Source: a virus (lineage: Duplodnaviria; Heunggongvirae; Uroviricota; Caudoviricetes). From it: a stretch of 64,000 bases of DNA. Location: IMG/VR virus record IMGVR_UViG_3300017987_005500; one strand, given 5' to 3'. This document shows positions 1 to 64,000 of this stretch, one piece after another. The notes beneath the pieces are model-generated. The model was not told the origin of the DNA. It was given only the letters and a program-made list of their open reading frames with translations, and searched no databases. Made by a program: the position numbers and the translations under genes. Each line of letters begins with the position of its first letter. Position 1 is the stretch's first letter.

Positions 1-1331
1 TTGATGGTAATGAGATGAATTATTTAGTGGGTCAGGACTTCATAACCCCGTATTTCATTGATGTCAACAGTTGGAAGACCCCAAGTTACCCTGCGACCGC
101 TTTAATGGACTCTGTAAAGGATTGGGAGCATCCTGATGTGTACACTCCTGAGTCTGATTGGTTTGCATTTGCAATTATTTCATGTTGGATATTTGTAGGG
201 ATTCATCCATTCAGAGGTAATCATCCAGATTATAAAGATAAAGATCTTCATGTGAAAACAATGAAAAGGACATTAGATAGAGTTTCAATTTTTAACCCTG
301 ATGTTCTTTTAGCACCTAATGCCAGACTTTCAAGTATTCCAAAGCATTATAAGGATTGGTATTTAAGAGTATTTGAAAAAGGTGAAAGATCAATGCCTCC
401 ATTGGAAGCTGGAATGATTGTTGCAGTTCCTATAGACGTGACTGTCATTAAAGGAACTGATAAATTTGAGATTAAGGAAATGAAAAAATATAGAGATGAG
501 ATAATTTGGTATGCTAGAGTTGAGGGAAGACATGTTATTAAAACAATGTCAGGAATTAGGATTGATAATAAAGAATATTCCTCCCATAAAGATGCCAATG
601 TTGTATTTTCTGAAAAGAAACAAGTCCCTATATTTTCAGTTGTTGATAAAACTGTAGGAAGTGAATTAAAATTTACCTCAATCTCTGCCGACATAAGAAA
701 GACAACTCCGCCAAGAGCAAGCGAAATTATGGTTGTTGGAAATCATTTGTATTATAGGAATCGAGGAAGTCTTGTTGAAATGTCAATGCATGATCACCCA
801 AGTTTAAATAGAGTGATCCCTGCTATGAAACATGACTGGCAAATTATGCCAAACTCAAGCACATTATTTGCTGGAGTTGTATTTCAAAACATGTTAGGAG
901 TTCCTTATATTTCAATTCCTCTTCCAAAGAGTGATAAAAATAGTTCATTCATTACAAAGAAAATACCTGAATTAGATGGTCATAAAATAATGGATGCTAA
1001 ACATGACAATCATGTTGTTACTTTATTTACTTCTTGTAAAGGCGATTATAAAATAATTGTCTTGAGGTTTGATAAAGAATATAATAAATATGACTGCCGA
1101 GAAATTATATGCTCTGACGTTGGAGATATAAATATGACAACTCTGGACAATGGAGTTTGTATTATGATTCCTGAAAATGGAATACTTGAAGTATTTGGAA
1201 ATAAACCTTTTGTAAATGATGTTAAATCAATACATGATCCTGTCATTGAAACTGATATGAGATTATGCAAGAATGGAACAACTGCAATGTTTCATAAAGG
1301 GAAATCCCTTTATACAATTAAAATGAAATAG
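1..1331 (+). CDS. Protein-kinase-like protein, 5'-truncated at window edge
   Basis: ORF is open to position 1. Motif 'YTPESDWFAFAIISCWIFVGIHPF' resembles Ser/Thr kinase subdomains VIII-IX (APE...DxWSxG...PF). Confidence 0.4.
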   Translation, partial: DGNEMNYLVGQDFITPYFIDVNSWKTPSYPATALMDSVKDWEHPDVYTPESDWFAFAIISCWIFVGIHPFRGNHPDYKDKDLHVKTMKRTLDRVSIFNPDVLLAPNARLSSIPKHYKDWYLRVFEKGERSMPPLEAGMIVAVPIDVTVIKGTDKFEIKEMKKYRDEIIWYARVEGRHVIKTMSGIRIDNKEYSSHKDANVVFSEKKQVPIFSVVDKTVGSELKFTSISADIRKTTPPRASEIMVVGNHLYYRNRGSLVEMSMHDHPSLNRVIPAMKHDWQIMPNSSTLFAGVVFQNMLGVPYISIPLPKSDKNSSFITKKIPELDGHKIMDAKHDNHVVTLFTSCKGDYKIIVLRFDKEYNKYDCREIICSDVGDINMTTLDNGVCIMIPENGILEVFGNKPFVNDVKSIHDPVIETDMRLCKNGTTAMFHKGKSLYTIKMK

Positions 1332-1339
1332 GTGAAAAT

Positions 1340-1675
1340 ATGACAGTTGAATTAATATTGCGTACAGATAGGGATCGCCTCCTTATAAGAGAAAGAAGGG
1401 TTAACGATATTGTTGATCCATATGAAGAAAGTGATGTGTATGGAGAAGAGATGACTGACTATACACATGAAATAGAAAAAAGATTAATTGAGCTTATTGC
1501 ATATACTCCAAAAGATCCTGAAGAACTCTCAAAAATAATTGAGAGTGCTAAACAAGAGTTTGCAAATCATTTGCTCTATGCAACGAAAAATGGAATCAGG
1601 CAAACACTCACACATCTTTGTATGCATGATGATATATCATTTAGAATAATTGATGAAAGTGACAGGAACCCATAA
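1340..1675 (+). CDS. Hypothetical protein (111 aa)
   Basis: Intact ORF; stop overlaps next start (ATGA coupling). Confidence 0.5.
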   Translation: MTVELILRTDRDRLLIRERRVNDIVDPYEESDVYGEEMTDYTHEIEKRLIELIAYTPKDPEELSKIIESAKQEFANHLLYATKNGIRQTLTHLCMHDDISFRIIDESDRNP

Positions 1676-3036
1676 TGATTGACGCGGATAAAATTGTTGA
1701 GACGCTATGTAAGTGTGGTTATGAAGCTTACATAGTTGGTGGAGCTGTGCGTGATATGTTTCTTAGCAAAGATCCTAATGATGAGGACATTGTCACAAAC
1801 GCTTCACCCGAAGAAATTGGATTGATTTTCAAAGATGAAAAAGTGGACATGGTAGGTGCTAACTTCCTGGTAACATTAGTAAATGGTATTGATGTCTCAA
1901 CATACCGCAAAGATATGAATACAAAACCAGGAAGGGAGAATTGTCAAGTAACTCAATGTAAAACTATTCAAGAGGATTTACATAAAAGGGATTTTACAAT
2001 TAATGCCATTGCGACATGTCCTTATACTGGGGAAATCATAGATCCATTTGATGGGAGAGAAGACTTAAAGAATAAAGTTATAAGATTTGTAGGTGAACCT
2101 GGTCAAAGAATTAAAGAGGATTATTTACGAATGTTAAGAGCTGCTAGATTTTGTTGCTTAATTAAAGGGACAATTCATCCAGACACAATGGATGCTCTTA
2201 AAGGTCATGCATATTTAGTTAATAATATAGCTTTTGAAAGAATAAGAACTGAACTCTTGAAAGTTATGGAATATGATGAACCAAGTATATTCTTTGATGT
2301 ATTATATAAAGCAGGAATTCTTGAAATATTATTTCCTGAACTTTATTTTATGTATGGACATACTGGAGGAAAGTATCATCAGGAAACTTTAGATGTTCAT
2401 TTCAAAATAACTGGAGATGTATTATCTCCAAATGATAAGATGTTAAGATTAACTGGTTACCTACATGACATAGGAAAACCAGCTGCTTATGCGATGAATG
2501 ATGGTGAAAATTTTGTTGATCATGAAAAGTATGGCGCTGATTTAGTTAGACATTATCTCACGAAATATAAATTTTCAACTGAGGAAATTGAAAGGTCTAC
2601 TAATTTAGTAAAGTATCACATGAGATCATTTTCACAGACTATCACAAATAAAGCAATTCGACGTATGTTAAGAAAATTTGTGGAACATAATATAAATTGG
2701 AAGGATTGGTTTAAACTTAAAGTTGCTGATAATTTAGCAAATATAGGAAAACCAAAATACACCAAAAAAGAGATTAAAGCATTTTCATTGAAAGTTAGAG
2801 AAGCAATGAACTATGAGGATAAATGCTTTAAAATTACCGACTTAAATATAAATGGGAATCAAGTAATGGAAATTACAGGATTATCACCCGGTAAAGAAAT
2901 CGGAGAAATCTTATCTCATTTATTTGACATTGTAATAGATACGCCTCAAATGAATAACTACGAAACTTTAAGTAATGTTGTTACTGGAATCTATAAACGA
3001 AAAAAAGAGGAGATGTCAAATGAAAGCGGTATCTAA
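1675..3036 (+). CDS. cca: CCA-adding enzyme / tRNA nucleotidyltransferase with HD domain
   Basis: N-terminal 'GGAVRDMFLSKDPNDEDIVT' is the class-II nucleotidyltransferase head motif (GGxVRDxLLGxxxxDxDxxT); 'LHDIGK' is an HD motif; 453 aa. Confidence 0.8.
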   Translation: MIDADKIVETLCKCGYEAYIVGGAVRDMFLSKDPNDEDIVTNASPEEIGLIFKDEKVDMVGANFLVTLVNGIDVSTYRKDMNTKPGRENCQVTQCKTIQEDLHKRDFTINAIATCPYTGEIIDPFDGREDLKNKVIRFVGEPGQRIKEDYLRMLRAARFCCLIKGTIHPDTMDALKGHAYLVNNIAFERIRTELLKVMEYDEPSIFFDVLYKAGILEILFPELYFMYGHTGGKYHQETLDVHFKITGDVLSPNDKMLRLTGYLHDIGKPAAYAMNDGENFVDHEKYGADLVRHYLTKYKFSTEEIERSTNLVKYHMRSFSQTITNKAIRRMLRKFVEHNINWKDWFKLKVADNLANIGKPKYTKKEIKAFSLKVREAMNYEDKCFKITDLNINGNQVMEITGLSPGKEIGEILSHLFDIVIDTPQMNNYETLSNVVTGIYKRKKEEMSNESGI

Positions 3037-4141
3037 GAAATTTCAGGAATTGATGGATGAGTCAATCGTTAAAGTTATTTTGGACAAAACAAGTAATATT
3101 GACTCAGTGATTGGTGAAGTCAAATCCTGGTGGAGTTATGATTTATTCAACAGGAAACCCGGACCTGCTTATCAGGAAGATGGTACATTTGTAGGGACTG
3201 ACTTGGACATGGCGTGTTTTCTCTATGAGTTAGCTGAGAGAGGAGCTGCCATAAATATTCCTGAATACAAATCTTTTCGTCAGACCAAATTCAAAGAAGG
3301 TCAGATGTTGACGAGTAAAGATAATCGTCATGGTATTTTGAAAGGACTTGTTTCAAATAAAGAAACATGGGTCTTTAGCATTAACATGATTGATCAAAAT
3401 GTTATGACCTCAGATGGAACTGGAGATTCAAGAACATTTTCTTTAACAGACTTTAAAGGGAAATGGTATGATGGATGGAAAGATCTTCAATTCATCGGCA
3501 CTGCAAAAGAAAATGGTTGGTTGATGGAGAATAAACTCCTAACTGACAATAAAATTATATTCAGAGATTTTATTCACCCTAATCGGTGGACATCATTCTT
3601 TGGAGTTAAATACTTCATTACAAAGCTTCTTATTCAACGACTGACTGAAGAAGCGAGTCATTATTATAAACAAGTAAAGAGAATGAAAGAAGAAGGAATT
3701 ACTTTTGCTCCAGGCGGCGGAGCAACATCACCAGCATCATATACAGATAAATCAGTAGACAAAGGAAAACAAATTACTGTCGACGCATTTGAAGTCGAAC
3801 TTGACGTACCGCCAAATGACACAAAGTTTCCTGAATATGAAAGTAGTCAGGAAAACTATACGGAATTATACAGAAAAAGAAATAACTTTGTATTCGGAGT
3901 TGGTCCAGCTCTAAGATTTATGACAAGGGCAACTGAGTATGCACACTTTAAAAATCCTGATCGCTTTCCGCATTGGATAAAAGGCGCGGAATGGGTACAT
4001 GAATATAAACAAAAAGGTAAAAAGAAAGTTTGGAGTCGTTTAGTACTTTGCCAGCCAGAGAATTTTAAATTAGGACTTGCTTTAAGAAAAAGAACCTGGC
4101 CAAAAAGCACAAGAGTCTCCGAAGATTATGAAGAAAAATAA
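3019..4141 (+). CDS. Hypothetical protein (~374 aa)
   Basis: Long ORF. Probable start ATG 3019 (MKAVSKK) follows GAGGAG SD. The ORF-track start at 2975 overlaps the cca gene end. Confidence 0.55.
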
Positions 4142-4148
4142 ACTATAA

Positions 4149-4454
4149 ATGGAGGATATTATTATCATTGATTTTAAAGCATTAATACAAATGTTAAGTG
4201 AAGCATCTAATGGTAAGATGCGTATGTTTGATGACACTAACGATCCTGGGAAAGTTAGGATTGCTGGACTTGCTGTTGATAGTGAAAGACCTACGAGAGT
4301 ATTATATGCACATGACCTTCCCACAACAGCTGAGGATTATATGATGCTCACCTGGGGAAAGGCATTTGGGTTTGAACATCCTGCGTTAGTAGAATATGAT
4401 GAGCAAGGGAGAATGATAGATGGCGAAATTGAGCAAAATAATCAGACAGAATAA
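4149..4454 (+). CDS. Hypothetical protein (101 aa)
   Basis: ORF preceded by 'aaatggaggatatt' RBS-like sequence. Confidence 0.45.
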   Translation: MEDIIIIDFKALIQMLSEASNGKMRMFDDTNDPGKVRIAGLAVDSERPTRVLYAHDLPTTAEDYMMLTWGKAFGFEHPALVEYDEQGRMIDGEIEQNNQTE

Positions 4455-4689
4455 TAATTCCTCAAGATATACATTTATAAGACAAATGTTAGGTGGCGAA
4501 ACATGCCAAAGATGTAATAATAAATCATCATCCCATACAATGAGTATGTTTAATACAGATATAATATGTATGGAATGTAAACAATCAGAGATGAAATTAC
4601 CTGAATATGAAGCAGCTCGACAAAAAGAGACTGAAGAATGTTTAAAAGGCAATTTCAATTTTGAAGGGATTGGTCTCCCTACAGGATAA
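4420..4689 (+). CDS. Small Cys-rich (zinc-finger-like) protein
   Basis: 'CQRCNN...CMECKQ' CxxC pairs; followed by terminator at ~4718-4755. Confidence 0.4.
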   Translation: MAKLSKIIRQNNNSSRYTFIRQMLGGETCQRCNNKSSSHTMSMFNTDIICMECKQSEMKLPEYEAARQKETEECLKGNFNFEGIGLPTG

Positions 4690-4717
4690 CCTCCGTTAAA
4701 GACCTCCTACCTACTGT

Positions 4718-4755
4718 GTCCCTGAGAGAAGTTTCTCAGGGGCACTTTTTTTTCG
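4718..4755 (+). terminator. Rho-independent terminator
   Basis: Hairpin 'ccctgaga-gaagtt-tctcaggg' followed by T8 run. Confidence 0.7.
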
Positions 4756-4853
4756 TCGTTCTTCTCATTATAAAATTCCTAGTTATATATATAAATTAAT
4801 GAGGAAGGTTTGCAATTAATTTTTTAATTGAGAATATTTATAAATTAAGGAGA

Positions 4854-5117
4854 GTGCCAATGAGTGAAATTAAAAGTTGTGAAGGAAAGATGCCTCCTAA
4901 CAATGTACTCGAAAAAGATGGACAATTATTATGTAACGATAGTAGACGAGAGAACTGTGAACATCATATCATTTATTGCAAAGACTCTGGTGACATTGAT
5001 CTCTGCGATTATTTCAATGCTAAAGCTGGAATTAAAACTGCTTCAGATATTGATAAAATTGATAATGTAGTTGACTTTGAATCAATTGAAAAACCCAATA
5101 GGAGAATGCATGGATAA
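4854..5117 (+). CDS. Hypothetical protein (~85 aa)
   Basis: SD 'taaggagag' immediately upstream; likely ATG at 4860. Alternative overlapping frame 4864..5070 rejected. Confidence 0.45.
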   Translation: MPMSEIKSCEGKMPPNNVLEKDGQLLCNDSRRENCEHHIIYCKDSGDIDLCDYFNAKAGIKTASDIDKIDNVVDFESIEKPNRRMHG

Positions 5118-5245
5118 TATCTTAATTTTTATAGATGTACAAAATTCTTTTATAAAACCTAAAGAAAAAGATTTATGGCCAGATCATTGTATGATTGAAA
5201 ATAGCGATGAAATCATTTGGTATTGATGTGGAGGAATTCCAATAA

Positions 5246-5563
5246 TTGGAACTGATGGCAAATGCCCTATATGTGGTGAATTTTATAACTAAGGAGAGGA
5301 TGAACATGATAAACTGGACAATTCATAATTTGAATATACTTTCTACTGAGTTTAGAGAATCAATTGTAAGAAATACAAAACTTGATATAAAAGCGAAAGT
5401 AAGATTGGGACAATGTGGAAATGGACAAATGCCAAATTACCAAGTTGAGCATGAAAATGGAACAGTTGTTACATTTAGCGGAAGAAATCATCAAGAACTT
5501 GGTCATGAGTATTTCAATCCTAATAATGTTTCAGATTGCTTTTCTATTCAGCAACTTATATAG
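5246..5563 (+). CDS. Hypothetical protein (105 aa)
   Basis: ORF with 'aaggagagg' RBS upstream. Confidence 0.45.
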   Translation: MELMANALYVVNFITKERMNMINWTIHNLNILSTEFRESIVRNTKLDIKAKVRLGQCGNGQMPNYQVEHENGTVVTFSGRNHQELGHEYFNPNNVSDCFSIQQLI

Positions 5564-6006
5564 AAGGAGATTTTATTATGGTAGCATTAGCTATTTGGAC
5601 AGATAGTGATATTGAAAGACTTATTAAAAATGCCGAAGAAAATGTAATTTCTTTAGAAGAAATGAAAAAACTTTCGGGAGGTGACCCTACTCCAGTACCC
5701 GGAGATGATGGAAGATTTGTATTGCTAATTCAGCCATATTATAGAGTTGTGTTTACTCATGAAGAGCATCCTAATGGAAGAATTAGACATATGTCTATAT
5801 CTACCATGGGTAAAATAATGCCAACACCAATACTTGAAATTCTTGTAAAAGAACTTGGTTTTGTAAATCCTCTTAACAAGTGTAAATGTTTTGTTGAACC
5901 ACCTCATGGGGAAGAATGTTTAGAAGCTTTAAATATCATGGATCCAATTGATGGGAATTGGGAACCTCATATGATAAAGGATGGTGATGATGGACATAAT
6001 GCATAA
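5536..6006 (+). CDS. Hypothetical protein; shares domain with 6948..7766
   Basis: 'ILVKELGFVNPLNKC...IMDPIDGNWEPH' parallels 'KVLIDLFGFKNPIEEC...IIDPIDGDWSKH' in the 6948 gene. Confidence 0.5.
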   Translation: MLFYSATYIEGDFIMVALAIWTDSDIERLIKNAEENVISLEEMKKLSGGDPTPVPGDDGRFVLLIQPYYRVVFTHEEHPNGRIRHMSISTMGKIMPTPILEILVKELGFVNPLNKCKCFVEPPHGEECLEALNIMDPIDGNWEPHMIKDGDDGHNA

Positions 6007-6334
6007 AGATACTGTAGCTAAAATGATTGAAGTTGCAAAAAAGAATTTAATAAACGAAGAGGGTTATAAAGCTCTTAAAGAGTCTGGTGAAATCTCAGAT
6101 ATATTTATATTTAGAACATTTGATCATAGGATTGCTTATGTCCATATAAATCTTAATGGACATTTATGGCATTGTATCTCAATTGCAACATCTAAAAATA
6201 TGGGTAAAGACCTTGCCGATGACATTGGATTTGTAATGGACATATTCAAATTCAGGCGAGATGGCAATGGTAAAAGCTATTGGGGTGAGGTTGCTGGAGA
6301 ATATTTATTTACATTTTTGGAGGTTCTTGTATGA
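5981..6334 (+). CDS. Hypothetical protein (117 aa)
   Basis: ORF, overlapping-start coupling with neighbours. Confidence 0.45.
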   Translation: MVMMDIMHKDTVAKMIEVAKKNLINEEGYKALKESGEISDIFIFRTFDHRIAYVHINLNGHLWHCISIATSKNMGKDLADDIGFVMDIFKFRRDGNGKSYWGEVAGEYLFTFLEVLV

Positions 6335-6945
6335 CAATTATTAATGCAAATGAGGTTGACGATACGCCGGAAGAAATGTTTGGACCGTATGTTGATAGGA
6401 ATTCATCTATTGAATTACTTAGAGAGATTGTAAAATTAACCAATTCAGATATTGGATTACATGAAGAGTTTAATGTAAGTAATCGGACATTAGCAAGTTG
6501 GTTATTTCATAGTAAAATTCCATCAGTTAAAAATGCAAGTAAGATTGCATTCTTCTACATTTTATTTTATGACAGGTTATTATTCGCCACAGTAATTTTG
6601 AATATTATTGATCCTAAAGTGTTTGAAGGTGAAAATTATAAAACTGAAACTATAGATGTAATGTATGATATTAACGCGAAGCTTCATACAATTTCTTTAT
6701 TAAGAAATGATATTAATGACAAAGCACTGATTGAAGAATTTGATAAAATTGAGTATCTGTGGTATTCTGCGTATGGATTGATAGACTTTTTATATGATCT
6801 TAAAATTAGTAAATCATCTATAGATTATGTGGCATCTGTCTTCAATGAAAAAATTAAAGATCTTAAAGATTGTAAAATTAATGAGATAAATGACTTCCGC
6901 CAATACTTTGAGGAACTGAATATTTTAGATGATTTGGAGGACTGA
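6331..6945 (+). CDS. Hypothetical protein (204 aa)
   Basis: ORF; ATGA overlap with previous gene. Confidence 0.5.
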   Translation: MTIINANEVDDTPEEMFGPYVDRNSSIELLREIVKLTNSDIGLHEEFNVSNRTLASWLFHSKIPSVKNASKIAFFYILFYDRLLFATVILNIIDPKVFEGENYKTETIDVMYDINAKLHTISLLRNDINDKALIEEFDKIEYLWYSAYGLIDFLYDLKISKSSIDYVASVFNEKIKDLKDCKINEINDFRQYFEELNILDDLED

Positions 6946-6947
6946 AG

Positions 6948-7766
6948 ATGAAAAAGTTGGGTATCAGACTGGATAAGAGAAAGATTGATGATCTTATTGA
7001 ATATGCTATGAATAACATTGTCGATATGAATGAAGTAAAAGATACATTTCTTAATTCGGTTAAAGATGAAACTACAATATCCGGAGAAGACTTTGGAATA
7101 GGCAAAGAAAGTATAATGGAAATCGAACCTGCATTTTATGCAAAATTCACTATAGATAAATATGGTGATGAACTTATGAGACATTTATCAATTGGTGTAA
7201 CTGATCCAGTACTTAGAGCAGCGACTAGAGGAATTCCACCAGGTCCTTTAATTAAAGTTTTAATTGATTTATTTGGATTTAAAAATCCTATTGAAGAATG
7301 TTTTGTTAATGCAAGTTCTCTGAGAAATGGAGCGGTTACCATAATCGATCCCATTGATGGAGATTGGAGCAAACATAAATTATTTGCAATGGCAAGAGAT
7401 GCGATGAATGATCATTCTCTTATTCAACACATTAAAAGTTTTATTGGAGTCAAAGTAAGTGAAGAAGATTGTGAGAATTGTGATGATGATTGTCCTGGTT
7501 GTCATGATAAAGATGATGATTTTGTTAAACCAGGTCATGGCAATTTAATGGATGCCATTAAAGATTTAATGAGTGAACATATGGACTGTGATGGGGATTG
7601 TGCAAATTGTGATAAACATGATGACCCTAAACATCATGGAAATATTCCAAGCAGTCTTAACGACTTCATTGAGACAGTAGGTAAGTCAGTCGAGAGGTTC
7701 CAAGGTAATGAAAATTTGCCACCTGGAATGCAAAGCTTGAAAAGCAAAAAACCTACATTTCATTAA
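6948..7766 (+). CDS. Hypothetical protein with Cys/His/Asp-rich C-terminal region; paralogous domain to 5536..6006
   Basis: Shared 'FGFKNP...DPIDGDW' block; C-terminal 'CENCDDDCPGCHDKDDD...CDGDCANCDKHDD' metal-binding-like cluster. Confidence 0.5.
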   Translation: MKKLGIRLDKRKIDDLIEYAMNNIVDMNEVKDTFLNSVKDETTISGEDFGIGKESIMEIEPAFYAKFTIDKYGDELMRHLSIGVTDPVLRAATRGIPPGPLIKVLIDLFGFKNPIEECFVNASSLRNGAVTIIDPIDGDWSKHKLFAMARDAMNDHSLIQHIKSFIGVKVSEEDCENCDDDCPGCHDKDDDFVKPGHGNLMDAIKDLMSEHMDCDGDCANCDKHDDPKHHGNIPSSLNDFIETVGKSVERFQGNENLPPGMQSLKSKKPTFH

Positions 7767-7793
7767 GATTAGAATTACAGTAAGGAGAAACCC

Positions 7794-8150
7794 ATGGCGA
7801 AAAAGAGTCATAATAACAAGATTGATATGAGCATGTTAGAAGACTTTAGAGAAAAGTTAGAATTAGAATTTCCTGAAGAAATTATCACTTTTAATTATGC
7901 TGAGGTGAAAAAGACGAGGCGGTACGTAAGAAAAATAGTTGAACTAATGACCGGAACCGAGAGGGGAGCGTATGAATATGCTAATCCTTATATAGGTGCT
8001 GGAACAACAAACTTGATTTTACATGATGTTAACATAAGTCAATATCAAATGAATACAATGAAAAATTTAATCGATTCTGGATTTCCGGATGCATTTGTAG
8101 CTAAAATATTCAGGGACCTTAAAGTATACTGGAGAGGAGCTCCAAGATAA
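7794..8150 (+). CDS. Hypothetical protein (118 aa)
   Basis: ORF with 'taaggagaaaccc' RBS; ends before bidirectional terminator. Confidence 0.5.
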   Translation: MAKKSHNNKIDMSMLEDFREKLELEFPEEIITFNYAEVKKTRRYVRKIVELMTGTERGAYEYANPYIGAGTTNLILHDVNISQYQMNTMKNLIDSGFPDAFVAKIFRDLKVYWRGAPR

Positions 8151-8159
8151 ATACTGACG

Positions 8160-8203
8160 AAAAAAATGACCCTCAAGTCACTTAAGTACTTGAGGGTCAT
8201 TTA
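8160..8203. terminator. Bidirectional rho-independent terminator between convergent genes
   Basis: Near-perfect palindrome 'gaccctcaagt...acttgagggtc' flanked by A7 on one side and 'attt' on the other. On the minus strand it reads hairpin + T7, downstream of the capsid gene. Confidence 0.7.
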
Positions 8204-8259
8204 TGCGGCATATAGGGGTAGCGAAGCCCTATCAGGGAATAAACTTTTTTTACCTTACA

Positions 8260-9711
8260 TTAGGTAATTTGACAAATAGCAATACCATTTGATCTAACAA
8301 GAGTTGTTGCATATCTTGAAAGAATTGTCAAGCTTGGTGTTGCTCCTAATGGGTAAGGATGCAAGATTGCTGGTACATAAGGTGAGTAATAATAAACAGC
8401 TTTGAGTTCTTCAGTTGGGCGATATGTCATAAGCATAGTGCCTTGAGGAACGACTGCTGAAGTGAAAACTCTCCATTTTCCGCCAGCAACTGTGGCGCTT
8501 CGATATCCAAGATCGCCATCATTTACTGAAGTACCAGTGTAATTAAATCCTTGGAGATCTTCAAGAATAACAACGTCAAGAGGATTTGCAAGAATTGTAT
8601 TTGCTGCGTCCATATTTGTGTCAGTATAAACCTGAGCTGAAAGTGTATTGAGATCATAAACAATATTTTCATGCCAGTATTTAATACCCCAAGTGTATCC
8701 AGCAGGTGGATTTTTAGGGAATGCTCTAAGATGAGAAGAAGCATTTAATCTTGTATTTGCTGTGATCAATGCATTTACGATTTCTCTATCAATGTCAAGA
8801 GCGATTTGCTGACCAAGAATGTTAACGATTTCAGCTTGCATAGAAACATCAAATAGAGCTCTCATATCTTGCTCCATATTGATAGTCCAGTTAGCGCTGA
8901 TTTGTCTGTCTTTCGCATAAAGACGAACTTTGTCAACATAAAGTTGAACAGAAGGATTGATTTTATTTTCCTCAAGAGAACATGTAACTTCATATCTTAT
9001 TGAAGTGACAAGTCCTGTTGTACTGGAAACATCAACGGTTCCATTGAGATAGTCAACTTTTCCTGAAAGCACATCAGTGTTATTACCAATTGTAACACTT
9101 TGTGAGAAATGTCCTTCAACAGCTGGGATGATTGAAACTTCAACGAAGTTTGTACCATCTGAAGAAACTGCTGTAATTTGGAAATCTCTTTCAAGATGAG
9201 CTTGGTCTTTTGTCAAGGAAGCAACTGCAAGAATATCATAATTATTGCTTGGAACAGGCATTGCTGCAGCAATTGGAGTACCAATACTTGGTCCGCCAGA
9301 TATATCTTTTGAAGTTACAGGTGCGTCATATTGTTCAGATGAATTGGATGGTGAAAATTTAGCTTTGATGAAAGCTTTAATTGTTTCAGGTTTGTCCATT
9401 GGAGAAACTGTGATTGCTTCTTTGGCAACGAGTTTCGGATAGAACACTCTAAGAATAGGCATTGTTAGAGTTTCATATGGATTTATTTGAAACATTGAAT
9501 TTTCAAGAAGATTTATTCTGGTATTTTCGGCAAGTACCTTAAAATCAGCTTGATCTTTTTTGCTTTCAATTGACTCAGCGAGTCCAGTTACATAAGCGTC
9601 AAATGCTGTGTCATTAATTAAGACCTCTTTAATATTACCAGGTTTTGAAGGGTCAACCCCGGAAATCTTTTTCGTAGTCTTATAGACCTCTAGCAGAACT
9701 TCTTTTTCCAT
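8260..9711 (-). CDS. Major capsid protein candidate (483 aa)
   Basis: Large ORF at the end of a portal-protease-scaffold-capsid ordered block, followed by a strong terminator, with a GGAGG RBS. Assignment is by position and size only. Confidence 0.4.
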   Translation of the reverse strand: MEKEVLLEVYKTTKKISGVDPSKPGNIKEVLINDTAFDAYVTGLAESIESKKDQADFKVLAENTRINLLENSMFQINPYETLTMPILRVFYPKLVAKEAITVSPMDKPETIKAFIKAKFSPSNSSEQYDAPVTSKDISGGPSIGTPIAAAMPVPSNNYDILAVASLTKDQAHLERDFQITAVSSDGTNFVEVSIIPAVEGHFSQSVTIGNNTDVLSGKVDYLNGTVDVSSTTGLVTSIRYEVTCSLEENKINPSVQLYVDKVRLYAKDRQISANWTINMEQDMRALFDVSMQAEIVNILGQQIALDIDREIVNALITANTRLNASSHLRAFPKNPPAGYTWGIKYWHENIVYDLNTLSAQVYTDTNMDAANTILANPLDVVILEDLQGFNYTGTSVNDGDLGYRSATVAGGKWRVFTSAVVPQGTMLMTYRPTEELKAVYYYSPYVPAILHPYPLGATPSLTILSRYATTLVRSNGIAICQIT

Positions 9712-9739
9712 TATAATTTCCTCCGTGTTTAGTTAACTG

Positions 9740-10147
9740 TTACTTAAACCTTTTACTTATTGTTTTTGTAACATCTCTTAAATGAAATTCTAATTTTTGT
9801 TCTGGAAGGTTATCTAAAACTTTAAGTAGAACGATCACTTCATTTCTAAAACTTGAGTCATATCCCAATCCCGCAGTTACTAGTCGACTAATTTTCTCGA
9901 GTAATTGTTTAATTTTTCTCTTTTTTTCTAATTGACTAATATGGTTTTCTAACATCGTTTTCTTTTCAAGCACATCTTGTCTCAACGAGTTTAATGTATT
10001 TTTCAGCTCAGTGTATTCACTTTGCTTACTTACATAAAATTCGTCTAGCAATGGCGAAATATTTTCAATGACCCGATTGCCAAGATCGGCCTTAGCTTGA
10101 TTGATATTCTTACTTATGTCTGGGATGTTAGTGACTGTGATTTTCAT
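9740..10147 (-). CDS. Scaffold-like coiled-coil protein (135 aa)
   Basis: Charged, heptad-rich sequence (LEKKRKIKQLLEKISRL...) immediately upstream of capsid candidate. Confidence 0.35.
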   Translation of the reverse strand: MKITVTNIPDISKNINQAKADLGNRVIENISPLLDEFYVSKQSEYTELKNTLNSLRQDVLEKKTMLENHISQLEKKRKIKQLLEKISRLVTAGLGYDSSFRNEVIVLLKVLDNLPEQKLEFHLRDVTKTISKRFK

Positions 10148-10455
10148 ATTTCACTTCCTAAGATTTCAAGTAACCTTGACTTCATAGCAAAATTTTGCTC
10201 ATCAAGATCTTTAATTTTTCGCGTAGTTTCACTTTCAATGGTATTCGCTTGATCTAACAATTTTTGTTGCTTAACAACCTTCGTGTTTAGGGATTTAATT
10301 TTGTCGTCTAATTTCATGTTCTCTTCTCTGACAGAGAAATTTTTATCTGTCTTAGCAATAGCGAAAACATGATTAAGTACGGTGGAAAGGAAATCCCTAT
10401 TTTTCCTTTGTTCTCGTTTCCATCCAGGTTTAGAACGCTTTATTTCCATATTCAC
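10144..10455 (-). CDS. Scaffold-like coiled-coil protein (103 aa)
   Basis: Lys/Glu-rich coiled-coil-like sequence; ATGA overlap with downstream gene. Confidence 0.35.
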   Translation of the reverse strand: MNMEIKRSKPGWKREQRKNRDFLSTVLNHVFAIAKTDKNFSVREENMKLDDKIKSLNTKVVKQQKLLDQANTIESETTRKIKDLDEQNFAMKSRLLEILGSEI

Positions 10456-10505
10456 TCCCCTGTTTCATTCTTCACTGTGTTTTCACATATAGTTACTTTC
10501 TTTAT

Positions 10506-11186
10506 TTAAACCCACCTGTCAAAGAATTCAACTACTTTGGATTCAACTAATCTGTCGAAATAATTAGCAAGATAACATTGTCCATCAGGTGTACAAATAA
10601 CACCACTATTAGATTCTCTAATATTCTCAGTTAAGAATCTTTGAGATTCAAATTTCATCTCATTAAAATCAACCACAGCACTTTTATGGGATGGCAGGGA
10701 TACTGAGTCAAATGCAACAACTGTTAACGGACCTTCCACTTCATTAAAGTTACTTTGTCTTTTAATTGTAGCAAGTCCTCTCATTGATAATCCAACACCT
10801 GAACCATCCTTTAAAAGTCCTGCCATGATTTGACCATTTGGAGTTGAAGCAGTCTCAAGTTCTCCAACAAGATGCTTTCCTCTCCATTCATAATCTCTTA
10901 TTATATGACCTACCTCTTTTAACATAACTGTTGTTTGTCTAATTTCATCGAAAGTCTCTCGTCCCGTCGGCGTGGGGTGATCGAGCTCTCCATAAAATGC
11001 TTTTCTTTCAATTCTTGGTTTACATGCTGCCATGCCTTCGTCTAAAACTTGATGAGGATACATTCTTCTGTTTTGATTAATTTCATCAGATGTTTGCATG
11101 GTCATACGAAAAATTGCTTTACCAGGTGATGATTTAACAACTTCAGCTTCTTGAAAAATAGCACCTTCTGCTATAAAATGTGGCAT
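10506..11186 (-). CDS. Prohead protease / core protein candidate (226 aa)
   Basis: Sits between portal and scaffold/capsid, as T4 gp21 does. No catalytic motif could be verified by eye. Confidence 0.3.
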   Translation of the reverse strand: MPHFIAEGAIFQEAEVVKSSPGKAIFRMTMQTSDEINQNRRMYPHQVLDEGMAACKPRIERKAFYGELDHPTPTGRETFDEIRQTTVMLKEVGHIIRDYEWRGKHLVGELETASTPNGQIMAGLLKDGSGVGLSMRGLATIKRQSNFNEVEGPLTVVAFDSVSLPSHKSAVVDFNEMKFESQRFLTENIRESNSGVICTPDGQCYLANYFDRLVESKVVEFFDRWV

Positions 11187-11199
11187 TTATACAACCTCC

Positions 11200-12198
11200 T
11201 TAACATACTTTATAAGCTAATTGACCTGTTGAACATTCGTCTTTGTGACCTTTTTTATAATGACATGTTTCACAACAAGCAATTCCAAAGTCAGGATCAA
11301 GTGAAAAAAATGGTTCTAATTTTTTTGGTCTTGAATGATGGGCATGATTTGCTTTTTCTCCACAATATTCACATTTGTAGTTTGCTCTTTCTAAAACTTC
11401 AGTTCTCCATATCATATATTCTTCACTTGTATAATATTCTTCTTTGATAATTCCTGCTCTTATTTGATCTTCTTTAATAAGTTGAGTTATAGTTTTTCCA
11501 AATAATGGACATTCTTCTTTACACTTATTAGAACAATAAAAATAAGAACCTTCATTACCATTTATACTTTCCAATTGTCTTATTCTTTCAGTAATCTGAC
11601 TTCCAGTTGGAGTAAACCAACCATCTTTTTCTTTACTATTTATACAATTATGATTTTTACAATGTACCTGAATTTCTTTTTCTCCTGGTTTATCAGGATT
11701 ATATCTCATTTCCTCAATTTTACTAAATGTAGGATATTTATTTATATAATCTATAATTGTCATAAATCTATGATTTAATATACCAATTCTACTTTCACTT
11801 ATTTTACGATTATGTTCTTTTGTATTCTTTTTACCTTTCATAGATTTACTAAGTTTTTGTTTATGTGAATCAGATAAACTATGTAATTTTTTTCCTTTAT
11901 TCCAAGCTTTTTGCCCTTTACTAGATTCACTCATTTTTTTTAAAGACTCTTCTGAATAAATTCCAGTTTTTCCTCTATTCCATGACTTTTGTCCCTTATG
12001 AGATTCGCTCATTTTCTTTCTTGATTCTTCATTAACTTTTTTGCCTTTACGAGGATGTCCATTAACTTTAAATAAATCTTTCATTTTTCTTTTATTTGCT
12101 GGACATTTTCTATGATTATTTACACAACACCATTTTCCATTTTTAAACTGATGAACAGCTTCTTGTCCACATCCATATTCACAATTCATATTATTCAC
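11200..12198 (-). CDS. HNH homing endonuclease with NUMOD-like repeats
   Basis: C-terminal 'CEYCGEKANHAHHSRPKK' HNH box. Repeated 'SESHKGQKSWNRGKTG / SESSKGQKAWNKGKK' motifs, N-terminal Cys cluster. Inserted within the head gene block. Confidence 0.7.
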   Translation of the reverse strand: MNNMNCEYGCGQEAVHQFKNGKWCCVNNHRKCPANKRKMKDLFKVNGHPRKGKKVNEESRKKMSESHKGQKSWNRGKTGIYSEESLKKMSESSKGQKAWNKGKKLHSLSDSHKQKLSKSMKGKKNTKEHNRKISESRIGILNHRFMTIIDYINKYPTFSKIEEMRYNPDKPGEKEIQVHCKNHNCINSKEKDGWFTPTGSQITERIRQLESINGNEGSYFYCSNKCKEECPLFGKTITQLIKEDQIRAGIIKEEYYTSEEYMIWRTEVLERANYKCEYCGEKANHAHHSRPKKLEPFFSLDPDFGIACCETCHYKKGHKDECSTGQLAYKVC

Positions 12199-12948
12199 TT
12201 AGTTAGGATTTTTATTATATTTCTTATCTTCTGCTTCTTTCTCTTTATAGTATTTATCAAGTAACTTATATATTACTTTAAGAAATTTATAAAAAATAAC
12301 AATAATTTCATCTATATTCTCTTTATACGAGTCAATGTTTGCAGTTAATACTTTAAACATTTCTATAGACTGTGACACATATTTTCTTAAAGTAAGAATC
12401 TCAACATCAGAACTTGTAGATAAATAAGACTCAATTGAAATTAGTCGAGCATATATTTTCTTCATCTCATATACTCTACCAAGTTCTTGTGGATCTTTAG
12501 GTTCTTCTTCGCCTGGCATTCCCATACCTGGCATTCCATCAGCACCCATTTCTCCACCAGGAATTCCTGACATATCTCCAGAAGGTTGTCCTGCATCTGG
12601 CATATTATTTGCTGGATCAGGTTCGGGCAACTTTATATCTTTTTCAGTCTTCTCTACTTTTTTAATCTCTTCATCAGCTTCTCTTAATTCATCATTTTCA
12701 CTAGGAAAATTTACATGAGTTTTATAAGGTCTTGTATCATGGAGATTAGGAACATCTTCATCTTGTGGATCATCTTTTGTAAATACATCTCCTCCTATTG
12801 GATTTCCCCAATTACCACTCCCAGTTTCCTTTAACTCTTTTTCTTTCTGTCTAAGAGCATTTTCTATTTTATTTAATATTGAATGATTAAATTCAGTCAT
12901 GTTAGAATGATCCTCCTCCCATACCGCCCATACCACCCATACCATCAT
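12199..12948 (-). CDS. Hypothetical head-associated protein, Gly/Met/Pro-rich (249 aa)
   Basis: Low-complexity 'GMPGMGMPGEEEP' segment; sits between portal candidate and protease candidate. Confidence 0.4.
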   Translation of the reverse strand: MMVWVVWAVWEEDHSNMTEFNHSILNKIENALRQKEKELKETGSGNWGNPIGGDVFTKDDPQDEDVPNLHDTRPYKTHVNFPSENDELREADEEIKKVEKTEKDIKLPEPDPANNMPDAGQPSGDMSGIPGGEMGADGMPGMGMPGEEEPKDPQELGRVYEMKKIYARLISIESYLSTSSDVEILTLRKYVSQSIEMFKVLTANIDSYKENIDEIIVIFYKFLKVIYKLLDKYYKEKEAEDKKYNKNPN

Positions 12949-14782
12949 CCTCTTCTTCAGTTACTCCAAGAGCTTTATCAAGGTCATCATCAATTTTATA
13001 TTTTTCAACTTCATCCCAATCAATATTCGTTAAGTATCGTTTCTTACTATATTCTTTTGGAATTCCTATTCGTTCTAATGTTTCAATTAAGTTTGCGAGG
13101 TCTGACATTGATCTAGCTTCTCTTTCAATTTGTAAATTTTTAGGAGAAGGTAGAGCGATTAAAATATTATCAAATAGAGTTAATGCAACTTCTGGATTAA
13201 CAATATCTAATATTTTTTTAATTAATTTATTAAGATCTCTTGTTAAATATTTTTGATGCGATACAACCGTCCTTGCAAATAAAATATTTTCTTCACTTAA
13301 AGCTGCCTTATTAGAAAGATTCTCTTCAATAGATAAGAAACTAGCAGGGACTCCAAGAGAAGATACTAATTGATCTCTCATTAATTTTAATTCATCAACC
13401 TTACTTCTTACATCAACATTTCCTTCTGTGAACGTACTTATATCAACAAATTGCTTTCCATCTTTCATTGGAATATAAACATCTTCAAATGTAGTAATCA
13501 TTGAAGGAATTGTGTCAATAGTTCCAAATGAATCAAGACTAATCTTTCTTTTCCTAAATGCTTCCTTCATTGCTTCTATGGCATTTCTTGCATCTCTTGG
13601 TAATCCAATCTCAACTCCAATTTTTCTTTTCTCGGTTGATCGAGAAAGTCTTTGAATTGCAAGAGCAGTCTCTAAAGCAATGAGAACTTTGGCAGCATAT
13701 TGTGTTGAATCAAATATGGATTCTCCATAAGGAGCATACTTTGAAGATGGTCTTTTAAAATGTTGCATTTTATCAGGTGGAATAAACCTGATATTAACTG
13801 CTTTTCCCTCTGAGGTTTCATTGATCATTGCCGCAATTATTTCTTTTAAATCCTTATCATTTGTAAACCCTTTCATTTGAGGTACTTTTTCTTCAAGACT
13901 TCTGAGCAGTTTAGCACAAATCGAATTGATCATATTGTCTTGCATTGATAAATGAGGATTTACAGATACTTTAGGAAATACAAGATAACCAAAACATACA
14001 GGAAATAAATCGCTTTGTAATTTGACTACATATTTTGGTTCATGAAAAATGATATGGATATTTTTTATTTTATCTTCTTTCTCTTGTCTGTTTTTAACAT
14101 CAGACTTTTTTGCTTCATTATATGATGAAAAATCAACAACAAAATTAGCAGTTTCTTTTCCTTCTGTTACAGTGAATTTTTCTTGCTCATCACCAAATTT
14201 GAATTGTTCTGCTAAAAGAGATTTACTTGTAAGAGCTGTTTTTGAATCTGCTATTTCAGCAAACAAATCTCCATATAGTAAAGTATTTCTAACAATCAAT
14301 TCTAAATGGTCTTCTAATTTCAAATGTTTGATTATTTCATTTACGATATTTTGTTTTGACTCTGTTTCAACTTCATCTTCTAAATATGATTCAGGGTTAA
14401 CTTCTAATGAAATCTTCGTAATATCATCAGGTGAAAGAATATTGTCAACAAGAACTGTTAATGCTCTATAACAATAATTTACAAAATCAACAATTGTCTC
14501 ATATGTTTTATATCTATGAAGTCGCCCACCTTGTCCCATCATTGCTGGAGAAAGATTAGTTCCTCCCATCATTGCATTTTGGGATGCATCAAATTGAAAG
14601 TTACCGGTCTTGGATATGAGAGATTTAACTAAGTCAACATAACCATTTCTTCCAGTTTGACTTTTATATGAGAGAATAGACTTTGATGCAGAATCCAATG
14701 TTGAATCAATATCCGCAGTCTTGACTCCGAGAACTGTATTCTTTAGCTTGTCATATCTATCCTTTAAGGTAGTACTTGCCAT
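12902..14782 (-). CDS. Portal protein candidate (626 aa)
   Basis: Largest ORF at the head of the morphogenesis block, with a 'GMGGMGGMGGG' C-terminal tail. Assignment is by size and position only. Confidence 0.4.
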   Translation of the reverse strand: MASTTLKDRYDKLKNTVLGVKTADIDSTLDSASKSILSYKSQTGRNGYVDLVKSLISKTGNFQFDASQNAMMGGTNLSPAMMGQGGRLHRYKTYETIVDFVNYCYRALTVLVDNILSPDDITKISLEVNPESYLEDEVETESKQNIVNEIIKHLKLEDHLELIVRNTLLYGDLFAEIADSKTALTSKSLLAEQFKFGDEQEKFTVTEGKETANFVVDFSSYNEAKKSDVKNRQEKEDKIKNIHIIFHEPKYVVKLQSDLFPVCFGYLVFPKVSVNPHLSMQDNMINSICAKLLRSLEEKVPQMKGFTNDKDLKEIIAAMINETSEGKAVNIRFIPPDKMQHFKRPSSKYAPYGESIFDSTQYAAKVLIALETALAIQRLSRSTEKRKIGVEIGLPRDARNAIEAMKEAFRKRKISLDSFGTIDTIPSMITTFEDVYIPMKDGKQFVDISTFTEGNVDVRSKVDELKLMRDQLVSSLGVPASFLSIEENLSNKAALSEENILFARTVVSHQKYLTRDLNKLIKKILDIVNPEVALTLFDNILIALPSPKNLQIEREARSMSDLANLIETLERIGIPKEYSKKRYLTNIDWDEVEKYKIDDDLDKALGVTEEEDDGMGGMGGMGGGSF

Positions 14783-14805
14783 ATTAATTTCCTTTTTGAA
14801 TACCT

Positions 14806-15048
14806 TTATCTACGTGCTTGACTTCTAACTCGCGATGAATATTTCTTCTTAATTATTTCTCTATATTTTTTACATAAGTCACAGTAGCGTTTCATTTGTT
14901 TATAAGAAGAATCATTTTTCTTTCTAGCATGAACTGTTGCTAATTGACTAGTTGTACGTTTTATTTTATGCTGTCTCGTTGATCTTGAGATTGTTGTTCG
15001 TTTTGGTTTCTCTATCAAAAGTATATAATCATCTATTAATTTACTCAT
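14806..15048 (-). CDS. Small basic protein (80 aa)
   Basis: Arg/Lys-rich ORF (RRTTSQ...RVRSQARR). Confidence 0.35.
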   Translation of the reverse strand: MSKLIDDYILLIEKPKRTTISRSTRQHKIKRTTSQLATVHARKKNDSSYKQMKRYCDLCKKYREIIKKKYSSRVRSQARR

Positions 15049-15482
15049 TTGGTTTCCTCAATATCAGAGTCCATAAGATTTTTAACTGATGCTTCTCTTA
15101 TTTCATCTTCTTCATATCTGTTGTTAAAATATTCCATGATATTGAATATTAAAGTTTCCATTCCAAAATGAGAAGTAAATTCTTCTACGAGTTTATCTCC
15201 CATTAATTTAAAAACTAATCGAGAAAAATCTTTAGCTGTAACGGCGAATTGATTATCATCAACTTTTGTAGCTTCAATGGAATATATAAATAATTGATCC
15301 TTATATATAATATCGTAAGCTTTTGCTTCAAAGTATTCAAGAGTTGTCATATAATCCGCAAACTTTATAATGAAAAACTCTCTTTTTCTTTGTTTTGAAA
15401 ACTTTGATACCATCCTTAAAGAAATTATTGCAATCGAAGCAAGAATTAACAAAAGGCTGATATTTACAATCCAATTAAGCAT
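15045..15482 (-). CDS. Hypothetical protein with N-terminal transmembrane segment (145 aa)
   Basis: 'WIVNISLLLILASIAIISL' hydrophobic N-terminus. Confidence 0.45.
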   Translation of the reverse strand: MLNWIVNISLLLILASIAIISLRMVSKFSKQRKREFFIIKFADYMTTLEYFEAKAYDIIYKDQLFIYSIEATKVDDNQFAVTAKDFSRLVFKLMGDKLVEEFTSHFGMETLIFNIMEYFNNRYEEDEIREASVKNLMDSDIEETK

Positions 15483-15888
15483 CAGTTATAACATCCTCCT
15501 CTTCTTCGATTTTTACTTCAGGTTCTTCTTTCTCAATTTCTTCTTTAATAGGTTCTTCATCCTTAGGACCACTTTCAGCAAAATCTATAGTTTTAAGAAT
15601 GCTAACATCTTCATTTGGTTCAGGTTCTTCCTCAACATTAATTCCATTAATTCTTGTTGGGCGAATTATTAAACTTGACTCTGAAGTTGCTAAAATGACA
15701 ACATTTGTTTCTTCCATCATAGATGATAAATTATTCACATAGTCTTCAATTGGATCATTATTATTATCACTTATTTCTACGATTTTTCCATCATCCAGGT
15801 AAATGGTTATTGACTTCATATACCTTCTCCAATTCGTTTTAGTCCGTAAGGACTTTATCAAGTATTCTATTAGATTCGATTGAGTCAC
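15475..15888 (-). CDS. Acidic hypothetical protein (137 aa)
   Basis: Glu-rich C-terminus 'EEPIKEEIEKEEPEVKIEEEEDV'. Confidence 0.45.
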   Translation of the reverse strand: MTQSNLIEYLIKSLRTKTNWRRYMKSITIYLDDGKIVEISDNNNDPIEDYVNNLSSMMEETNVVILATSESSLIIRPTRINGINVEEEPEPNEDVSILKTIDFAESGPKDEEPIKEEIEKEEPEVKIEEEEDVITDA

Positions 15889-16222
15889 CTAATTCTTCAA
15901 CAACAGGTTCCTCAGTCGCTTTCACGGGTTCGTCTAAAATTGGACTTTCAATGAGAGTTTCTTCAAACATTGAGTCTTCTGATGAGATTTCTTCAGTGGT
16001 TTCTGCGGGAGGTGATTTTATGGAAACATCTTCCACAACTAATTCAGGATTGTTGGATGGTTTTATATCTTCAATGATCTCAAAATCTGCACATTCAGTC
16101 CTTAAATATGATTCCATGTATGCAAGCTCTGCTTTATTTCGTATATCAATCTCAACAGGAGTTCGCACAGGAATATTTTTAATTATTAACATTCGATTTG
16201 GTGTAGTGACTTTAATCTTCAT
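15839..16222 (-). CDS. Acidic hypothetical protein (127 aa)
   Basis: Glu/Asp-rich ORF, overlapping-start coupled. Confidence 0.45.
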   Translation of the reverse strand: MKIKVTTPNRMLIIKNIPVRTPVEIDIRNKAELAYMESYLRTECADFEIIEDIKPSNNPELVVEDVSIKSPPAETTEEISSEDSMFEETLIESPILDEPVKATEEPVVEELGDSIESNRILDKVLTD

Positions 16223-16291
16223 TGTTCAGCATTCTCCTTTCTTCGAAATTTTTTTGGGTGGATAAAAAATTACCCACCCAAAAAAGTATAA

Positions 16292-17026
16292 TTATATTCG
16301 AACGTCGTCAGATTTGATATCATCAGCTTCTTCAACAGATTCCGCTTCGATTTCTTCTCTGAATATTTTGAATGCTTCCTGAAGATCTTTATCATCATCA
16401 GTGTCTTCGTCAGCTGTTTTTGGATTGTCCAATGGACCCATTTCTTCCAAATTTTCATCAGCTCCATCATCACCAGCATCATCATCGTCGCCTGCGTCAT
16501 CAGCTTCTTTAACTGGTTTTTCATCAGTATCATCATCGTCATCATCATCGTCTTCGTTTTCCATCTCTGCGATGAGTTTTTCGATTACAGCTTCTTCAGC
16601 TTCAGAAAGATCATTTGATTCTTCAACAGGTTTTTCATCTGCTTTTTCACCATCGTCGCCTGCGTCATCAGGATCACCTTCGTCGCCAGCATCGTCAGCT
16701 TCTTTAACTGCTTTCTCAATATCTTTCTTTGTTTTGCTTACATTTTTGTCAGGAACATCATCAACATCATTTCTATCTGGCTCTGGAAAATCAGATCGTT
16801 TTTCTTCTTCGCCTAAAATAGAAACGCCCTTGTCCTCATCATTACCAAAGTAATATCTTTCAAGAATTGAAGCTGCATCGGAAGTGGTTTTTAATTCACC
16901 ATCGCCTTTGTAGCTGATAATTTGTTTGGTCATGGGTCCTGTAACGTCTACAGTTTTTGTTGTGTCAAAGTCTGCCATTGCTTCTTTAAGTAATTTTGTA
17001 TAAGAAACTTTTTTAGTATTACTCAT
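16292..17026 (-). CDS. Highly acidic repeat-containing protein (244 aa)
   Basis: Poly-Asp run 'DDDDDDDDTDE'. Repeat unit 'KPVKEADDAGD..DDAGDDG' appears twice. Confidence 0.55.
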   Translation of the reverse strand: MSNTKKVSYTKLLKEAMADFDTTKTVDVTGPMTKQIISYKGDGELKTTSDAASILERYYFGNDEDKGVSILGEEEKRSDFPEPDRNDVDDVPDKNVSKTKKDIEKAVKEADDAGDEGDPDDAGDDGEKADEKPVEESNDLSEAEEAVIEKLIAEMENEDDDDDDDDTDEKPVKEADDAGDDDDAGDDGADENLEEMGPLDNPKTADEDTDDDKDLQEAFKIFREEIEAESVEEADDIKSDDVRI

Positions 17027-17133
17027 CTTTTCCTCCTTAAAAGAAAATATTTCATGTTATTAACTCTTCCCAGGCATCACCTAGATTTTGTATTTGTTCT
17101 ATATGTATTGTTAGTAAAGTGCTAGTTTGTTTC

Positions 17134-18651
17134 TTAAAATGTCAGCTGATTAAATGCAAATGTAACATTGCTCTTATCACCTTTACCATTTTGAACTTTA
17201 TCACTTTTATTCTCATTTTTTAATCTGTGTCCTCTAATAAATTTGAAGTGTTCAAAATTGACATGAAATTCAACAGATATATTTGACTTACCTGATCTAT
17301 TTTTAGCAACTTTAAGTAATACAATTTTTTCATTATATTGATCTTTAACCAATAAAGCAACAAAGTCTGCATGCTCAACTTTCTTAATTGATTCACCCAT
17401 CTGATCTAAGTTTAATTGATTTGCCTGCTCTGTCCTATAAGCACTCCTACTTAATTGAGTCAATGTTATTACAGGAATATTATATTCAACTGCTAATGCT
17501 TTAAGTCCTAATGTAATATCTCCCAATTCAATTCTGTATAAGTCATATTTAAGATCCGTCTTCATTAAATCCAAATAATCGACGTATAAACCCCTTATAG
17601 AGTCTTTTCCATACTCTAATATAACATCATCGAGAACCATCATTAAATCGACGCAACTTATAGATTTAGGAGGGAAATACTTCATTATAATAGTTGAATT
17701 ATTTTTATCCAACTTATCAAGTAATCTTTTCTTTATATCAATCCCTTGTCCAATTTCAGCAAGAACTTCTCTATTTGTCTTTTCAAATATGTCTTGATAA
17801 GTCCTTAAAAATGATTCCTCAATGGTATTCTCCATTGTGATATAAAGATATACATCTTTAACTTTTTCAGTTCCTTCATCCTGGTTTTGATTAATTGGAG
17901 CTGCCATAAAAGATTTATCAATGGTCGCTGCATTATCAATAAAATTATTTAAAATAGTGGATTTTCCCGATCCCGACCCTCCCCCAAAAACATAAAGTCG
18001 AGAAGGTTCAAATCCACCATGAAGGATTTCATTATCAAATACTGGATACCCAGTTGGAGTTGCATTTACTCTTTCATATTTTTTAATGATTTGATCTTTA
18101 ACATGATCAAAATCATCTTTTACTAAATCAAGTGATGAAGTTGCCTCCACCATTGCAACTCTTTGTTCTTCCATTAAATTGGAATATAAAACTTTTACAA
18201 CATTATCGAAGTCCAATACAACATCATCAATTGAATCAAAGTTTCCATTCTTTACAGTCTCTAATAATTCTTCAACATTATCAACATTGGAAAATAAATT
18301 ATTCAATTTCTTTCTTAATCTTATCTGCCTAATGTTATCTTCCATTGTCTTTTCATTAGGTTCTTCAGATATCTTAGCTAATACAAACTCTGCAATGTTG
18401 TCGAATTTATTAGATACCAAGATGCTATCAATTACATTATCAGTCTCTCTGCCATCTATTTTCATCTCACAAATCTTTTTAAGACAATCAACCTTAGTTT
18501 GAACTGTTACAGGAATCTCTATAGATTTTCTATCTTCAGAAAACTTTACAATTTCAACAATATCCCTGAATAAAGTCTTGTCCTTACGTACCTTAGAATT
18601 GTTGCATAGAATTACAGTGAAACATGAATTGATAAACCCTTCAGTTATCAT
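17134..18651 (-). CDS. SF4 replicative helicase (DnaB / T7 gp4-like)
   Basis: Walker A 'GGGSGSGKST' (cf. T7 gp4 GSGMGKST); 'VDYLDLMK' (DnaB H2-like); 'ITLTQLSRS' (H3-like SQLxR). Confidence 0.6.
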   Translation of the reverse strand: MITEGFINSCFTVILCNNSKVRKDKTLFRDIVEIVKFSEDRKSIEIPVTVQTKVDCLKKICEMKIDGRETDNVIDSILVSNKFDNIAEFVLAKISEEPNEKTMEDNIRQIRLRKKLNNLFSNVDNVEELLETVKNGNFDSIDDVVLDFDNVVKVLYSNLMEEQRVAMVEATSSLDLVKDDFDHVKDQIIKKYERVNATPTGYPVFDNEILHGGFEPSRLYVFGGGSGSGKSTILNNFIDNAATIDKSFMAAPINQNQDEGTEKVKDVYLYITMENTIEESFLRTYQDIFEKTNREVLAEIGQGIDIKKRLLDKLDKNNSTIIMKYFPPKSISCVDLMMVLDDVILEYGKDSIRGLYVDYLDLMKTDLKYDLYRIELGDITLGLKALAVEYNIPVITLTQLSRSAYRTEQANQLNLDQMGESIKKVEHADFVALLVKDQYNEKIVLLKVAKNRSGKSNISVEFHVNFEHFKFIRGHRLKNENKSDKVQNGKGDKSNVTFAFNQLTF

Positions 18652-19255
18652 CTAATTTCTTCACTCCCATTTTTATAAGTTCCATTTGAAGCTTATTCGC
18701 TATTATTTTATCCATGTCCTTTAATATTTGTTCTTTAAATTTATCCTTAATACCCTCAATATATTTAGGATCTATACTAACTTCATGCTGTCCACCTAAA
18801 TCTTTAATTACAATTCCTTCTCCATTTGACACAACAGGAATTGGCATTACTGACGTATGTCCTGATGTTGCTACATTTGCTATACTATGATAATGAGTTA
18901 CGCCGGCATAACCACTTCCACCCGCTCCATAACCTCCATGAGCAATTCCACCCCCACCTCCCCCACCACCTCCAGCAAAAGCTTGAGCAATATTTGATGT
19001 TATATCTTCTTCATCGGATTTTTCTTTTCCAACTATTTTTTCAATCCAATTTAGTTTACCTTCTCCATTGCATTTTTTACATGTACTAATATTATCAGTC
19101 CCATGTATTTTTCCTGACCCATTACATTTGTCACATAATTCTTCACATGAGTCTTCATCTAATTTTGGTCTCTTAGTGAATTTTCTTATCCTGTCTGTCA
19201 TATTAGCTAATTTTTCTGCATTTATAGCTATAGAATGAGCTGTTGTTTTTGCCAT
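18641..19255 (-). CDS. Zinc-ribbon paralog family member 1 (Gly-rich C-terminal domain)
   Basis: 'CDKCNGSGK...CKKCNGEGKLNWIEKIVGK' followed by 'GGGGGGGGGIAHGGYGAGGSGYAG' and a unique C-terminus. Confidence 0.6.
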   Translation of the reverse strand: MAKTTAHSIAINAEKLANMTDRIRKFTKRPKLDEDSCEELCDKCNGSGKIHGTDNISTCKKCNGEGKLNWIEKIVGKEKSDEEDITSNIAQAFAGGGGGGGGGIAHGGYGAGGSGYAGVTHYHSIANVATSGHTSVMPIPVVSNGEGIVIKDLGGQHEVSIDPKYIEGIKDKFKEQILKDMDKIIANKLQMELIKMGVKKLDDN

Positions 19256-19256
19256 A

Positions 19257-19559
19257 TCATTTACCTTTAATAATATTAAACATATCTTTTAAGTCTACAG
19301 CAACTTCTTTACCATCACATTTAACATAACCGGGAGGTAGTCCAACAAGTGATGAAGTCATTTTTTGTGCTACTTCAAAAAATTCATATATGTCAGTTTT
19401 AGGTATTTTTTTACCTACTACATTTTCAACCCAGTCAACTTTTTTATGACCATGACATTTTGGACAAATAACTTTAATAACATTTTCATCGTCATCTTTA
19501 CCTGGAGGTAACCATCCTTCTCCATTGCATTTTGAGCATGATATTAATTTATCATTCAT
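19257..19559 (-). CDS. Zinc-ribbon paralog family member 2
   Basis: 'CSKCNGEGW...CPKCHGHKKVDWVENVVGKK'. Probable start 'MNDKLIS' (ORF-track start 19622 overlaps member 3). Confidence 0.55.
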   Translation of the reverse strand: MNDKLISCSKCNGEGWLPPGKDDDENVIKVICPKCHGHKKVDWVENVVGKKIPKTDIYEFFEVAQKMTSSLVGLPPGYVKCDGKEVAVDLKDMFNIIKGK

Positions 19560-19882
19560 TATAATAATACCCATCCATGTTTTGTAAATGTATAAGTGTT
19601 CCCATTTGTAGAGTCTTCCCATAATGATCCAAGAGATGCTGAAGTTGGAGGGTTATTTGATAATATATGAATAGCTAAACCATCATCTTTACCTACTACA
19701 TTTTCAACCCAATCAACCTTTCCTGTCCCTAAACATTTATCACATATCTCTACACTTGGGATTGAAGTTCCATCAAATGAACTAAACTCCATTTCTCCTG
19801 TTACTAACAAACGAGTTCCTTCACAACGAGAACATATCATTTCACCCTCTTTAAGGACGATAGGTGGCATATTATTCGACAT
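19559..19882 (-). CDS. Zinc-ribbon paralog family member 3
   Basis: 'CSRCEGTRL...CDKCLGTGKVDWVENVVGKDD'. Confidence 0.55.
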   Translation of the reverse strand: MSNNMPPIVLKEGEMICSRCEGTRLLVTGEMEFSSFDGTSIPSVEICDKCLGTGKVDWVENVVGKDDGLAIHILSNNPPTSASLGSLWEDSTNGNTYTFTKHGWVLL

Positions 19883-20150
19883 AATCTAATATAAAGTTCC
19901 CATTAAATATTGCATTTTGAAATTCATTTGAAGTATAAAATGTATTATCAACTTTAAAATATGTCTTATGCATAGATTTAAAGTTGATATTCATATCAGC
20001 GATAAAAATATCATCAGAAGATTTATTTAATACGCTCATCGTTTTTGAAGATTGTTTACCTACTATATTTTCAACCCAATCGACTTCTATAGTTCCTAAA
20101 CATTTAGGGCATAATTCACTATCAATTCCATTACATTTTGAACAAATCAT
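19872..20150 (-). CDS. Zinc-ribbon paralog family member 4
   Basis: 'MICSKCNGIDSELCPKCLGTIEVDWVENIVGKQ'. Confidence 0.55.
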   Translation of the reverse strand: MICSKCNGIDSELCPKCLGTIEVDWVENIVGKQSSKTMSVLNKSSDDIFIADMNINFKSMHKTYFKVDNTFYTSNEFQNAIFNGNFILDYVE

Positions 20151-20437
20151 TTTATAAATTTAACTCCATCTTTATCAATACAATATGAAATTTCAATAAA
20201 ATCAACTGGTTCATTAAGTGTTATTACAGTATCAAATGAGTTATGAGATTTACCTGTTGCATTTTCAATCCAATCAACTTTACCAGTACCTAAACATTTT
20301 GGACATAAATTTTTAATTGGAATTTTCCTATCATCGTCAGGAGTCTTTCCAACTTCTTCCTCAATTAATCGAGAACCTTTACACAATGAACATAATATCT
20401 CACCCTTATCTTCATCTATAAAAATATCATTCATCAT
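20147..20437 (-). CDS. Zinc-ribbon paralog family member 5
   Basis: 'CSLCKGSRL...CPKCLGTGKVDWIENATGK'. Confidence 0.55.
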   Translation of the reverse strand: MMNDIFIDEDKGEILCSLCKGSRLIEEEVGKTPDDDRKIPIKNLCPKCLGTGKVDWIENATGKSHNSFDTVITLNEPVDFIEISYCIDKDGVKFIK

Positions 20438-20443
20438 GTATCC

Positions 20444-20851
20444 TTATAATGTTAGAATTATTGATATTGCTTCATGAGTTTTAAATATTTTAAATTTTAT
20501 ATTTATTTTATTAGAATATGGAGGGTCATTATCAATTATAAAATCTGTGATGATGAATCTTTGACTTATTCTACTTAAAAAACTATCAATTAAATTTATA
20601 ATCTTGGATATTGTTACACTATCCATAAAATGTCCTATAAAAGGTTCTATAATCTTATTTAAATTCCTATCAATAAAACTAACTGTACTTTTAATATTTA
20701 GGTTATTAATGTCATTATAACTGATAGGATATGACTTACCTACTACATTTTCAATCCAATCAAGAGTTCCTTCTCCATGACATTTTTCACAAATATTATT
20801 ATGAAAAAATCCTTCTCCATCACATTTAGAACATAGTATATTGTTTTTCAC
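20444..20851 (-). CDS. Zinc-ribbon paralog family member 6
   Basis: 'CSKCDGEGFFHNNICEKCHGEGTLDWIENVVGK'. Confidence 0.55.
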   Translation of the reverse strand: MKNNILCSKCDGEGFFHNNICEKCHGEGTLDWIENVVGKSYPISYNDINNLNIKSTVSFIDRNLNKIIEPFIGHFMDSVTISKIINLIDSFLSRISQRFIITDFIIDNDPPYSNKINIKFKIFKTHEAISIILTL

Positions 20852-21113
20852 TACTTTCCACCCTTAACCAACGTTTACCATCATACATATTTATTGTATT
20901 ATTAGTTTCATTAAAATAAGCATCTCCAAAGTGAGGATTGTCGGGAGGTCGTAAAGATGGTTCTAACCAATTTAATCCTCCAGGAAAATCTGGAATAGAG
21001 GGACGGGGAGCACCAACTATATTATCAATCCAGTCGAGCTCCCCCTTTCCATGACATTTAGGACAAATATGTTCATCAAATATACCTGCCCCATCACATT
21101 TAGAACATTTCAT
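20826..21113 (-). CDS. Zinc-ribbon paralog family member 7
   Basis: 'MKCSKCDGAGIFDEHICPKCHGKGELDWIDNIVGAP'. Confidence 0.55.
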   Translation of the reverse strand: MKCSKCDGAGIFDEHICPKCHGKGELDWIDNIVGAPRPSIPDFPGGLNWLEPSLRPPDNPHFGDAYFNETNNTINMYDGKRWLRVESSEKQYTMF

Positions 21114-21433
21114 TTTTTGAATGATGTAATATAAGTGAATACTCTTGTTTCATCTTTTAAAGGAAATAGTATAGCTAAATGTAGATGAAGTTTATTATCG
21201 CCAAGCAAATGATCAAAACTATATTCAATTAAAAATTTAGATTTTAATTTACATAAAAAAAGTTTAATATCTCCTTTAACTTTAGCTACATCATCTTCAG
21301 TGATAGTAGTTTCTAAATCTTTAAGATACTCTTGTATATTGATATTGATAAATTGCACAAGATTATCTTTATTTTTTTGAATTAATAGTCTTGTAAATAC
21401 ATCAACTTTTTCTTCTAGGTCAATTGCTGGCAT
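21110..21433 (-). CDS. Hypothetical protein (107 aa)
   Basis: ORF, ATGA-coupled to paralog array. Confidence 0.45.
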   Translation of the reverse strand: MPAIDLEEKVDVFTRLLIQKNKDNLVQFININIQEYLKDLETTITEDDVAKVKGDIKLFLCKLKSKFLIEYSFDHLLGDNKLHLHLAILFPLKDETRVFTYITSFKK

Positions 21434-21443
21434 AAACTCCCCC

Positions 21444-22820
21444 TTAAAAAGTTAGAATTTTCTTTTCTTCAAGGTCAGTAAATTCGTCCTTACTTAATAC
21501 CTTATCAACAATATACTTACAAAAGGTTTCATCTAATGATGTAAGCATATCTAATGATTTCACAATGCTAACTGATTTAGCTCTTTGTTTTCTGCTTATT
21601 TTTCCACCATTTAAATTTCGAGTTATCATTTCAACTTCTCTGATAAACTCCTCAATAAGACCATCTTCATAAAGTGGATAAATACTTTCAGCTTTTTCTC
21701 TTGCCATTGTTTGAATATCAGCAAATTGATTAAGCATATGCAACATTGAATAAACTCTCATTTCATCATAGAAAGTTCCTGTGTCAGGATTATAAATATC
21801 AATGTTTCTAATATCTTTAAAACCATATCTTTCAGATAATTCATATAACGCTCTTTTATATCTGTCAATTCTCTTTTCACCATTAAGGAATCTCAAGTTA
21901 AGTTTCTTAGTTCTTAAATCAAGTTTTCTAATAACTCCATCATCAAGGACTGAAATATATCTTCCAACCATAAGTCCTTTAAAGAGTCCAGATGAGTCAT
22001 ATGATATTTCAACTTCAATTGCATGTTTCTTTAATAAATGAAGTCTAAATAATTCATAGAATAAAATATCTCTGAAATTAGCTCCACCTAATATATGAAA
22101 ATGTAAAGTATCTCGCCCATGTTTTAATGCTTCATTAATAAGAGGTATCATTGGAATGACATATATGATACAAGGTATTTGTGTATCACTTGCCATATTA
22201 GCAACAATTCCTCCAGTTCCATGATGTTTAAATTCTTTAAACATATCATTTTCTCTCATAATCTTTGTATAAATATCCCAAAGTTTAGGAGTTCTAAAAT
22301 GATGAATATAAATCATCTTATCTTTAACATCTTGAGGAAGATTTGCTGCCATTGAATATGTTTCTAAGTTCTTATCATATATCTGATCAAAACTTTCAAA
22401 TAATTCACAGCCAGGTCCAGGTGGTAAGTCTAATACAAAAGCTCTATCATATACATCTTTCTCTTGTACTAAAAATTGATGATACAAATCTATCAGTGCT
22501 TGTGTCTCATCTTTTTTAAGTTTACCAATTGATGCTTGAAACCCTCCTGAGTCGACTATAAATTCAGAGTCATTGAATAGTCCAGTATCTCTGCATTGTC
22601 TATAAAGCTTTGCTTCATTCTCAATATGTTTGTCGTATTTTTTCTTACCTGAGAAATTTTGTCCAAATGAATGTAAAAACATATTACAAGATTCTGCAAA
22701 GAAATTAGAAATTTGATCTCTTGTAAAATGATCGTCGTACCTATTGGATTTGTTCAATAAAAAATTGTCGAGAATTGTTGCTAACGTTTCGAAACCTGCA
22801 CATACATAATTACTTTTCAT
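21444..22820 (-). CDS. tRNA-guanine transglycosylase family protein (DpdA-like DNA 7-deazaguanine transglycosylase candidate)
   Basis: 'FIVDSGGFQASIG' matches the TGT/DpdA catalytic DSGGFQ motif. 458 aa; no obvious TGT C-terminal CxCxxC-H zinc motif. Neighbour of queE. Confidence 0.55.
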   Translation of the reverse strand: MKSNYVCAGFETLATILDNFLLNKSNRYDDHFTRDQISNFFAESCNMFLHSFGQNFSGKKKYDKHIENEAKLYRQCRDTGLFNDSEFIVDSGGFQASIGKLKKDETQALIDLYHQFLVQEKDVYDRAFVLDLPPGPGCELFESFDQIYDKNLETYSMAANLPQDVKDKMIYIHHFRTPKLWDIYTKIMRENDMFKEFKHHGTGGIVANMASDTQIPCIIYVIPMIPLINEALKHGRDTLHFHILGGANFRDILFYELFRLHLLKKHAIEVEISYDSSGLFKGLMVGRYISVLDDGVIRKLDLRTKKLNLRFLNGEKRIDRYKRALYELSERYGFKDIRNIDIYNPDTGTFYDEMRVYSMLHMLNQFADIQTMAREKAESIYPLYEDGLIEEFIREVEMITRNLNGGKISRKQRAKSVSIVKSLDMLTSLDETFCKYIVDKVLSKDEFTDLEEKKILTF

Positions 22821-22831
22821 TTTATTCTCCT

Positions 22832-22873
22832 AGTTAATGTTAATGTTAAATATAATATAGCATTAACATTAAC
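22832..22873. repeat. Perfect 14-bp inverted repeat (hairpin) in intergenic region upstream of DpdA-like gene
   Basis: 'agttaatgttaatg' ... 'cattaacattaact' separated by 15 nt. On the minus strand it is followed by 'taggagaataaa' SD and ATG. Confidence 0.6.
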
Positions 22874-22896
22874 TTTAGTCAACTCTTTTTTTAAAT

Positions 22897-23964
22897 TTAT
22901 TTTTCAACTCTTATAATTGTTTTTCGGTCTAACTGTAATTTCATATGTTCAATTACCATTTCCAATTGATTTATATATTTTTCAATTGACCCATCAATTG
23001 TAATTACTTTTTCTAAACTTCCAAAATGCATCTCAAGACATTCCATTAATAAATTCTTTATTTTAGGTTCATCAGGAGAATGTTGTAAATCACATTTAGT
23101 ATATAATTCTTCTAATGACTTTTCTTTATCTTCAAAATATTGAGTGATTGTTTCTTTTTTCCAGTCACCTCTGCGAATGGATTTAAGTTGCTCTCTATTT
23201 CTTTCAAGATCAAGATCATGTTCAGTCATTATTTGCTCAACTTCATTTATTAGTCTTACTACATGATAAGCAAATTTAACATCATATCCATGTTTCATTA
23301 TGTCAGGTAATCGTCTTGTTAATTTTTTCTTTCCACCTTCTGTCAATTCTAAAAATAATCTCCCGACATATTTTACTTCAGCAATTGGAAATTTTTCTTT
23401 TACTTCTTCAATATTAAAAGTGACAGGGTTGATATCCAATTTATCACATTCTTCAATAAAAGGTAAAATCTTTTTTGATTGCATTTTATTAAGTTGAGAA
23501 TATGCATACCCTTTGAATCTATGCCATGCTCCCTTATGTAAAAATAACTTTCTGTTTTCTCTTATATGCTCACCAATTTGAGTCGAATGTAATATACATC
23601 TTCTTGGTACAAATAAGGAGTCAATCATATTAGGATTATTTTGCATACATAATTGAAAATACTTTGTAATGCTATGAATATTTAAATCATATTCTTTGCC
23701 TTCTTCCTTATCCATAATATGATGTATTTGAAATTGTTCAAACCTTATAGGTTGTTTTCCAAAACCATGAATATAACCTGATAGATGAGGAAATATCATA
23801 TCTTTATAAGGAATTGAAAATCCATAAATATCCATATCCGACGTATCATTGCTACATCCATATGCAACACTTCCCATTAATACTTCATAATGAACATTAC
23901 TTTTCATATGAGCAGGAGGATTGATTAACTGCTTTTTCATTAATTTATCTATGATTGATCCCAT
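22897..23964 (-). CDS. Pol-beta superfamily nucleotidyltransferase (355 aa)
   Basis: 'GSVAYGCSNDTSDMDIYGF' matches the GS-x9-13-DxD nucleotidyltransferase signature. Confidence 0.5.
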   Translation of the reverse strand: MGSIIDKLMKKQLINPPAHMKSNVHYEVLMGSVAYGCSNDTSDMDIYGFSIPYKDMIFPHLSGYIHGFGKQPIRFEQFQIHHIMDKEEGKEYDLNIHSITKYFQLCMQNNPNMIDSLFVPRRCILHSTQIGEHIRENRKLFLHKGAWHRFKGYAYSQLNKMQSKKILPFIEECDKLDINPVTFNIEEVKEKFPIAEVKYVGRLFLELTEGGKKKLTRRLPDIMKHGYDVKFAYHVVRLINEVEQIMTEHDLDLERNREQLKSIRRGDWKKETITQYFEDKEKSLEELYTKCDLQHSPDEPKIKNLLMECLEMHFGSLEKVITIDGSIEKYINQLEMVIEHMKLQLDRKTIIRVEK

Positions 23965-24003
23965 GATTCACCTTTCATTTATTTTATATTATGTTACAAA
24001 GGA
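23965..24003 (-). promoter_or_regulatory. Conserved upstream motif TTTGTAACA + TATAAAATA (promoter-like)
   Basis: Minus-strand reading 'cctttGTAACAtaaTATAAAATAaatgAAAGGTGa..ATG'. The same motif is found upstream of other minus-strand genes. Confidence 0.4.
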
Positions 24004-24057
24004 TCCTTATAACTTCTTATTATTTCAATTGGATTTTAACTTTAGGTAGGACTTATA

Positions 24058-24529
24058 TTATCTGGTATCTCCATCACCTTTGATGAGATTTCTTTCTTTT
24101 CTTGAATTGAGTTTGTTAAGATTTTCTCTTGCTATATGACTTAAGTCGATATTCAATTCACATGCTGCATTTGCTACATACCAAAGAACATCACCTATTT
24201 CTTTAATAAGTAATTCTTTTCTTCCCTCTGTTAATTGACCACCATCATCTCTGATCATTTTTTTTTACTTTCTCAGCGACTTCTCCAGCTTCTCCACATA
24301 GTCCTAATGCAACATATGTTAAATTATCACCTTGGTTAGGATATATAGCTGTCTTTCTTGCTTCAACTTGATAATCATCTAATTTCATTATTCGATTTCC
24401 TTTTAAAAAATTAACGATTCGTTTTATCAAACTTGGTTTACAAGGTTTGAATAATTCAGCATCTGCTAATGCTTTATCTAATTCATAATCAGTCGATATA
24501 AAATAATGATCCCATATTGATTTTTTCAT
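24058..24529 (-). pseudogene. mazG: MazG-like NTP pyrophosphohydrolase interrupted by +1 frameshift in an A9 homopolymer
   Basis: Upstream ORF ends '...[20 protein letters not shown]'. Downstream frame encodes '[32 protein letters not shown]' (MazG EExxE...ElGDvLwY). One fewer A at 24259-24267 gives a continuous '[12 protein letters not shown]'. Confidence 0.55.
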
Positions 24530-24575
24530 TATTCACATTCCCTGCAAACTTCAGTTAGTTCTTCATATTTACAAA

Positions 24576-24872
24576 TTATACCAATTCTTGATACATACAT
24601 TTCATTGCAAATGGGACACGTTCCATAGTTGAAAAAGATTTTTTATTGTCTTCTACCTTAAAGAAACAACCAGTCCTTTTGTCATATTGAATGTCTTGCA
24701 TATTGTCCCAACATGCTTTTATTCTCTGGAATTCTTTTAATTCCTTTTCGTCATATCGAGGGCAGGTTGTATAGGTATTACATAATGTTATGTCATTATC
24801 ATTTTCAGTGACGTCAATGTCGGGAATTGAAAAGGAAGGTTCCTTTTCTCCCGTGTCCCATTTGAATGGCAT
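24576..24872 (-). CDS. Hypothetical protein (98 aa)
   Basis: ORF adjacent to ThyA-family gene. Confidence 0.4.
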   Translation of the reverse strand: MPFKWDTGEKEPSFSIPDIDVTENDNDITLCNTYTTCPRYDEKELKEFQRIKACWDNMQDIQYDKRTGCFFKVEDNKKSFSTMERVPFAMKCMYQELV

Positions 24873-25712
24873 TTAGTTAGTGCCTTCCTTTAATTCAATA
24901 TCTTCTTTCATACGAAGAACTTTTGAAATATCAAATGCATAATCATATACATGAAGACCTTTACATGTAGCAATGATTTCTCCATTTTCAACTCCAATAC
25001 ATGCTGCACAATATTGTTTAAGATTTTCAATTGCTGCTAAGTTTGCAGGGAAACCATTAAACAAATCCCATGATCTGAAGTAAGGATAAAAGTGTAAAGC
25101 ACCATCTTGAATTCTTGTGTCAATTGATCTGAGACAAGGAGGGTCTTGAAGAAGCATATCAGTCGGATGAGCGATCTGAAGAACCATTTGGTTATTTCGA
25201 TAACCCTTATTTTTATAAGTCCAAATAAGTAGTTCAGTTTGATTTAAATAACAATCATCAGGATTATCTTTATTGATTGATATTATTTTATCATTTTCCC
25301 AAATATCTTGTTCACTTACTACAATATTTTTTTCATTGAGATATGATTTTATGTAATCAATAGATATTGGATATTTGGTAAGACGTTGTCCATACGTATA
25401 AGATTCACCCTCTTCAACTTCTCCGGACATAAGATATTCAATATAAGACTTTGTAAATTCTCCTCGTCCATAAAGATAATCTTCATCACATGGATCAGGA
25501 ACTCCATAATGAGGTTCTATCTTTGGAACAAGAGGTAATGTCCAAGGTTGTTTAATTTGAATTGTTACCCAATCAAACTCAAGTCTTTTTTGTCCAGCAT
25601 AAGAACCTCTGTCAATTGTATAAACAAATGCTGCATCAGGTTCTAAAATTTTATACAATGTTTGAAACCATGCGTCACCTAAATCTCTTGCTACTATTTT
25701 CGTTGTCTTCAT
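24873..25712 (-). CDS. Thymidylate synthase family enzyme (ThyA-like; thymidylate synthase or deoxypyrimidylate hydroxymethylase)
   Basis: 'LQDPPCLRSIDTRIQDGALHFYPYFRSWDLFNGFPANLAAI' parallels ThyA 'PPCH..QFYV.dgkLSCQLYQRSxDvFLGvPFNIASY' (Cys nucleophile, RSxD, G.P.N.A). Confidence 0.6.
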   Translation of the reverse strand: MKTTKIVARDLGDAWFQTLYKILEPDAAFVYTIDRGSYAGQKRLEFDWVTIQIKQPWTLPLVPKIEPHYGVPDPCDEDYLYGRGEFTKSYIEYLMSGEVEEGESYTYGQRLTKYPISIDYIKSYLNEKNIVVSEQDIWENDKIISINKDNPDDCYLNQTELLIWTYKNKGYRNNQMVLQIAHPTDMLLQDPPCLRSIDTRIQDGALHFYPYFRSWDLFNGFPANLAAIENLKQYCAACIGVENGEIIATCKGLHVYDYAFDISKVLRMKEDIELKEGTN

Positions 25713-25835
25713 TTAATAAATCCTTTCACTTTTCGTTAAAATTCATCATTTATATTTTGTTCTAATGAATACATATGGATTCTCATACTATATATATTTA
25801 TTAATAAGAAATAAATTATTAATTAGGAGGAAATT

Positions 25836-26123
25836 ATGGAAGCAGAACATGTTATGAATTATATACTTAAAAATCTATCCGGAGAAGAATCGATGAAACA
25901 GACAAAGGATGAAAGGAAAAAATTGACAAACCTTTCATTGAGATTAATTAAGGAGTCTGATATATGTGATTCTATGTTGGAATATTATAAAGAAGAGATA
26001 AGAAATCTTAAATGTTTCATTATAAAGTTATATTTGCATCCATCTCATGATAGTACATATGAAGAAATTGTTGATGAAGTTTTAAATATATTATTAAAAT
26101 TAAGAGAAAAATATAAATCTTAA
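25836..26123 (+). CDS. Hypothetical protein (95 aa)
   Basis: Plus-strand ORF with 'attaggagg' RBS; followed by terminator. Confidence 0.45.
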   Translation: MEAEHVMNYILKNLSGEESMKQTKDERKKLTNLSLRLIKESDICDSMLEYYKEEIRNLKCFIIKLYLHPSHDSTYEEIVDEVLNILLKLREKYKS

Positions 26124-26159
26124 AAGTTTTCCTTCTTTGAGAGGAGAGATAACTTTAAA

Positions 26160-26198
26160 AAAATAAGGGCGCCACCATAAAAGCACCCTTATTTTTTG
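26160..26198. terminator. Bidirectional terminator between convergent genes
   Basis: Hairpin 'ataagggcgcc...gcacccttat' with T6 downstream on plus and T7-like run on minus. Confidence 0.55.
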
Positions 26199-26202
26199 TC
26201 AT

Positions 26203-26409
26203 TTATTCATTTATTGCAATTGAAGAGTTAGCATGCATTACACACTCTTGTAGTCTTCTTATTGCAATTGTCTTTTCAGCGCTGTCAGGACATGTATCGT
26301 CAATATGTTTTGCAAAATTTTTTGCATTTTCTCTTATTGACTCATATCTTTCAGTCTGATCTCCTTTTGGAGGATGATAAGTGAATAAATTATCAATGTC
26401 TTTAATCAT
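26203..26409 (-). CDS. Hypothetical protein (68 aa)
   Basis: Small ORF; RBS 'aaaggtgaaat'. Confidence 0.35.
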   Translation of the reverse strand: MIKDIDNLFTYHPPKGDQTERYESIRENAKNFAKHIDDTCPDSAEKTIAIRRLQECVMHANSSIAINE

Positions 26410-26423
26410 ATTTCACCTTTAGA

Positions 26424-26675
26424 CTATTTCACGTTTGCTGGCAAATGACATTTTACGCAATAAAGAACAGGAATATGAATAATCTGATCTTGACCTGTTT
26501 TATTAGCAGGATCTAAAGCAGAAGATCTAACCATTTGAATTCCTTCTTTAAAAACACCTGTTCCACATTTACATAAAACAGGTTTTGCATTTTTAACCAT
26601 TTCCATCATAAGTTCTTGATTCATACCTGGTGGCATTGGCGGTTGTTGGCCTGGTTGCATTTCACTATTCTCCAA
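26424..26675 (-). CDS. Small zinc-ribbon protein (83 aa)
   Basis: 'CKCGTG...CVKCH' Cys pairs; TTG/ATG start ambiguity. Confidence 0.4.
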   Translation of the reverse strand: MENSEMQPGQQPPMPPGMNQELMMEMVKNAKPVLCKCGTGVFKEGIQMVRSSALDPANKTGQDQIIHIPVLYCVKCHLPANVK

Positions 26676-26684
26676 TTTAAAGGG

Positions 26685-26948
26685 TTATTTAGATTTAATT
26701 TGTGGAACTGGTTTTCTTAAAATGGGTACGCCATCTTGTAAAATAGATCCACATTTTTTACATTGAACAGCGTCAATTGGGACATTCTTAGGACCTGTCT
26801 TTGGTGTATCAAGTCGTCTAAGCACAATTGCATATTCCCAAAGCATTCCACCACATATACATTTAACGATTGGTAAATCTTCCAGATTGAAAGGACCATC
26901 TGGATTTTTATTTTCAGTTTCTTTACTCGCTTCCTTTTTCTCCGTCAT
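26685..26948 (-). CDS. Small zinc-ribbon protein (87 aa)
   Basis: 'CICGG...CKKCGS' Cys pairs. Confidence 0.4.
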   Translation of the reverse strand: MTEKKEASKETENKNPDGPFNLEDLPIVKCICGGMLWEYAIVLRRLDTPKTGPKNVPIDAVQCKKCGSILQDGVPILRKPVPQIKSK

Positions 26949-27228
26949 TTTCTACCTCCCTAAGGATTGCATAAACTTCAGTATTACCAAGGACTTTCAT
27001 TAATTTTTCATCAACTATAATGTCCATACCAAAACTTGCATGAAACATTACAATGTCGCCCTCTTGAATTGCTTTATCACATTCAACACCTACTGAAAGA
27101 ACTTTTCCATATCGTTGAGGTTCCTGAGGTTGAGCTGTTTCAGGAATGATCAATCCACCAGGTGTTACATTACTTGTTTCCATTAATTCGACAACTAACT
27201 TATCTGCAACTGCAATAATTTGTTTCAT
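26923..27228 (-). CDS. groES: GroES-like co-chaperonin (cpn10)
   Basis: 'GGLIIPETAQPQEPQRYGKVLSVG...EGDIVMF' matches GroES 'sGIviPdtAkekpqeGeVvAvG...vGDkVlf'; 101 aa. Confidence 0.65.
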   Translation of the reverse strand: MKQIIAVADKLVVELMETSNVTPGGLIIPETAQPQEPQRYGKVLSVGVECDKAIQEGDIVMFHASFGMDIIVDEKLMKVLGNTEVYAILREVENDGEKGSE

Positions 27229-27464
27229 CTTTCATTTTTCCTTTCTTGGTTGCTTCGTTTAATAGACTCAGACTTCTTTCGATTTTTTCTAACACTACTT
27301 TTTTCGTGAAATCTTCGTTGATGAACTTCTTTTATTATACCTGCTTTTGATACTGTCCTTTTAAATCTTCTAAGGAGACTATCAAAATGTTCTCCGGATC
27401 CTGATATAACTCCAATACCTTTTGAGTCAGATATCAGTCTTCCTTTTTTATTATATAAAGTCAT
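27225..27464 (-). CDS. rpsU: Ribosomal protein S21 homolog
   Basis: 'FDSLLRRFKRTVSKAGIIKEVHQRRFHEKSSVRKNRKK' aligns with bacterial S21 'vALRRFKRsceKaGvlaEvRrReFyEKPtteRKRak'; 79 aa, basic C-terminus. Confidence 0.65.
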   Translation of the reverse strand: MTLYNKKGRLISDSKGIGVISGSGEHFDSLLRRFKRTVSKAGIIKEVHQRRFHEKSSVRKNRKKSESIKRSNQERKNER

Positions 27465-28146
27465 AAATTAAATGTTCCCGTGAGCTTATATTCATTTTAT
27501 GTTTATCTGCTAAATCAAACACAATAGGAGCATTCTTTAATATCTCCTCTCTACTCTTTCCTTTTGGCATCAAATATGTAATTGAAGATAAACCTAATAA
27601 ATTTAAATGTAAAAGAAATTCCATCATAAATTCATTTTTTTCTTCAGCTACAACTTTAATAAAAACTAAATCTTGATCTTCATCAAGTATATATTTAAAT
27701 TCATCTACTCTGGTTTTTTCAGCATCTAAATCAGATAGATTAAATATTTTTGGAGAATAAATAATTTTTACATTTTTATCATTAGCTCGTAAATCTCCGA
27801 GAAATGTTGTTAAGTTACATCCATTCGTTTCAATGTTTGCTACCTTATAATCCAATGTATTCAACATATTAAGAGTTGACTTATAATTTTCACTATATAA
27901 AGGTTCTCCACCTGTGATCATAAGTCCACAATTCTCTTTATTAATTGTGTCTTGAATATCTTTGATTTTATATTCAGCTGCTGATGATACTCTCATTTTA
28001 ATTAGAGTATCACACCATTGACATGGATTCCCATTAACAACTCTATCACAATCTTTAAATCTCAATAATAACATTCTTCTGCCACTATCCGCGCATTCTC
28101 CCTGCCACGTTACTATGTTTTCGATAAGCTTCACAGTTTCACTCAT
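27451..28146 (-). CDS. queE: 7-carboxy-7-deazaguanine synthase QueE (radical SAM)
   Basis: 'VTWQGECADSGRRMLLLRFKDCDRVVNGNPCQWCDT' parallels QueE 'TIQGEG..vGq.tvFvRtaGCd..CsWCDs'. Also 'ITGGEPL' and 'ETNG' motifs. Confidence 0.65.
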   Translation of the reverse strand: MSETVKLIENIVTWQGECADSGRRMLLLRFKDCDRVVNGNPCQWCDTLIKMRVSSAAEYKIKDIQDTINKENCGLMITGGEPLYSENYKSTLNMLNTLDYKVANIETNGCNLTTFLGDLRANDKNVKIIYSPKIFNLSDLDAEKTRVDEFKYILDEDQDLVFIKVVAEEKNEFMMEFLLHLNLLGLSSITYLMPKGKSREEILKNAPIVFDLADKHKMNISSREHLIYDFI

Positions 28147-28197
28147 GAATCCTCCAATTATAATTTATTATATGTTCTTACTAAATCTTATAACTAT

Positions 28198-31100
28198 CTA
28201 AAATGTTAAAACGTTTGTTTTTTGTTTTACTTCAGTAATTGGTTTAAGTAATAAATCGTGTCTATCTTTAAATGCGAATTCTAAATTTCCATTTAAGTCA
28301 GGTAATATATATGGTGGTAAGCATGGTTCATCATCTGGAATTGCTATGACTTTAAATTTATTTCCATCAGCTATAAATTTATCATATTTTTTAATTACAT
28401 CTTTTGGAGCTTTATCTCTATCAATTCCTAAAACTCTAAACATATATGACTTGGAACCTTGATTGTGAATATGATACATTACTTTGTTCCAAGCTTCCAT
28501 AGCTTTCACACCTTGAGGGATTGTTTTATAATCATTAATCTTTTTACCATATGATACAGGTCTTGCAATAGTCTTATCACCTTTCATAATTAGACTTTTA
28601 AATTCTTCTTCTTTTTGTTGAATATATGAGAAAATTTCATGCAACGATACATTCTCTGATTTCAATATTATATCAAGAAGTTCTTTCATAAACTCTTTTG
28701 ATTTACTTGGATAATCAGATCTCTTTATCTCAATACCCATATAGTTAATGTCATCAACTTTTTTACCTTCTTGATTAGTTACTCTTATTGAATATCGTTT
28801 CTTAGCTAAGAATAAACCTCTTGATATAATAAGCTCATTCTTTAACTCTAATCTATTTTTTTCAAATGGAACATTATGCTTTGCTACCATTTCTTTCATA
28901 ATTGTTTCATTCAAATAAGTTTGAATTTCATTACACCAACTTAATATTTGCTTTTCAGTTTTATCTCCTTTAAAGTCTTGAAAGCAACAAAAAATTGAAT
29001 CAGTATCGCCTGTTACAATATGAGGAGTTGATAATTTTCTTTTTTGCATTTCTTTTGGATCATACATCTCTTTCTTTGTAAGAGGTTTTGCTCTCTTTAT
29101 TTTTTGCCCTGTTCTTAAATGCTCCATAAATTCATTACCTTCAACAATACTCCATTTAAGAGCTTCCTGCCCACCCAATGTAATTGCAGTTGCACAACTC
29201 CTATCAAAGAATCTAAATATCTTATTTGCAATTGCTCCATATAATGAATTAGCAAGAACCTTATATGAATACTGTCTTGAATAATAAAAGTCAAAACCTG
29301 AATCATCTTTAGCTTCTTTTGCTTTAAACATCTTACCTTTATATATTTTACGAGAACCTAATAACATTGTAAGAATCCCACTATATACAGATTCAACATT
29401 TTCATGGTTATCATATACACAACCATTAATTGTAACAAGCCATTTTTTCTTATCAATATCTCCTAATAAATCTTTTGTATTAATTCTTTCAGGAATCCTA
29501 TCACACATTGGATCCATTATTATATCAATTTCATCTGGAAGACCTTCTCTATTATATGCTACATCATAACCGAGAGATTCATCTTCTAATTTCAGAATAA
29601 AATTATTTGGACCAATGTTATAAGTTATCATAAGACTCGGATATAGAGATGTGAAGTCAAAGTCAGTTATATCATCATATATTCCAGGAATTGGATCATA
29701 TACAAATGCTCCAGGATATTTTTCTTTTGCAATATGAGGATCTCCATTCTTAGACGCAAGACCTCTTTCCTTCAAATATGACACAGTTAATGAATCAACT
29801 TGACCCAATACTGCAGAACCTGAATCAAAACTTGTATTACAAATTGTCCTTATCTCATTTATAAAATTAACATGACTTAACTTATCTTCTAATTTCTCAA
29901 GAAGAACAACGTCCCTAATATTATACTCAATTAATTTATTTAATGCTTTTGTATACATCTCATGAAAAGGATAAGGCATTTGTATTTTGGTCATCTTTAC
30001 TTCAACTTGACCAATAAACCCTAATTGATAATTTTCCTTTTTTGTAAATGTAAACATCTTATATAAATGCATCTGATCTAATGGGACACAACCTACTAAA
30101 TTACAAATGAATCGAGAACCTTCAACATAAAATTCTCCAAACTTTGACATACTCCCCTGAGGAATTTTTAATCTTTTAAGTCTATTGAATATATACTCAA
30201 AGTCAAAGGCAACTGCATTCCAACCTGTAATAAAATCAGGATCAACTTCTTTAAAATCTTTAATGAATTGTTTTATTAATGTTAATTCATTTTTAAATAT
30301 TTTTAACTCAACACCTTTCTGCTCAATTATTGGTTCAGCTCCATTATCAATAACATAAGTTGTATATTTTTTATGATAAGCAGTTGTAAGAAGATTGATT
30401 GGAAACTTAGCTTCTTTCGGATCTGGAAATACTTGAACACCTTTTGTGTCGATCTCAATATCAATAAACATTATATTAAAATCAGTTCTCTTAGCTTCTC
30501 CAGTGGATTGAAGATAATAATCCATTGCATGCTTCTGAGTTATTTTTATATCTCCTTCATATGTTTTCTCAGAATCAAGAACAGCTCTTTCTCTATAATG
30601 ACATTGACCTTGATATAATTGATCATAAGGAATTATCTTATCTCTTTTAACACCATCTGGACAAGTATAAAAATAATAATTATCACCTTCTTGATGATAG
30701 ACTTTCTTATTATCTTTATCTCTAAATATGTACAATACTTTATTGGTTTTCATTATATATTGTACATCAACTAATCTATATTCATCAGTATAAAATTTAT
30801 CTGGAATTTTATAATTATAAACACCTTTTTTAAGATTCTCTGTTTTAATTGGAGCTTTCTTTTTATCTGTAAATGTCTTTCCTAAAAATTCAGCTGCTGT
30901 TTTAATATCTTCCTCAAATTTATCAGCATAACTTTGATTTCGATTTACGAAACTTGGGTGAACAGTTACTAAAACATCTCTATCTTCCCATTTAAAAAAT
31001 TGACCTCTTAAATTAGTTATTCCTTTTTCTGCAATTCCAAATGCTTTCATAGGACTTGATCCCATTACAATTATCAATTTTGGGTTACAAGTTTTAATAA

Positions 31101-31437
31101 TATCAAAACAATTTGTTTTACATTTTTCAATTGTTTCGTCATTTGGATTTCCTGTATTTCCATCTTCGTCTAAGGTCAAACATAATACACAATTTGTCAG
31201 TAACCATTTAAAGTCTTTCTTTATATATTTGTCAAAATGTTTTCTAAAAGTCTTTCCTGCTTTTCCAATTAAAGGAACACCTCTTTTAATCTCATCCTTG
31301 CCAGGATTTTCAGATACCACAACAACTTCAACTTTTGTAAGATCTGCTTTTGAGTTAGTGTCCATAATACATGATGGAGCTTCTAACAATTCACATGTTG
31401 AGCAATCAGCTAATGATTGTCTGAGACTTTTTGCCAT
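28198..31437 (-). CDS. Family B DNA polymerase with N-terminal uracil-DNA-glycosylase-like domain
   Basis: 'HIVTGDTDSIFCCF' PolB motif C (DTDS). Exonuclease-like 'MFIDIEID' (Exo I). N-terminal 'SENPGKDEIKRGVPLIGKAGKTFRKHF' resembles family-4 UDG motifs (GEAPG / GxPFvGxAGxlL). 1079 aa. Confidence 0.85.
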   Translation of the reverse strand: MAKSLRQSLADCSTCELLEAPSCIMDTNSKADLTKVEVVVVSENPGKDEIKRGVPLIGKAGKTFRKHFDKYIKKDFKWLLTNCVLCLTLDEDGNTGNPNDETIEKCKTNCFDIIKTCNPKLIIVMGSSPMKAFGIAEKGITNLRGQFFKWEDRDVLVTVHPSFVNRNQSYADKFEEDIKTAAEFLGKTFTDKKKAPIKTENLKKGVYNYKIPDKFYTDEYRLVDVQYIMKTNKVLYIFRDKDNKKVYHQEGDNYYFYTCPDGVKRDKIIPYDQLYQGQCHYRERAVLDSEKTYEGDIKITQKHAMDYYLQSTGEAKRTDFNIMFIDIEIDTKGVQVFPDPKEAKFPINLLTTAYHKKYTTYVIDNGAEPIIEQKGVELKIFKNELTLIKQFIKDFKEVDPDFITGWNAVAFDFEYIFNRLKRLKIPQGSMSKFGEFYVEGSRFICNLVGCVPLDQMHLYKMFTFTKKENYQLGFIGQVEVKMTKIQMPYPFHEMYTKALNKLIEYNIRDVVLLEKLEDKLSHVNFINEIRTICNTSFDSGSAVLGQVDSLTVSYLKERGLASKNGDPHIAKEKYPGAFVYDPIPGIYDDITDFDFTSLYPSLMITYNIGPNNFILKLEDESLGYDVAYNREGLPDEIDIIMDPMCDRIPERINTKDLLGDIDKKKWLVTINGCVYDNHENVESVYSGILTMLLGSRKIYKGKMFKAKEAKDDSGFDFYYSRQYSYKVLANSLYGAIANKIFRFFDRSCATAITLGGQEALKWSIVEGNEFMEHLRTGQKIKRAKPLTKKEMYDPKEMQKRKLSTPHIVTGDTDSIFCCFQDFKGDKTEKQILSWCNEIQTYLNETIMKEMVAKHNVPFEKNRLELKNELIISRGLFLAKKRYSIRVTNQEGKKVDDINYMGIEIKRSDYPSKSKEFMKELLDIILKSENVSLHEIFSYIQQKEEEFKSLIMKGDKTIARPVSYGKKINDYKTIPQGVKAMEAWNKVMYHIHNQGSKSYMFRVLGIDRDKAPKDVIKKYDKFIADGNKFKVIAIPDDEPCLPPYILPDLNGNLEFAFKDRHDLLLKPITEVKQKTNVLTF

Positions 31438-31439
31438 AT

Positions 31440-31470
31440 AAAATATCCTTTTATGTTTTGTTACAAATAA
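31440..31470 (-). promoter_or_regulatory. Conserved upstream motif TTTGTAACAAAA (promoter-like) upstream of polymerase gene
   Basis: Minus reading 'atattaTTTGTAACAAAAcATAAAAGGAtattttataATG'. Confidence 0.4.
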
Positions 31471-31718
31471 TATTTTTAATATCCTTTTTATGTTTAAAGT
31501 AATACTGCTATATATATTTATTAGTGAAGAGATGAAGAGTTTGTTAATTTTGTTTTACAGTTAGTGTTTTAGTGTTAATCTGGGCAAGGGAAGGAGAATT
31601 ATTATGAATCACTTTTATTAACTTTTTTAAATCTTAAGGAGAGATGACATGTGTACAGTTACTATGGAAATTGGTAAGAACTTAGACTCGACTGTAAATG
31701 GGAGGAGGTGCTTTAATG

Positions 31719-32318
31719 GATCAAACTGAGTGTCAAGAAGCGTGTAGAGTTTTGAATATTGATGATATAGACCCGCATAATTTAGACGTAAATCATGCAA
31801 ATGACATAATTCAAGTATTTTTTGATATACTTGAAGAAGTAGAAGACCCCGACGAAAAATTTAACATATCATTAATAAAAGCAAAAAATCAACTCTTATA
31901 TGAAATTATCAAAAATAAAAGCAATTGTAATAATGTTTTTGAGTTTGATCTTGACTTCAGTAATAGCATGAATAAATGCAAATACTGTGGTGGTGGAGGA
32001 ATTAAACCTGTTGTTGAGCAAGGCATTGTTAAAAACATGGATAAATGTCCTGATTGTTTGGGATCAGGAATTCAACATAAACCATGTAGAGAATGTCATG
32101 AAACAGGATGGATTGGTCCGAATCATTGTTCGATATGCAATGGTAGAAAGAGAATACCTTTCAGGAAAAACGCAAAGAAAAAATGTTCACGATGCGGCGG
32201 TAATAAATACATTGATCGAAAGGTAAGTACAGGAAGAATTCTTTCTCACATTACATGTACAGTATGTAAAGGTTATGGTGTGATTGGATGGGAAAAGGCA
32301 TGTTCACCAAAAACCTAA
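31719..32318 (+). CDS. DnaJ-type cysteine-rich (CxxCxGxG) zinc-finger protein
   Basis: 'CKYCGGGG...CPDCLGSG...CRECHETG...CSICNGRK...CSRCGGNK...CTVCKGYG' repeated CxxCxGxG units. Likely start ATG 31719 after GGAGG. Short upstream ORFs lie in the leader. Confidence 0.5.
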   Translation, partial: DQTECQEACRVLNIDDIDPHNLDVNHANDIIQVFFDILEEVEDPDEKFNISLIKAKNQLLYEIIKNKSNCNNVFEFDLDFSNSMNKCKYCGGGGIKPVVEQGIVKNMDKCPDCLGSGIQHKPCRECHETGWIGPNHCSICNGRKRIPFRKNAKKKCSRCGGNKYIDRKVSTGRILSHITCTVCKGYGVIGWEKACSPKT

Positions 32319-32378
32319 ATTAATTTAAGAAATATAATGGACGTCAGAGATTACACGTGGATAGCTGACGTCCATTTT

Positions 32379-32882
32379 TCATATATCAACCATTGAAAAG
32401 TTTTCACTTATATATGATTTGAAACTTATTTTTTTTGGTTTTTTCTTTTTTGTCTTTTTAACTTTTGGAACTTCAAGTCCTAAAGTTTCATATATCTGCT
32501 CTCTGTCTTTTGATCTAGAAATTATTTCAGATAATAATAAAACATCGTCATTTTTTAAAGATACTATTTTTTCTCTTAAAATGTCATATAACTTATCTTT
32601 ACTTGGTCGCCTTGTATAAAATGAGCTCCCTTTCCTAACCTTATAATCAATCACACATCTCTTTATAAATATTAAAAATTCTTCCTTATCAATACTAAAT
32701 ACATGATAAGTATTAAGATACGTATTCAAATATTTATTCAAAGGTCCATTATTCATAAACATAGTTAATAAGTTTCTATGTGTAACTGGAGAACCTGGTT
32801 TTGTTAAAATAGCAGGAACTGGAGATTTTCGATTACCATCCCATAACCAAGTATTCAATTGAGACCATACTGAGGTAGACAT
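32379..32882 (-). CDS. Hypothetical protein (167 aa)
   Basis: ORF preceded (minus strand) by the TGTAACA motif and 'AAAAAGGAAAA' RBS. Confidence 0.5.
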   Translation of the reverse strand: MSTSVWSQLNTWLWDGNRKSPVPAILTKPGSPVTHRNLLTMFMNNGPLNKYLNTYLNTYHVFSIDKEEFLIFIKRCVIDYKVRKGSSFYTRRPSKDKLYDILREKIVSLKNDDVLLLSEIISRSKDREQIYETLGLEVPKVKKTKKKKPKKISFKSYISENFSMVDI

Positions 32883-32912
32883 ACATTTTCCTTTTTAATA
32901 TGTTACAAATCA
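32883..32912 (-). promoter_or_regulatory. Conserved upstream motif (TGTAACA + A-rich/SD)
   Basis: Minus reading 'gatttGTAACAtattaaaaAGGAAAAtgtATG'. Confidence 0.4.
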
Positions 32913-32925
32913 TATAAATTTTATC

Positions 32926-33714
32926 TTATAATGAAGTTTCAGTTGATGTTTGAATATGAGGTTTCATATTTTTTCTCCAAGTTCTTATATCAAAATTTTC
33001 TTTATTCAATCCTGGAGGAAATGCGCAGTCCATCTCATGTAACATTTGATGTGCTCTTTCAGTTGGTAAATGGCCAGATCTTACATTTCTTATTATTTCT
33101 ATCATTTTCCATACTAATGGATCATCTTGAATATCCTTGGATAGACTTTTATGTACATCAGATAATCGTTTAACTTCTTTCCAAATTCTTTTTTTCTCTT
33201 CCTTTTCACATTCCTTTGCAATAGAGATAAGACTATTTATTGATGTTGAAATACTTTTCATTTGAGCATGAAGTCTATTATGAGATCTTATTAAAACAAC
33301 ATTTTCAAATCTGTTATTAAAAGGATTTCCATCAATATGATGAAGATCAAGTCCATTCTCTCGACATCCTCTGAAAATAAAATCAAGTCCATGATGAAAA
33401 TTCCAAATCAATGTACCTATTGTTATAGTCAAAGTCTTATCATTTGCTCTATTACTTCTTGTGTTAAGAATAGGATGCATAAACTTTCGCTTATCTTTAA
33501 CCCTTATCACTGGGCAATATTTGACAGGATGCCATAATGAGCAATTAGGAGGAAGTTCTCCATACTCATGTGGGCATGTTGCGCAAATAGTTTCTCCAAA
33601 TGGAAGATAATAACCATATATTTCTCCAGTTATTCTTTCCACTCTTCTTGGGTTAAAATTGTCTTTTGTGTTGTTGTAGACGTCGTGTAATTGAGTCCAG
33701 TCTGGCATTTTCAC
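32926..33714 (-). CDS. HNH endonuclease (262 aa)
   Basis: 'LDLHHIDGNPFNNRFENVVLIRSHNRLH' HNH box; N-terminal Cys/His cluster 'CATCPHEYG...CSLWHPVKYCP'. Confidence 0.55.
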   Translation of the reverse strand: MKMPDWTQLHDVYNNTKDNFNPRRVERITGEIYGYYLPFGETICATCPHEYGELPPNCSLWHPVKYCPVIRVKDKRKFMHPILNTRSNRANDKTLTITIGTLIWNFHHGLDFIFRGCRENGLDLHHIDGNPFNNRFENVVLIRSHNRLHAQMKSISTSINSLISIAKECEKEEKKRIWKEVKRLSDVHKSLSKDIQDDPLVWKMIEIIRNVRSGHLPTERAHQMLHEMDCAFPPGLNKENFDIRTWRKNMKPHIQTSTETSL

Positions 33715-33761
33715 ATCTCCTTATTTTAGGTTATAAAAAAAGATAAACGTCGTTATTGAGT

Positions 33762-34103
33762 TTATCTGTAATATTTAATTATTACAACATCTCCTGATTT
33801 TATTAATGAATCTAAATCATTAGACGATAATATTTGAGAAGGATTTAATATCTCTGATATATGATATTCTATATTAGGTTCTAATTGAATTCCAATATCT
33901 TGTATCGTTATAGGATAATTTGTTTTATTTTTTGCAGTGAGATGTAAAATCTTTTCAGGAGCTTTACCTACAATATTTTCAACCCAATCAAGTTCCCCCG
34001 CTCCATTGCATTTTGAACACGCTTGCTTTATAGGTTTTGTCGTGTCCCATCTTTCTTGAGGAATATATATCATTCCTTCTCCATCACATTTAGAGCATTT
34101 CAT
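33762..34103 (-). CDS. Zinc-ribbon paralog family member 8 (dispersed copy)
   Basis: 'MKCSKCDGEGMIY...CSKCNGAGELDWVENIVGKAP'. Same core as the 18.6-21.1 kb array, with a unique C-terminus. Confidence 0.55.
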   Translation of the reverse strand: MKCSKCDGEGMIYIPQERWDTTKPIKQACSKCNGAGELDWVENIVGKAPEKILHLTAKNKTNYPITIQDIGIQLEPNIEYHISEILNPSQILSSNDLDSLIKSGDVVIIKYYR

Positions 34104-35046
34104 TTTTCATTATCTCAATCATATTAGGATAAAAATTATCAACTTCATCCTGACATATCATTTCAGGAACAGGTAAACTTCCTATTAATATTTTTCGACA
34201 TATTTGAGCTGCTTCAATATAATCATCATATAAATATTCATTTGGAAGTATCTCAGGGAAACATAATGCTCGAGGAGCTACGGGAATACATCCACAACGA
34301 AGAGCATCCATAATTGTATAATTGAAAGTATCTTCTTGTGTTGAAATGAAAAGGATTTTTGATTGTGAAAGGAATCGAGAATATTCTTCAGGATCTGTAA
34401 ATGTTTTTCTTATAATTTTTGAACCAACTTGTCTTTCAACTTTTTTCTCTAATTTCAAATTTACTTTTTGAACACAAGGTCTTGATACAGAAATTATATT
34501 ATTTACTTTTGGTAATGGAAAATTTGTTATTATTTCATTGGGAGGTTTTGGTAATCTAACAACTTCAACATTATTCCAACCCAATTTTTCTTTGTGATAA
34601 TGAGATCCTACAAAGACCTTATCAAACATTTTTGAAAGTCCTGTCTCAACTTTAAATTTAGGTCTTCTTACATCTGAAAAGAAATCATATTTATTTTTCG
34701 CTGTTGCATGACAAAAAATAAATTTCTTTCCTATAAACCTTTTTGTGAAAAGTATATTAGGAAATATACCAGGAAAACTTATATCAGTACAAAATAATAC
34801 ATCACCAGGTTTTTCATAAATTTCAACATAATCTTCAATTTGTGCAATCTCTAATACTGCAGAATTATGTACACTTGAAAAGTCTTTAAAATGTGCTCTG
34901 TCATGAGCAAGGTCCTCAATAATATCTCCGCCAAGAACAACCACATCATCAAAATATTTTTTGAATACATCTTTAAATTCGGTATACCACCATTTCGTAT
35001 ATCTTCCATCAGTCGGAAGTTGAGGTACAAAATACATAGTTGCCAT
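34090..35046 (-). CDS. Glycosyltransferase (GT-B/GT4-like)
   Basis: 'FISTQEDTFNYTIMDALRCGCIPVAP' resembles the GT1/GT4 'E-x7-E' donor-binding motif (EgfGlvllEAmacGlPVIa). Confidence 0.45.
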   Translation of the reverse strand: MATMYFVPQLPTDGRYTKWWYTEFKDVFKKYFDDVVVLGGDIIEDLAHDRAHFKDFSSVHNSAVLEIAQIEDYVEIYEKPGDVLFCTDISFPGIFPNILFTKRFIGKKFIFCHATAKNKYDFFSDVRRPKFKVETGLSKMFDKVFVGSHYHKEKLGWNNVEVVRLPKPPNEIITNFPLPKVNNIISVSRPCVQKVNLKLEKKVERQVGSKIIRKTFTDPEEYSRFLSQSKILFISTQEDTFNYTIMDALRCGCIPVAPRALCFPEILPNEYLYDDYIEAAQICRKILIGSLPVPEMICQDEVDNFYPNMIEIMKNEML

Positions 35047-35258
35047 TATTTTTTCCCTTTTAAATTCTTTTTAAATTCATTCATCATTTTTTCCATATAT
35101 TTTGTTGTAGATGATTTAAATGCTAAGGTCAATTCCATTTTAATATCTTCTACTGAGTACGTATTATTCACATCTAATTTGTTCACTCTGTCAACAAAAT
35201 CATCATATGCTTGCGCTATAATGACTATTTGGTCGAATTTGTTTTGTTTAGATTTCAT
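35046..35258 (-). CDS. Hypothetical protein (70 aa)
   Basis: Small ORF, ATGA-coupled. Confidence 0.35.
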   Translation of the reverse strand: MKSKQNKFDQIVIIAQAYDDFVDRVNKLDVNNTYSVEDIKMELTLAFKSSTTKYMEKMMNEFKKNLKGKK

Positions 35259-35286
35259 GGCTAAATATATTACTATACGTATAACG

Positions 35287-35832
35287 TTAAAGGGAAATTG
35301 TGTTAATACATCGCTGGATAATTGATGTTGTTGAAATGTTAGAAACTAAATTGATAGATATAACATCTCCCCCATTTTCTTTTACAAAATCTTCTCCCAC
35401 AATCTTTCCCTCCCAATCTTTTCCTTTAACTAAGATATCAGGTACAATTCTCTTAATTAGGTTAATAGGCGTGAGTTCTTCAAATATGAATATATAGTCA
35501 ACCATTGGAAGCGCTGACAGTGTATTTCGCCTTATACTCTCGTCAAGTATAGGTCTTGTATCACCTTTTAATTGTTGGATTGATGTGTCAGAGTTCAATC
35601 CAACAATTACAATATCTCCAGCTTTTTTACAATCATTCAATAAAGTCAAATGACCTAAATGCAATATATCAAAACATCCATTTGTAAACACGACTTTTTT
35701 ATCTTTGCGTCGTATTTGAAAATGCATCATATGTCTCTCATTTAAATATTGACTTACCATCTTCATTTGAATTTTCCTATTTTTTGAATACCCATTTATC
35801 ATAACCACTGAATAGAAAATACTTATGTTCAT
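35287..35832 (-). CDS. Cytidylyltransferase-family nucleotidyltransferase (HIGH motif)
   Basis: 'VVFTNGCFDILHLGHLTLL' is the (T/H)xGH motif of the TagD/RfaE-II cytidylyl/adenylyltransferase family; 181 aa. Confidence 0.6.
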   Translation of the reverse strand: MNISIFYSVVMINGYSKNRKIQMKMVSQYLNERHMMHFQIRRKDKKVVFTNGCFDILHLGHLTLLNDCKKAGDIVIVGLNSDTSIQQLKGDTRPILDESIRRNTLSALPMVDYIFIFEELTPINLIKRIVPDILVKGKDWEGKIVGEDFVKENGGDVISINLVSNISTTSIIQRCINTISL

Positions 35833-36316
35833 ATTTCCATAAACTACTTTGTTTATGATAACATGTATCTAGTAATATTTTTTTCCTTTCAGATTGAGAA
35901 CATTCGAACTTAAATGGAGCATTCATTTCAGTGATATAAAATGTAACATCATATCCTGCTCTTGCTAATTGTTCTCCTCCAATTCCTTGAAGTCTGTGGT
36001 CTGGGTGTGTCTCATATATAGGGTGGGGAAAATAAAACATATTGGTGGGATGAAGAAATTTTGAGGGAATTGTATTTAAAAATAATTGAATTTTAACATT
36101 GGTGTGATTTCTTAACTCTGCTGCTTCAGCTCTTCTTTCATTATCAACGTCAGATGTATATATTACAATTGGTGATATTGAATTGTCATTTAATAATTCA
36201 AAGCAACCTATTATTTCATCGTCGGGATGAGGTGCTACAATAATTGTTTCAAATTGAGGTCCTGGTTTCTCTTCTTTTTTCTCGCCATTCAATGGTATTA
36301 ATTTATTTTCAGTCAT
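35777..36316 (-). CDS. LmbE/PIG-L family deacetylase
   Basis: 'IVAPHPDDEIIG' matches the PIG-L 'AHPDDE' zinc-binding motif. Confidence 0.6.
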   Translation of the reverse strand: MTENKLIPLNGEKKEEKPGPQFETIIVAPHPDDEIIGCFELLNDNSISPIVIYTSDVDNERRAEAAELRNHTNVKIQLFLNTIPSKFLHPTNMFYFPHPIYETHPDHRLQGIGGEQLARAGYDVTFYITEMNAPFKFECSQSERKKILLDTCYHKQSSLWKYEHKYFLFSGYDKWVFKK

Positions 36317-36350
36317 ACTATTTCCTTTTTTATATTTTGTTACAAAAAAA
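36317..36350 (-). promoter_or_regulatory. Conserved upstream motif (TTTGTAACAAAATATAAAAAAGGAAA)
   Basis: Minus reading 'ttttttGTAACAaaaTATAAAAAAGGAAAtagtATG' directly upstream of the LmbE-like gene. Confidence 0.4.
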
Positions 36351-36373
36351 ATAAATGGTATCTCAATTTAAAA

Positions 36374-36450
36374 TGGAACCCCCGACACGAATCGAACGTG
36401 CATAAAGCGGCCTTAGAAGGACCGTGCTGATCCATTTCAGCTACGGGGGC
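36374..36450 (-). tRNA. tRNA-Arg (anticodon TCT)
   Basis: Hand-folded cloverleaf: acceptor gcccccg/cgggggt, D arm gctg..cagc, anticodon stem-loop 'cggtc-cttctaa-ggccg', T arm gcacg-ttcgatt-cgtgt; CCA encoded. Confidence 0.65.
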
Positions 36451-36492
36451 ATGGAGCCGGCACGTGGATACACACGCGGTTCACCCGGCATA
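36451..36492. other. Isolated GC-rich hairpin-forming segment adjacent to tRNA-Arg
   Basis: 'ggagccggcacgtggatacacacgcggttcacccggc' (~65% GC in a ~30% GC context); ccgg..ccgg and cgtgtg/cacgtg inverted segments. Confidence 0.3.
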
Positions 36493-36493
36493 A

Positions 36494-36717
36494 TCATTTT
36501 ATTTCATATAACGTAACACGTGTTATATGAATTTTTGGAGAATTATTACTATTAAGTCTACATCGTTCACATACTTTTCTCGGCATTCCATTGCCAGACC
36601 ATTTCATTCGTCGTAAATAAATAGACTCGCAACGGGGACATTTACATTCTATTCTTTTTGCTTGAATTATTTCTACTGAAAAGTCTAAATCGTATCCGTC
36701 ATATTTAGTTACCATAA
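36494..36717 (-). CDS. Small zinc-ribbon protein (~74 aa)
   Basis: 'CKCPRCES...CERCR'. ORF-track N-terminal extension to 36784 runs through tRNA-Thr and is rejected; probable start 'MVTKYDGY'. Confidence 0.4.
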
Positions 36718-36723
36718 TTTTAA

Positions 36724-36799
36724 TGGAGCCTATGAGAGGAATCGAACCCCCAACTTTCTCCTTACAAGGGAGACACTCTGCCAATTGAGTTACATAGGC
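36724..36799 (-). tRNA. tRNA-Thr (anticodon TGT)
   Basis: Acceptor gcctatg/cataggc, D arm actc-aattggca-gagt, anticodon arm 'tctcc-cttgtaa-ggaga', T arm with two G.U pairs; CCA encoded. Confidence 0.65.
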
Positions 36800-36987
36800 A
36801 TTAAGGTTGATGAATGGGAAAGGATTCCTCCAATCCCATTCATATAATTAAATGTTAAATAATAAGAGAATTACTAATATATGAAAACCAAAACTTGACA
36901 TAAGAATATAAGTTATTACAAATGATAAATTTTTTTCATTCTTCCATATATGTTTTTCAACAAACTCTTTTATAGACATATATTCAC

Positions 36988-38019
36988 CTACATTGAAAAA
37001 TCGGCAGCATCAGTAAAGTTTGCTGCATTAGGATTTTTCATCCATGCTGCAGTTGTTACCATACTTACATATGGGAACCCATCTTCTTTATGTAATGCCT
37101 GTCCAATAAACTGACGATTTTTTATTGTCTCAAAAGATATATTCATTTCTTGTTGCTCAACATCTCTTTGAAACTTAGTTTTAATGAATCCTTTAAGAAC
37201 ATTTTTGACTCTTTCATCTTCCTTTGCTTCAACTTTCTTAAGTTCATCAAGGATGTCCTTAATAGAGTTTATGTTAGCTGATGCAAGAGGAACCCTCATT
37301 TTAGGAGGCGGTGTGTTCTTACCAAATTTCTTTGCAAACCATATAGCAACACTCCCATAGCTTTCTCTGATAAGAGGTTCCCATATTGATTTCCAATACT
37401 TATAATTCGGAGTTCTTTCAACACCAATAACATCTCCGTTTAAAAGGATTATAGCACCAACCATCTTTGGAACTATTTCAAATTCAGCTATAAATGTGCT
37501 AAGCTGTTTATCAAAACCTTGTAGAAATAATTCAAGATGACCTTTATTTAAAAGACCCAATTCTTGATTGAATTCTTTAATAACTGGCCACAATTCCTGA
37601 TATGAAGTACTGTTTTTTGTCATTGTTGCAAATTCTCTCATCGCCCAAGGTAAAATAGACATATGATAATCAGAGTCAGATCTTATACTTCCACCCTGAG
37701 AGTCTTGAATACAACGAGCTTGCTTTGTTGTATAACTCCCTCTGCCTTTCATAAAAATACCTTTAGGAGATGAATGATTTTGTGCAGTTTGTTTAGACAT
37801 TACAGCTCCACCGGTAGGAAATATTGTTGGAGCATTACCCAAGTTTTTCACATTTAATGTACCATAATCTCCGGTACTTGCTTCAATATTTCCAATTGGT
37901 GCTTCAAAACTATCATCGACAATGTCTGATAATAATGGGATGATTTGCATAAATCCCACTGACTGCATTCTTCCAGGTGTGCATCCTTTTAAGATGCTTG
38001 CAATTGTGATTTCTTTCAT
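36988..38019 (-). CDS. Hypothetical protein (343 aa)
   Basis: Long ORF, ATGA-coupled to upstream vWA gene. Confidence 0.5.
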   Translation of the reverse strand: MKEITIASILKGCTPGRMQSVGFMQIIPLLSDIVDDSFEAPIGNIEASTGDYGTLNVKNLGNAPTIFPTGGAVMSKQTAQNHSSPKGIFMKGRGSYTTKQARCIQDSQGGSIRSDSDYHMSILPWAMREFATMTKNSTSYQELWPVIKEFNQELGLLNKGHLELFLQGFDKQLSTFIAEFEIVPKMVGAIILLNGDVIGVERTPNYKYWKSIWEPLIRESYGSVAIWFAKKFGKNTPPPKMRVPLASANINSIKDILDELKKVEAKEDERVKNVLKGFIKTKFQRDVEQQEMNISFETIKNRQFIGQALHKEDGFPYVSMVTTAAWMKNPNAANFTDAADFSM

Positions 38020-39629
38020 TGCGTCACCTCCTTCTTTTTCTTCGGTGCTTCAAGCATAGGTAATATCATTTGTAATAATGATTTCAGTCCATTCATAGGG
38101 TCAACTTCCAACATTGGTTTGAAGAATGTTAGTCCAACCGCTTCAGGTTTTGAGATAGGCATAACAGGAATTAAATCACTAAGTTGTCTAACTCCTTCTT
38201 TTGCCTCAGCTGCACTTACAGGATTTATATGATAAATGGGAAGATTCCACCCAAGTCTTCTTACAACTTGAATGACTTCATGTGTTCTTCCTGCTGGAGC
38301 ATTTTCATACCCATCACTTATAATAAATACTGCGTCAGGTTCATTTTCCAAAACTTTAGCAAGAGACATTGCTAATGAAGAGTCACCCATTGGATAAGAA
38401 AGTCCATCCTTTGAATAACCTCCTGCAAATTCAATGTAATAATTTTCGCAAGCATGTTTAAGCATTTCTCTTGTGGCACTTGCTATTGAAATAGGACGCA
38501 TATGCTGCTCACCACTTCCTGACATTGAATAAGAACCGTCAAATACAATTCCTAATCTTCCATATCTGAAAGGTAATGATTGAGCTGCTTTTCTTGCTTT
38601 CCCATTAATTGCATTTTTAATATCTTTTGACATACCCATTTTATAGGCGTATATAAATAACTCTGCCATTGGGAATTTCTTTGGATTGAATGTAACAGCG
38701 ACTCCCTCTTTCTGTGCTTTATTTTGGACCAACTTCTTTTGCTTTGTTGTCATAGTTTTCTTGGTCAAATTAAGCATTTCAGCTTGAGTGGTTTTGGAAT
38801 GATATGTACTCCTTATCCCATCAAGAATATCAGGAGGTAAAATAGCTCCTGCTTTCAAGTCAGTTTTAGCGTCGCCATAAGCTTTAAGCATCTTTACAGT
38901 ATAATCCATTTTGATACCAAGTATAAAAGCAATACATTGGATCATATCACCGTCTGACATTTTAGGATTTTTAAATTTGAAAATATCTGCAGTAAGATAA
39001 TCCATCTCCTTTTGATCAAATGATGCAACCAATGGAGTTGATAAATCTTTCAGATTATTTTCTAATATTGCTTTCACAATATTTTTATAACGTATACCCC
39101 AACAATGAGTTAACACTTTTAAAACTTTTGGTTTATATTTTACTGACCAAAGTTCTAAAGAGCGAGACCCAAGGATATAAGTCAACATTACACGTCGTGT
39201 CCTTGAGTTATTCACTTTATTGTCCACCATTTCAACAAACGTATTAAGAACCTTGTTTGGTTGGAGTTCTTTTAATAGTTTATTGATGATGTCATTTTCG
39301 GTATTGATTGGTAAAGTACTTTTTGTATTTCCTCTCCATGGATTTGATAACAATGCTTTAAATGCAGCTTGTCTTGCAAATTCAATTGCTCCTGGAAGGC
39401 AAAAAATACTTGCGTAAATACCCCTGTCTATGGCAAATACGTTTCGATGGAGAGTTTTCCTTGCTAACTCCATCTCTTCTTTTGTCTGGTAATGTGTATC
39501 TTTGCTTGTGTCAACTGCTACAAGGTTAAGCAAAGATAATGTAGCGTCAGCTAATTCTTCAATCTTCTTAGTCGGTAAGTGATCGAACGTAATGTGCTCT
39601 GGTAGTCCAGACTTTTGTACTAATTCCAT
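38016..39629 (-). CDS. von Willebrand factor A (vWA) domain protein (537 aa)
   Basis: 'GIVFDGSYSMSGSGEQ' MIDAS-like DxSxS motif; later 'IISDGYENAP'. Confidence 0.45.
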   Translation of the reverse strand: MELVQKSGLPEHITFDHLPTKKIEELADATLSLLNLVAVDTSKDTHYQTKEEMELARKTLHRNVFAIDRGIYASIFCLPGAIEFARQAAFKALLSNPWRGNTKSTLPINTENDIINKLLKELQPNKVLNTFVEMVDNKVNNSRTRRVMLTYILGSRSLELWSVKYKPKVLKVLTHCWGIRYKNIVKAILENNLKDLSTPLVASFDQKEMDYLTADIFKFKNPKMSDGDMIQCIAFILGIKMDYTVKMLKAYGDAKTDLKAGAILPPDILDGIRSTYHSKTTQAEMLNLTKKTMTTKQKKLVQNKAQKEGVAVTFNPKKFPMAELFIYAYKMGMSKDIKNAINGKARKAAQSLPFRYGRLGIVFDGSYSMSGSGEQHMRPISIASATREMLKHACENYYIEFAGGYSKDGLSYPMGDSSLAMSLAKVLENEPDAVFIISDGYENAPAGRTHEVIQVVRRLGWNLPIYHINPVSAAEAKEGVRQLSDLIPVMPISKPEAVGLTFFKPMLEVDPMNGLKSLLQMILPMLEAPKKKKEVTQ

Positions 39630-39669
39630 TTTCTTTGTGCTCCGATGATTTCATTATTCAGTTTTAAAA

Positions 39670-39806
39670 TGGCGGCGGGTGAAGGACTCGAACCTTCAGA
39701 TTCAATCTTATTAGGACTGTGTCTTTACCATTATTCTAAAGTAACTTTAAAAGTCCCTTAAAGGGTAAGGTAAAAATTACAAGAAAGTCGATTTGACTAA
39801 CCCGCC
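39670..39806 (-). ncRNA. tRNA-like gene with ~60-nt insertion between acceptor 5' strand and D/anticodon region (anticodon loop reads AAT)
   Basis: 3' part has T arm 'gaagg-ttcgagt-ccttc', acceptor 'acccgcc'+g+CCA, and anticodon stem-loop 'cagtc-ctaataa-gattg'. The complementary acceptor strand 'ggcgggt' plus 'ta gtca' lies 137 nt upstream. The insert contains palindrome 'ccctttaaggg' and motif 'ttaccttaccc'. Confidence 0.4.
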
Positions 39807-39817
39807 ATTTATATCAT

Positions 39818-40468
39818 TTATCCAAGTAGTCCAGTTGATTCTTTCTTCAACTTGATTTCCTGAATAAGATCAAGACCTTCGATGAGTTTCATCATCACAT
39901 GGTCTTTTCTCTTTGTGTTATTGGAAATTGCTTCAAGCTCTTCCAGGGTCTTCCCACTCAAGAACTTTTGTGCCTTTTCCTTGAAACCTTCTCCGGTAAG
40001 TTCTTCAACGTCGCCGCCTCTTACAAGATAAGCTTTTCCGTCTTCTTTTTCAATTCTTGCATCACCCAATACGCCGGAGTTAATGATACTTTCAACAGCA
40101 ACTTTAAGAGCAATACCCTTGATGTCTTCTTTCAATGTAACTTCTTCAATTTTAAATCCTACTAATTTTGCAATCATTTCTTCTTCCTCCTTGTCTGTAA
40201 TTTCAGTCTTCTCTGATGTAATTCCTATTGGATTTCTCATTGTGACTAATTCATGGTCAAATCGTTTTGTATGGGAAATAAAAAGATCTTTCGGTGTATC
40301 ATCATCTAATCTTACATGGATGAAAAATTTCTCATGTTCTCCATACTCAACATAGCTTAGCATCGTCTTGATACCAAACAATTCAAAAATAATATTAACG
40401 TCAGTTGCGTCTGTCTTAAATTCAATTAGTTTTTCTCGAGAAATCTCGTAAACAACTGCTCTTCTCAT
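39818..40468 (-). CDS. Hypothetical protein (216 aa)
   Basis: ORF between two tRNA-like elements. Confidence 0.5.
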   Translation of the reverse strand: MRRAVVYEISREKLIEFKTDATDVNIIFELFGIKTMLSYVEYGEHEKFFIHVRLDDDTPKDLFISHTKRFDHELVTMRNPIGITSEKTEITDKEEEEMIAKLVGFKIEEVTLKEDIKGIALKVAVESIINSGVLGDARIEKEDGKAYLVRGGDVEELTGEGFKEKAQKFLSGKTLEELEAISNNTKRKDHVMMKLIEGLDLIQEIKLKKESTGLLG

Positions 40469-40494
40469 TTCTCATTCTCCTAAAAATATAAAAA

Positions 40495-40621
40495 TGGTCG
40501 GGGGGGCAGGAATCGAACCTGCAATCTCATTTCCCACAAAAATGCGTTTATCCTAAATTAACTTTTTGTAGTCCCTAAAAGGGTAGATTAAAAAATCAAT
40601 ATTTTTTTTAAACTTCCCCCC
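40495..40621 (-). ncRNA. tRNA-His-like gene (anticodon GTG) with ~50-nt insertion in the D-loop
   Basis: 3' part: anticodon arm 'cattt-ttgtggg-aaatg', T arm 'gcagg-ttcgatt-cctgc', acceptor 'ccccccg'+a+CCA. 5' strand 'cgggggg aa gttt' is 127 nt upstream, and the D stem gttt/aaac closes around the insert. Insert carries palindrome 'cccttttaggg'. Confidence 0.45.
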
Positions 40622-40645
40622 GATAAATTGTGTTTTAAAAAATTA

Positions 40646-40723
40646 GGCAGAATAATAAGGACCCTGAAAACCTCTCCAGCCACGGTAAGGTGTGAAGATT
40701 CCTTATCAATTCTGCCCATTATG
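40646..40723. other. Long imperfect hairpin (16-17-bp stem, ~37-nt loop) in tRNA cluster
   Basis: 'ggcagaataataagga' ... 'tccttatcaattctgcc'; loop contains 'ccacggtaaggtgtgaag' (GGTAAGGT motif). Confidence 0.4.
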
Positions 40724-40820
40724 CCGAGACCCCTCTCAGACATAAAAGTATTATGAATTATAATTATGAGGACAGACCAAGCGATTTAGGTCATAAAATA
40801 ATAATAATTCATAAAGAGTT

Positions 40821-40941
40821 GGAGAGTATCAGGTTCGAACCGATATATCATATCCGAAGATAAATGTTTTGCCCGACAATTTTCTACCCGCATGCCAACG
40901 CCGGAAGGTAAATCGAAAATTGTACTTTAAACTAACTCTCC
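40821..40941 (-). ncRNA. tRNA-like element with perfect acceptor and T arm but no canonical anticodon arm
   Basis: Acceptor ggagagt/actctcc (7/7), T arm 'atcgg-ttcgaac-ctgat'. 5' 'ggagagt ta gttt' is followed by a ~46-nt insert containing 'tttaccttcc'. The would-be anticodon region is a UUCG tetraloop hairpin 'tatc-ttcg-gata'. Confidence 0.3.
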
Positions 40942-40987
40942 ATAAAAAGGTGACGGGGTAAGGTAAATAGCACTGTGTTGTTTATCG

Positions 40988-41060
40988 TCAGATTTACGGT
41001 CTGATGCCTCAACCATTGGGCTATACACGCAAAGGAGCGTACAACGGGACTTGAACCCGC
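40988..41060 (-). ncRNA. tRNA-Tyr-like (GTA) 5' half preceded by a T-arm/acceptor-3' module: possible permuted or split tRNA
   Basis: Plus coords 40988-41030 encode (minus) acceptor 'gcgtgta', D arm, anticodon arm 'tcaga-ccgtaaa-tctga' (GTA). No T arm follows. Immediately 5' of it (plus 41034-41060) lies T arm 'gcggg-ttcaagt-cccgt' + 'tgtacgc', which can pair with 'gcgtgta' (5 WC + 2 G.U). Confidence 0.3.
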
Positions 41061-41145
41061 AAGATTTCTAAAGTACCATAAAAAGTCCCCGTATAAATTC
41101 TTAAAACTTTTACTAAACTAAGGTAGGGTAAAAAGCATATCGTAA

Positions 41146-41225
41146 AATTAATGTCCGGACTTGAACCGGAAACATCTTGCTTAGTAGGCAAGTACTCTAA
41201 CCAATTGAGCTACTTTATTTTCTAA
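41146..41225 (-). ncRNA. tRNA-like gene, anticodon loop reads ACT, weakly paired acceptor
   Basis: Good D arm 'gctc-aattggtta-gagt', anticodon arm 'cttgc-ctactaa-gcaag', T arm 'tccgg-ttcaagt-ccgga'. Acceptor strands 'aataaag'/'cattaat' pair at only 5/7. Confidence 0.35.
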
Positions 41226-41360
41226 AATGCCTCTTTGAGTCCTTAGCTTAGTAAAAGCTTTAAAAGTAAAATTTTAACAGGGTAAGGTGAACAGCACTGT
41301 AATACAAATGTTGATTCCAAAAATCAATGCCTTTACCAATTTGGCCATATCCCCGGTTTG

Positions 41361-41430
41361 TGGTGGAGAAAATAGGATTCGAACCTATAAATATTCTAAA
41401 GTACCATTATAAGTCCCTGTTAAAAATTTT
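41361..41430 (-). ncRNA. T-arm/acceptor-3'/CCA module preceded by conserved 'GGGAC(T)TTT..TACTTTAGAA' block; no complementary 5' acceptor found
   Basis: 'atagg-ttcgaat-cctat tttctcc a cca'. Upstream (minus) 'cagggacttataatggtactttagaatatttat' resembles blocks next to other tRNA-like elements. Confidence 0.25.
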
Positions 41431-41489
41431 AATTCATTAAAAATAAGTTTTGACATATTTTAAATTGAGGTAGGGTAAAAAAGTAGCTT

Positions 41490-41565
41490 TGGAGTATATT
41501 GAAGGAGTTGAACCTTCGACATCAAAATTACAAGTTTTGTGCTCTACCAACTGAGCTAAGTATAC
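41490..41565 (-). tRNA. tRNA-Thr (anticodon TGT), second copy
   Basis: Acceptor gtatact/aatatac (one mismatch), D arm 'gctc-agttggta-gagc', anticodon arm 'caaaa-cttgtaa-ttttg', T arm 'gaagg-ttcaact-ccttc', CCA encoded. Confidence 0.6.
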
Positions 41566-41796
41566 GAAAATACCTTTTAAAAGTCCTCAATTTAAAATAT
41601 GTCAAAACAAAATTATTTATATTCTTTTTTATGCCCATCATCACTTTTAAGCTATGTTACAGAAACTCGTATATCACATAGACCCGAAATCTAATGATAT
41701 ATCTTGAACTGCCTACAGGACTTAAATGTCAATAAAATTCTTTCGGGTTTTCACTGAGCACGCAATGATGAACACAAAGAAAAATATAAATACAAA

Positions 41797-41872
41797 AAGT
41801 ATGAGGGACTCGAACCCCCAACCTAACATTGATTTATTCAAAGTTTGCTCTACCAATTGAAGCTAATACTTT
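41797..41872 (-). ncRNA. tRNA-like gene / possible pseudogene (no canonical 7-nt anticodon loop)
   Basis: Acceptor aaagtat/atacttt perfect, D arm 'gctt-caattggta-gagc', T arm 'ggggg-ttcgagt-ccctc'. Anticodon region folds only as 'ttga-ataaa-tcaa' (5-nt loop). Confidence 0.3.
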
Positions 41873-41922
41873 CTATTAGTAAATAATATATATAGCAAAC
41901 TCTATTTATCCAAAATTTTTGA

Positions 41923-41999
41923 TGGAAGCGCCGACCGGAGTTGAACCGGCATATTCGAGTTTTGCAGACTCGTCCCTATCCATTTCGGGTCACGGCGCC
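41923..41999 (-). tRNA. tRNA-Cys (anticodon GCA)
   Basis: Acceptor ggcgccg/cggcgct (G.U at 1-72), anticodon arm 'cgagt-ctgcaaa-actcg', T arm 'gccgg-ttcaact-ccggt', CCA encoded. TGTAACAT motif lies just upstream (plus 42019-42026). Confidence 0.6.
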
Positions 42000-42030
42000 A
42001 CATCACTTAATTTATAATATGTTACATAAA
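42000..42030 (-). promoter_or_regulatory. TGTAACA promoter-like motif upstream of tRNA-Cys
   Basis: Minus reading 'ctttatGTAACATATTATAAAttaagtgatg' immediately 5' of the tRNA. Confidence 0.35.
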
Positions 42031-42044
42031 GAAAAAATAGCATC

Positions 42045-42305
42045 TTAAAACGATAATTCAGGAATATGAACTCGATATTCTTTCCCATCATATTTCCATT
42101 GAATATAAAATGATTGAGATCCAAAGTGCATAATCCATAAGAATGCCACAAATAAAAATCTAAGAAATAATACAAAATAAAATATTTGAAAATTAATTTC
42201 TTTTTTAAAAATTTCTATTATTATAATCAATGGAACTGCTATTGCCATACTGAAAAATAATAATACCATTATACCAAAAAGTGTTTCCATATTTCGCCTA
42301 TTCAA
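42045..42305 (-). CDS. Small hydrophobic membrane protein candidate (86 aa)
   Basis: Two predicted TM segments; sits between tRNA-Cys and tRNA-Ala. Alternative frame 41990..42175 rejected. Confidence 0.3.
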   Translation of the reverse strand: MNRRNMETLFGIMVLLFFSMAIAVPLIIIIEIFKKEINFQIFYFVLFLRFLFVAFLWIMHFGSQSFYIQWKYDGKEYRVHIPELSF

Positions 42306-42308
42306 AAA

Positions 42309-42384
42309 TGGTGGAGATGGTGAGAGTCGAACTCACGACTTCGACCTTGCAAGGGTCGCACTCATCCCACTGAGTTACATCCCC
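42309..42384 (-). tRNA. tRNA-Ala (anticodon TGC)
   Basis: Acceptor ggggatg/catctcc, D arm 'actc-agtgggat-gagt', anticodon arm 'cgacc-cttgcaa-ggtcg', T arm 'gtgag-ttcgact-ctcac', CCA encoded. Confidence 0.65.
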
Positions 42385-42916
42385 ACTTACTTAAAATATA
42401 TTTTTCTATAAAAGGAACTATTTCCTTTTTAAATCTTGAATGGTACATTTTATGATGATTTGGACAGAGGTAAATTAAATTTTCTTTTCTGTTATCAGTA
42501 TTATCTTCATTAACATGATGAACATCTAAAATCTTATTGAAATTGCATATTATACAACTATATGAATTATGTCTTTTGCATACAGTTTTATAATGAAGTT
42601 CACCCTTGTTTTCCATTGACTCTACATTTACTTTAGCAGAAAAGGATCTCGCACATTTATCAGAGCAATAATATCTATCTTTAGTAGGGAATTTATATTT
42701 TTTTTCAACAACTATAAAATCTTTTTTACAATTATTACAAATTACTGTAAATTCTTTATCTTCCCCACATTGAATAATAGATCGTTTTTGTTGTGCAAGT
42801 TTCATATTATCTGTACTGCGTTTGTTTGGATTTTCATTACACCATCTTGAATGATTACCTTTTTCAGATAATGTTTTAAAATCAAACTCTTTATCGCAAT
42901 ACTTACATGTCCACAT
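42362..42916 (-). CDS. HNH endonuclease (184 aa)
   Basis: 'DVHHVNEDNTDNRKENLIYLCPNHHKMYH' HNH box; N-terminal CxxC pairs; 3' end overlaps tRNA-Ala by ~20 nt. Confidence 0.6.
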   Translation of the reverse strand: MWTCKYCDKEFDFKTLSEKGNHSRWCNENPNKRSTDNMKLAQQKRSIIQCGEDKEFTVICNNCKKDFIVVEKKYKFPTKDRYYCSDKCARSFSAKVNVESMENKGELHYKTVCKRHNSYSCIICNFNKILDVHHVNEDNTDNRKENLIYLCPNHHKMYHSRFKKEIVPFIEKYILSKWGCNSVG

Positions 42917-43049
42917 AAAATTATATTATCTATTTTTTGAATGATATTTTTTTGGTGTTCCAGGGCAACGTTTATGAATAACAACTTTTGAGCTTCCATT
43001 AACGATAGTTCTTTTATTCCCAGTACCTTTACCAATTTTACATTTACAA

Positions 43050-43256
43050 TTAGGACATTTGCTCATTCGCTTTTTTCTCCCTTCGCTTTATTTGATCATT
43101 TAAGATTATTATACCGCCACACAAAGTCATCCATAATATCATAGGAATTGGATTACGAAATTTTAACACCCCTACAACTTCAAGTAAGAATGATGTTAAT
43201 GCTCCAATAAATCCTCCCCATGACATTTTAGCTAATGTATCTATTAATTCTTTCAT
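43050..43256 (-). CDS. Small membrane protein (68 aa)
   Basis: Hydrophobic 'WGGFIGALTSFLLEVVGVL...MILWMTLCGGIIIL'. Confidence 0.35.
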   Translation of the reverse strand: MKELIDTLAKMSWGGFIGALTSFLLEVVGVLKFRNPIPMILWMTLCGGIIILNDQIKRREKKANEQMS

Positions 43257-43642
43257 AACTTTCTCTTTTTCAATTGGTCATTTAATATTATAATTCCTCC
43301 ACAAAAGATTAACCATATTGTTCCAGTAATCCTATTAAAATAGGTATTGAAAAATACATGATCTAACTATACTGTTAGAGTTAATATAAAACTTAACCAT
43401 GCTGGAAGTTTAAAATTCTCAGCAAATGTAATAAGAATTTCTTCTTCTCGTTTAGTCATAATTCACCTACGCGATTCGGTCAATTAACTTACTTATAGAG
43501 TCCATTATTTGCATTATCTTATCAATTATGTCAGGACTTCCTCCTGCAATTAAACCGCAAAACATAAAGAATATTATAAATCTTCCAATCCATTGAATTA
43601 GCATAGAATCAGAGTCAAGTACTAATTTTGGAGTTTTCATAT

Positions 43643-43963
43643 TTACCTTCCTAGCATTTTTAATCGTAGGTCTTTATTTTCAGGTAATAAGAGATACTCT
43701 CCCATTCTACATAAATCTTCCGGAGACTCTTCAATTTGTCCATGAGAATGACATGGAGTTTCATCATACCATGTATAATGATGAATAAGACATTCACATA
43801 ACAATTCATCTTCGTCTATGTATAAATTGGGACAGATTTTCCCAGACTCTTTAAACATAAAAGTCTCTTCACTTTCCAAATTAATTGTCTGTTTAATCAT
43901 ATCAGGTTTGATAATTACAACACCCAATTGAATACAACAGTAACCACATCTTAGACATTTCAT
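43643..43963 (-). CDS. Cys-rich hypothetical protein (106 aa)
   Basis: 'CLRCGYCC...C..C' cluster. Confidence 0.4.
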   Translation of the reverse strand: MKCLRCGYCCIQLGVVIIKPDMIKQTINLESEETFMFKESGKICPNLYIDEDELLCECLIHHYTWYDETPCHSHGQIEESPEDLCRMGEYLLLPENKDLRLKMLGR

Positions 43964-43990
43964 AATTCACTCTTCGATTATTTCATTTAA

Positions 43991-44242
43991 TTATTTATTT
44001 CTTTTTCGTCTCGATGGTTCCTTTGATTTTTTTAGCTGACAAATCCCTCCTCGCTCCAAAAAGTCTTTCATGCAAAATGGACAAAACTTTGTCCCGGCGA
44101 CGTTAATCAATTTATCATGTTTAACATCAATTCGTCCATGAGTCTTGCATATAAAGACATTCACCATTTTAACTTTTTTCTTGCGATCTTGATTGAAATT
44201 TAAAAAGTCATTGCTGGTTGAAACAGGGATATTTTGAAACAT
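43991..44242 (-). CDS. Small zinc-finger-like protein (83 aa)
   Basis: 'CKTHG...CPFCMKDF'; basic C-terminus. Confidence 0.4.
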   Translation of the reverse strand: MFQNIPVSTSNDFLNFNQDRKKKVKMVNVFICKTHGRIDVKHDKLINVAGTKFCPFCMKDFLERGGICQLKKSKEPSRRKRNK

Positions 44243-44330
44243 ATAAACCTCATTATTTAAAGTTAATAATTAAGTTCTTCCCAATTGTCTTGCTAAAATT
44301 ATCGAAACATGAAACCTCCTTATATTATAA

Positions 44331-44408
44331 TGGTGACCCGGGTGGGATTCGAACCCACGACCGCCTGATTAAAAGTCAGATACTCTGACCGGACTGAGTT
44401 ACCGAGTC
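44331..44408 (-). tRNA. tRNA-Lys (anticodon TTT)
   Basis: Acceptor gactcgg/ccgggtc (one G.U), anticodon arm 'tctga-cttttaa-tcagg', T arm 'gtggg-ttcgaat-cccac', CCA encoded. Confidence 0.6.
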
Positions 44409-44412
44409 ATTA

Positions 44413-44504
44413 TGGTGGAGATAGAGGGATTCGAACCCTCGACACCCCAAGTGCAGTGCCGGCATTACCTGCTTTGGGCGCTCTTACCGCTAAAGCTATA
44501 TCCC
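44413..44504 (-). ncRNA. tRNA-like gene (92 nt) with extended/ambiguous anticodon region
   Basis: T arm 'gaggg-ttcgaat-ccctc', acceptor 'tatctcc'+a+CCA, D arm 'gctt-tagcggtaa-gagc', 5' acceptor 'tgggata' (6/7). Between D and T arms, a 'cccaa...ttggg' pairing encloses ~27 nt instead of a 7-nt loop. Confidence 0.35.
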
Positions 44505-44508
44505 ATTT

Positions 44509-44856
44509 TTACTTTTTAACAATTTTAAATTCTGGAATGAGTTTATTTGCATATATTACAAGATTTCTGAATACATGTGCAAATAATATTTTAATAGAAA
44601 AAGCAATTATATAACCAACACATATTAATGGCCAACATGTGTAAATATACATACATGCTAAAGTTACTTCAAAGTAACCAATTTTTTCATCATCAGGATC
44701 TTTATGTCTATCTTTTTCACAACTTCCAGTTGTGAAGAATTCAAATACATTAGGAAATATATGTCTAAATAATATTGTTCCTATGAAAAGAGTACATACA
44801 AAATAAATAAACCAAAATATCGAAGAACCTAATACACCTAACATAAATTTTATCAT
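44509..44856 (-). CDS. Membrane protein, paralog A (115 aa)
   Basis: 'MIKFMLGVLGSSIFWFIYFVCTLFIGTILF...LIPEFKIVKK'; paralog of 44881..45198. Confidence 0.5.
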   Translation of the reverse strand: MIKFMLGVLGSSIFWFIYFVCTLFIGTILFRHIFPNVFEFFTTGSCEKDRHKDPDDEKIGYFEVTLACMYIYTCWPLICVGYIIAFSIKILFAHVFRNLVIYANKLIPEFKIVKK

Positions 44857-44880
44857 TTTATATATTCCTTTTTTCGCATT

Positions 44881-45198
44881 TTATTTTTTCACAATTTTAA
44901 ATTCAGGGATGATTTTATCCATAAATAGTACTACTTGTTTGAATACATTCATGATTCCTACTCTTGTAAGGAAATACATAAAATAACAAAGCACTATAAC
45001 TGGCCAAAATAAATAACTACAACCGACTGCGGCAGTTATATCAAAACCATCAATTGATTTTTCAGATTCCCCAGTTGTATAGTTGAGATAAGTCTGAGGA
45101 AATACTTTTTTAAATACGATTGTCCCTATGAAACAAGATATAACTCCATATATAATCCAGAATACCGAAGAACCCAATACACCTAACATAAATTTCAT
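44881..45198 (-). CDS. Membrane protein, paralog B (105 aa)
   Basis: 'MKFMLGVLGSSVFWIIYGVISCFIGTIVF...IIPEFKIVKK'. Confidence 0.5.
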   Translation of the reverse strand: MKFMLGVLGSSVFWIIYGVISCFIGTIVFKKVFPQTYLNYTTGESEKSIDGFDITAAVGCSYLFWPVIVLCYFMYFLTRVGIMNVFKQVVLFMDKIIPEFKIVKK

Positions 45199-45225
45199 AT
45201 CAACTTCCTTTTTGCATTTAATAAA

Positions 45226-45308
45226 TGGAGCGAGAGACGGGACTCGAACCCGCAGTGCTTACGCGCCAGCTTGGAAGGCTGGTGATCTACCAGTTGATCG
45301 ACTCTCGC
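45226..45308 (-). tRNA. tRNA-Gly (anticodon TCC) with unusually long (~12-nt) variable region
   Basis: Acceptor gcgagag/ctctcgc, D arm 'gatc-aactggta-gatc', anticodon arm 'ccagc-cttccaa-gctgg', T arm 'gcggg-ttcgagt-cccgt', CCA; 83 nt. Confidence 0.5.
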
Positions 45309-45653
45309 TTAATCTTCATAAATATCATCTAAAGATTGTTTATTATCCATAAGTCTTCTTAATCTACTTACTGTTATTTCTTTCTTTAATTTTCTCTTGA
45401 TTTTAAATCTATGTTTGTTTATTTTTTCAAGTACATTTGCATTAGATAAAACTTGAAGATATGTATATATAGTTTTATCAAAATGTAAATCAAGATCATC
45501 GTTAATATTAATTCCCATGACATTTACTTTAGTAAATTCATGACCTATATCATGATCAATTAAATAACCATATAATAAATGCCATGCGCTAACTTTGCCT
45601 CTATTATTTTTCATGTAATTCATAATTACCTCATGCAAATAAATCAAAATCAA
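45309..45653 (-). CDS. Paralog family 2 member (114 aa)
   Basis: Member of five tandem ~90-115-aa paralogs. This copy is a divergent end member without the C-terminal 'GDWKSWFCNDIFE' box. Confidence 0.4.
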   Translation of the reverse strand: MILIYLHEVIMNYMKNNRGKVSAWHLLYGYLIDHDIGHEFTKVNVMGININDDLDLHFDKTIYTYLQVLSNANVLEKINKHRFKIKRKLKKEITVSRLRRLMDNKQSLDDIYED

Positions 45654-45903
45654 TGTTATTATGAATCACTTGTCTTAATTTGCTCCAAGTTGCATTTTCA
45701 CCTAATCGTTTCATCAACTCGAATTTATTTTTACCAACTCTTTCAAGACAACCAACTCTTATCAAATTATTAATATAAACAGTCATTGTGTCCTGAAAAG
45801 TTTTTTCAAAGCTGTCATGTAAAATACAAATATCCATTTTTGTAAAGACATCCCCAATATCTTTATTTTTTAAAAATGTAGTCATTATGTTCCACTTATC
45901 CAT
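45631..45903 (-). CDS. Paralog family 2 member (90 aa)
   Basis: Shares 'DIGDVFTKMDI...' / 'NLIRVGCLERVGKNKFEL' architecture with neighbours. Confidence 0.4.
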   Translation of the reverse strand: MDKWNIMTTFLKNKDIGDVFTKMDICILHDSFEKTFQDTMTVYINNLIRVGCLERVGKNKFELMKRLGENATWSKLRQVIHNNIDFDLFA

Positions 45904-45906
45904 AAT

Positions 45907-46215
45907 TCACTCGCTTTCAAATATGTCATTACAAAACCAAGCTTTCCAATCACCCTTTAGGTAATTTCTAATTGTGGTAATTTTAATTCCCTTTGCTAAT
46001 CTATTTTTAATTTCATATTTACCATTAGTGACAGTTTTAAGTGCTCCACATCTCTTTGCTATGTATATATAACTATCAATTGATTTACTAAATTGATTAA
46101 TAAAAGGATCAATATTTTCATCTTCCCACATTTCAATAAGTTCTAGTCTTGTAACTATTTCATTTAATTCTTTTTCTCTTAAATAATTAACAAACTTTTC
46201 CCATTTGTTTTCCAT
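45907..46215 (-). CDS. Paralog family 2 member (102 aa)
   Basis: C-terminal 'GDWKAWFCNDIFESE'. Confidence 0.5.
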   Translation of the reverse strand: MENKWEKFVNYLREKELNEIVTRLELIEMWEDENIDPFINQFSKSIDSYIYIAKRCGALKTVTNGKYEIKNRLAKGIKITTIRNYLKGDWKAWFCNDIFESE

Positions 46216-46218
46216 ATT

Positions 46219-46512
46219 TCACTCTTCAAATATGTCATTCATAAACCAAGATTTCCAATCCCCTTTTACCATTTGTCTAATGACTGAAATTTTCGCTTTT
46301 TTAGTTAGTCTTCTTAATATTTTATATGTGTCAAAACCACTTTTCTCAATGGCACCCGCTTCAACGAGATCATTAAAATATCCGTCAATTTTATTGTCTA
46401 TAACTAATACATATTTGTCTTTTATATTACGATACAAAATGTCTTCTTTTGTAAATTCATGACCTATTCTTTTTGTTCTCAGATATTTTTTAAGTTCGCC
46501 CCATGTAATCAT
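46219..46512 (-). CDS. Paralog family 2 member (97 aa)
   Basis: C-terminal 'GDWKSWFMNDIFEE'. Confidence 0.5.
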   Translation of the reverse strand: MITWGELKKYLRTKRIGHEFTKEDILYRNIKDKYVLVIDNKIDGYFNDLVEAGAIEKSGFDTYKILRRLTKKAKISVIRQMVKGDWKSWFMNDIFEE

Positions 46513-46850
46513 ATAGATTCCATTTCGAATAAATCATTACAAAACCATGATTTCCAATTACCGTTCACATAGTCTATAATGTTTTCAAATGTTGCATCAT
46601 TTGCTAATTTTTTCTCAAGAATATATAAACCTATAACTTGTGATTTTAAAACTCCAGCATCTATTAATAATTCAACCCTTTTATAAATTTCAGTAGTATC
46701 AACATCATCTATATCTTCCTCATCTTCTACATTTAAAGGAAAACGATGAGGAAGAGTTTTAAAACAATGGTCTAAAATTTTAAAATATGGTATTTGATCA
46801 CCAATATTCTGAGCGTTTATATATTCAGAAATCTTTTCAAAAATTTCCAT
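46509..46850 (-). CDS. Paralog family 2 member (113 aa)
   Basis: C-terminal 'GNWKSWFCNDLFEMESI'. Confidence 0.5.
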   Translation of the reverse strand: MEIFEKISEYINAQNIGDQIPYFKILDHCFKTLPHRFPLNVEDEEDIDDVDTTEIYKRVELLIDAGVLKSQVIGLYILEKKLANDATFENIIDYVNGNWKSWFCNDLFEMESI

Positions 46851-46854
46851 AATA

Positions 46855-47613
46855 TCACTTTAACAAATATTTCCACCAATGTGTTTCACCTGCCATGTTT
46901 AAGCAAGTCCATTTAGTGCCTTCATCGAAACCTTCCTTAAATAAATGCCAATGAGCAAAATACCATAAAGAAGGTCGATATTTTTTTAATAATACTGATA
47001 AAGCTTTCCTACTTGGGTCATTATACTTTTCACTATCTCCCTCAACTTTAAATTCAGTTGGACAAGTATGTGAAATTATTATGTCAACCTTAACATCAGG
47101 TAAATTATAAATGTCTCTTTGAGAAATTAATTCTTCAGGAAACCAGTCATATCCTGGAGTTCTCAAATTTTTGTCAATTGAGTCGCCCCCTCCCATAAAG
47201 AGAACAACTCTTTTGTCAGGTAAAGTTAACGTAGATCCCCTTTTCATATAGAAAACATTAGGGCAGATCTCGTTATCTTTTACCTCATTGAGCTTTGAAA
47301 ATTCTTCATGATTTCCATCGCACCAATATATCTTCGTATTTGGATTTTTCATTCCGCATACTTTATATTTGTTCTTCTTTCTATAGTAACCATGATCTTC
47401 ATATGGCACTTCTTCCATACTTGGCCAATAACCAAAGTCACCGCATTGAAGAATAATATCAGGGTTCTTAGTATTAATTAATGTATTTAAATATCTCCAA
47501 TTCCCATGAGTATCACCACATACTATAATCTTCATTTTTTCATTGAGTTTATAAATGCTAAAATTGCTGAAACTCCTCCAGCGCAAGCGCCTGCTCCAAA
47601 AGTTATAATACAT
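46855..47613 (-). CDS. Calcineurin-like metallophosphoesterase
   Basis: 'MKIIVCGDTHGNW' (GDxHG motif), 'LQCGDFGYW' (GDxxY), 'CDGNHE' (GNH[E/D]). Confidence 0.65.
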   Translation of the reverse strand: MYYNFWSRRLRWRSFSNFSIYKLNEKMKIIVCGDTHGNWRYLNTLINTKNPDIILQCGDFGYWPSMEEVPYEDHGYYRKKNKYKVCGMKNPNTKIYWCDGNHEEFSKLNEVKDNEICPNVFYMKRGSTLTLPDKRVVLFMGGGDSIDKNLRTPGYDWFPEELISQRDIYNLPDVKVDIIISHTCPTEFKVEGDSEKYNDPSRKALSVLLKKYRPSLWYFAHWHLFKEGFDEGTKWTCLNMAGETHWWKYLLK

Positions 47614-47732
47614 GAAGTCATGCGATGTTCTATATTAGATGCCATTAAAAATAATATCAGCCCAGCTACAGAAAGTCCTGCTATGACAATATTAACATTT
47701 TTCTTTGGGATCTCTGCTTTTATTTTTATCAT
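47532..47732 (-). CDS. Small membrane protein (66 aa)
   Basis: Hydrophobic 'IVIAGLSVAGLILFLMASNI...'; overlaps the phosphoesterase N-terminal region in a different frame, so uncertain. Confidence 0.25.
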   Translation of the reverse strand: MIKIKAEIPKKNVNIVIAGLSVAGLILFLMASNIEHRMTSCIITFGAGACAGGVSAILAFINSMKK

Positions 47733-47970
47733 TTTTAAAAGTTCCTTCTTTTCTTAAATGCAATGTATACTTTACTAAAATCATAAGACAGACAAATAAC
47801 ATCCCTGCTATAAAACCACAAAAGCATTTGAAATATACCATCTCGATTTTAATCATAAACACTACCATGAGAGCTATAGCTAAAATAGTCCATGTAAATA
47901 AAAATATTAAAGCATTTTTATGATTATCTTTTTCATGCTGCTTCGGCGTGTTCCCAATCTTCGACTTCAT
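47692..47970 (-). CDS. Small membrane protein (92 aa)
   Basis: Two TM-like segments 'ALIFLFTWTILAIALMVVFMI...FIAGMLFVCLMILV'. Confidence 0.35.
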   Translation of the reverse strand: MKSKIGNTPKQHEKDNHKNALIFLFTWTILAIALMVVFMIKIEMVYFKCFCGFIAGMLFVCLMILVKYTLHLRKEGTFKNDKNKSRDPKEKC

Positions 47971-49114
47971 ATAATAGACTGCTCCCAGGAACTAACTTCC
48001 TTGTATAAGATGTTGATTGAATGAAAACTCTATATTTATCAATTGCTTTTGGAGAAAGATATTCTGCATCAGCGCCTTTACATTCACTCTTAGGACGCCA
48101 CTCAACAAGTCCGAGCATTTCTCTACACTCAGAACCATTAAAGAAATCACCTGATTCACGATCCATCATTATAATTTCCTTATGAGGTTGGACTTTATAT
48201 CTCTTTTTTCCATATCTTACCAGCTCATAAAAACCTCGACCAGTCTTGAAGTCAATTCCTTGCTCTTCAATAAACTCTCGAATCTTAACATCTTCAAAGA
48301 CTTCAATTGTTTGAAATCTTCCAGATGGAACCGGGTTAAGTCCGTCCTCCTCAAAAGCATATTTTGTCCTTGCAACAACGTCAGGTCTTGGAGATGTCCC
48401 ATAACTTTCATATGAAACTTCTTCTCCTCTTAATGCGCCAATTGACATTGCAAGACCCCGAGTCATTCGGTTGCCTTTTTCAATCTCATTTGCATATTGA
48501 TTGAGAGCTTCATCGCTATCTTGCTTATAACATATACTCATTAGCAAGTCTGTAACATAGTTGAATTGATCAAGTGTTAAATAAAACCCACCTGTCTTTT
48601 CTGCAATTTCTGTATAAAAAGGTTTGGAGTGCCTTCTTATTCCTGGCATTGCATGAACTCCATATACATTAATTCCCGCTTCCATAAGGAGTCCTAACTC
48701 ATTTCGCCAGTCAATCTTTTTTGTATTTTCATGATGATTTGGACCATGAGGTACATCATCTCCAATCATTACAACAATTTTTGATCTTCCTGATTGCCAC
48801 GTCAGTTCAGTTCTTGCTTCATGAAGAACTAGCTCATAACATTCCGGAGTATCTCCGCCAAATGTTCTTTCTACATTATTTACAAATCTTGAAACTTCAT
48901 TAACGTCTGTTGAGAAATCCATAATCTTTGTTACATATGCACTTCTAGCATCACAATAATCACCATGAGCAATTATTGCAATTCTTAAGTCGGGTATGTC
49001 TTTGAAAAGTCTTTTAACTGTCTCAGTAACATTTCGTCGTACTTGTGTGAGACAAGGATACATACTTCCTGTTGTGTCAAAGGTAATGCAAGCATCAATA
49101 GAGGTATTCATCAA
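47933..49114 (-). CDS. vWA-domain protein (393 aa)
   Basis: 'ITFDTTGSMYP' MIDAS DxTGSM motif; 'VVMIGDDVPHG'. Confidence 0.55.
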   Translation of the reverse strand: MMNTSIDACITFDTTGSMYPCLTQVRRNVTETVKRLFKDIPDLRIAIIAHGDYCDARSAYVTKIMDFSTDVNEVSRFVNNVERTFGGDTPECYELVLHEARTELTWQSGRSKIVVMIGDDVPHGPNHHENTKKIDWRNELGLLMEAGINVYGVHAMPGIRRHSKPFYTEIAEKTGGFYLTLDQFNYVTDLLMSICYKQDSDEALNQYANEIEKGNRMTRGLAMSIGALRGEEVSYESYGTSPRPDVVARTKYAFEEDGLNPVPSGRFQTIEVFEDVKIREFIEEQGIDFKTGRGFYELVRYGKKRYKVQPHKEIIMMDRESGDFFNGSECREMLGLVEWRPKSECKGADAEYLSPKAIDKYRVFIQSTSYTRKLVPGSSLLYEVEDWEHAEAA

Positions 49115-49129
49115 AGTTTCCTTTTTCAG

Positions 49130-49402
49130 TTATCTTACTCTTATCCTTACATCATCATTTGGTATAAGGTCATCTCGAGTAATTCGTTTATAATAATCTT
49201 CAAGTTTCGAGTGTAATAAGCATCCAAATTTATAAGGATTATTAATAATCAAATATGGATGTTCACCATCTTCATCGTGAGTTGTAACCGGACTTAATAA
49301 ATCACCGACTGGAATTTTACCACATCGGTATCTCATTCCACCATTATGATTTACAACTACAATTGTTTCTTTTAAATGATCACACGTGTCACAAGATAAC
49401 AT
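49130..49402 (-). CDS. Hypothetical Cys-rich protein (90 aa)
   Basis: 'CDTCDH...' ORF. Confidence 0.4.
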   Translation of the reverse strand: MLSCDTCDHLKETIVVVNHNGGMRYRCGKIPVGDLLSPVTTHDEDGEHPYLIINNPYKFGCLLHSKLEDYYKRITRDDLIPNDDVRIRVR

Positions 49403-49407
49403 ATTCT

Positions 49408-49740
49408 CTATTCCTTTATTTCCTTTAATCCATCTCTATCAACTCTATATAACTTTGGTTCATGTGCATTATATGAAAATGATAATTTGTTAGAATCTTT
49501 ATTATCAATTGAATATATAAATTCAATAGTATCAATGTATCTATTGTACTTAAATGATATACTTTTATCACATTTATCATATTTAATAATGCAAATTTCT
49601 TCACCATCATATACAATTGTATCACCATTGAATGATATTTTATTTCCAAACATGTCTGAATATGTTTGAGTCGGTATTCTATGAATATTAGTGCATGATG
49701 ATAAAAATAATATAATGGGTATAATTAATAACCTTTTCAT
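49408..49740 (-). CDS. Predicted lipoprotein (110 aa)
   Basis: Signal peptide + lipobox 'MKRLLIIPIILFLSSC'. Confidence 0.5.
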   Translation of the reverse strand: MKRLLIIPIILFLSSCTNIHRIPTQTYSDMFGNKISFNGDTIVYDGEEICIIKYDKCDKSISFKYNRYIDTIEFIYSIDNKDSNKLSFSYNAHEPKLYRVDRDGLKEIKE

Positions 49741-49967
49741 TTATATCCTTCCATTTTTCGTAATTCGTTAATGTCTAAATATTCAAATCCTTGTCCACAT
49801 GAAATACAAAAATCCATTGAAAGAAGTTTAAAAGTTTTCTGATCTCTTGAAACTAATAAATATCCATCATCACATTTTGGGCAAATAGATCTATAAATAG
49901 ACTCTTCACTTGCTCTCGTTAATTCGCTATGCTTAACTTTCTCAGTTTCGTTATGCAGATTTTTCAT
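49737..49967 (-). CDS. Small zinc-ribbon protein (76 aa)
   Basis: 'CPKCDDG...CISCGQG'. Confidence 0.4.
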   Translation of the reverse strand: MKNLHNETEKVKHSELTRASEESIYRSICPKCDDGYLLVSRDQKTFKLLSMDFCISCGQGFEYLDINELRKMEGYK

Positions 49968-49969
49968 TA

Positions 49970-50255
49970 TTCTTCCTTTAAAAATACATGACGGTCACTC
50001 TTGCCGGAGCTGTCTAGTCCGGTTAGCATTCACGAAGTTATTGATTTTGAGGATTAAATCAACTCCGCTACATTTCCTTCAACAATATCACCTCATGGTG
50101 GTGCTTTCTCTGCTTAATTGTTATAAGATAACTTATACGCAGTCTTGTAGATATGATGAAGTATATCACCCCTTTTCCAATGTGACAGACCGTGAGTCCG
50201 GAACCCTCAGCTCACTCGTCGGGATAAGTCCTTTTCGCTGTCATGTAAATCGTGG
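49970..50255. other. ~285-nt ORF-free, relatively GC-rich region with hairpins, adjacent to tRNA-Met (candidate structured ncRNA)
   Basis: No credible ORF (the 50041..50382 ORF runs through the tRNA). Hairpin 'ccgga-gctgtctag-tccgg'; segments 'gtgagtccggaaccctcagctcac'. Confidence 0.3.
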
Positions 50256-50329
50256 TGGACCCGAGAGGATTCGAACCTCCAACCTTTCGGTTATGAGCCG
50301 AAGGATCTACGCAATTGATCTACGAGTCC
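50256..50329 (-). tRNA. tRNA-Met (anticodon CAT; could also be initiator or Ile-lysidine type)
   Basis: Acceptor ggactcg/cgggtcc (one G.U), D arm 'gatc-aattgcgta-gatc', anticodon arm 'ttcgg-ctcataa-ccgaa', T arm 'ggagg-ttcgaat-cctct', CCA encoded. Confidence 0.6.
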
Positions 50330-50333
50330 AAAA

Positions 50334-50582
50334 TCATAAAATGTCTTTTGTTTTTATTCTAAAAAATTTTTTAATTTTATAACGTCTTGTTTTCCAAGTT
50401 AAATAAGATTCCTCATCAAGCAAAACCCACTCTTTAGGAATTATATTTAAATCTTGTGTCCAAATTGCAAATAATCTAGTGGGTGGCAAACCTTCACCGA
50501 AGTGATAATATCTCCATTTACCACCCACTATAAATCTTGTCAATTTGAAGGCAGATAAAAACCCTCCTTCGATTAATCTCAT
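50334..50582 (-). CDS. Hypothetical protein (82 aa)
   Basis: Small ORF. Confidence 0.35.
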   Translation of the reverse strand: MRLIEGGFLSAFKLTRFIVGGKWRYYHFGEGLPPTRLFAIWTQDLNIIPKEWVLLDEESYLTWKTRRYKIKKFFRIKTKDIL

Positions 50583-50590
50583 AATTCACC

Positions 50591-51541
50591 TTAGTCAAGA
50601 AATACTACATTCGCTCCTCTAATTTCACCATTGACAACAACTTTGTGCCATCTTTTTAAAGTAATGGTTGCGTGATCAGGATGGCGAATAGTTCCTTTTA
50701 CATATAAAGTAGGATCTTTCACCATTGGAGTCCAACTAAGTTTTTTCTTTTTAGGATATTTTTTGTATAATTTCTTTCTTTCTTCTTCAGTATATCCTGT
50801 TCTTAGTTTATCTCTTTCAGATTCAGTAAGATCACTATGTCCCCAAGGATCTGTAGCAACATAAACAACTTCTCCTCCGAAGCGATAAGCATATTGTGCA
50901 ATATGAGGTTTTCCTCCAACACGTCCGGCGAGAATTAAAGGTTCATTTTTAAGAATGATATCTTCAGGATCTTTATGATCGGTGGGAACGAAAAACCACT
51001 CACCTTGTCTGACGAACCCATCATTCTTTCTTTTATTCCAGTTTTTTCTCTTTACTCCACTTCGTTTTTGGGCGTCAATAATCTCAGCTGGTTTAAGAGA
51101 GTCTTTCGCTGTATTGATATTTGTAGCACTGGCATTGACTTGACTTGAGAACCAATGTCTTTCGTCATGTCCGCAAAGAGCTTTTACCATATCAGCTTTT
51201 TCGTGAGGATTTTCTCTTGGGATTTTTGCATTGAGTAAGAGATGTCTATCTTTAGCGTCAATATTAACAATGTCAATGTCAACTTTATCAGTCACAACAA
51301 TGTCGAAAAATTCTCCCTTTTTGTCTTCACTCACGTCTACTGTGAATCTATGTTCAGGTGGGGTATTTCGTCTTAGTCTTTCACCTAACATATTTAATCT
51401 GAATGTTCGTCCGATGAAGGGATTTCTTTCTCTTGGCGCTCTGATTTTAACACGCGCTCCCATCTCTTCGAACTTTTTAATTACGTTTTGTCTTTCCATT
51501 GTCTTACTACCTTGATTTTGATGTACATATTTTGCCATCAC
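50591..51541 (-). CDS. Hypothetical protein (316 aa), basic N-terminus
   Basis: Long ORF; no motif recognised with confidence. Confidence 0.5.
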   Translation of the reverse strand: MMAKYVHQNQGSKTMERQNVIKKFEEMGARVKIRAPRERNPFIGRTFRLNMLGERLRRNTPPEHRFTVDVSEDKKGEFFDIVVTDKVDIDIVNIDAKDRHLLLNAKIPRENPHEKADMVKALCGHDERHWFSSQVNASATNINTAKDSLKPAEIIDAQKRSGVKRKNWNKRKNDGFVRQGEWFFVPTDHKDPEDIILKNEPLILAGRVGGKPHIAQYAYRFGGEVVYVATDPWGHSDLTESERDKLRTGYTEEERKKLYKKYPKKKKLSWTPMVKDPTLYVKGTIRHPDHATITLKRWHKVVVNGEIRGANVVFLD

Positions 51542-51622
51542 ACGTCCTCCTTTGTTAGAGTTTTACGTGTGTGGCAGACCTCCCGCTGCTAAAATTGATC
51601 TATAAACCATTGTATTTCCTCC

Positions 51623-52069
51623 TTAAAATGGGTCAATTGGCATGCAAACAATATCATCTATACAACCTGTCACTTTTAATTTATATTCAGTTTGTCTTTT
51701 ATACATCTTTGAAATAATTAAAGCATAACCTGCAGCTTCAAGAAAATTATTAAAAAGTCCAAACCAAAATGTTTTTCCAGTTCTTAAATCTCTTAATTCA
51801 CTTTGATAATGATCAGCATATCTTGTTGATACATTATGCTGTATATCAATCTTTCCACCTTCTGGATGGAGTTTAATGAAACTTCTTTCATAATTGATGT
51901 TGATAAACCATCTTTTGTATAAACCGCTTTTTGCAAATGTATTATTTAAAATAAATTGCTGTGCATCATCAACTGCTTTTCGTACTTCTTTCTCATGTAG
52001 CATAATTGTCTCCAAACTTCGTAATTCGTCATGGTACCCCAGGCAGGATTCGAACCTGCGCGCAAACAT
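51623..52069 (-). CDS. Hypothetical protein (148 aa)
   Basis: ORF; function not recognisable. Confidence 0.45.
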   Translation of the reverse strand: MFARRFESCLGYHDELRSLETIMLHEKEVRKAVDDAQQFILNNTFAKSGLYKRWFININYERSFIKLHPEGGKIDIQHNVSTRYADHYQSELRDLRTGKTFWFGLFNNFLEAAGYALIISKMYKRQTEYKLKVTGCIDDIVCMPIDPF

Positions 52070-52107
52070 TTAGAGTGTCCTGCTCTAAACCACTGAGCTA
52101 CTGGGGC
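52032..52107 (-). tRNA. Suppressor tRNA (anticodon CTA, reads UAG amber)
   Basis: Acceptor gccccag/ctggggt, D arm 'gctc-agtggttta-gagc', anticodon arm 'ggaca-ctctaaa-tgttt' (two G.U pairs), T arm 'gcagg-ttcgaat-cctgc', CCA encoded. Confidence 0.5.
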
Positions 52108-52114
52108 AGTTTAA

Positions 52115-52417
52115 TTAAAGTAAGTTGAGTCCCTTAAATGAGTCATTTTGGTCTAAGCACGCGATTGAGGTTAATTGGTTACCTATATCTGGCTCAATAA
52201 ATTTCTCATGAAATATACCGTCCATACTTAGTCTATGAAGGTATTTTTTCAATTGGTATTGACTTACTTTTAAATAAACAAACGTCTGTCTATCCCAGTT
52301 TATGTCAGGTCGCTTTGATGCAAATTTAGCGACGACGTGACCACCTTGTACTGCTTGCTGGGAACTACTTAAGTCATTTCGTATGAGGACATATAACTTC
52401 ATTCCTTTGTCCTCCAT
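52115..52417 (-). CDS. Peptidyl-tRNA hydrolase PTH2-like protein (100 aa)
   Basis: 'KLYVLIRNDLSSSQQAVQGGHVVAKF' resembles the PTH2 'vvRtDLkMgkGKiaAQcsHaa' core; short (100 aa). Confidence 0.4.
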   Translation of the reverse strand: MEDKGMKLYVLIRNDLSSSQQAVQGGHVVAKFASKRPDINWDRQTFVYLKVSQYQLKKYLHRLSMDGIFHEKFIEPDIGNQLTSIACLDQNDSFKGLNLL

Positions 52418-52650
52418 TCTGTAATTTTCTCTTGTAACTCTTTTTTAATTCTATCAATCCAATCTTCGTCCGGTTCATTATCTTCTCTTGGGATTTCAAT
52501 TTGTTTTCGTTTTCGCCCTCTTAATTCACAATAGGCGATGTGTTGATGTCTAAAAATAACACTATCCCAATTATCATGTTCTTCTCTAATTTTAGATGCA
52601 AGTGCTTTCTGTGTTTCTTTGAATTTTAAAAATGGATTAATTGTAGTCAT
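52399..52650 (-). CDS. Hypothetical protein (83 aa)
   Basis: Small charged ORF. Confidence 0.4.
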   Translation of the reverse strand: MTTINPFLKFKETQKALASKIREEHDNWDSVIFRHQHIAYCELRGRKRKQIEIPREDNEPDEDWIDRIKKELQEKITEWRTKE

Positions 52651-52763
52651 TTTATGTTCTCCTTATAAATTATGTTTATTAAATTAAAATTATCAAATGT
52701 TAATAAACATATAAGGAGGTCCACGAATGACCTACGTATCAAAATCTTTGTAATTAAGCTACG

Positions 52764-53006
52764 TCATAATTTTCCCTTTCTTCTAAATAGTTTAAAAAAA
52801 CTTCTCCAAAAAGATTTTTTTATAGGAACATCATTGGATGATCCTATAATTATAACTGTGGAAGGTTTAGGTTTGATCAATTCAAATTCATCTTCTGTAG
52901 CATCTTTATATTCATATATTTCTCTTTGCTTACAATCTTCACAAACCAAATCCTCCATCGAGTCATAATAAATTGGTTCATTATCGCATCCTATGTAATC
53001 ACACAT
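52764..53006 (-). CDS. Small zinc-ribbon protein (80 aa)
   Basis: 'MCDYIGCDNE...CEDCKQ'. Confidence 0.35.
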   Translation of the reverse strand: MCDYIGCDNEPIYYDSMEDLVCEDCKQREIYEYKDATEDEFELIKPKPSTVIIIGSSNDVPIKKSFWRSFFKLFRRKGKL

Positions 53007-53155
53007 TAAAACCTTCCTATTAAAAAATTAAAATAAATTCCCTCTTATAAATTAATATATATAATAGGAAGGTTTATATTAAAACTTCAATTCTTTATCA
53101 TCATCGTCTTTATTACATATTCTGAATAATTTCCAGATCCAACATAAGAACTTTC

Positions 53156-53449
53156 CTATACGATCTCCAGCTCTGTTGGGGCAGCGGGAGCAACGAAATC
53201 TAAAGGGACGTTATTCTTTACCGCCAAAGGTCCCTCATTTCCAACATCATCAACTGCTGAAAGACCTATATTATAAGTCCCATCAACATCACCAAGAAGT
53301 CCATTTAATTCAACTGAAGTAACATTTCCCAATGAATGTTTTGTTGAGGACATTGTTACAGCATTTGGAACTTCTTCAACATATAAATTATAACCTGTTA
53401 CATCTGAAGCAGTACTTGCTTTCCATTTAAGAGTTTTTGTTTTTGCCAT
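53156..53449 (-). CDS. Hypothetical protein (97 aa), beta-rich
   Basis: 'LKWKASTASDVTGYNLYVEE' (FN3-like W..Y.LY signature). Confidence 0.4.
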   Translation of the reverse strand: MAKTKTLKWKASTASDVTGYNLYVEEVPNAVTMSSTKHSLGNVTSVELNGLLGDVDGTYNIGLSAVDDVGNEGPLAVKNNVPLDFVAPAAPTELEIV

Positions 53450-53468
53450 TTTTATTCTCCTTATTAAG

Positions 53469-53885
53469 TTATTCTAAGATTAATCCCTCAATTGGAGGGA
53501 TTTGTGCATATACCCACCATGCTTGCTTTTCACCATTCATTCTTGAATTTTCAGGTTGGGTTGTATGAGACCAATCTGAAGTTTTAGTTTCTCCATCAAC
53601 TAAAGTTATTGATCTAATTATAAATATATAATGACCAACTTTATTAAAAGTATATGTTGTTGATATACTTGTCGTGGACCCTAAATCTATGAGTTGTTCT
53701 GTCTCAGCATGATATGCTTTAATCTCATATATGATAATATTATCAATAGGTTCCCAACCAAGTTCAATTGTATCACCAACATAAACCCATCGAGTAGCGA
53801 ATACATAATGACCTTTTTCAAATGCATGAATGTATGAAGCAAACATTGAAATAAGCATAAATGAAATTAAAATTATTTTTTTCAT
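53469..53885 (-). CDS. Secreted FN3/Ig-like protein, paralog A (138 aa)
   Basis: Signal peptide 'MKKIILISFMLISMFASYIHA'; shared C-terminus 'WVYAQIPPIEGLILE'. Confidence 0.5.
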   Translation of the reverse strand: MKKIILISFMLISMFASYIHAFEKGHYVFATRWVYVGDTIELGWEPIDNIIIYEIKAYHAETEQLIDLGSTTSISTTYTFNKVGHYIFIIRSITLVDGETKTSDWSHTTQPENSRMNGEKQAWWVYAQIPPIEGLILE

Positions 53886-53887
53886 AT

Positions 53888-54286
53888 TTACTCCAATATA
53901 AGGTCTTCAATAGGTGGTATTTGTGCATATATCCAAAAACTTCTATGTTCTCCATTTACTCTACAATTTTCAGATTCTGATGTTATTGTCCATGGTGATT
54001 CTCCAACATCATTTAATGCTCTTAATTTAAGAAAATAATGACCAACTCTTTTTAATACAAATGAAATTTGTATATTTGGAGTTTTCCCAAGAGCAGTTAC
54101 TTGATCAGTTTCAACATGAATCAATAAAACTTCATATTCAGTTGCATTACTTACAGTGCTCCATTTAGCAGTAATTGTATCTCCTGAATAATTCCAATAA
54201 GTTGCATGATCATGAAGTCCTGGTTCAATTGCATAAACTGGAGAAGTAAAAAAAATAATAAGAAAGATTAAAATGATTTTTTTCAT
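53888..54286 (-). CDS. Secreted FN3/Ig-like protein, paralog B (132 aa)
   Basis: Signal peptide 'MKKIILIFLIIFFTSPVYA'; 'WIYAQIPPIEDLILE'; 'TEYEVLLIH' FN3-like. Confidence 0.5.
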   Translation of the reverse strand: MKKIILIFLIIFFTSPVYAIEPGLHDHATYWNYSGDTITAKWSTVSNATEYEVLLIHVETDQVTALGKTPNIQISFVLKRVGHYFLKLRALNDVGESPWTITSESENCRVNGEHRSFWIYAQIPPIEDLILE

Positions 54287-54308
54287 ATTTCTCCTTTCTT
54301 ATAAAAAA

Positions 54309-54383
54309 TGGTAGCGACACTCAGATTTGAACTGAGAACACATGGCTTATCGGGCCACCGCTCTACCGTTGAGCTATGCCGCT
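54309..54383 (-). tRNA. tRNA-Ile (anticodon GAT)
   Basis: Acceptor agcggca/tgtcgct (one G.U), D arm 'gctc-aacggta-gagc', anticodon arm 'gtggc-ccgataa-gccat', T arm 'ctcag-ttcaaat-ctgag', CCA encoded. Confidence 0.6.
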
Positions 54384-54620
54384 TTATTTTTTAACTAATT
54401 CTAAATTTGTGTTTAATGCTGTTTTAGGTTGTCTGTAATCAAGAGTTCTTTCGCTTGTAGCGCCATGAGGAAGAGATATTTTCTTAACTGTCCCGCATTC
54501 CTTACACCAAAGTATTTCCTCATGTCCTAAAGATTGTATTCTGTCAGACATCATAGAAACCCAATTGTTAGTACCACAAGCACAACTTTTCACTTGTACA
54601 GCCATATTTCCTCCAAAAAA
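54384..54620 (-). CDS. Small zinc-ribbon protein (~75 aa)
   Basis: 'CACGTNNW...CKECGT'. ORF-track N-terminal extension to 54656 overlaps tRNA-Ser; probable start 'MAVQVKS'. Confidence 0.35.
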   Translation of the reverse strand, partial: FFGGNMAVQVKSCACGTNNWVSMMSDRIQSLGHEEILWCKECGTVKKISLPHGATSERTLDYRQPKTALNTNLELVKK

Positions 54621-54625
54621 ATTAA

Positions 54626-54710
54626 TTGGCGGAGGGTAGACGAATCGAACGCCCACGTGTCACCGCGCCCAAGGGTTCAAGCCTTGTTGCCGACCATTCA
54701 GCGGTACCCT
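54626..54710 (-). tRNA. tRNA-Ser (anticodon TGA), class II with long variable arm
   Basis: Acceptor ggagggt/accctcc perfect, anticodon arm 'caagg-cttgaac-ccttg', T arm 'gggcg-ttcgatt-cgtct', 85 nt, CCA encoded. Confidence 0.6.
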
Positions 54711-54763
54711 CCAAATTGTAAAGGGTGGCAAACACTTATAATTATTTACCACCCTACTCTTAT

Positions 54764-54982
54764 TTATTGTACAACAGTTCCTTCAAATATAGTTTCACCA
54801 CCATTTTCAACTAAAGCATGATCAATAGTCTTTTCAGTATCGTCATAAGTATTTAAATTTTTAACTCTTTTGAAGATTTGAGTTAGTACATTTCTTGCTC
54901 TTTTCAAAGTAATATTTCCAGTTACAATTGGATTTGAAGTCTTAAATGTAATGTTTAATCTTGCCATAATACTTTCCTCCAT
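54764..54982 (-). CDS. Hypothetical protein (72 aa)
   Basis: Small ORF. Confidence 0.35.
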   Translation of the reverse strand: MEESIMARLNITFKTSNPIVTGNITLKRARNVLTQIFKRVKNLNTYDDTEKTIDHALVENGGETIFEGTVVQ

Positions 54983-55057
54983 TATTGTTAATATAATCTC
55001 ATTATTTTAAATAAGTATTCATTAATTTGTTCACAATTCAGGAGGTACTATCTTAAA

Positions 55058-55330
55058 TTATTCGTGATAACCTTCATCATAAAATACTTTGTCAACTTCA
55101 TCGATCCAATGCATTATCTCATCTGTCCCAATGTTATGTTCTGAATTGTTCTCACATTTAAAATCTAAATAAGCATTATCACCATCAGGACAAGTTGTGA
55201 TATTTTGATCAACTCTTTTAAGCTGAATATTGTTATTATTAGAAATTGAAAATGTTTTAGTTGGAGTTTTATAATCAACTAAAATATTTCCTCCACATTC
55301 AGGACATTTTTTTAGAGACATTTTTACCAC
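55058..55330 (-). CDS. Small zinc-ribbon protein (90 aa)
   Basis: 'CPECGG...CPDG...C'. Confidence 0.4.
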   Translation of the reverse strand: MVKMSLKKCPECGGNILVDYKTPTKTFSISNNNNIQLKRVDQNITTCPDGDNAYLDFKCENNSEHNIGTDEIMHWIDEVDKVFYDEGYHE

Positions 55331-55656
55331 CTGTCAATTCGACAACTTACGTTATTGTTTCCCCAACAAGAACATTCACAGTCAACTTCAACTGATTTCG
55401 GTCTTCCATCACCTCTATTAAATACAACGTCAGTTTCATAATCATTATCTTCGTCTTCATATTCCCACGGGTCAAAACTAAAATTATATGCTCCAGGATA
55501 TTTTGCTTTTATAACTTCAATTGCCACTTCTTCATATTCTTCGTCAGAGACACTTTGTGTTATAACTGAACAATAAATGCTTATAATTATAGCTCCACCA
55601 ACAAAAATAATTCCTCCAATGATTTTTAACCAATCAATTAAATCTTCAGTTCGCAT
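55324..55656 (-). CDS. Membrane-anchored protein (110 aa)
   Basis: N-terminal TM 'IIGGIIFVGGAIIISIYCSVI'; C-terminal Cys-rich 'CECSCWGNNNVSC'. Confidence 0.45.
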   Translation of the reverse strand: MRTEDLIDWLKIIGGIIFVGGAIIISIYCSVITQSVSDEEYEEVAIEVIKAKYPGAYNFSFDPWEYEDEDNDYETDVVFNRGDGRPKSVEVDCECSCWGNNNVSCRIDRW

Positions 55657-55687
55657 TTTAATTCCTTTCGCTATTCTCTAATTTAAA

Positions 55688-55764
55688 TGGTGGGGACAGG
55701 CGGACTCGAACCGCCGACTCGGAGATTTTCAGTCTCCAGCTACTACCATCTGAGCTACATCCCC
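55688..55764 (-). tRNA. tRNA-Phe (anticodon GAA)
   Basis: Acceptor ggggatg/tgtcccc (two G.U), anticodon arm 'ggaga-ctgaaaa-tctcc', T arm 'ggcgg-ttcgagt-ccgcc', CCA encoded. Confidence 0.6.
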
Positions 55765-55768
55765 AATT

Positions 55769-56365
55769 TCATTCCCATAAATATTTATATTGATTTAAAA
55801 TAAAAATTACAACTTTACCTATAATTAATTCTTTAAATTCAGAATGCATATATTTATGATGTGTAGGACACAATGGAATCAAATTTTCTTTTTGATTATT
55901 ATTATGATTTTCATCAAAATGATGAACTTCTACTACATTTTCTTCATCACAAATTATACAACGTTTATCATGATAATAAAAACATATTTTTCTATAATCA
56001 TTACTTTCATCAATTTCAATTTTATTAGGTCCACCAAAAAGAATATATCTACATTCTTGAGAACATGTTACACATCCTCTGTTCACAACTTTTTTACATA
56101 TTGGACATAATTTCTTATGAATAGGATTTTCTTTGCATGATCTTTCATGTTGTTTAATACCACGAATTGAAATTAATTTATTGCAATGTAAACAGTTTGT
56201 CAATTTAGCAGAATATTGTCTTTGTCCTTCTTTATACGATGTCTTTAATTTTAACTTATTTTTTCGTCTAACTTCAGGACATTTTGCTACAAATTCACTG
56301 CAACAATGATTTCCATTTTTAAATGTTTTTATTGCATCATTGCCACAACCATATGAACAAAGCAT
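55769..56365 (-). CDS. HNH endonuclease (198 aa)
   Basis: 'VVEVHHFDENHNNNQKENLIPLCPTHHKYMH' HNH box; multiple CxxC; abuts tRNA-Phe. Confidence 0.65.
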   Translation of the reverse strand: MLCSYGCGNDAIKTFKNGNHCCSEFVAKCPEVRRKNKLKLKTSYKEGQRQYSAKLTNCLHCNKLISIRGIKQHERSCKENPIHKKLCPICKKVVNRGCVTCSQECRYILFGGPNKIEIDESNDYRKICFYYHDKRCIICDEENVVEVHHFDENHNNNQKENLIPLCPTHHKYMHSEFKELIIGKVVIFILNQYKYLWE

Positions 56366-56377
56366 AAATTTCCTTTA

Positions 56378-56466
56378 TGGCGGAGAGACTGGGATTTGAA
56401 CCCAGATGTGCTTTTACACACGTTCGATTAGCAGTCGAATGCACTACCTGATTATGCGACCTCTCC
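56378..56466 (-). tRNA. tRNA-Ser (anticodon GCT), class II
   Basis: Acceptor ggagagg/tctctcc (one G.U), anticodon arm 'ttcga-ctgctaa-tcgaa', T arm 'ctggg-ttcaaat-cccag', 89 nt, CCA encoded. Confidence 0.6.
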
Positions 56467-56669
56467 TTTTATTTTTTCTTTAATGAAATCATAACCTAAA
56501 CTTATAAATCCCAATACAAATATTATTATAACTAAAATCCATAAGGTTATATAATCATAAGTTTCTTTCATTGGAACCTCTTTAATCAATTAATTCAATA
56601 ACAAAGTCAACAAATACAACAAGACCTTTTATTATATTTTTAAATAATCTAATAAAGAATAATTTTATT

Positions 56670-56957
56670 TTATTGAGCAATGTCATTTATCGGTGTGCCT
56701 CCAATGAAACTATCATAGTATTGAAAATAAGGTACATATGTATTTTTGTAATAAAATTCAACTTCACCAAATTCAATTTTTTTACAAGCTGAATCAAATC
56801 TCATTGGACCAAATTCACCTCTTATATGAAGAGTTTGAATAATCTCATCAGCAACATCTCCATTGTCTACTAAAAGATTACCATTGTCCCATTGAAATTT
56901 TCCTTTAAATTGTTTATGAGTATTCAAAATAGATGTTACATAACTTTCTAATCCCAT
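56670..56957 (-). CDS. Hypothetical protein (95 aa)
   Basis: ORF overlapping-start coupled to kinase gene. Confidence 0.4.
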   Translation of the reverse strand: MGLESYVTSILNTHKQFKGKFQWDNGNLLVDNGDVADEIIQTLHIRGEFGPMRFDSACKKIEFGEVEFYYKNTYVPYFQYYDSFIGGTPINDIAQ

Positions 56958-57475
56958 CTCTTTAACTCTCCTTCTTTATCAACTTCTAATATTTTATCTG
57001 CTCCAAGTTCATGTATTCTATAAGTCAAGTCTTGCATTTGATTTGCAAACCTATACATTTTTTCAGTTCCAACATTTTTAGTTTGTCGTTTTTCGCATGT
57101 CTCCATGTCAATATTCATCAATACAATTGTTGTGTCATAATTGTATTCTTTAGCATAGTCTATCCAACGCTTTGTAATGTAATAAGATACATTCGTTGAA
57201 TCAAGAGCAATATTTTGTCCTCTTATCATAATTGCTCTTCCAACCAACTCATACATTCCTTGTAAAAGTTTATCAATATTAGGATTGAATGTAGATCCTG
57301 CTGCTAATCTAAAATCATCAAGACATAAAATTGTATGAGTATCTTTTTTATATTTATCAATGTATGTCGATTTTCCTGCTCCAGGAATTCCTACTGGAAT
57401 AAATAATTCGGGATTCATATGTACGGTCCTATTATTTTTAGAAATCCATATATCCAAGGGATGAAAATGAAACAA
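56948..57475 (-). CDS. P-loop polynucleotide-kinase-like protein (Pnk kinase-domain homolog)
   Basis: 'IPVGIPGAGKSTYIDKY' Walker A resembling the T4 Pnk N-terminal kinase domain (GxPGSGKST); 175 aa, so the kinase domain only. Confidence 0.5.
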   Translation of the reverse strand: MFHFHPLDIWISKNNRTVHMNPELFIPVGIPGAGKSTYIDKYKKDTHTILCLDDFRLAAGSTFNPNIDKLLQGMYELVGRAIMIRGQNIALDSTNVSYYITKRWIDYAKEYNYDTTIVLMNIDMETCEKRQTKNVGTEKMYRFANQMQDLTYRIHELGADKILEVDKEGELKRWD

Positions 57476-57607
57476 AGAATAATAAGTAAAACACTTTTAA
57501 TAATGAATGAATGTAATTTTGTATTATAAATAATATAATCATCTACCTTCTCACTAAAAAAAGTTCTTACTTTTCTTATCATAACATTTTCTCCCATTAT
57601 AATTTAA

Positions 57608-57686
57608 ATGGTCGGACATGTCCGATTTGAACGGCGATTGGTGCTCCCAAAGCACCCGTGTTACCAGGTTACACTACATGTCCGAT
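57608..57686 (-). tRNA. tRNA-Pro (anticodon TGG) with non-canonical acceptor/T-stem register
   Basis: Anticodon arm 'ggtgc-tttggga-gcacc' perfect, D arm 'gtgt-aacctggta-acac'. Extended acceptor pairing 'tcggacatg/catgtccga' (9 bp) with only a 3-bp T stem 'ccg-ttcaaat-cgg'; ends ...GACCA. Confidence 0.45.
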
Positions 57687-57733
57687 ATATGTATAGGACG
57701 AAGAGTCATTCTCCGCCCTATGAAATTACAATG

Positions 57734-58774
57734 TTATTTTAATTTTGCTTGATATCTTTGTTTTCTTTCAGCAGCTTCTTTTTTAAATCGTGCTGCCATC
57801 TCTGCTCGATTTTTATCTCTTTGTGCTTTCTGTGCATCCGTCAATGGTGCATTTGAAGCAATGAGTTCATCAATTTTGGCATTATTCATTACCGTCTTAA
57901 CAGCTTCCCCTGAGCGTAACGCATCATATGGGAAGACAAACACTTGATTGTTTGGAGAATCTGCCATTCTCTCCATTACATCATATTGTCGATTAACAAG
58001 AATAGCTGAAGTCAAAGATGATGTTACAATCATATTTGATGCCGCTTTTGTTCTTGCTTTAATAATTTCAGCTTTACCTTCTTCTCTGGCAATATCTTCA
58101 GCTCGAGATGCTTGGGCGAGTGTTGCTTCAGCTAAGGCAGCTTGTTTTTCATCTTCCAATAGAGCTTCCTTAATTTCCTCTCGTTGATTCTTAACAACTT
58201 CAGGATAATCAAGATTTGAAACTAAAAGAGCTGATGTCGCAATTGGATATTTAAGCTCTTTAAATTTTGCAATTACAGCTTTGGAAATAGCTGCTTCAAT
58301 TTTCTTTCTTTCTGCCCTTATATTGTCAGTAATATAAGGAGAAACAATAGCTCTTGAATTTGATCTAACAACATCCATCATTGCCAGTTGATAAAACTTT
58401 TCCAGTGAAAGAGAATACCCCTGTTGATCTCCAGTGTTAATTGGAATTGCAGGGACTTTATCTTTAATAACGTCAATTGTTGCGTCGGTGATATGGAATG
58501 AACCTAACCATTTAACGTCCACGTCCATATTAATGTCGTCTTTACACAGAATCTTCATAGGTTCTGTGAAACTTTTTAACTTTGTGTCAACAAAGTATAC
58601 TTTATCACGTCCATAAGCTGTATAAGAACCACTCTTTTTAATTGTAGTTCCACCACTTGCTGTAAGCACAATTACTGTAGTGCCGGGTGGGACAACTTTT
58701 GATTGACATGAAATTGTAGTCAGAGTTAGCAAAACTGCGAGAATCATTACAATATTAAAGTTTCGACGATTCAT
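57734..58774 (-). CDS. SPFH/band-7 (prohibitin/HflKC-like) domain lipoprotein or secreted protein
   Basis: Signal peptide with 'LTLTTISC' lipobox-like cleavage site; SPFH-type core followed by long Ala/Glu/Lys-rich helical region 'EKQAALAEATLAQASRAEDIAREEGKAEIIKAR'. Confidence 0.55.
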   Translation of the reverse strand: MNRRNFNIVMILAVLLTLTTISCQSKVVPPGTTVIVLTASGGTTIKKSGSYTAYGRDKVYFVDTKLKSFTEPMKILCKDDINMDVDVKWLGSFHITDATIDVIKDKVPAIPINTGDQQGYSLSLEKFYQLAMMDVVRSNSRAIVSPYITDNIRAERKKIEAAISKAVIAKFKELKYPIATSALLVSNLDYPEVVKNQREEIKEALLEDEKQAALAEATLAQASRAEDIAREEGKAEIIKARTKAASNMIVTSSLTSAILVNRQYDVMERMADSPNNQVFVFPYDALRSGEAVKTVMNNAKIDELIASNAPLTDAQKAQRDKNRAEMAARFKKEAAERKQRYQAKLK

Positions 58775-58789
58775 TAACTTTTCTCTCCT

Positions 58790-59260
58790 TTAAGGTGTTT
58801 TCGGTTGAGGCACATTTGCCTTCATGAAATCTTCAAAGTTTTCGCTGCTTTTCTTCTTTTGTTCAATTATTCGCTCTTCTCTTTTTTCCTCCTTTACTTT
58901 TTCTAAATTTTCATTTGATTCTACAATTGCCTCGGGAGTTTCTGGTATATATTCTTCTGCTTGTTGTGCGACTGTCTCAGCTCCCATATCACTCAATTTC
59001 TCTGGTTGCATATTTATTGCAAAGAAAAATGTGATAATTAATATTACACAAATCCATATTCCAGGAATCGCTATTGAAAGATTTTTCCATAATGTTGAAT
59101 GGACTTTATAGGAGTTTGTCTTTTCCTCACCTTTCAAATTAAGTTTGATGATTTCCTTTGACCTGTTCTTAATAAGCATAGATAAAAAGTAAGTCAAAAT
59201 AATTCCACCAACACACCACGCATACATCATTACATCAATGTAAACATTACCAATCTGCAT
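58790..59260 (-). CDS. Membrane protein (156 aa)
   Basis: Two N-terminal TM segments; Glu/Lys-rich C-terminus. Confidence 0.45.
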   Translation of the reverse strand: MQIGNVYIDVMMYAWCVGGIILTYFLSMLIKNRSKEIIKLNLKGEEKTNSYKVHSTLWKNLSIAIPGIWICVILIITFFFAINMQPEKLSDMGAETVAQQAEEYIPETPEAIVESNENLEKVKEEKREERIIEQKKKSSENFEDFMKANVPQPKTP

Positions 59261-59261
59261 T

Positions 59262-59765
59262 TCACTCTCCTTCGTTTAATTTTTTAATTGCTTCATTCGC
59301 GATTTCTTCAGTTAATCCATTTGTCATATAATCAGTTTGAATTAAATGATCCATTAAGTCTTCCATATCATCATCGTCATCTAAAATAATAAATTTACAG
59401 TCTTCTCCAAATTCATCTAACCATTCTTTAATTTCAGTTCCTCGATATGTTTCTCTTGATACGTCATATAATAAGTCTGGAGTCTCTCCAATAAATTCGC
59501 CTTTTATATTAGCAGTTAATAAAAAATCATAGTGATTCTTATGTCTTCTCCAAGTGCTAGATAATACAATCTTAGCACCTGTTTCCTTGATGATTCTATT
59601 TAATTGTTTGACACATTCAATAGATATCTTAAGGACTCCTTCCCCACCCTTTACTATTTCAGCAGGATGAGGATTTTTCCCATTGTCATTCCAACAATCA
59701 ACGTGATTAAGAACTCCATCAACATCAAGGAAAATTATCTTTTCCATTATAACTCCTCTTACCAA
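59262..59765 (-). CDS. HAD-family phosphatase (polynucleotide 3'-phosphatase-like)
   Basis: 'KIIFLDVDGVLNH' HAD motif I (DxDGxL), 'VLSSTWR' motif II-like, 'ILDDDDD' motif IV-like; resembles the phosphatase domain of T4 Pnk. Confidence 0.55.
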   Translation of the reverse strand: MVRGVIMEKIIFLDVDGVLNHVDCWNDNGKNPHPAEIVKGGEGVLKISIECVKQLNRIIKETGAKIVLSSTWRRHKNHYDFLLTANIKGEFIGETPDLLYDVSRETYRGTEIKEWLDEFGEDCKFIILDDDDDMEDLMDHLIQTDYMTNGLTEEIANEAIKKLNEGE

Positions 59766-59789
59766 GTAATATATATAGTCATTATTTAA

Positions 59790-59981
59790 TTAACCAAAAT
59801 AAGCATTGAGTGCCCATCCAGCTGAAAATACAATGCCCATAGCATAACAAGCTAATGAAATGAATGGAGTTAAAAAGTCATAGTCAGATGCTTTTTCTTT
59901 TCCTATCATATATCCAACTACAAAGAATGCTGATGTAAACACTACTGGAATGATCCAATGTGGTAAAGTTATTGTAAACAT
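59790..59981 (-). CDS. Small membrane protein (63 aa)
   Basis: Two hydrophobic segments. Confidence 0.35.
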   Translation of the reverse strand: MFTITLPHWIIPVVFTSAFFVVGYMIGKEKASDYDFLTPFISLACYAMGIVFSAGWALNAYFG

Positions 59982-59995
59982 AATAAATCCTTATG

Positions 59996-60071
59996 GGGTG
60001 AGCGACGAGACTTGAACTCGCAACCACCGGGACCACAACCCAGCGCTCTACCATTGAGCTACACCCACCAT
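59996..60071 (-). tRNA. tRNA-His (anticodon GTG) with G-1
   Basis: Extra 5' G pairing with discriminator C (His hallmark). Acceptor gtgggtg/cgctcac, D arm 'gctc-aatggta-gagc', anticodon arm 'ctggg-ttgtggt-cccgg', T arm 'gcgag-ttcaagt-ctcgt', CCA encoded. Confidence 0.65.
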
Positions 60072-60077
60072 AAAACA

Positions 60078-60272
60078 TTATTCTTTACATGAAACTGTAA
60101 GACAACCGCAATGTGTACAAAGTTGATCGCTTACATAACCTTGACATTTATCTTCCCCATCGCCTCCTATACAATGATATTTTCCCCCATTCTTAATATA
60201 TCTTGGACAATCATTATAATCGACCGGGATCATACCTGCATCTTCATATTCTTGACAAGGAATTGTTTTCAT
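60078..60272 (-). CDS. Small Cys-rich protein (64 aa)
   Basis: 'C..C...C..C..C' pattern. Confidence 0.35.
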   Translation of the reverse strand: MKTIPCQEYEDAGMIPVDYNDCPRYIKNGGKYHCIGGDGEDKCQGYVSDQLCTHCGCLTVSCKE

Positions 60273-60273
60273 T

Positions 60274-60567
60274 TTAAGGTCCTGTTTTCTTTAGTAAAGT
60301 ATTAAAAATATCAGAAGCTTTTTCCTTTCCAGCACTAGTTGCTTCATCAATCTTTTCCGCTTTCTCTTTAGCATAACCAGAGACATTTTTATCAAATTTA
60401 TCAACAACTTGACCTATTTGAGTTGAAATTTGCTTAACTTCAGTGACAGCTTGATCACCAACTTCTTTTACTTCAGCTATCATAAAAGAAGCAACTATAA
60501 GCATTATCAACAACTCAATTAACCACGACACCCAATTATTCGCTATAATTTCCATTATCTTATTCAT
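60274..60567 (-). CDS. Membrane-anchored protein (97 aa)
   Basis: N-terminal TM 'WVSWLIELLIMLIVASFMIA'. Confidence 0.4.
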   Translation of the reverse strand: MNKIMEIIANNWVSWLIELLIMLIVASFMIAEVKEVGDQAVTEVKQISTQIGQVVDKFDKNVSGYAKEKAEKIDEATSAGKEKASDIFNTLLKKTGP

Positions 60568-60956
60568 TAGAATACCTTATTCCCTTTCATTTTATTATTA
60601 AACATTGATTTAATAGCTTCATCACCTCTTCCCATTTTGATTAAAGCTTTTGCAACATCTGAGTTGAAGTTATCACCTTGCATATAAATCAAGTTAATAA
60701 ATAACAATTTTCGCATGATTGAATTTTGGTCATTAATAACTTTCATTAATGTCTTAAACTTTTTTCGTATATTTGGTTCTGTCATGTCAGCATTATCAAT
60801 ATTATTAAGAAAATGCTCAAGTCCTTTTGCATATTTGTCGGTTGTATCAATGTCAGTAAATATTGATTTCAATGAAGCTTCTTTGTCATTTAAAAAATTC
60901 ATCAATAAGTCATCAAACATTGTGAATCTCCCAATTATTTCTTTTCTCTTTATCAA
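60567..60956 (-). CDS. Hypothetical protein (129 aa)
   Basis: ORF, ATGA-coupled. Confidence 0.45.
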   Translation of the reverse strand: MIKRKEIIGRFTMFDDLLMNFLNDKEASLKSIFTDIDTTDKYAKGLEHFLNNIDNADMTEPNIRKKFKTLMKVINDQNSIMRKLLFINLIYMQGDNFNSDVAKALIKMGRGDEAIKSMFNNKMKGNKVF

Positions 60957-61051
60957 ACGAGATTAAAATTTTATCTTCCTTATCCCACATATACCAACAT
61001 TTCCATTTAGTACTTGCTGTGTATTTATTTGTTAAGATAAGAAAGATTAAT

Positions 61052-61885
61052 TTAATTTTTAGCTTGAAGTCTCTCATATTCTTCCTTCGCAAATTCACTG
61101 GCGTATGCAATTAATAACATAACATCGCACTCATAAAATCCTGAAGCATTGAAACAATTAACTTCAATAACTTTTAAACCATCCGCTGTTTGACATATAT
61201 CAAGAGTATAAGCTTTCTCAACTTGCCAATCAGCTCTTGCAATTGATAAGGCAAATTCAATAACATTTCCTGGCATATCAAAAGCTTCCGCTGATTGATA
61301 TAACCTATTGTGTTTCTTATACATTGAACCTGTCACAACTTCTTTATCAATTACAACAAATCTCCATTCTGCCCAAATATCTTTAACAGAACTTATTGTA
61401 ACTTCTGATTTAATGGTTATGTTTTTAAATTGACTAGTTGAATCATTAATGACGTCATACCATTTTTCAAATTCATACTTATCAAAAACATCACCTGAGA
61501 ATAGTTTAAAATCAGAGTTTGGTCTTATAAATAATGGAGGTCCGTCAAAATGATCTAATACTTCATATATTTTCATAACCTTAGAGTCATGATTTAACCA
61601 TTTTTCCCCATATTGTTTTCCCCATACGCTTGGTTTAAATGTCTCCTCATTAAACCACATACCTGGAAAATATTTACCGCTTTTAACTATGTTCTTTAAT
61701 AATGTCGTAGTTCCATATGCTAAAACAGGACCGTCATGGTCAGTAATTCCCTCTGGTAAACAATCTGCAAAGGGAATTATTTTAACTAAGTCATATGGAA
61801 GCTCTTGTCTTTCAAAGCAATTGATCATTTTATCAACTGCTTTTTCTTTAAAAATATTTGTCTGTAATATCCATTTGGTTTTCAT
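61052..61885 (-). CDS. Hypothetical enzyme, possible ATP-grasp-like fold (277 aa)
   Basis: C-terminal 'YTLDICQTADGLKVIEVNCFNASGF' resembles the ATP-grasp 'D..g..vlEvN' segment; weak. Confidence 0.3.
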   Translation of the reverse strand: MKTKWILQTNIFKEKAVDKMINCFERQELPYDLVKIIPFADCLPEGITDHDGPVLAYGTTTLLKNIVKSGKYFPGMWFNEETFKPSVWGKQYGEKWLNHDSKVMKIYEVLDHFDGPPLFIRPNSDFKLFSGDVFDKYEFEKWYDVINDSTSQFKNITIKSEVTISSVKDIWAEWRFVVIDKEVVTGSMYKKHNRLYQSAEAFDMPGNVIEFALSIARADWQVEKAYTLDICQTADGLKVIEVNCFNASGFYECDVMLLIAYASEFAKEEYERLQAKN

Positions 61886-62304
61886 CGTACTATCTTTTTA
61901 TCAGCATATTCACAATCACGACCATCACATACTGCTGTAACAATTACAGGTAAATTATCTCGATTTGTGCCAATTGCCCAACATAACATATGAGATTTTA
62001 AATAAGATTCTGAAAATCTTGTTCCCGTATTTGAACAATCATCACATTCACCTGAAAATAAATCATCGCAATTACAAGTTATATTACGCATTTCTGAATG
62101 ATCTCTCTTCACATATGTTTGCATAGTTTCAATCATAATAGGTTTTATAGCATAAGAAACATCTTCTACGCTGTGAGATGTTGAGGTCATTGTTGTGGCA
62201 GTTCCAAATATCATTGGAACTACAATTGCGCAAACTATTCCAATTATTGCAATTACTATCATCAATTCAACTAATGTAAAACCTTTCGCTTTTTCTTTTT
62301 TCAT
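61882..62304 (-). CDS. Type IV pilin / pseudopilin-like protein with class-III signal peptide
   Basis: 'MKKEKAKG|FTLVELMIVIAIIGIVCAIVVPMIFG' is the canonical prepilin leader + G/FTLxE + hydrophobic helix; Cys-rich C-terminal domain. In the ORF track it is the C-terminal part of 61882..63120. Confidence 0.55.
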   Translation of the reverse strand: MKKEKAKGFTLVELMIVIAIIGIVCAIVVPMIFGTATTMTSTSHSVEDVSYAIKPIMIETMQTYVKRDHSEMRNITCNCDDLFSGECDDCSNTGTRFSESYLKSHMLCWAIGTNRDNLPVIVTAVCDGRDCEYADKKIVR

Positions 62305-62459
62305 GATTTTCTTATACCTTTCTTGATCTTCTTTAGTAGGTTCCCAATCTAAAATACCTAAGTCCTTATCAATCTCCCATTGTTCTCTTGCTGAGAGATA
62401 TTTATAATTACCTGGTCTTTTCAATGCTTGCTCTAATGACATTGTCAAATTTCCTTTTA

Positions 62460-62533
62460 TGGTAGCCCTGCTCGGACTTGAACCGAGAACATCTTGCTTG
62501 TAAGGACAGTGCTCTTCGCGCTGAGCTATAGCT
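62460..62533 (-). ncRNA. tRNA-like element (degenerate), embedded in-frame between HNH and pilin-like coding sequences
   Basis: T arm 'ctcgg-ttcaagt-ccgag' + 'cagggct a CCA', D arm 'gctc-agcgcgaa-gagc'. Anticodon stem is mismatched ('ctgtc-cttacaa-gcaag'). No complementary 5' acceptor. Confidence 0.3.
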
Positions 62534-62539
62534 TTTTTC

Positions 62540-63120
62540 CCAACAATATATGTTTCTGTTAATGAATGACAATTTGGGCAAAGTAAATCTAAATTTTCAG
62601 GTCTATTATTAGTCCAGTCTCCATCTTTATGATGTAATTGCAATGGGACTTTATTTGTAGTAGGATGTATTTCATCCCATTTGCATATAGAACATTGATT
62701 ATTATATTTTTCAATTAACCATTTTTTCATAAATCCTTGAGGAGATTTATATTTATTTGGATTTTTAAACCAATCTTCTAATTTGTCATTGTAAAGTTTA
62801 TTATGATAGCATTTAAAATTACAATATTGTCTATTGGTTATCTCATTCTCGCAAAATAAACATTTATTTATAGTTGGAGTTTTTGGTTCCCCAGTTCCTC
62901 CAAGACTTATACTTATTTTCCTTTTTGTTTCTTCATTATGTACTCTTCCTTTATTAGTAATTGTTGCTGAACAACTTAAAGAGCAGAATTTATTTTGATC
63001 ACCAATTAACTTATTATTACATTCTGGATTTTCACAAATTCGCAATCCTTTGCAATGTTTTTTATGCATATCATAATGCTGACTTGATTTAAAACTTCGC
63101 CCACAAATACATTCTATCAT
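62540..63120 (-). CDS. HNH endonuclease (N-terminal part of the 61882..63120 ORF)
   Basis: 'LQLHHKDGDWTNNRPENLDLLCPNCHSLTE' HNH box; N-terminal CxxC/HxxC clusters. No stop codon before the tRNA-like element, so the 3' boundary is uncertain. Confidence 0.55.
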
Positions 63121-63377
63121 AATAATCTTTCTTCGTTTATCTTTTCATAAATAAGAATATGTTCAATTGAATGAATCCCATCTTCGCTTGTTGGACACAT
63201 ATCGCTAAATATATCAATAAGCTCAGAGTCTACATTTGGATATAAATCACTGGGAACTCCACTTATAGAGTTATGATTTGGCCAACTGTTTTTATAAGGA
63301 TTATTCTTTTTAAACTCTTTGATAGCTTCAAATAAAGGTCTTAATTTGTTGATAGTTTCTTTATCAACGTCAGTCAT
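63117..63377 (-). CDS. Hypothetical protein (86 aa)
   Basis: Small ORF, ATGA-coupled. Confidence 0.4.
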   Translation of the reverse strand: MTDVDKETINKLRPLFEAIKEFKKNNPYKNSWPNHNSISGVPSDLYPNVDSELIDIFSDMCPTSEDGIHSIEHILIYEKINEERLL

Positions 63378-63425
63378 TTCCCATAGTCCGCGTCATTTTT
63401 GTCTGCTTTAATATCAAGGATCATT

Positions 63426-63677
63426 TCAAAATTCCTTTCGTTTAAATTTCTCATGCCATGCTTCCATATTTTCTCCCCGATATTCTTTTGGCAAACTTTC
63501 AACATAAGTAATATGATCTTGCCAATGAGGTTTTATAAGGGGATGAGCATGTTTAAATGCTTCGTCATATTCGCCTTTTAAAAGCAATGTCGTACATGAT
63601 CCAGGATAAATTCCATGACTTACCCATGTTTCAATTGCTTCTATAATTGATGTGTCAACTCTTAATTCTTTAGTCAT
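63426..63677 (-). CDS. Hypothetical protein (83 aa)
   Basis: Small ORF. Confidence 0.4.
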   Translation of the reverse strand: MTKELRVDTSIIEAIETWVSHGIYPGSCTTLLLKGEYDEAFKHAHPLIKPHWQDHITYVESLPKEYRGENMEAWHEKFKRKEF

Positions 63678-64000
63678 TTATATCTAACCTTTACTAATTG
63701 CAATGTTAAAAATGTACATGTCATAACTGGTCCAAAACAAAATAATACTAAATCCATTAAAATTGATTCTTGATCAAGTTTAAATGAAAATAACCAATTA
63801 ATTATGCCACATATCAACCATGGCCAACCCATAACATTTCCCATAGCTAAGAAAATTGAACATAAAAGGGAATAAACTACAAATGCGCTATGAGTAATTA
63901 CTTGTGTTCTCATTTTTGAAAAAAGTTTAAATTCTTCTTTCAATTCACATGACTCTGCACAAATCATATGAACCATACAATGATGACAAGGATTTTTCAT
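63674..64000 (-). CDS. Membrane protein, partial at window edge
   Basis: Multiple hydrophobic segments; ORF open at window end. Confidence 0.4.
   Translation of the reverse strand: MKNPCHHCMVHMICAESCELKEEFKLFSKMRTQVITHSAFVVYSLLCSIFLAMGNVMGWPWLICGIINWLFSFKLDQESILMDLVLFCFGPVMTCTFLTLQLVKVRYK

What the first reader, a model, noticed from the sequence alone, without database searches (positions are those of the whole stretch)
34090..36316. Sugar-activation / transfer / deacetylation trio next to the tRNA cluster
A GT-B glycosyltransferase, a HIGH-motif cytidylyltransferase and an LmbE/PIG-L deacetylase are encoded consecutively. The cytidylyltransferase would make a nucleotide-sugar or related nucleotide donor. 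This is a minimal pathway to make and attach a modified sugar. In a phage that already carries base-modification genes, the target could be hydroxymethyl-pyrimidine DNA (T4-like glucosylation logic), a virion protein, or a host surface polymer.
Basis: inference. Interest (0 to 1): 0.55.

Follow-up and report, generated by a model that had tools for sequence, protein, structure and literature searches.

The report
Phage sugar-transferase/deacetylase pair tied to deazaguanine DNA
The three enzymes are real, but the conserved unit is a virus-only glycosyltransferase plus LmbE-type hydrolase pair that in many phages sits inside gene clusters for 7-deazaguanine DNA modification, which suggests an undescribed sugar decoration of that modified base rather than of hydroxymethyl-pyrimidines.

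Summary
All genes are on the minus strand and tightly packed: LmbE-fold hydrolase (35777-36316), HldC-type heptose-1-phosphate adenylyltransferase (35287-35766; the listed ORF start is too long), a conserved 70-aa ORF (35046-35258) and a GT4-like GT-B glycosyltransferase (34090-35046).

Structure models and profiles confirm all three families. The nucleotidyltransferase is not a pantetheine-phosphate adenylyltransferase.

Comparative genomics changes the interpretation.
- **HldC** is 50-60% identical to bacterial HldC. It occurs with only 4 of 64 dereplicated GT lineages, so it is an add-on.
- **LmbE-GT** is the conserved cassette. It often has overlapping stop and start codons, and it is absent from 185,579 bacterial and archaeal species genomes.
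- **Context:** 54 of 64 GT lineages have 7-deazaguanine genes (QueE, FolE, QueC, DpdA) in the fetched locus. In many the order is QueC(short)-new domain-LmbE-GT-DpdA.
- **Cultured carriers:** Xanthomonas X1/BUDD/PhiXhv-15, Burkholderia BCSR5, Acidovorax ACP17, Pseudomonas PA5oct, Sinorhizobium Phosso and Synechococcus BUCT-ZZ01.

The window itself shows only a QueE-like gene (27451-28146).

Best reading: a tailoring cassette that puts a (de-N-acetylated) sugar on a deazaguanine-derived DNA base. The acceptor and donor are unproven. I found no such modification in the literature searched.

The parts
35777..36316 (-). LmbE/PIG-L-fold metal-dependent hydrolase (179 aa; conserved core about 155 aa); first gene of the cassette
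35287..35766 (-). [quoted passage not shown]
   Evidence: TIGR02199 176.1 bits (cutoff 181.5), PF01467 62.5 bits. PDB 5x9q 2e-27. 50-60% identical to annotated bacterial HldC. Start codon fixed. Present in 4 of 64 GT lineages.
35046..35258 (-). 70-aa ORF of unknown function; its stop overlaps the GT start by 1 nt
   Evidence: About 50% identical 71-aa ORF at the same position in relatives L170 and L171. No family hit.
34090..35046 (-). Virus-restricted GT4-like GT-B glycosyltransferase (318 aa)
   Evidence: Model pLDDT 92.8. Foldseek hits BshA, MshA, TarM and GlgM. R189, K194 and E265, plus N-domain residues R15, Y16, F56, D82, D88, G93, D121 and E134, are conserved across all clades. No relative in 185,579 prokaryote species genomes.
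27451..28146 (-). QueE-like radical-SAM protein; the only 7-deazaguanine pathway gene seen in the window. It follows PolB in nearly all relatives of the window's clade.
   Evidence: PHROG 2076 'QueE-like' 1.6e-20. Best NCBIfam hits are QueE families, all below cutoff. Same BLAST cluster and HMM as the QueE genes that sit next to QueD and FolE in other clades.
32379..32882 (-). Conserved 167-aa neighbour between GT and PolB in the window's clade; unknown function, not shown to belong to the cassette
   Evidence: Present in 41 loci directly downstream of the GT. No family hit. hhalign against DpdA is negative.

Best explanation
The functional unit is the LmbE-fold hydrolase plus the GT4-like glycosyltransferase. 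This is a virus-specific cassette that tailors the 7-deazaguanine DNA-modification pathway.

Shown:
- Both folds and their catalytic-type residues.
- Tight, often translationally coupled pairing of the two genes.
- Repeated embedding of the pair between a QueC-type PP-loop ATPase and the DNA transglycosylase DpdA in several unrelated phage backbones.
- All-or-none co-occurrence with a truncated QueC and a new ~125-aa domain.

Inferred:
- The GT transfers an N-acetylhexosamine-type sugar from a host NDP-sugar onto a deazaguanine-derived base in phage DNA, or onto its free-base precursor. Huimycin biosynthesis does this to a preQ0-derived base.
- LmbE then removes the N-acetyl group to expose an amine, as in the MshA/MshB, BshA/BshB and PIG-A/PIG-L pairs.
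- The amine may stay free as a cationic DNA decoration. Alternatively it may be acylated by adenylated 7-carboxy-7-deazaguanine made by the truncated QueC, by analogy with MshC in mycothiol synthesis. This last step is speculative.

HldC is a bacterial ADP-heptose synthase gene inserted between LmbE and GT in the window's sub-lineage only. It either offers an alternative donor or acts independently. In this window the link to deazaguanine rests on homology of the cassette and one QueE-like gene.
For: Families.

Pairing:
- LmbE lies upstream of the GT in 45 of 64 dereplicated lineages, 13 of them with overlap or a gap of at most 50 nt.
- The pairing recurs with a different, canonical LmbE subfamily in PhiXhv-15.

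Context:
- 54 of 64 GT lineages have QueE, FolE, QueC or DpdA within the locus. The exceptions are mostly truncated contigs.
- The clade B order is QueD-QueE-FolE-...-QueC-c5dom-LmbE-GT-DpdA.

The same logic appears in cultured phages:
- X1, BUDD and BCSR5.
- PhiXhv-15, with Gat-QueC-LmbE-GT.
- ACP17, with DpdA-GT-DpdL-QueE, and PA5oct.
- Phosso and BUCT-ZZ01.

Reciprocal scans:
- Among 80 DpdA loci, GT, LmbE and c5dom are present or absent together.
- Among 78 c5dom loci, nearly all carry the short QueC, and most carry LmbE-GT on the same contig.
- The QueC next to the cassette lacks the C-terminal Zn motif in 12 of 14 cases. The motif is present in 30 of 40 QueC from cassette-free loci.

Other support:
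- N-terminal (acceptor-side) residues of the GT are conserved across all clades.
- The family is virus-restricted.
- Chemical precedent: the GT HuiG adds GlcNAc to a preQ0-derived base.
- Cui et al. 2023 could not reconstitute ACP17 DpdA+DpdL and suspected missing enzymes.
Against: - The 64-kb window, plus about 5 kb beyond one end, has no DpdA, FolE, QueD, QueC or c5dom. It has only a QueE-like gene that scores below every curated QueE cutoff.
- The closest large relative that carries HldC (L005, a 244-kb contig) did not appear in the c5dom scan.
- Deazaguanine clusters often lie next to replication genes, so part of the association could be shared genome architecture.
- In ACP17, PA5oct, X1 and clade C the cluster carries a DpdL-type gene. 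That gene is predicted to give unsubstituted 7-deazaguanine, which leaves no obvious C7 acceptor.
- ACP17 and PA5oct have the GT without LmbE.
- No donor, acceptor or activity was tested. The GT could be a non-catalytic partner of DpdA.
Confidence: 0.45

Rival explanations
1. This is the first reader's reading: T4-like logic. The GT glycosylates 5-hydroxymethyl- or 5-hydroxy-pyrimidines in phage DNA, using a base made by the thymidylate-synthase homologue at 24873-25712. LmbE trims the sugar.
For: A divergent ThyA homologue lies 9 kb away and is syntenic in many relatives of the window's clade. Its residue at the ThyA Leu143 position is Asp, as in T4 dCMP hydroxymethylase. The DNA arabinosyltransferases of RB69 and DLP3 also resemble BshA and MshA by fold.
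Against: - The homologue keeps the Asn177 equivalent (uracil type) and Asp169, so it lacks the D169N signature of 5-hydroxy-dCMP synthases.
- Its best family is archaeal-type thymidylate synthase.
- Among relatives it alternates with ThyX and never co-occurs with it, as expected for a plain dTMP supplier.
- Clades B and C and the cultured carriers have the cassette without any such gene nearby.
Confidence: 0.1
2. The genes are host-directed auxiliary metabolism. HldC raises ADP-heptose, and GT plus LmbE remodel LPS, capsule or another envelope glycoconjugate (for example to exclude superinfecting phages). Alternatively they make a free small molecule such as a bacillithiol-like GlcN conjugate or a huimycin-like deazapurine glycoside.
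For: - HldC is an LPS-core pathway enzyme and is very close to bacterial copies.
- The top fold hit of the GT is BshA, whose partner BshB is an LmbE enzyme.
- A jumbo-phage survey interprets HIGH-type nucleotidyltransferase plus GT clusters as surface-polysaccharide modifiers (PMC7824862).
- The window's clade has a nucleoside-deoxyribosyltransferase-like gene instead of DpdA, which could yield a free nucleoside.
Against: - The GT family is absent from prokaryote genomes.
- The genes sit among replication and deazaguanine genes, not among sugar or envelope genes.
- The scanned ORFs include no flippase, polymerase, membrane GT or BshC/MshC equivalent.
- The GT is adjacent to, and often overlaps, DpdA in several lineages.
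- HldC is missing from 60 of 64 lineages.
Confidence: 0.15
3. The target is RNA. The cassette glycosylates a queuosine-type 7-deazaguanine at position 34 of tRNAs, as the eukaryotic mannosyl- and galactosyl-queuosine transferases do. This would fit a phage with 16 tRNA genes and RNA-repair enzymes.
For: The window carries 16 tRNAs, including tRNA-His(GTG), and an RNA-repair gene set. The DpdA-like neighbours are homologues of tRNA-guanine transglycosylase and are labelled as such in PHROGs. From my own knowledge, the vertebrate mannosyl-queuosine transferase is a GT4-type enzyme.
Against: - Phage DpdA proteins studied so far insert deazaguanines into DNA.
- The cassette's neighbours are DNA polymerase, clamp and primase genes.
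- tRNA genes are not next to the cassette in relatives.
- No QueA, QueG or QueH for making queuosine was seen.
Confidence: 0.08
4. The cassette glycosylates virion proteins.
For: Phage-encoded GTs can glycosylate capsids (my own knowledge). The window encodes T4-like capsid genes.
Against: The cassette lies 20 kb or more from the structural genes, in the replication module. It shows no association with structural genes in any of roughly 240 loci examined.
Confidence: 0.04

Closest known systems
GT4 glycosyltransferase + LmbE deacetylase pairs (MshA/MshB in mycothiol, BshA/BshB in bacillithiol, PIG-A/PIG-L in GPI anchors, BtrM/BtrD in aminoglycosides)
   Same: It has the same two folds and adjacent genes. 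The LmbE metal and catalytic motifs are intact, and BshA is the best structural match of the GT. The logic would be GlcNAc transfer followed by de-N-acetylation to unmask an amine for further chemistry.
   Different: Both proteins are far outside the curated families (Pfam scores below gathering). LmbE is a minimal ~155-aa core. The families are virus-only. The context is DNA modification, not thiol, lipid or antibiotic synthesis. Acceptor and donor are unknown.
Phage 7-deazaguanine DNA modification systems (FolE/QueD/QueE/QueC + DpdA, with tailoring enzymes DpdL, DpdM, DpdN; Hutinet 2019, Cui 2023)
   Same: Homologues of the cassette sit inside such clusters, including Acidovorax phage ACP17, which was used in that work. 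A tailoring add-on to a core pathway matches the DpdM and DpdN precedent.
   Different: No glycosyltransferase, LmbE hydrolase, c5 domain or truncated QueC has been described in these systems in the papers I could search. The window itself shows only a QueE-like gene. Its clade carries a nucleoside-deoxyribosyltransferase-like gene where other clades have DpdA.
Huimycin biosynthesis (Kutzneria albida huiA-G)
   Same: preQ0 pathway genes are clustered with a GT that attaches GlcNAc to the deazapurine, plus a methyltransferase. Some clade B loci also carry a methyltransferase.
   Different: Huimycin is a free secondary metabolite with no DNA-insertion enzyme and no deacetylase. Homology between HuiG and the phage GT was not tested.
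Phage DNA glycosylation of pyrimidines (T4 alpha/beta-glucosyltransferases; RB69/DLP3 arabinosyltransferases on 5-hydroxycytosine)
   Same: A GT-B enzyme is encoded among nucleotide-metabolism genes. The RB69 and DLP3 enzymes share the same best PDB matches, BshA and MshA.
   Different: There is no sequence relation to GT63 or GT72. No hydroxymethylase or D169N hydroxylase signature is present. The association is with a purine (deazaguanine) pathway.
HldC / HldE domain II (ADP-heptose synthesis)
   Same: 50-60% identity to bacterial stand-alone HldC, with the HIGH-type motif and the C-terminal STT motif.
   Different: It is encoded alone, without GmhA, HldA or GmhB, inside a phage DNA-metabolism operon.

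Membership tests
GT-B / GT4-like retaining glycosyltransferases | Two-Rossmann-domain GT-B fold | tested here: met
   Model pLDDT 92.8, pTM 0.90. 144 PDB hits with E<=0.001. The top hits are BshA, BH4 glucosyltransferase, GlgM, TarM and MshA, with TM about 0.6.
GT-B / GT4-like retaining glycosyltransferases | Pfam Glycos_transf_1 (PF00534) above the gathering score | tested here: not met
   14.3 bits against a cutoff of 26.4. Only 3 of 120 listed homologues carry a precomputed GT1-type Pfam hit.
GT-B / GT4-like retaining glycosyltransferases | Conserved C-terminal-domain Arg/Lys (donor phosphate) and Glu (donor ribose/sugar) | tested here: met
   R189, K194 and E265 are identical in all clades, including 23%-identical members. 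Assigning roles to these residues is by analogy.
GT-B / GT4-like retaining glycosyltransferases | Glycosyl transfer from an NDP-sugar; identity of donor and acceptor | not testable with these tools
   No biochemical data exist. GTs from HldC+ and HldC- loci show no discriminating positions.
LmbE / PIG-L (PF02585) metal-dependent de-N-acetylases | LmbE alpha/beta fold | tested here: met
LmbE / PIG-L (PF02585) metal-dependent de-N-acetylases | Zn-binding/catalytic motifs (A)HPDD(E) and HxxH | tested here: met
   H30, D32, D33, H104 and H107 are invariant in 32 sequences. They align with the motifs of Dac deacetylases.
LmbE / PIG-L (PF02585) metal-dependent de-N-acetylases | Pfam gathering score | tested here: not met
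   16.9 bits against 28.2 for the window protein. 29 of 32 relatives match weakly, best E 2.9e-6.
LmbE / PIG-L (PF02585) metal-dependent de-N-acetylases | De-N-acetylation of a GlcNAc conjugate | not testable with these tools
HldC / RfaE domain II (heptose-1-phosphate adenylyltransferase) | NCBIfam equivalog TIGR02199 at or above cutoff | tested here: inconclusive
   176.1 bits against 181.5, scored on the over-long 181-aa ORF. All competing models (TagD, PPAT, RibF) score far lower.
HldC / RfaE domain II (heptose-1-phosphate adenylyltransferase) | Close similarity to characterised or annotated HldC | tested here: met
   PDB 5x9q (its depositor name is only 'putative cytidylyltransferase'; that it is Burkholderia HldC is from my own knowledge) 2e-27. 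50-60% identity to many bacterial proteins named HldC.
HldC / RfaE domain II (heptose-1-phosphate adenylyltransferase) | Rest of the ADP-heptose pathway (GmhA, HldA, GmhB) available | tested here: inconclusive
   None was found among about 60 window ORFs scanned. The host could supply them.
Phage 7-deazaguanine DNA-modification system | DpdA-family DNA transglycosylase in the genome (called the signature protein by Cui 2023) | tested here: inconclusive
   None was found in the 64-kb window or in about 5 kb beyond one end. The genome is at least 308 kb, so most of it was not seen.
Phage 7-deazaguanine DNA-modification system | CDG/preQ0 synthesis genes (FolE, QueD, QueE, QueC) | tested here: inconclusive
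   Only a QueE-like gene (27451-28146), with PHROG 2076 at 1.6e-20 and NCBIfam QueE models below cutoff. The CxxxHGH match at 19257-19622 is a zinc-finger protein, not QueD.
Phage 7-deazaguanine DNA-modification system | Homologous cassette embedded in such clusters elsewhere | tested here: met
Phage 7-deazaguanine DNA-modification system | Modified guanine in virion DNA | not testable with these tools
   This needs nucleoside mass spectrometry.
T4-type hydroxymethyl-pyrimidine glucosylation / RB69-type 5-hydroxycytosine arabinosylation | dCMP/dUMP hydroxymethylase, or a 5-hydroxy-dCMP synthase with the D169N signature | tested here: not met
   The ThyA homologue keeps the Asp169 and Asn177 equivalents. 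It alternates with ThyX in relatives.
T4-type hydroxymethyl-pyrimidine glucosylation / RB69-type 5-hydroxycytosine arabinosylation | GT homologous to the T4 alpha/beta-GT or Aat-type transferases, with their sugar-activation genes | tested here: not met
   No PHROG or Pfam hit to these families. tblastn against 50,697 phage records finds only deazaguanine-cluster GTs.

The most novel reading that the evidence does not exclude
A previously undescribed branch of phage DNA hypermodification: a sugar- or amino-sugar-bearing 7-deazaguanine.

It would be built by a virus-only cassette of a truncated QueC-like PP-loop ATPase, a new ~125-aa domain, a minimal LmbE hydrolase and a GT4-like transferase. 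The cassette would work with DpdA. In the window's jumbo-phage clade it would work with a nucleoside-2-deoxyribosyltransferase-like enzyme that may replace DpdA and act before replication.

The same GT may be the missing component that prevented reconstitution of the ACP17 DpdA/DpdL system.
Probability: 0.3. Interest if true: 0.85.

Novelty: new variant of a known kind. Interest (0 to 1): 0.65.

Why it matters
Eight 7-deazaguanine derivatives are known in phage DNA, and none carries a sugar. All known DNA glycosylation in phages is on pyrimidines.

A glycosylated or aminoglycosylated deazapurine would be a new class of base. It would have consequences for evasion of restriction, CRISPR and glycosylase defences, for sequencing and cloning of such phage DNA, and for enzyme tools.

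The cassette is present but annotated as 'hypothetical' in cultured phages (ACP17, the PA5oct group, X1, BUDD, BCSR5, PhiXhv-15, Phosso, BUCT-ZZ01). The prediction can therefore be tested directly by mass spectrometry.

It also flags two unannotated families (the c5 domain and the short QueC) and a possible non-DpdA route in jumbo phages.

Tried and rejected
- DNA-level search of the region against GenBank phages found only tRNA matches.
- A CxxxHGH 'QueD motif' at window 19257-19622 proved to be a DnaJ-type zinc-finger protein.
- The 'GlmS' next to LmbE-GT in PhiXhv-15 at first looked like support for a hexosamine supply. It is a Gat-QueC fusion.
- The 'cytidyltransferase' near the X1 cluster is NMNAT-like, not HldC.
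- hhalign found no relation between p167 and DpdA, between c5dom and the X1/BCSR5 143-155-aa protein, or between c5dom and QueC.
- p70 is unrelated to the 80-aa membrane protein found at the same place in relatives.
- A search for residues that separate GTs of HldC+ and HldC- loci found none.
- An exact 48-mer search of the metagenome collection found nothing.
- The left-end window protein is not on record. The right-end walk added only pyrimidine-synthesis genes. The rest of the >=308-kb genome could therefore not be inspected for DpdA, FolE or QueC.
- The c5-domain profile has no PDB or GenBank-phage match. The DpdA profile has no PDB sequence match.
- Supplementary tables of Cui 2023 are not held. 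The 2024 MMBR review is not held.


Full report
**Setting**

The window is low-GC (about 31%). It comes from a large tailed phage.
- It has a T4-like capsid, portal and prohead protease, a DnaB-type helicase and a family-B polymerase.
- It has 16 tRNA genes.
- Proteins identical to those of the finding occur on contigs of up to 308 kb.
- No GenBank phage resembles the region at the DNA level.

**The observation**

Coordinates 34090-36316 are filled by four minus-strand ORFs.

*The LmbE-like ORF (35777-36316).*
- By sequence it is only weakly assigned: Pfam PIG-L E 0.0095 and PDB phmmer E about 0.3.
- Its family of 151 metagenomic homologues keeps H30, D32, D33, H104, H107 and R108 invariant.
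- 29 of 32 members hit PF02585.
- The family profile hits only LmbE-type diacetylchitobiose deacetylases in the PDB.

*The nucleotidyltransferase.*
- It is an HldC. TIGR02199 scores 176.1 bits against a cutoff of 181.5, far above the TagD, PPAT or RibF models.
- PDB 5x9q gives 2e-27.
- It is 50-60% identical to many bacterial proteins annotated as heptose-1-phosphate adenylyltransferase.
- Its true start is the ATG at 35766, behind an AGGA and 10 nt after the LmbE stop. Independent gene calls give 159 aa.

*The 70-aa ORF (35046-35258).* It is conserved in a 69%-identical relative. It overlaps the GT start by one base.

*The GT (34090-35046).*
- It barely touches Pfam (E 0.03).
- It models at pLDDT 92.8.
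- It matches GT4 GT-B enzymes, with BshA first.

No terminator-like site lies between 31400 and 37100.

**What is conserved**

I fetched 79 IMG/VR loci with GT relatives, plus contexts from other collections.
- By tblastn and clustering there are 64 GT lineages at 90% identity.
- LmbE lies upstream of the GT in 45 of them.
- In 13 of those 45 the genes overlap or are at most 50 nt apart.
- HldC occurs in only four lineages: the window, L001, L005 and L013. Short contigs of the window's nearest relatives also carry it (shared contig lengths).
- GTs from HldC-bearing and HldC-free loci show no discriminating residue.
- The GT family has no relative in 185,579 bacterial and archaeal species genomes.

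The conserved unit is therefore LmbE+GT. HldC is a recent bacterial add-on.

**The neighbours**

Clustering the ORFs around the GT gave families that I identified with Pfam, NCBIfam and PHROGs.
- QueC (8.6e-35).
- GTP cyclohydrolase I, FolE (1.6e-40).
- QueE-like radical SAM.
- A DpdA-type transglycosylase (phrog_887, 5.6e-36).
- QueD, by its CxxxHGH motif.
- An SDR, a second radical-SAM protein, a methyltransferase and ThyX.

*Clade B* has a polymerase only about 27% identical to the window's. Its gene order is QueD-QueE-FolE-(SDR)-rSAM-(MTase)-QueC-c5dom-LmbE-GT-DpdA-clamp.

*Clade C* holds distant GTs (23-27% identity). They lie in QueE-FolE-GT4-GT-(DpdA or PolB) arrays with a DpdL-motif gene.

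Overall, 54 of 64 lineages have at least one deazaguanine gene in the fetched locus. The exceptions are mostly truncated contigs.

**Cultured phages repeat the pattern**

- Xanthomonas X1 and BUDD, and Burkholderia BCSR5: FolE, PP-loop ATPase (PAPS-reductase-like), LmbE, small ORF, GT, DpdA, DpdL-motif gene, QueE.
- Xanthomonas PhiXhv-15: Gat-QueC (annotated GlmS), canonical LmbE (annotated BshB2), GT.
- Acidovorax ACP17: QueD, FolE, gp122, DpdA (gp123), GT (gp124), DpdL (gp125), QueE.
- The Pseudomonas PA5oct group, Sinorhizobium Phosso and Synechococcus BUCT-ZZ01 are similar.

Every cultured-phage hit of the GT family that I inspected lies next to deazaguanine genes.

**Reciprocal tests**

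*Starting from DpdA* (80 loci).
- GT, LmbE and c5dom are present together in all loci with clade-B-type DpdA.
- They are absent together from canonical QueE-QueC-FolE-DpdA loci.

*QueC variants*.
- The QueC beside the cassette is a short variant of 181-194 aa. It lacks the C-terminal CxxCxxC zinc motif in 12 of 14 distinct sequences.
- QueC in cassette-free loci is 218-260 aa, and 30 of 40 carry the motif.

*Starting from c5dom.* This is a new domain with no PDB or GenBank-phage match. The scan returned 78 loci.
- The short QueC is almost always upstream.
- LmbE-GT is downstream, or elsewhere on the same contig. The separation is 25-50 kb in several 200-250-kb contigs of the window's clade.

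*The window's clade.* A nucleoside-2-deoxyribosyltransferase-like domain, sometimes fused to c5dom, is found there. DpdA is not found within 10 kb in that clade.

*Residue conservation.* N-terminal-domain residues of the GT (R15, Y16, F56, D82, D88, G93, D121, E134) are conserved across all clades. This suggests a common acceptor.

**The window itself**

Only a QueE-like gene (27451-28146) is present. PHROG 2076 gives 1.6e-20, and its best NCBIfam hits are QueE families, all below cutoff. It follows PolB in nearly all relatives.

No QueC, FolE, QueD, DpdA, c5dom or NDT-like gene is in the 64 kb, nor in about 5 kb beyond one end.

The closest large relative with HldC (L005) did not appear in the c5dom scan. 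The deazaguanine link for this lineage is therefore by homology and is weaker than for the others. A jumbo-phage survey notes that some jumbo phages carry only a subset of the deazaguanine genes and may rely on the host.

**Mechanism**

*Shown:* the folds, the motifs, the pairing and the context.

*Inferred:* the GT adds a sugar to a deazaguanine-derived base, in DNA or as a free base. LmbE then de-N-acetylates it. This follows the recurrent GT4+LmbE logic of mycothiol, bacillithiol, GPI and aminoglycoside pathways (established knowledge). It also follows the huimycin precedent, in which a GT puts GlcNAc on a preQ0-derived base.

LmbE co-occurs with a PP-loop ATPase (short QueC, PAPS-reductase-like or Gat-QueC). 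The GT co-occurs with DpdA. A speculative extension is that the unmasked amine is acylated by adenylated 7-carboxy-7-deazaguanine, as MshC acylates GlcN-inositol.

*Difficulties:*
- DpdL-type clusters would give an unsubstituted deazaguanine.
- Some carriers lack LmbE.
- The GT could be a non-catalytic partner of DpdA.

Cui et al. failed to reconstitute ACP17 DpdA+DpdL and suspected missing enzymes. The GT lies between those two genes.

**Rivals**

*Hydroxymethyl- or hydroxy-pyrimidine glycosylation* is disfavoured.
- The ThyA homologue keeps the Asp169 and Asn177 equivalents (criteria).
- It looks like an archaeal-type thymidylate synthase.
- It alternates with ThyX.

*Envelope or small-molecule roles* fit HldC and the BshA/BshB resemblance. 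They do not fit the virus-only distribution or the DNA-metabolism context.

*A tRNA target* and *virion glycosylation* have little support.

**Novelty**

Full-text searches found no glycosylated deazaguanine in phage DNA. They also found no LmbE or GT component of Dpd-type systems. Cui 2023 lists eight derivatives, none glycosylated. I rate this a new variant of a known kind, pending chemistry.

Noticed in passing
window 52032-52107 (-): A tRNA with anticodon CTA (amber-suppressor type; ARAGORN labels it Pyl). TAG ends 5 of 61 long ORFs, including the LmbE gene. Read-through of the LmbE stop would add only 12 residues and would not fuse it to HldC, which is in a different frame.
   Followed up: partly
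window 28198-31437 (-): The family-B DNA polymerase carries an N-terminal uracil-DNA-glycosylase domain. The fusion is conserved in all relatives of this clade (precomputed Pfam).
   Followed up: no
window 24873-25712 (-): A divergent archaeal-type thymidylate-synthase homologue with large insertions. It has Asp at the ThyA Leu143 position but keeps the Asp169 and Asn177 equivalents. It is mutually exclusive with ThyX among related loci.
   Followed up: partly
window 33762-34103, 31698-32318, 18641-19255, 19257-19622, 20444-20851: Five small ORFs with DnaJ-type CXXCXGXG zinc-finger repeats are scattered through the replication region. Their function is unknown.
   Followed up: no
window 32926-33714 (-) and 33762-34103 (-): An HNH endonuclease ORF and the adjacent zinc-finger ORF lie between the GT and p167. 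Both are absent from the 69%-identical relative L170, so this is probably a mobile insertion.
   Followed up: partly
window 1675-3036, 22897-23964, 36988-38019, 56948-57475, 59262-59765, 61052-61885: An RNA-repair / nucleotide-conflict gene set: CCA-adding enzyme with an HD domain, RlaP, ARPP-1, an AAA_33 kinase, HAD_SAK_2 and an R2K ATP-grasp. They are interleaved with the tRNA genes.
   Followed up: no
window about 27225-27464, 26923-27228, about 26203-26409 (-): Ribosomal protein S21, Cpn10 (GroES) and an Acb2/Tad1-hairpin (anti-CBASS/Thoeris sponge-like) ORF lie just downstream of the QueE-like gene. This is from precomputed Pfam on the identical contig L086.
   Followed up: no
L006, L010, L012, L019, L020, L032, L037-L040, L047 (for example L038:5924-6745): A nucleoside-2-deoxyribosyltransferase-like domain lies next to, or is fused with, the new c5 domain. 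In two loci it is also fused to a MazG-like N-terminus. It occurs only in the window's clade and never with DpdA. It may be a different, nucleotide-level route for base exchange.
   Followed up: partly
for example L027:9391-9633, L002:5260-5502, L045:9554-9865: An ~80-aa, apparently three-helix membrane protein is encoded between LmbE and GT in many relatives. It may be a small transporter. It is unrelated to the window's 70-aa ORF.
   Followed up: partly
L172 (Xanthomonas phage PhiXhv-15 PV764602.1) 5609-7132: The gene annotated as L-glutamine-D-fructose-6-phosphate aminotransferase is a class-II amidotransferase fused to QueC (Gat-QueC). The next gene, annotated as BshB2, is the LmbE partner of the GT.
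   Followed up: yes
L252 (Acidovorax phage ACP17 NC_041997.1) 5998-7026; L253 (PA5oct NC_071039.1) 6998-8059: The 'hypothetical proteins' gp124 (ACP17) and gp167 (PA5oct) belong to the GT family. They sit between the DpdA-like and DpdL-like genes of published deazaguanine clusters.
   Followed up: yes
L038:343-2271: Two further GT-like ORFs (294 and 343 aa) lie upstream of the short QueC in a 277-kb relative. This hints at longer glycan chains in some lineages. Clade C also pairs the GT with a second 464-aa GT4 enzyme.
   Followed up: no

What the first reader, a model, noticed from the sequence alone, without database searches (positions are those of the whole stretch)
39670..40941. tRNA genes whose 5' acceptor strand lies 45-60 nt upstream of the rest of the cloverleaf (D-loop insertions / interrupted tRNAs)
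Three minus-strand elements (39670-39806, 40495-40621, 40821-40941) end in a canonical T arm, a 3' acceptor strand and, in the first two, an encoded CCA. Their perfectly complementary 5' acceptor strands ('ggcgggt', 'cgggggg', 'ggagagt') lie 120-137 nt upstream, each followed by 'ta/aa gt(c/t)..'. 7/7 complementarity three times is not chance. In the His-like gene a D stem (gttt/aaac) can close around the insert, so the ~50-nt extra block would sit in the D-loop. That is not a position known for bacterial or phage tRNA introns, which are group I introns in the anticodon loop. The inserts share palindromes ('ccctttaaggg', 'cccttttaggg') and the 'ttaccttaccc' motif. The third element lacks a usable anticodon loop and instead has a UUCG tetraloop. 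The alternatives are short introns, unusually expanded D-loops, or tRNA-like structural RNAs.
Basis: seen in the sequence. Interest (0 to 1): 0.8.

Follow-up and report, generated by a model that had tools for sequence, protein, structure and literature searches.

The report
tRNA-like RNAs with Ro60 handle
Three tRNA-shaped genes in a giant-phage genome really are interrupted in the D-loop; the interrupting block is a conserved two-helix RNA module that also flanks whole and circularly permuted tRNAs just upstream of a Ro60-like gene, so they are most likely a new kind of tRNA-mimicking Y RNA, not intron-containing tRNAs.

Summary
All three minus-strand elements pair a 5' acceptor strand 7/7 with a 3' strand 120-137 nt away, and 18 relatives keep that stem through compensatory changes.

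The insert of E1 and E2 is not a loose D-loop. It is a conserved module: helix P2, an internal loop with invariant UACC and GGACU, and helix P1. Both helices covary.

The same module flanks two whole tRNAs and two circularly permuted tRNAs in the same 2-kb cluster. In relatives it also flanks non-tRNA bodies.

Of 78 validated modules, 77 lie within 3 kb upstream, on the same strand, of a 537-aa gene. The predicted fold of that protein matches Ro60 over its full length.

Cultured Planctomycetes carry the same Ro60-like/ARPP-1 gene pair. Upstream sit one tRNA-like and one non-tRNA module RNA, like YrlA and YrlB.

Best reading (about 0.55): these are Y-like RNAs, and the module is the handle for the Ro60-like protein. 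They lack the canonical GNCGAA motif and match no Rfam family except tRNA.

A splicing or permuted-tRNA maturation pathway is not excluded (about 0.15). E3 carries a divergent insert, has no anticodon loop and no CCA.

The parts
39670..39806 (-). E1: interrupted tRNA-shaped RNA. 5' acceptor 39800-39806, D-stem 5' strand GUC 39795-39797, A/C-rich spacer, module 39736-39780, then D-loop 3' part, anticodon arm (loop CUAAUAA), T arm, 3' acceptor + GCCA 39670-39680.
   Evidence: Covariance model of the module hits 39730-39791 (58 bits, E 3e-9).
39736..39780 (-). Module copy in E1: P2b GUAAUUUU, loop strand UACCUUA, P1 CCC-UUUAA-GGG, loop strand ACUUUU, P2a AAAGUUAC, tail UUUAG.
40495..40622 (-). 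E2: interrupted tRNA-shaped RNA with anticodon loop UUGUGGG (GUG). 5' acceptor CGGGGGG 40616-40622, D stem GUUU/AAAC across the insert, module 40553-40599, 3' acceptor + ACCA 40495-40505. It has C1-G72 and A73 and no G-1, so it lacks the bacterial His acceptor identity.
   Evidence: Model hit 40547-40609 (63.8 bits, E 2e-10).
40818..40941 (-). E3: tRNA-like RNA. Its D-loop insert (40876-40923) is a 9-bp stem ACAAUUUUC/GAAAAUUGU around a UUUACCUUCC...GGGUA core, a divergent relative of the module that lacks UACC and GGACU. A UUCG tetraloop hairpin replaces the anticodon arm. No CCA.
   Evidence: (Rfam tRNA 33.4 bits with 56-nt insertion). No ortholog was seen in L019 or L022.
40953..41092 (-). 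Unit B: circularly permuted tRNA flanked by the module. Order: module 5' strand 41068-41092, T arm + 3' acceptor 41036-41060, 6-nt linker, 5' acceptor + D arm + anticodon arm (GUA) 40988-41030, spacer, module 3' strand 40953-40974.
   Evidence: (re-permuted: tRNA-Tyr GUA; native order: no call). Acceptor pairs 4:69 and 7:66 are compensatory relative to L019.
41119..41245 (-). Unit X: module-flanked tRNA-like body (41145-41220) with anticodon loop CUACUAA (ACU), a weak acceptor stem and no CCA. Orthologs carry GCU or GUU.
41278..41419 (-). Unit A: circularly permuted tRNA (UUG) flanked by the module. T arm + 3' acceptor + CCA 41361-41388, linker CAAACC, 5' half 41311-41354. Helix P1 is CAGGG/CCCUG.
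   Evidence: (re-permuted: tRNA-Gln UUG).
41465..41590 (-). Module-flanked complete tRNA-Thr(UGU) (41490-41565). P1 is at least 14 bp.
38016..39629 (-). Gene for a 537-aa Ro60-like protein: N-terminal alpha-helical repeat ring plus a C-terminal vWA domain with a DxSxS metal-binding (MIDAS) motif. It lies immediately downstream of E1.
   Evidence: AlphaFold2 model pLDDT 88. The top seven Foldseek PDB hits are all Ro60, aligned full length, E 1e-6 to 8e-5, TM 0.44-0.57. No Pfam, NCBIfam, PHROG or PDB sequence hit.
36988..38019 (-). ARPP-1 domain protein, the conserved partner gene of the Ro60-like gene.
   Evidence: Pfam PF20208, E 7e-20. The pair is kept in 62 of 66 cellular loci and in the phage loci.
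39818..40468 (-). 216-aa protein of unknown function, lying between E2 and E1. Conserved only in the close phage clade.
   Evidence: The AlphaFold2 model is unreliable (pLDDT 59).

Best explanation
E1, E2 and (in degenerate form) E3 belong to a family of Ro60-associated, Y-RNA-like non-coding RNAs.

Each RNA has two parts:
1. A conserved 'handle': distal helix P1, an asymmetric internal loop with invariant 5'-UA|CC and GG|ACU-3', helix P2 with a conserved G-U pair, and a 5-nt tail UNNAG.
2. A variable body, usually a tRNA or tRNA mimic. The body joins the P2 side through a 13-15-nt A/C-rich spacer.

In E1 and E2 the handle is a hairpin that emerges from the variable alpha region of the D-loop. 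The L-shape determinants U8, A14, R15, G18G19 and A21, the acceptor stem and the encoded CCA are all retained.

In neighbouring units the same handle closes the ends of whole tRNAs or of circularly permuted tRNAs. The latter is the YrlA topology: T arm, closed acceptor stem, D arm.

Shown here: the handle structure and its covariation; its restriction to the 3 kb upstream of the Ro60-like gene on the same strand; the Ro60 fold of that protein; the same arrangement in bacterial chromosomes.

Inferred, not shown: the Ro60-like ring protein binds the handle and is thereby tethered to a tRNA-shaped domain. By analogy with the bacterial Ro60/YrlA/RNA-repair systems, and given the phage's own RNA-repair genes, the resulting complex would act in tRNA surveillance or repair, or would counter host tRNA-targeting nucleases.
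For: 1. Handle structure. It is 88.6% paired against 35-52% for slid controls, with covariation 0.437 against 0.178 for shuffles (0 of 500 reach it). In a partner-swap test, 84% of true P2 partners score at least 4.5 against 27% of swapped partners. P1 reaches 14 bp and its sequence differs in nearly every unit.

2. Strand bias. On the tRNA strand 98 GGACU...UACC pairs have P1 of at least 6 bp; on the other strand 5 do. Conserved G-U pairs also indicate an RNA-level structure.

3. Position. The motifs occur nowhere else in the 64-kb window. 77 of 78 validated modules lie within 3 kb upstream of the Ro60-like start, although 62% of the searched bases lie downstream. GC-rich canonical tRNAs elsewhere in the window lack the module.

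4. The neighbouring protein has the Ro60 fold.

5. Bodies are modular. Of 61 non-redundant flanked units, 23 hold a whole tRNA, at least 6 a permuted tRNA, and 14 a body with no tRNA feature. Y RNAs are modular in the same way.

6. Cultured Pirellulaceae (Stieleria, Novipirellula, Rhodopirellula, Roseiconus) carry one tRNA-like unit (4-bp acceptor, no CCA) and one short non-tRNA unit 0.3-0.5 kb upstream of the same Ro60-like/ARPP-1 pair. This parallels YrlA and YrlB (PMC4201824).

7. Some family members cannot decode: E3 and L027's E1 ortholog have no anticodon arm. Anticodons change freely between orthologs while the body is kept, and E2 lacks the His acceptor identity.

8. In L025, L026 and L042 a full mimic of the handle encloses the ribosome-binding site and start codon of the Ro60-like gene (P1 of 7-8 bp, P2 GUAAU/AUUAC, loop strand AAACCUA), with a compensatory change between L025 and L026. 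This looks like an autoregulatory operator.

9. Precedent. YrlA is encoded within 4 kb of Ro60 on the same strand, mimics tRNA, and in M. smegmatis is cut by RNase P and receives CCA (PMC4201824). Jumbo phages carry ROT/TROVE proteins with a tRNA-like partner (PMC7824862).
Against: - No binding data exist. The link to Ro60 rests on gene adjacency, and most loci were retrieved through the Ro60-like protein. The within-locus position test is not affected by that retrieval.
- The canonical Ro60-binding motif GNCGAAN0-1G / GGUCCGA is absent.
- Sequence methods do not recognise the protein as TROVE.
- Many bodies look like working tRNAs: encoded NCCA, canonical 7-nt anticodon loops, compensatory anticodon-stem changes, and a class II Tyr with a long variable arm (L030). 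This is what one would expect if the handle were removed to release a tRNA.
- The handle attaches at different tRNA positions (acceptor end, D-loop, variable region, anticodon stem 29/30). That is easier to reconcile with a removable element or a flexible tether than with a rigid complex.
- The binding protein could instead be ARPP-1 or the 216-aa protein.
- Only 7 of 39 distant Ro60-like loci (30-40% identity) show the strict motif, and the uncultured phage LR756500 has none.
Confidence: 0.55

Rival explanations
1. The module is an intron-like processing element. An endonuclease cuts at the base of P2 on both strands, and the phage's RNA-repair enzymes (kinase, phosphatase, a ligase elsewhere in the genome) join the tRNA pieces.

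Cis copies (E1, E2) would then be spliced into ordinary 76-nt tRNAs. Permuted units would be circularised and reopened by RNase P and 3' trimming, as in Cyanidioschyzon merolae. The result would be mature decoding tRNAs.
For: - In-silico excision or re-permutation gives canonical cloverleaves.
- NCCA is encoded, including inside the linkers of permuted units.
- One permuted unit is broken inside the anticodon stem (29/30; L026:8781, L042:2762), and a perfect 5-bp stem is restored only by joining.
- Breakpoints are diverse, as in C. merolae.
- L030 carries a class II Tyr body.
- The window encodes an AAA_33 kinase, a HAD_SAK_2 phosphatase, RlaP, a Metallophos protein and a CCA-adding enzyme.
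Against: - No bulge-helix-bulge geometry and no pairing between the two junctions.
- The required 3' junction sits at inconsistent distances from P2: about 7 nt in the window's E1, 0-2 nt in L024 and L025.
- No endonuclease or ligase was identified in the window.
- Splicing gives no role to the handle around complete tRNAs or non-tRNA bodies, nor to the Planctomycete tRNA-like units with a 4-bp acceptor and no CCA.
- E3 and L027 lack anticodon arms.
- The known analogue YrlA is a stable, unspliced RNA (PMC4201824).
Confidence: 0.15
2. The module is a leader/trailer processing or stabilising structure that does not depend on Ro60. It could be a double-strand nuclease site, or a clamp bound by another protein (ARPP-1, the 216-aa protein, or a host factor), that governs maturation or half-life of a polycistronic cluster of small RNAs. 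On this view its position next to the Ro60-like gene reflects co-transcription only.
For: - Long leader-trailer helices enclosing each unit resemble rRNA and tRNA processing stems.
- Units are tandem and on one strand, with no promoter excess in the cluster.
- In D. radiodurans, Y RNAs are made from a polycistronic precursor together with a tRNA (PMC4201824).
Against: - Invariant loop nucleotides and a conserved G-U pair, kept from phages to Planctomycetes, imply specific recognition.
- The cis hairpin inside D-loops is not explained by leader/trailer processing.
- The tight positional coupling to the Ro60-like gene holds across phyla.
- A mimic of the handle lies over the gene's own ribosome-binding site.
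Confidence: 0.15
3. The repeats are a DNA-level feature: terminal inverted repeats of a small mobile cassette, or recombination sites, that have inserted into and shuffled tRNA genes. The interrupted and permuted genes would then be inactive debris.
For: - L022 carries a duplicated E2 5' piece with an extra unit inserted.
- Unit content differs between close relatives: E1 is absent in L020 and E3 is unique to this phage.
- Homing-endonuclease-type genes are nearby (HNH at 42362-42916).
Against: - Compensatory changes maintain the acceptor, D, anticodon and T stems across the insert, so the genes are under selection as folded RNAs.
- Strand bias is extreme (98 against 5).
- G-U pairs are conserved.
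- Orthologous units keep their synteny from 93% down to 46% identity of the neighbouring protein.
Confidence: 0.04

Closest known systems
YrlA-type bacterial and phage Y RNAs bound by Ro60/Rsr (Chen et al. 2014, PMC4201824; phiLo Yrl1/2, PMC12135203)
   Same: Encoded close to, and on the same strand as, a Ro60-fold gene. Modular: a stem with an internal loop plus an effector domain that mimics tRNA. Units A and B have exactly the YrlA order (T arm, closed acceptor stem, D arm), with the RNA ends in the stem. A second, non-tRNA partner RNA exists, like YrlB. [quoted passage not shown]
   Different: No GNCGAA/CGAA motif; the stem instead carries invariant UACC and GGACU. The protein is too divergent for TROVE sequence models. 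Bodies include complete tRNAs with an anticodon arm and an encoded CCA. In E1 and E2 the stem is a hairpin inserted in the D-loop of a tRNA in normal order. There are up to about 10 copies per genome. No Rfam match other than tRNA.
Circularly permuted tRNA genes of Cyanidioschyzon merolae and some archaea
   Same: The 3' half lies upstream of the 5' half with a short linker. Complementary sequences at the two ends of the precursor pair with each other. Breakpoints are diverse, and the same end-motif also occurs in cis within other tRNA genes.
   Different: Those use a bulge-helix-bulge motif cut by the splicing endonuclease and pass through circular intermediates. Here there is no such geometry, no such enzyme is known in bacteria or phages, and the flanking element is a sequence-conserved two-helix module that also surrounds non-tRNA bodies.
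Archaeal non-canonical tRNA introns and split tRNAs (Nanoarchaeum)
   Same: tRNA genes interrupted at positions other than 37/38, including the D-loop. The pieces are held together by complementary flanks.
   Different: The context here is a bacteriophage and bacterial chromosomes. The insert has conserved sequence rather than only a bulge-helix-bulge shape. There is no evidence of excision.
Bacterial and phage group I introns in tRNA anticodon loops
   Same: They interrupt a tRNA gene in a bacterial or phage genome.
   Different: Wrong position (D-loop alpha region, not the anticodon loop), wrong size (45-60 nt against more than 200 nt), and no group I match in Rfam.
Two-piece tmRNA from permuted ssrA genes
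   Same: A permuted tRNA-like gene whose acceptor is opened by processing, giving a functional tRNA-like domain from a rearranged gene.
   Different: No mRNA-like module and no tmRNA match above threshold. There are many different bodies.

Membership tests
Y RNA / YrlA (Ro60-associated ncRNA) | Encoded within a few kb of a Ro60 ortholog, on the same strand | tested here: met
   E1 ends 41 nt upstream of the Ro60-like ORF. 77 of 78 modules lie within 3 kb upstream on the same strand. Ro60 fold by AlphaFold2 plus Foldseek.
Y RNA / YrlA (Ro60-associated ncRNA) | Partner protein recognisable as TROVE/Ro60 by sequence | tested here: not met
   No Pfam, NCBIfam or PHROG hit and no PDB sequence hit, even with a 33-sequence profile. 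Only the predicted fold matches.
Y RNA / YrlA (Ro60-associated ncRNA) | Conserved Ro60-binding motif GNCGAAN0-1G (GGUCCGA in animals) in the 5' strand of the stem | tested here: not met
   The module's invariant bases are UACC, GGACU and a tail AG. No Rfam Y RNA or YrlA match at E up to 10.
Y RNA / YrlA (Ro60-associated ncRNA) | Stem, internal loop, stem formed by the RNA's 5' and 3' ends | tested here: inconclusive
   Met for the flanked units Thr, A, X and B. In E1 and E2 the same stem is an internal hairpin, so the topology differs. The true RNA ends are unknown.
Y RNA / YrlA (Ro60-associated ncRNA) | tRNA-like domain (T arm, D arm, acceptor-like stem) | tested here: met
Y RNA / YrlA (Ro60-associated ncRNA) | Physically bound and stabilised by Ro60 | not testable with these tools
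   Needs immunoprecipitation or gel-shift assays.
Canonical tRNA (Rfam RF00005 / ARAGORN) | Contiguous cloverleaf scoring above the gathering threshold | tested here: not met
   ARAGORN gives no call. E1 scores 23.3 and E2 28.3 bits, both partial and below the threshold of 29. E3 scores 33.4 bits only by accepting a 56-nt insertion and a short anticodon loop.
Canonical tRNA (Rfam RF00005 / ARAGORN) | Identity elements that match the anticodon | tested here: inconclusive
   E2 (GUG) lacks G-1:C73, whereas the canonical His at 59994-60068 has it. Unit X orthologs switch between GUU, GCU and ACU without a class II variable arm. But L030's Tyr body does have a long variable arm.
tRNA intron, bulge-helix-bulge type (archaea, eukaryotes, C. 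merolae) | Two 3-nt bulges separated by a 4-bp helix at the exon-intron junctions | tested here: not met
   By inspection, the junction flanks are a 13-15-nt unpaired spacer and a 5-nt tail. They do not pair with each other.
tRNA intron, group I (bacteria and phages) | Self-splicing intron of more than 200 nt in the anticodon loop | tested here: not met
   The insert is 45-60 nt and sits in the D-loop. No group I match.
Circularly permuted tRNA gene | 3' half, linker, 5' half in one transcription unit, giving a cloverleaf when re-permuted | tested here: met
   Applies to units A and B, not to E1-E3. ARAGORN calls Gln(UUG) and Tyr(GUA) only after re-permutation. The minimum-energy fold agrees.
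Circularly permuted tRNA gene | Maturation through a circular intermediate into a continuous tRNA | not testable with these tools
   Needs RNA sequencing or RT-PCR across the junction.
Small self-cleaving ribozymes | Match to a known catalytic core (hammerhead, twister, pistol, hatchet, hairpin, HDV-like) | tested here: not met
   No Rfam match at E up to 5-10.

The most novel reading that the evidence does not exclude
The handle is the recognition element of a protein-dependent RNA cut-and-join pathway in bacteriophages and bacteria, possibly organised on the Ro60-like/ARPP-1 pair and completed by the phage's kinase, phosphatase and ligase repair enzymes. That pathway would splice D-loop-interrupted tRNAs and mature circularly permuted tRNA genes. 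This would be the first non-group-I tRNA splicing, and the first permuted tRNA genes, outside archaea and eukaryotes.
Probability: 0.12. Interest if true: 0.95.

Novelty: new variant of a known kind. Interest (0 to 1): 0.68.

Why it matters
If the reading is right, it defines a second, sequence-distinct class of Ro60/Y-RNA particle, invisible to both Pfam TROVE and Rfam models. This class is shared by jumbo phages and by cultured Planctomycetes; the protein pair alone is also found in Myxococcota and Actinobacteria.

Its RNA partners run from clear mimics to apparently complete tRNAs, and the handle is attached at the acceptor end, the D-loop, the variable region or the anticodon stem. That natural series of attachment points could be used to ask what the tRNA-like domain of Y RNAs is for, which has been open since 2014.

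It links Ro60 to the phage-host conflict over tRNAs: RNA-repair genes, hypervariable anticodons, and ARPP, a domain otherwise found in conflict systems.

It also flags tRNA-shaped genes that standard tRNA finders miss. Because the cellular version occurs in cultured strains, all of this can be tested directly.

Tried and rejected
- **Promoter/terminator reading** (module 5' strand as a phage-polymerase promoter, 3' strand as a terminator). Rejected. P1 and P2 pair the sequence upstream of each body with the sequence downstream of it, with covariation, so both lie in one transcript. The module also occurs in Planctomycete chromosomes. There is no sigma-70 promoter excess.
- **Pairing of adjacent module strands across the spacers.** Rejected. 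Complementarity exists only between the strands that flank the same body (one search read by eye).
- **Exact-pattern scan of IMG/VR for the GGACU-side motif.** It gave 16 single hits, all inside coding sequence, so chance matches. The protein-based scan of IMG/VR found nothing.
- **GenBank phages.** Only uncultured LR756500 carries the Ro60-like gene, and it has no module upstream.
- **Sequence-level identification of the 537-aa protein** (Pfam, NCBIfam, PHROGs, PDB with single sequence and with profile). All negative.
- **RNAalifold on the MAFFT alignment.** It recovered only P1. P2 had to be specified by hand and then passed the slid and shuffled controls.
- **Structure prediction of the 216-aa protein.** Too shallow an alignment (5 sequences), pLDDT 59; not used.
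- **RNA ligase or endonuclease among window ORFs of at least 150 aa.** None recognised.
- **In-silico excision as a map of splice sites.** ARAGORN tolerates many boundaries, so it shows only that a cloverleaf is recoverable.
- **Bulge-helix-bulge motif, group I introns and known ribozymes.** No support.
Full report
**1. The observation**

- E1 (39670-39806) is GGCGGGU-UA-GUC ... AGAC, then an anticodon arm with loop CUAAUAA, a canonical T arm, and ACCCGCC-G-CCA.
- E2 is CGGGGGG-AA-GUUU ... AAAC, an anticodon arm with loop UUGUGGG (GUG), a T arm, and CCCCCCG-A-CCA. Its first base is at 40622, not 40621.
- E3 (40818-40941) is GGAGAGU-UA-GUUU ... AAAC. A UAUC-UUCG-GAUA hairpin replaces the anticodon arm. 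It ends in a T arm, ACUCUCC-A, and no CCA.

ARAGORN finds 16 ordinary tRNAs in the window but none of these three. The Rfam tRNA model matches E3 end to end only by opening a 56-nt insertion in the D-loop (33.4 bits; gathering score 29). It matches only the 3' two-thirds of E2 (28.3 bits) and E1 (23.3 bits). The result that would have refuted the finding, canonical tRNAs with other boundaries, did not occur.

**2. The distant acceptor strand is real**

The neighbouring 537-aa protein served as a handle to fetch relatives.
- I recovered 19 interrupted tRNAs of the same design. Each has 7/7 acceptor complementarity across 111-148 nt, and nearly all have an encoded NCCA.
- In an 18-sequence alignment the acceptor stem across the insert is 97.5% paired, and six of seven pairs change on both sides.
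- With the T stem and helix P2 included, the structure is 96.3% paired against 46-56% when partners are slid by 1-3 columns. No shuffle out of 500 reaches the observed covariation.
- The D stem across the insert also covaries: GUC/GAC, AUC/GAU, GUUU/AAAC, GCUU/AAGC (read).
- Deleting the insert in silico gives ARAGORN calls of tRNA-Ile(AAU) for E1 and tRNA-His(GUG) for E2.

**3. What the insert is**

The 'ttaccttaccc' motif and the 'ccc-tttaa-ggg' palindrome are parts of one structured module. In RNA order for the cis form it reads:
- P2b (for example GUAAUUUU);
- a loop strand ending in invariant UA;
- P1b, starting with invariant CC;
- a short loop;
- P1a, ending in invariant GG;
- a loop strand starting with invariant ACU;
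- P2a (AAAGUUAC);
- a 5-nt tail, UNNAG.

A MAFFT alignment of 20 cis copies shows UACC, GGACU and the tail AG as invariant. The two-helix structure is 88.6% paired against 35-52% for slid controls. Its covariation score is 0.437 against 0.178 for shuffles, and 0 of 500 shuffles reach it. P2 contains a conserved G-U pair. A covariance model built from these copies finds exactly E1 and E2 in the 64-kb window (E 3e-9 and 2e-10). The next hit is noise at E 0.23.

**4. The same module organises the whole cluster**

Within the window the two motif halves occur only between 39.7 and 41.6 kb, on the minus strand. Besides the cis copies in E1 and E2, the GGACU half precedes four bodies and the UACC half follows them. 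The two halves that flank the same body are complementary:
- AGG/CCU around tRNA-Thr;
- CAGGG/CCCUG around unit A;
- UAAGG/CCUUA around unit X;
- ACGGGG/CCCCGU around unit B.

Adjacent halves across the spacers are not complementary.

Units A (41278-41419) and B (40953-41092) are circularly permuted tRNAs. Their order is T arm, 3' acceptor strand (with CCA in A), a 6-nt linker, 5' acceptor strand, D arm and anticodon arm. ARAGORN calls nothing in the native order, but calls tRNA-Gln(UUG) and tRNA-Tyr(GUA) once the halves are re-joined. The minimum-energy folds reproduce P1, P2, the closed acceptor stem and the three arms. Between the window and L019, acceptor pairs 4:69 and 7:66 of unit B change in a compensatory way.

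**5. Breadth**

Across the fetched loci, GGACU...UACC pairs with P1 of at least 6 bp occur 98 times on the tRNA strand and 5 times on the other strand.

P2 was not used to select units. It is complementary in 84% of true partners against 27% of swapped partners.

There are 61 non-redundant flanked units in 22 loci. Of these, 23 enclose a whole tRNA, at least 6 (more by eye) enclose a permuted tRNA, and 14 enclose bodies with no tRNA feature. Permuted units break in the variable region, at 29/30 in the anticodon stem, near 26/27, or in the D-loop. CCA often sits in the linker.

A 13-15-nt A/C-rich spacer precedes P2b and a 5-nt tail follows P2a. In the D-loop form, A14/A15 lie in the 5' piece and G18G19...A21 follow the tail (directly in most orthologs, after a few extra nucleotides in the window clade). 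The insertion therefore sits in the structurally permissive alpha region of the D-loop.

**6. Context**

The window comes from a T4-like jumbo phage, with gp23, gp20 and a prohead protease. One of its proteins occurs on a 308-kb contig.

It has a set of RNA-repair genes: a CCA-adding enzyme, RlaP, an AAA_33 kinase, a HAD_SAK_2 phosphatase and a Metallophos protein.

The gene immediately downstream of E1 (38016-39629) has no sequence-level annotation. Its AlphaFold2 model (pLDDT 88) matches Ro60 over the full length. The top seven PDB hits are all Ro60: Xenopus and human Ro60 and the Ro60 of Thermus phage phiLo, with E 1e-6 to 8e-5. It is followed by an ARPP-1 protein.

Of 78 validated modules, 77 lie within 3 kb upstream of this gene's start on the same strand, although 62% of the searched bases lie downstream. 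GC-rich canonical tRNAs elsewhere in the window, including a second Thr(UGU) and a His(GUG) with proper G-1:C73, have no module.

**7. Cellular counterparts**

The same Ro60-like/ARPP-1 pair is found in 62 of 66 bacterial loci, from Planctomycetes, Myxococcota and Actinobacteria.

In Pirellulaceae, including complete chromosomes of cultured Stieleria and Novipirellula, two module units lie 0.3-0.5 kb upstream. One encloses a tRNA-like body with a 4-bp acceptor, no CCA and an anticodon loop that differs between species. The other encloses a short non-tRNA body.

In this clade a further 3-bp helix inside the 'loop' covaries (GCG/CGC, GCA/UGC, UCU/AGA) next to a conserved C-C mismatch.

**8. Interpretation**

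Chen et al. 2014 (PMC4201824) showed the following about YrlA Y RNAs:
- They are encoded within 4 kb of Ro60 on the same strand in more than 250 bacteria and phages.
- They pair their ends into a Ro60-binding stem.
- They carry a tRNA-like domain in the order T arm, acceptor stem-loop, D arm.
- They come with a second, non-tRNA Y RNA.
- In M. smegmatis the RNA is cut by RNase P and receives CCA.

Units A and B have exactly this topology, and the Planctomycete pair looks like YrlA plus YrlB. I therefore read the module as the protein-binding handle of a divergent Ro60/Y-RNA system. E1 and E2 are members in which the handle is a hairpin grafted into the D-loop of a tRNA in normal order.

Further support:
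- Some members cannot decode (E3; L027's E1 ortholog has no anticodon arm).
- Anticodons drift freely between orthologs. E1 orthologs carry AAU, GAA, CGG, AAC or UAG; E2 orthologs GUG or UUG; unit X orthologs ACU, GCU or GUU.
- E2 lacks the His acceptor identity.
- In L025, L026 and L042 a complete mimic of the handle encloses the ribosome-binding site and start codon of the Ro60-like gene, with one compensatory change in P1. This looks like an autoregulatory operator.

Binding itself, and the downstream function, are inferred and not shown. The proposed function is tRNA surveillance or repair, or countering host tRNA-targeting nucleases.

**9. What does not fit, and the main rival**

The canonical GNCGAA motif is absent, and the protein is Ro60-like only by fold. 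Many bodies look like working tRNAs: encoded CCA, canonical loops, a class II Tyr in L030, and a permuted unit whose anticodon stem is perfect only if the pieces are joined.

A cut-and-join pathway that uses the phage's repair enzymes therefore remains possible, at about 0.15. Against it:
- there is no bulge-helix-bulge geometry;
- the junction distances are inconsistent;
- no endonuclease or ligase was found;
- it gives no role to the handle around complete tRNAs, non-tRNA bodies or the CCA-less cellular mimics.

A promoter/terminator reading and a DNA-cassette reading are contradicted by the long-range covariation, the G-U pairs, the strand bias and the selection on the tRNA stems.

**10. 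E3**

E3 shares E2's D arm (GUUU/AAAC) and insertion site. Its insert is a different hairpin: a 9-bp stem around UUUACCUUCC...GGGUA, which lacks both invariant blocks. It has no anticodon loop and no CCA, and I saw no ortholog in L019 or L022. It is best viewed as a divergent or decaying member.

**11. Verdict**

The finding is real and more extensive than reported. It is most likely a new variant of a known kind, Ro60-associated tRNA-mimicking Y RNAs, with an undescribed handle and unprecedented topologies. There is a minority chance that it is a new RNA splicing and permutation system.

Noticed in passing
window 40953-41092 and 41278-41419 (minus strand): Two circularly permuted tRNA genes (Tyr-like GUA with C33; Gln-like UUG): T arm + 3' acceptor, short linker, 5' acceptor + D + anticodon arms. 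No tRNA finder detects them in native order.
   Followed up: yes
window 38016-39629 and 36988-38019 (minus strand): An unannotatable 537-aa protein has a Ro60 (TROVE-like ring + vWA) fold. It forms a conserved gene pair with an ARPP-1 protein, also in Planctomycetes, Myxococcota and Actinobacteria. This Ro60 subfamily escapes the Pfam TROVE model.
   Followed up: yes
L026:9959-10030, L042:3919-3991, L025:9965-10140; window about 39488-39608: A GGACU...UACC pairing with P1 of 6-8 bp lies at the 5' end of the Ro60-like mRNA. In L026 and L042 it is a complete mimic of the handle that encloses the Shine-Dalgarno sequence and the AUG. In the L024/L033 clade P1 contains the AUG. In the window clade it lies in codons 8-48 and has no P2. 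Possible autoregulatory operator.
   Followed up: partly
window 41145-41220; L019:2703-2778; L020:8695-8769; L022:6465-6540; also L019:2207-2285 and L019:2523-2598, L024:3063-3138, L077, L070: Module-linked tRNA bodies change anticodon between orthologs (GUU, GCU, ACU). They often carry A34 (AAU, ACU, AUA, AUG, AUU, AUC, AAA) or an odd position 33 (C33, G33), mostly in the His/Asn/Asp/Tyr box. This might relate to evasion or baiting of anticodon nucleases.
   Followed up: partly
window 44416-44505 (minus strand): A tRNA-like gene abuts tRNA-Lys. It has a 23-nt loop closed by a CCCAA/UUGGG stem in place of a 7-nt anticodon loop, and a bulged acceptor stem. Rfam tRNA 38.2 bits; ARAGORN misses it.
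   Followed up: no
window about 41800-41880 (minus strand); L019:2207-2285: An AT-rich degenerate tRNA-like element with a 7/7 acceptor (AAAGUAU/AUACUUU), good D and T arms and a malformed anticodon arm. It has no module.
   Followed up: no
window 40646-40717 (minus strand); L019 about 3105-3180: A conserved 72-nt hairpin (GGGCAGAAU...AUUCUGCC) between E3 and E2. It contains an ACCUUACCG stretch that resembles the module's loop strand. Function unknown.
   Followed up: no
L022:6958-7130: A duplicated 5' piece of the E2 ortholog, followed by an extra module unit with a non-tRNA body (P1 UUAGGG/CCCUAA) inserted before the intact E2 ortholog. This is evidence of local duplication and turnover of units.
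   Followed up: partly
window 1675-3036(+), 22897-23964(-), 46855-47613(-), 56948-57475(-), 59262-59765(-), 61052-61885(-): An RNA-repair toolkit: CCA-adding enzyme, RlaP nucleotidyltransferase, Metallophos protein, AAA_33 kinase, HAD_SAK_2 phosphatase and an R2K ATP-grasp protein. No RNA ligase was recognised in the window.
   Followed up: partly
window 52032-52107 (minus strand): A well-formed tRNA with anticodon CUA (an amber suppressor; ARAGORN labels it 'Pyl'). This suggests possible TAG reassignment or suppression late in infection. L026 has one too.
   Followed up: no
window 62463-62533 (minus strand): A tRNA-like sequence just under the Rfam threshold (28.9 bits against 29). ARAGORN does not call it.
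   Followed up: no
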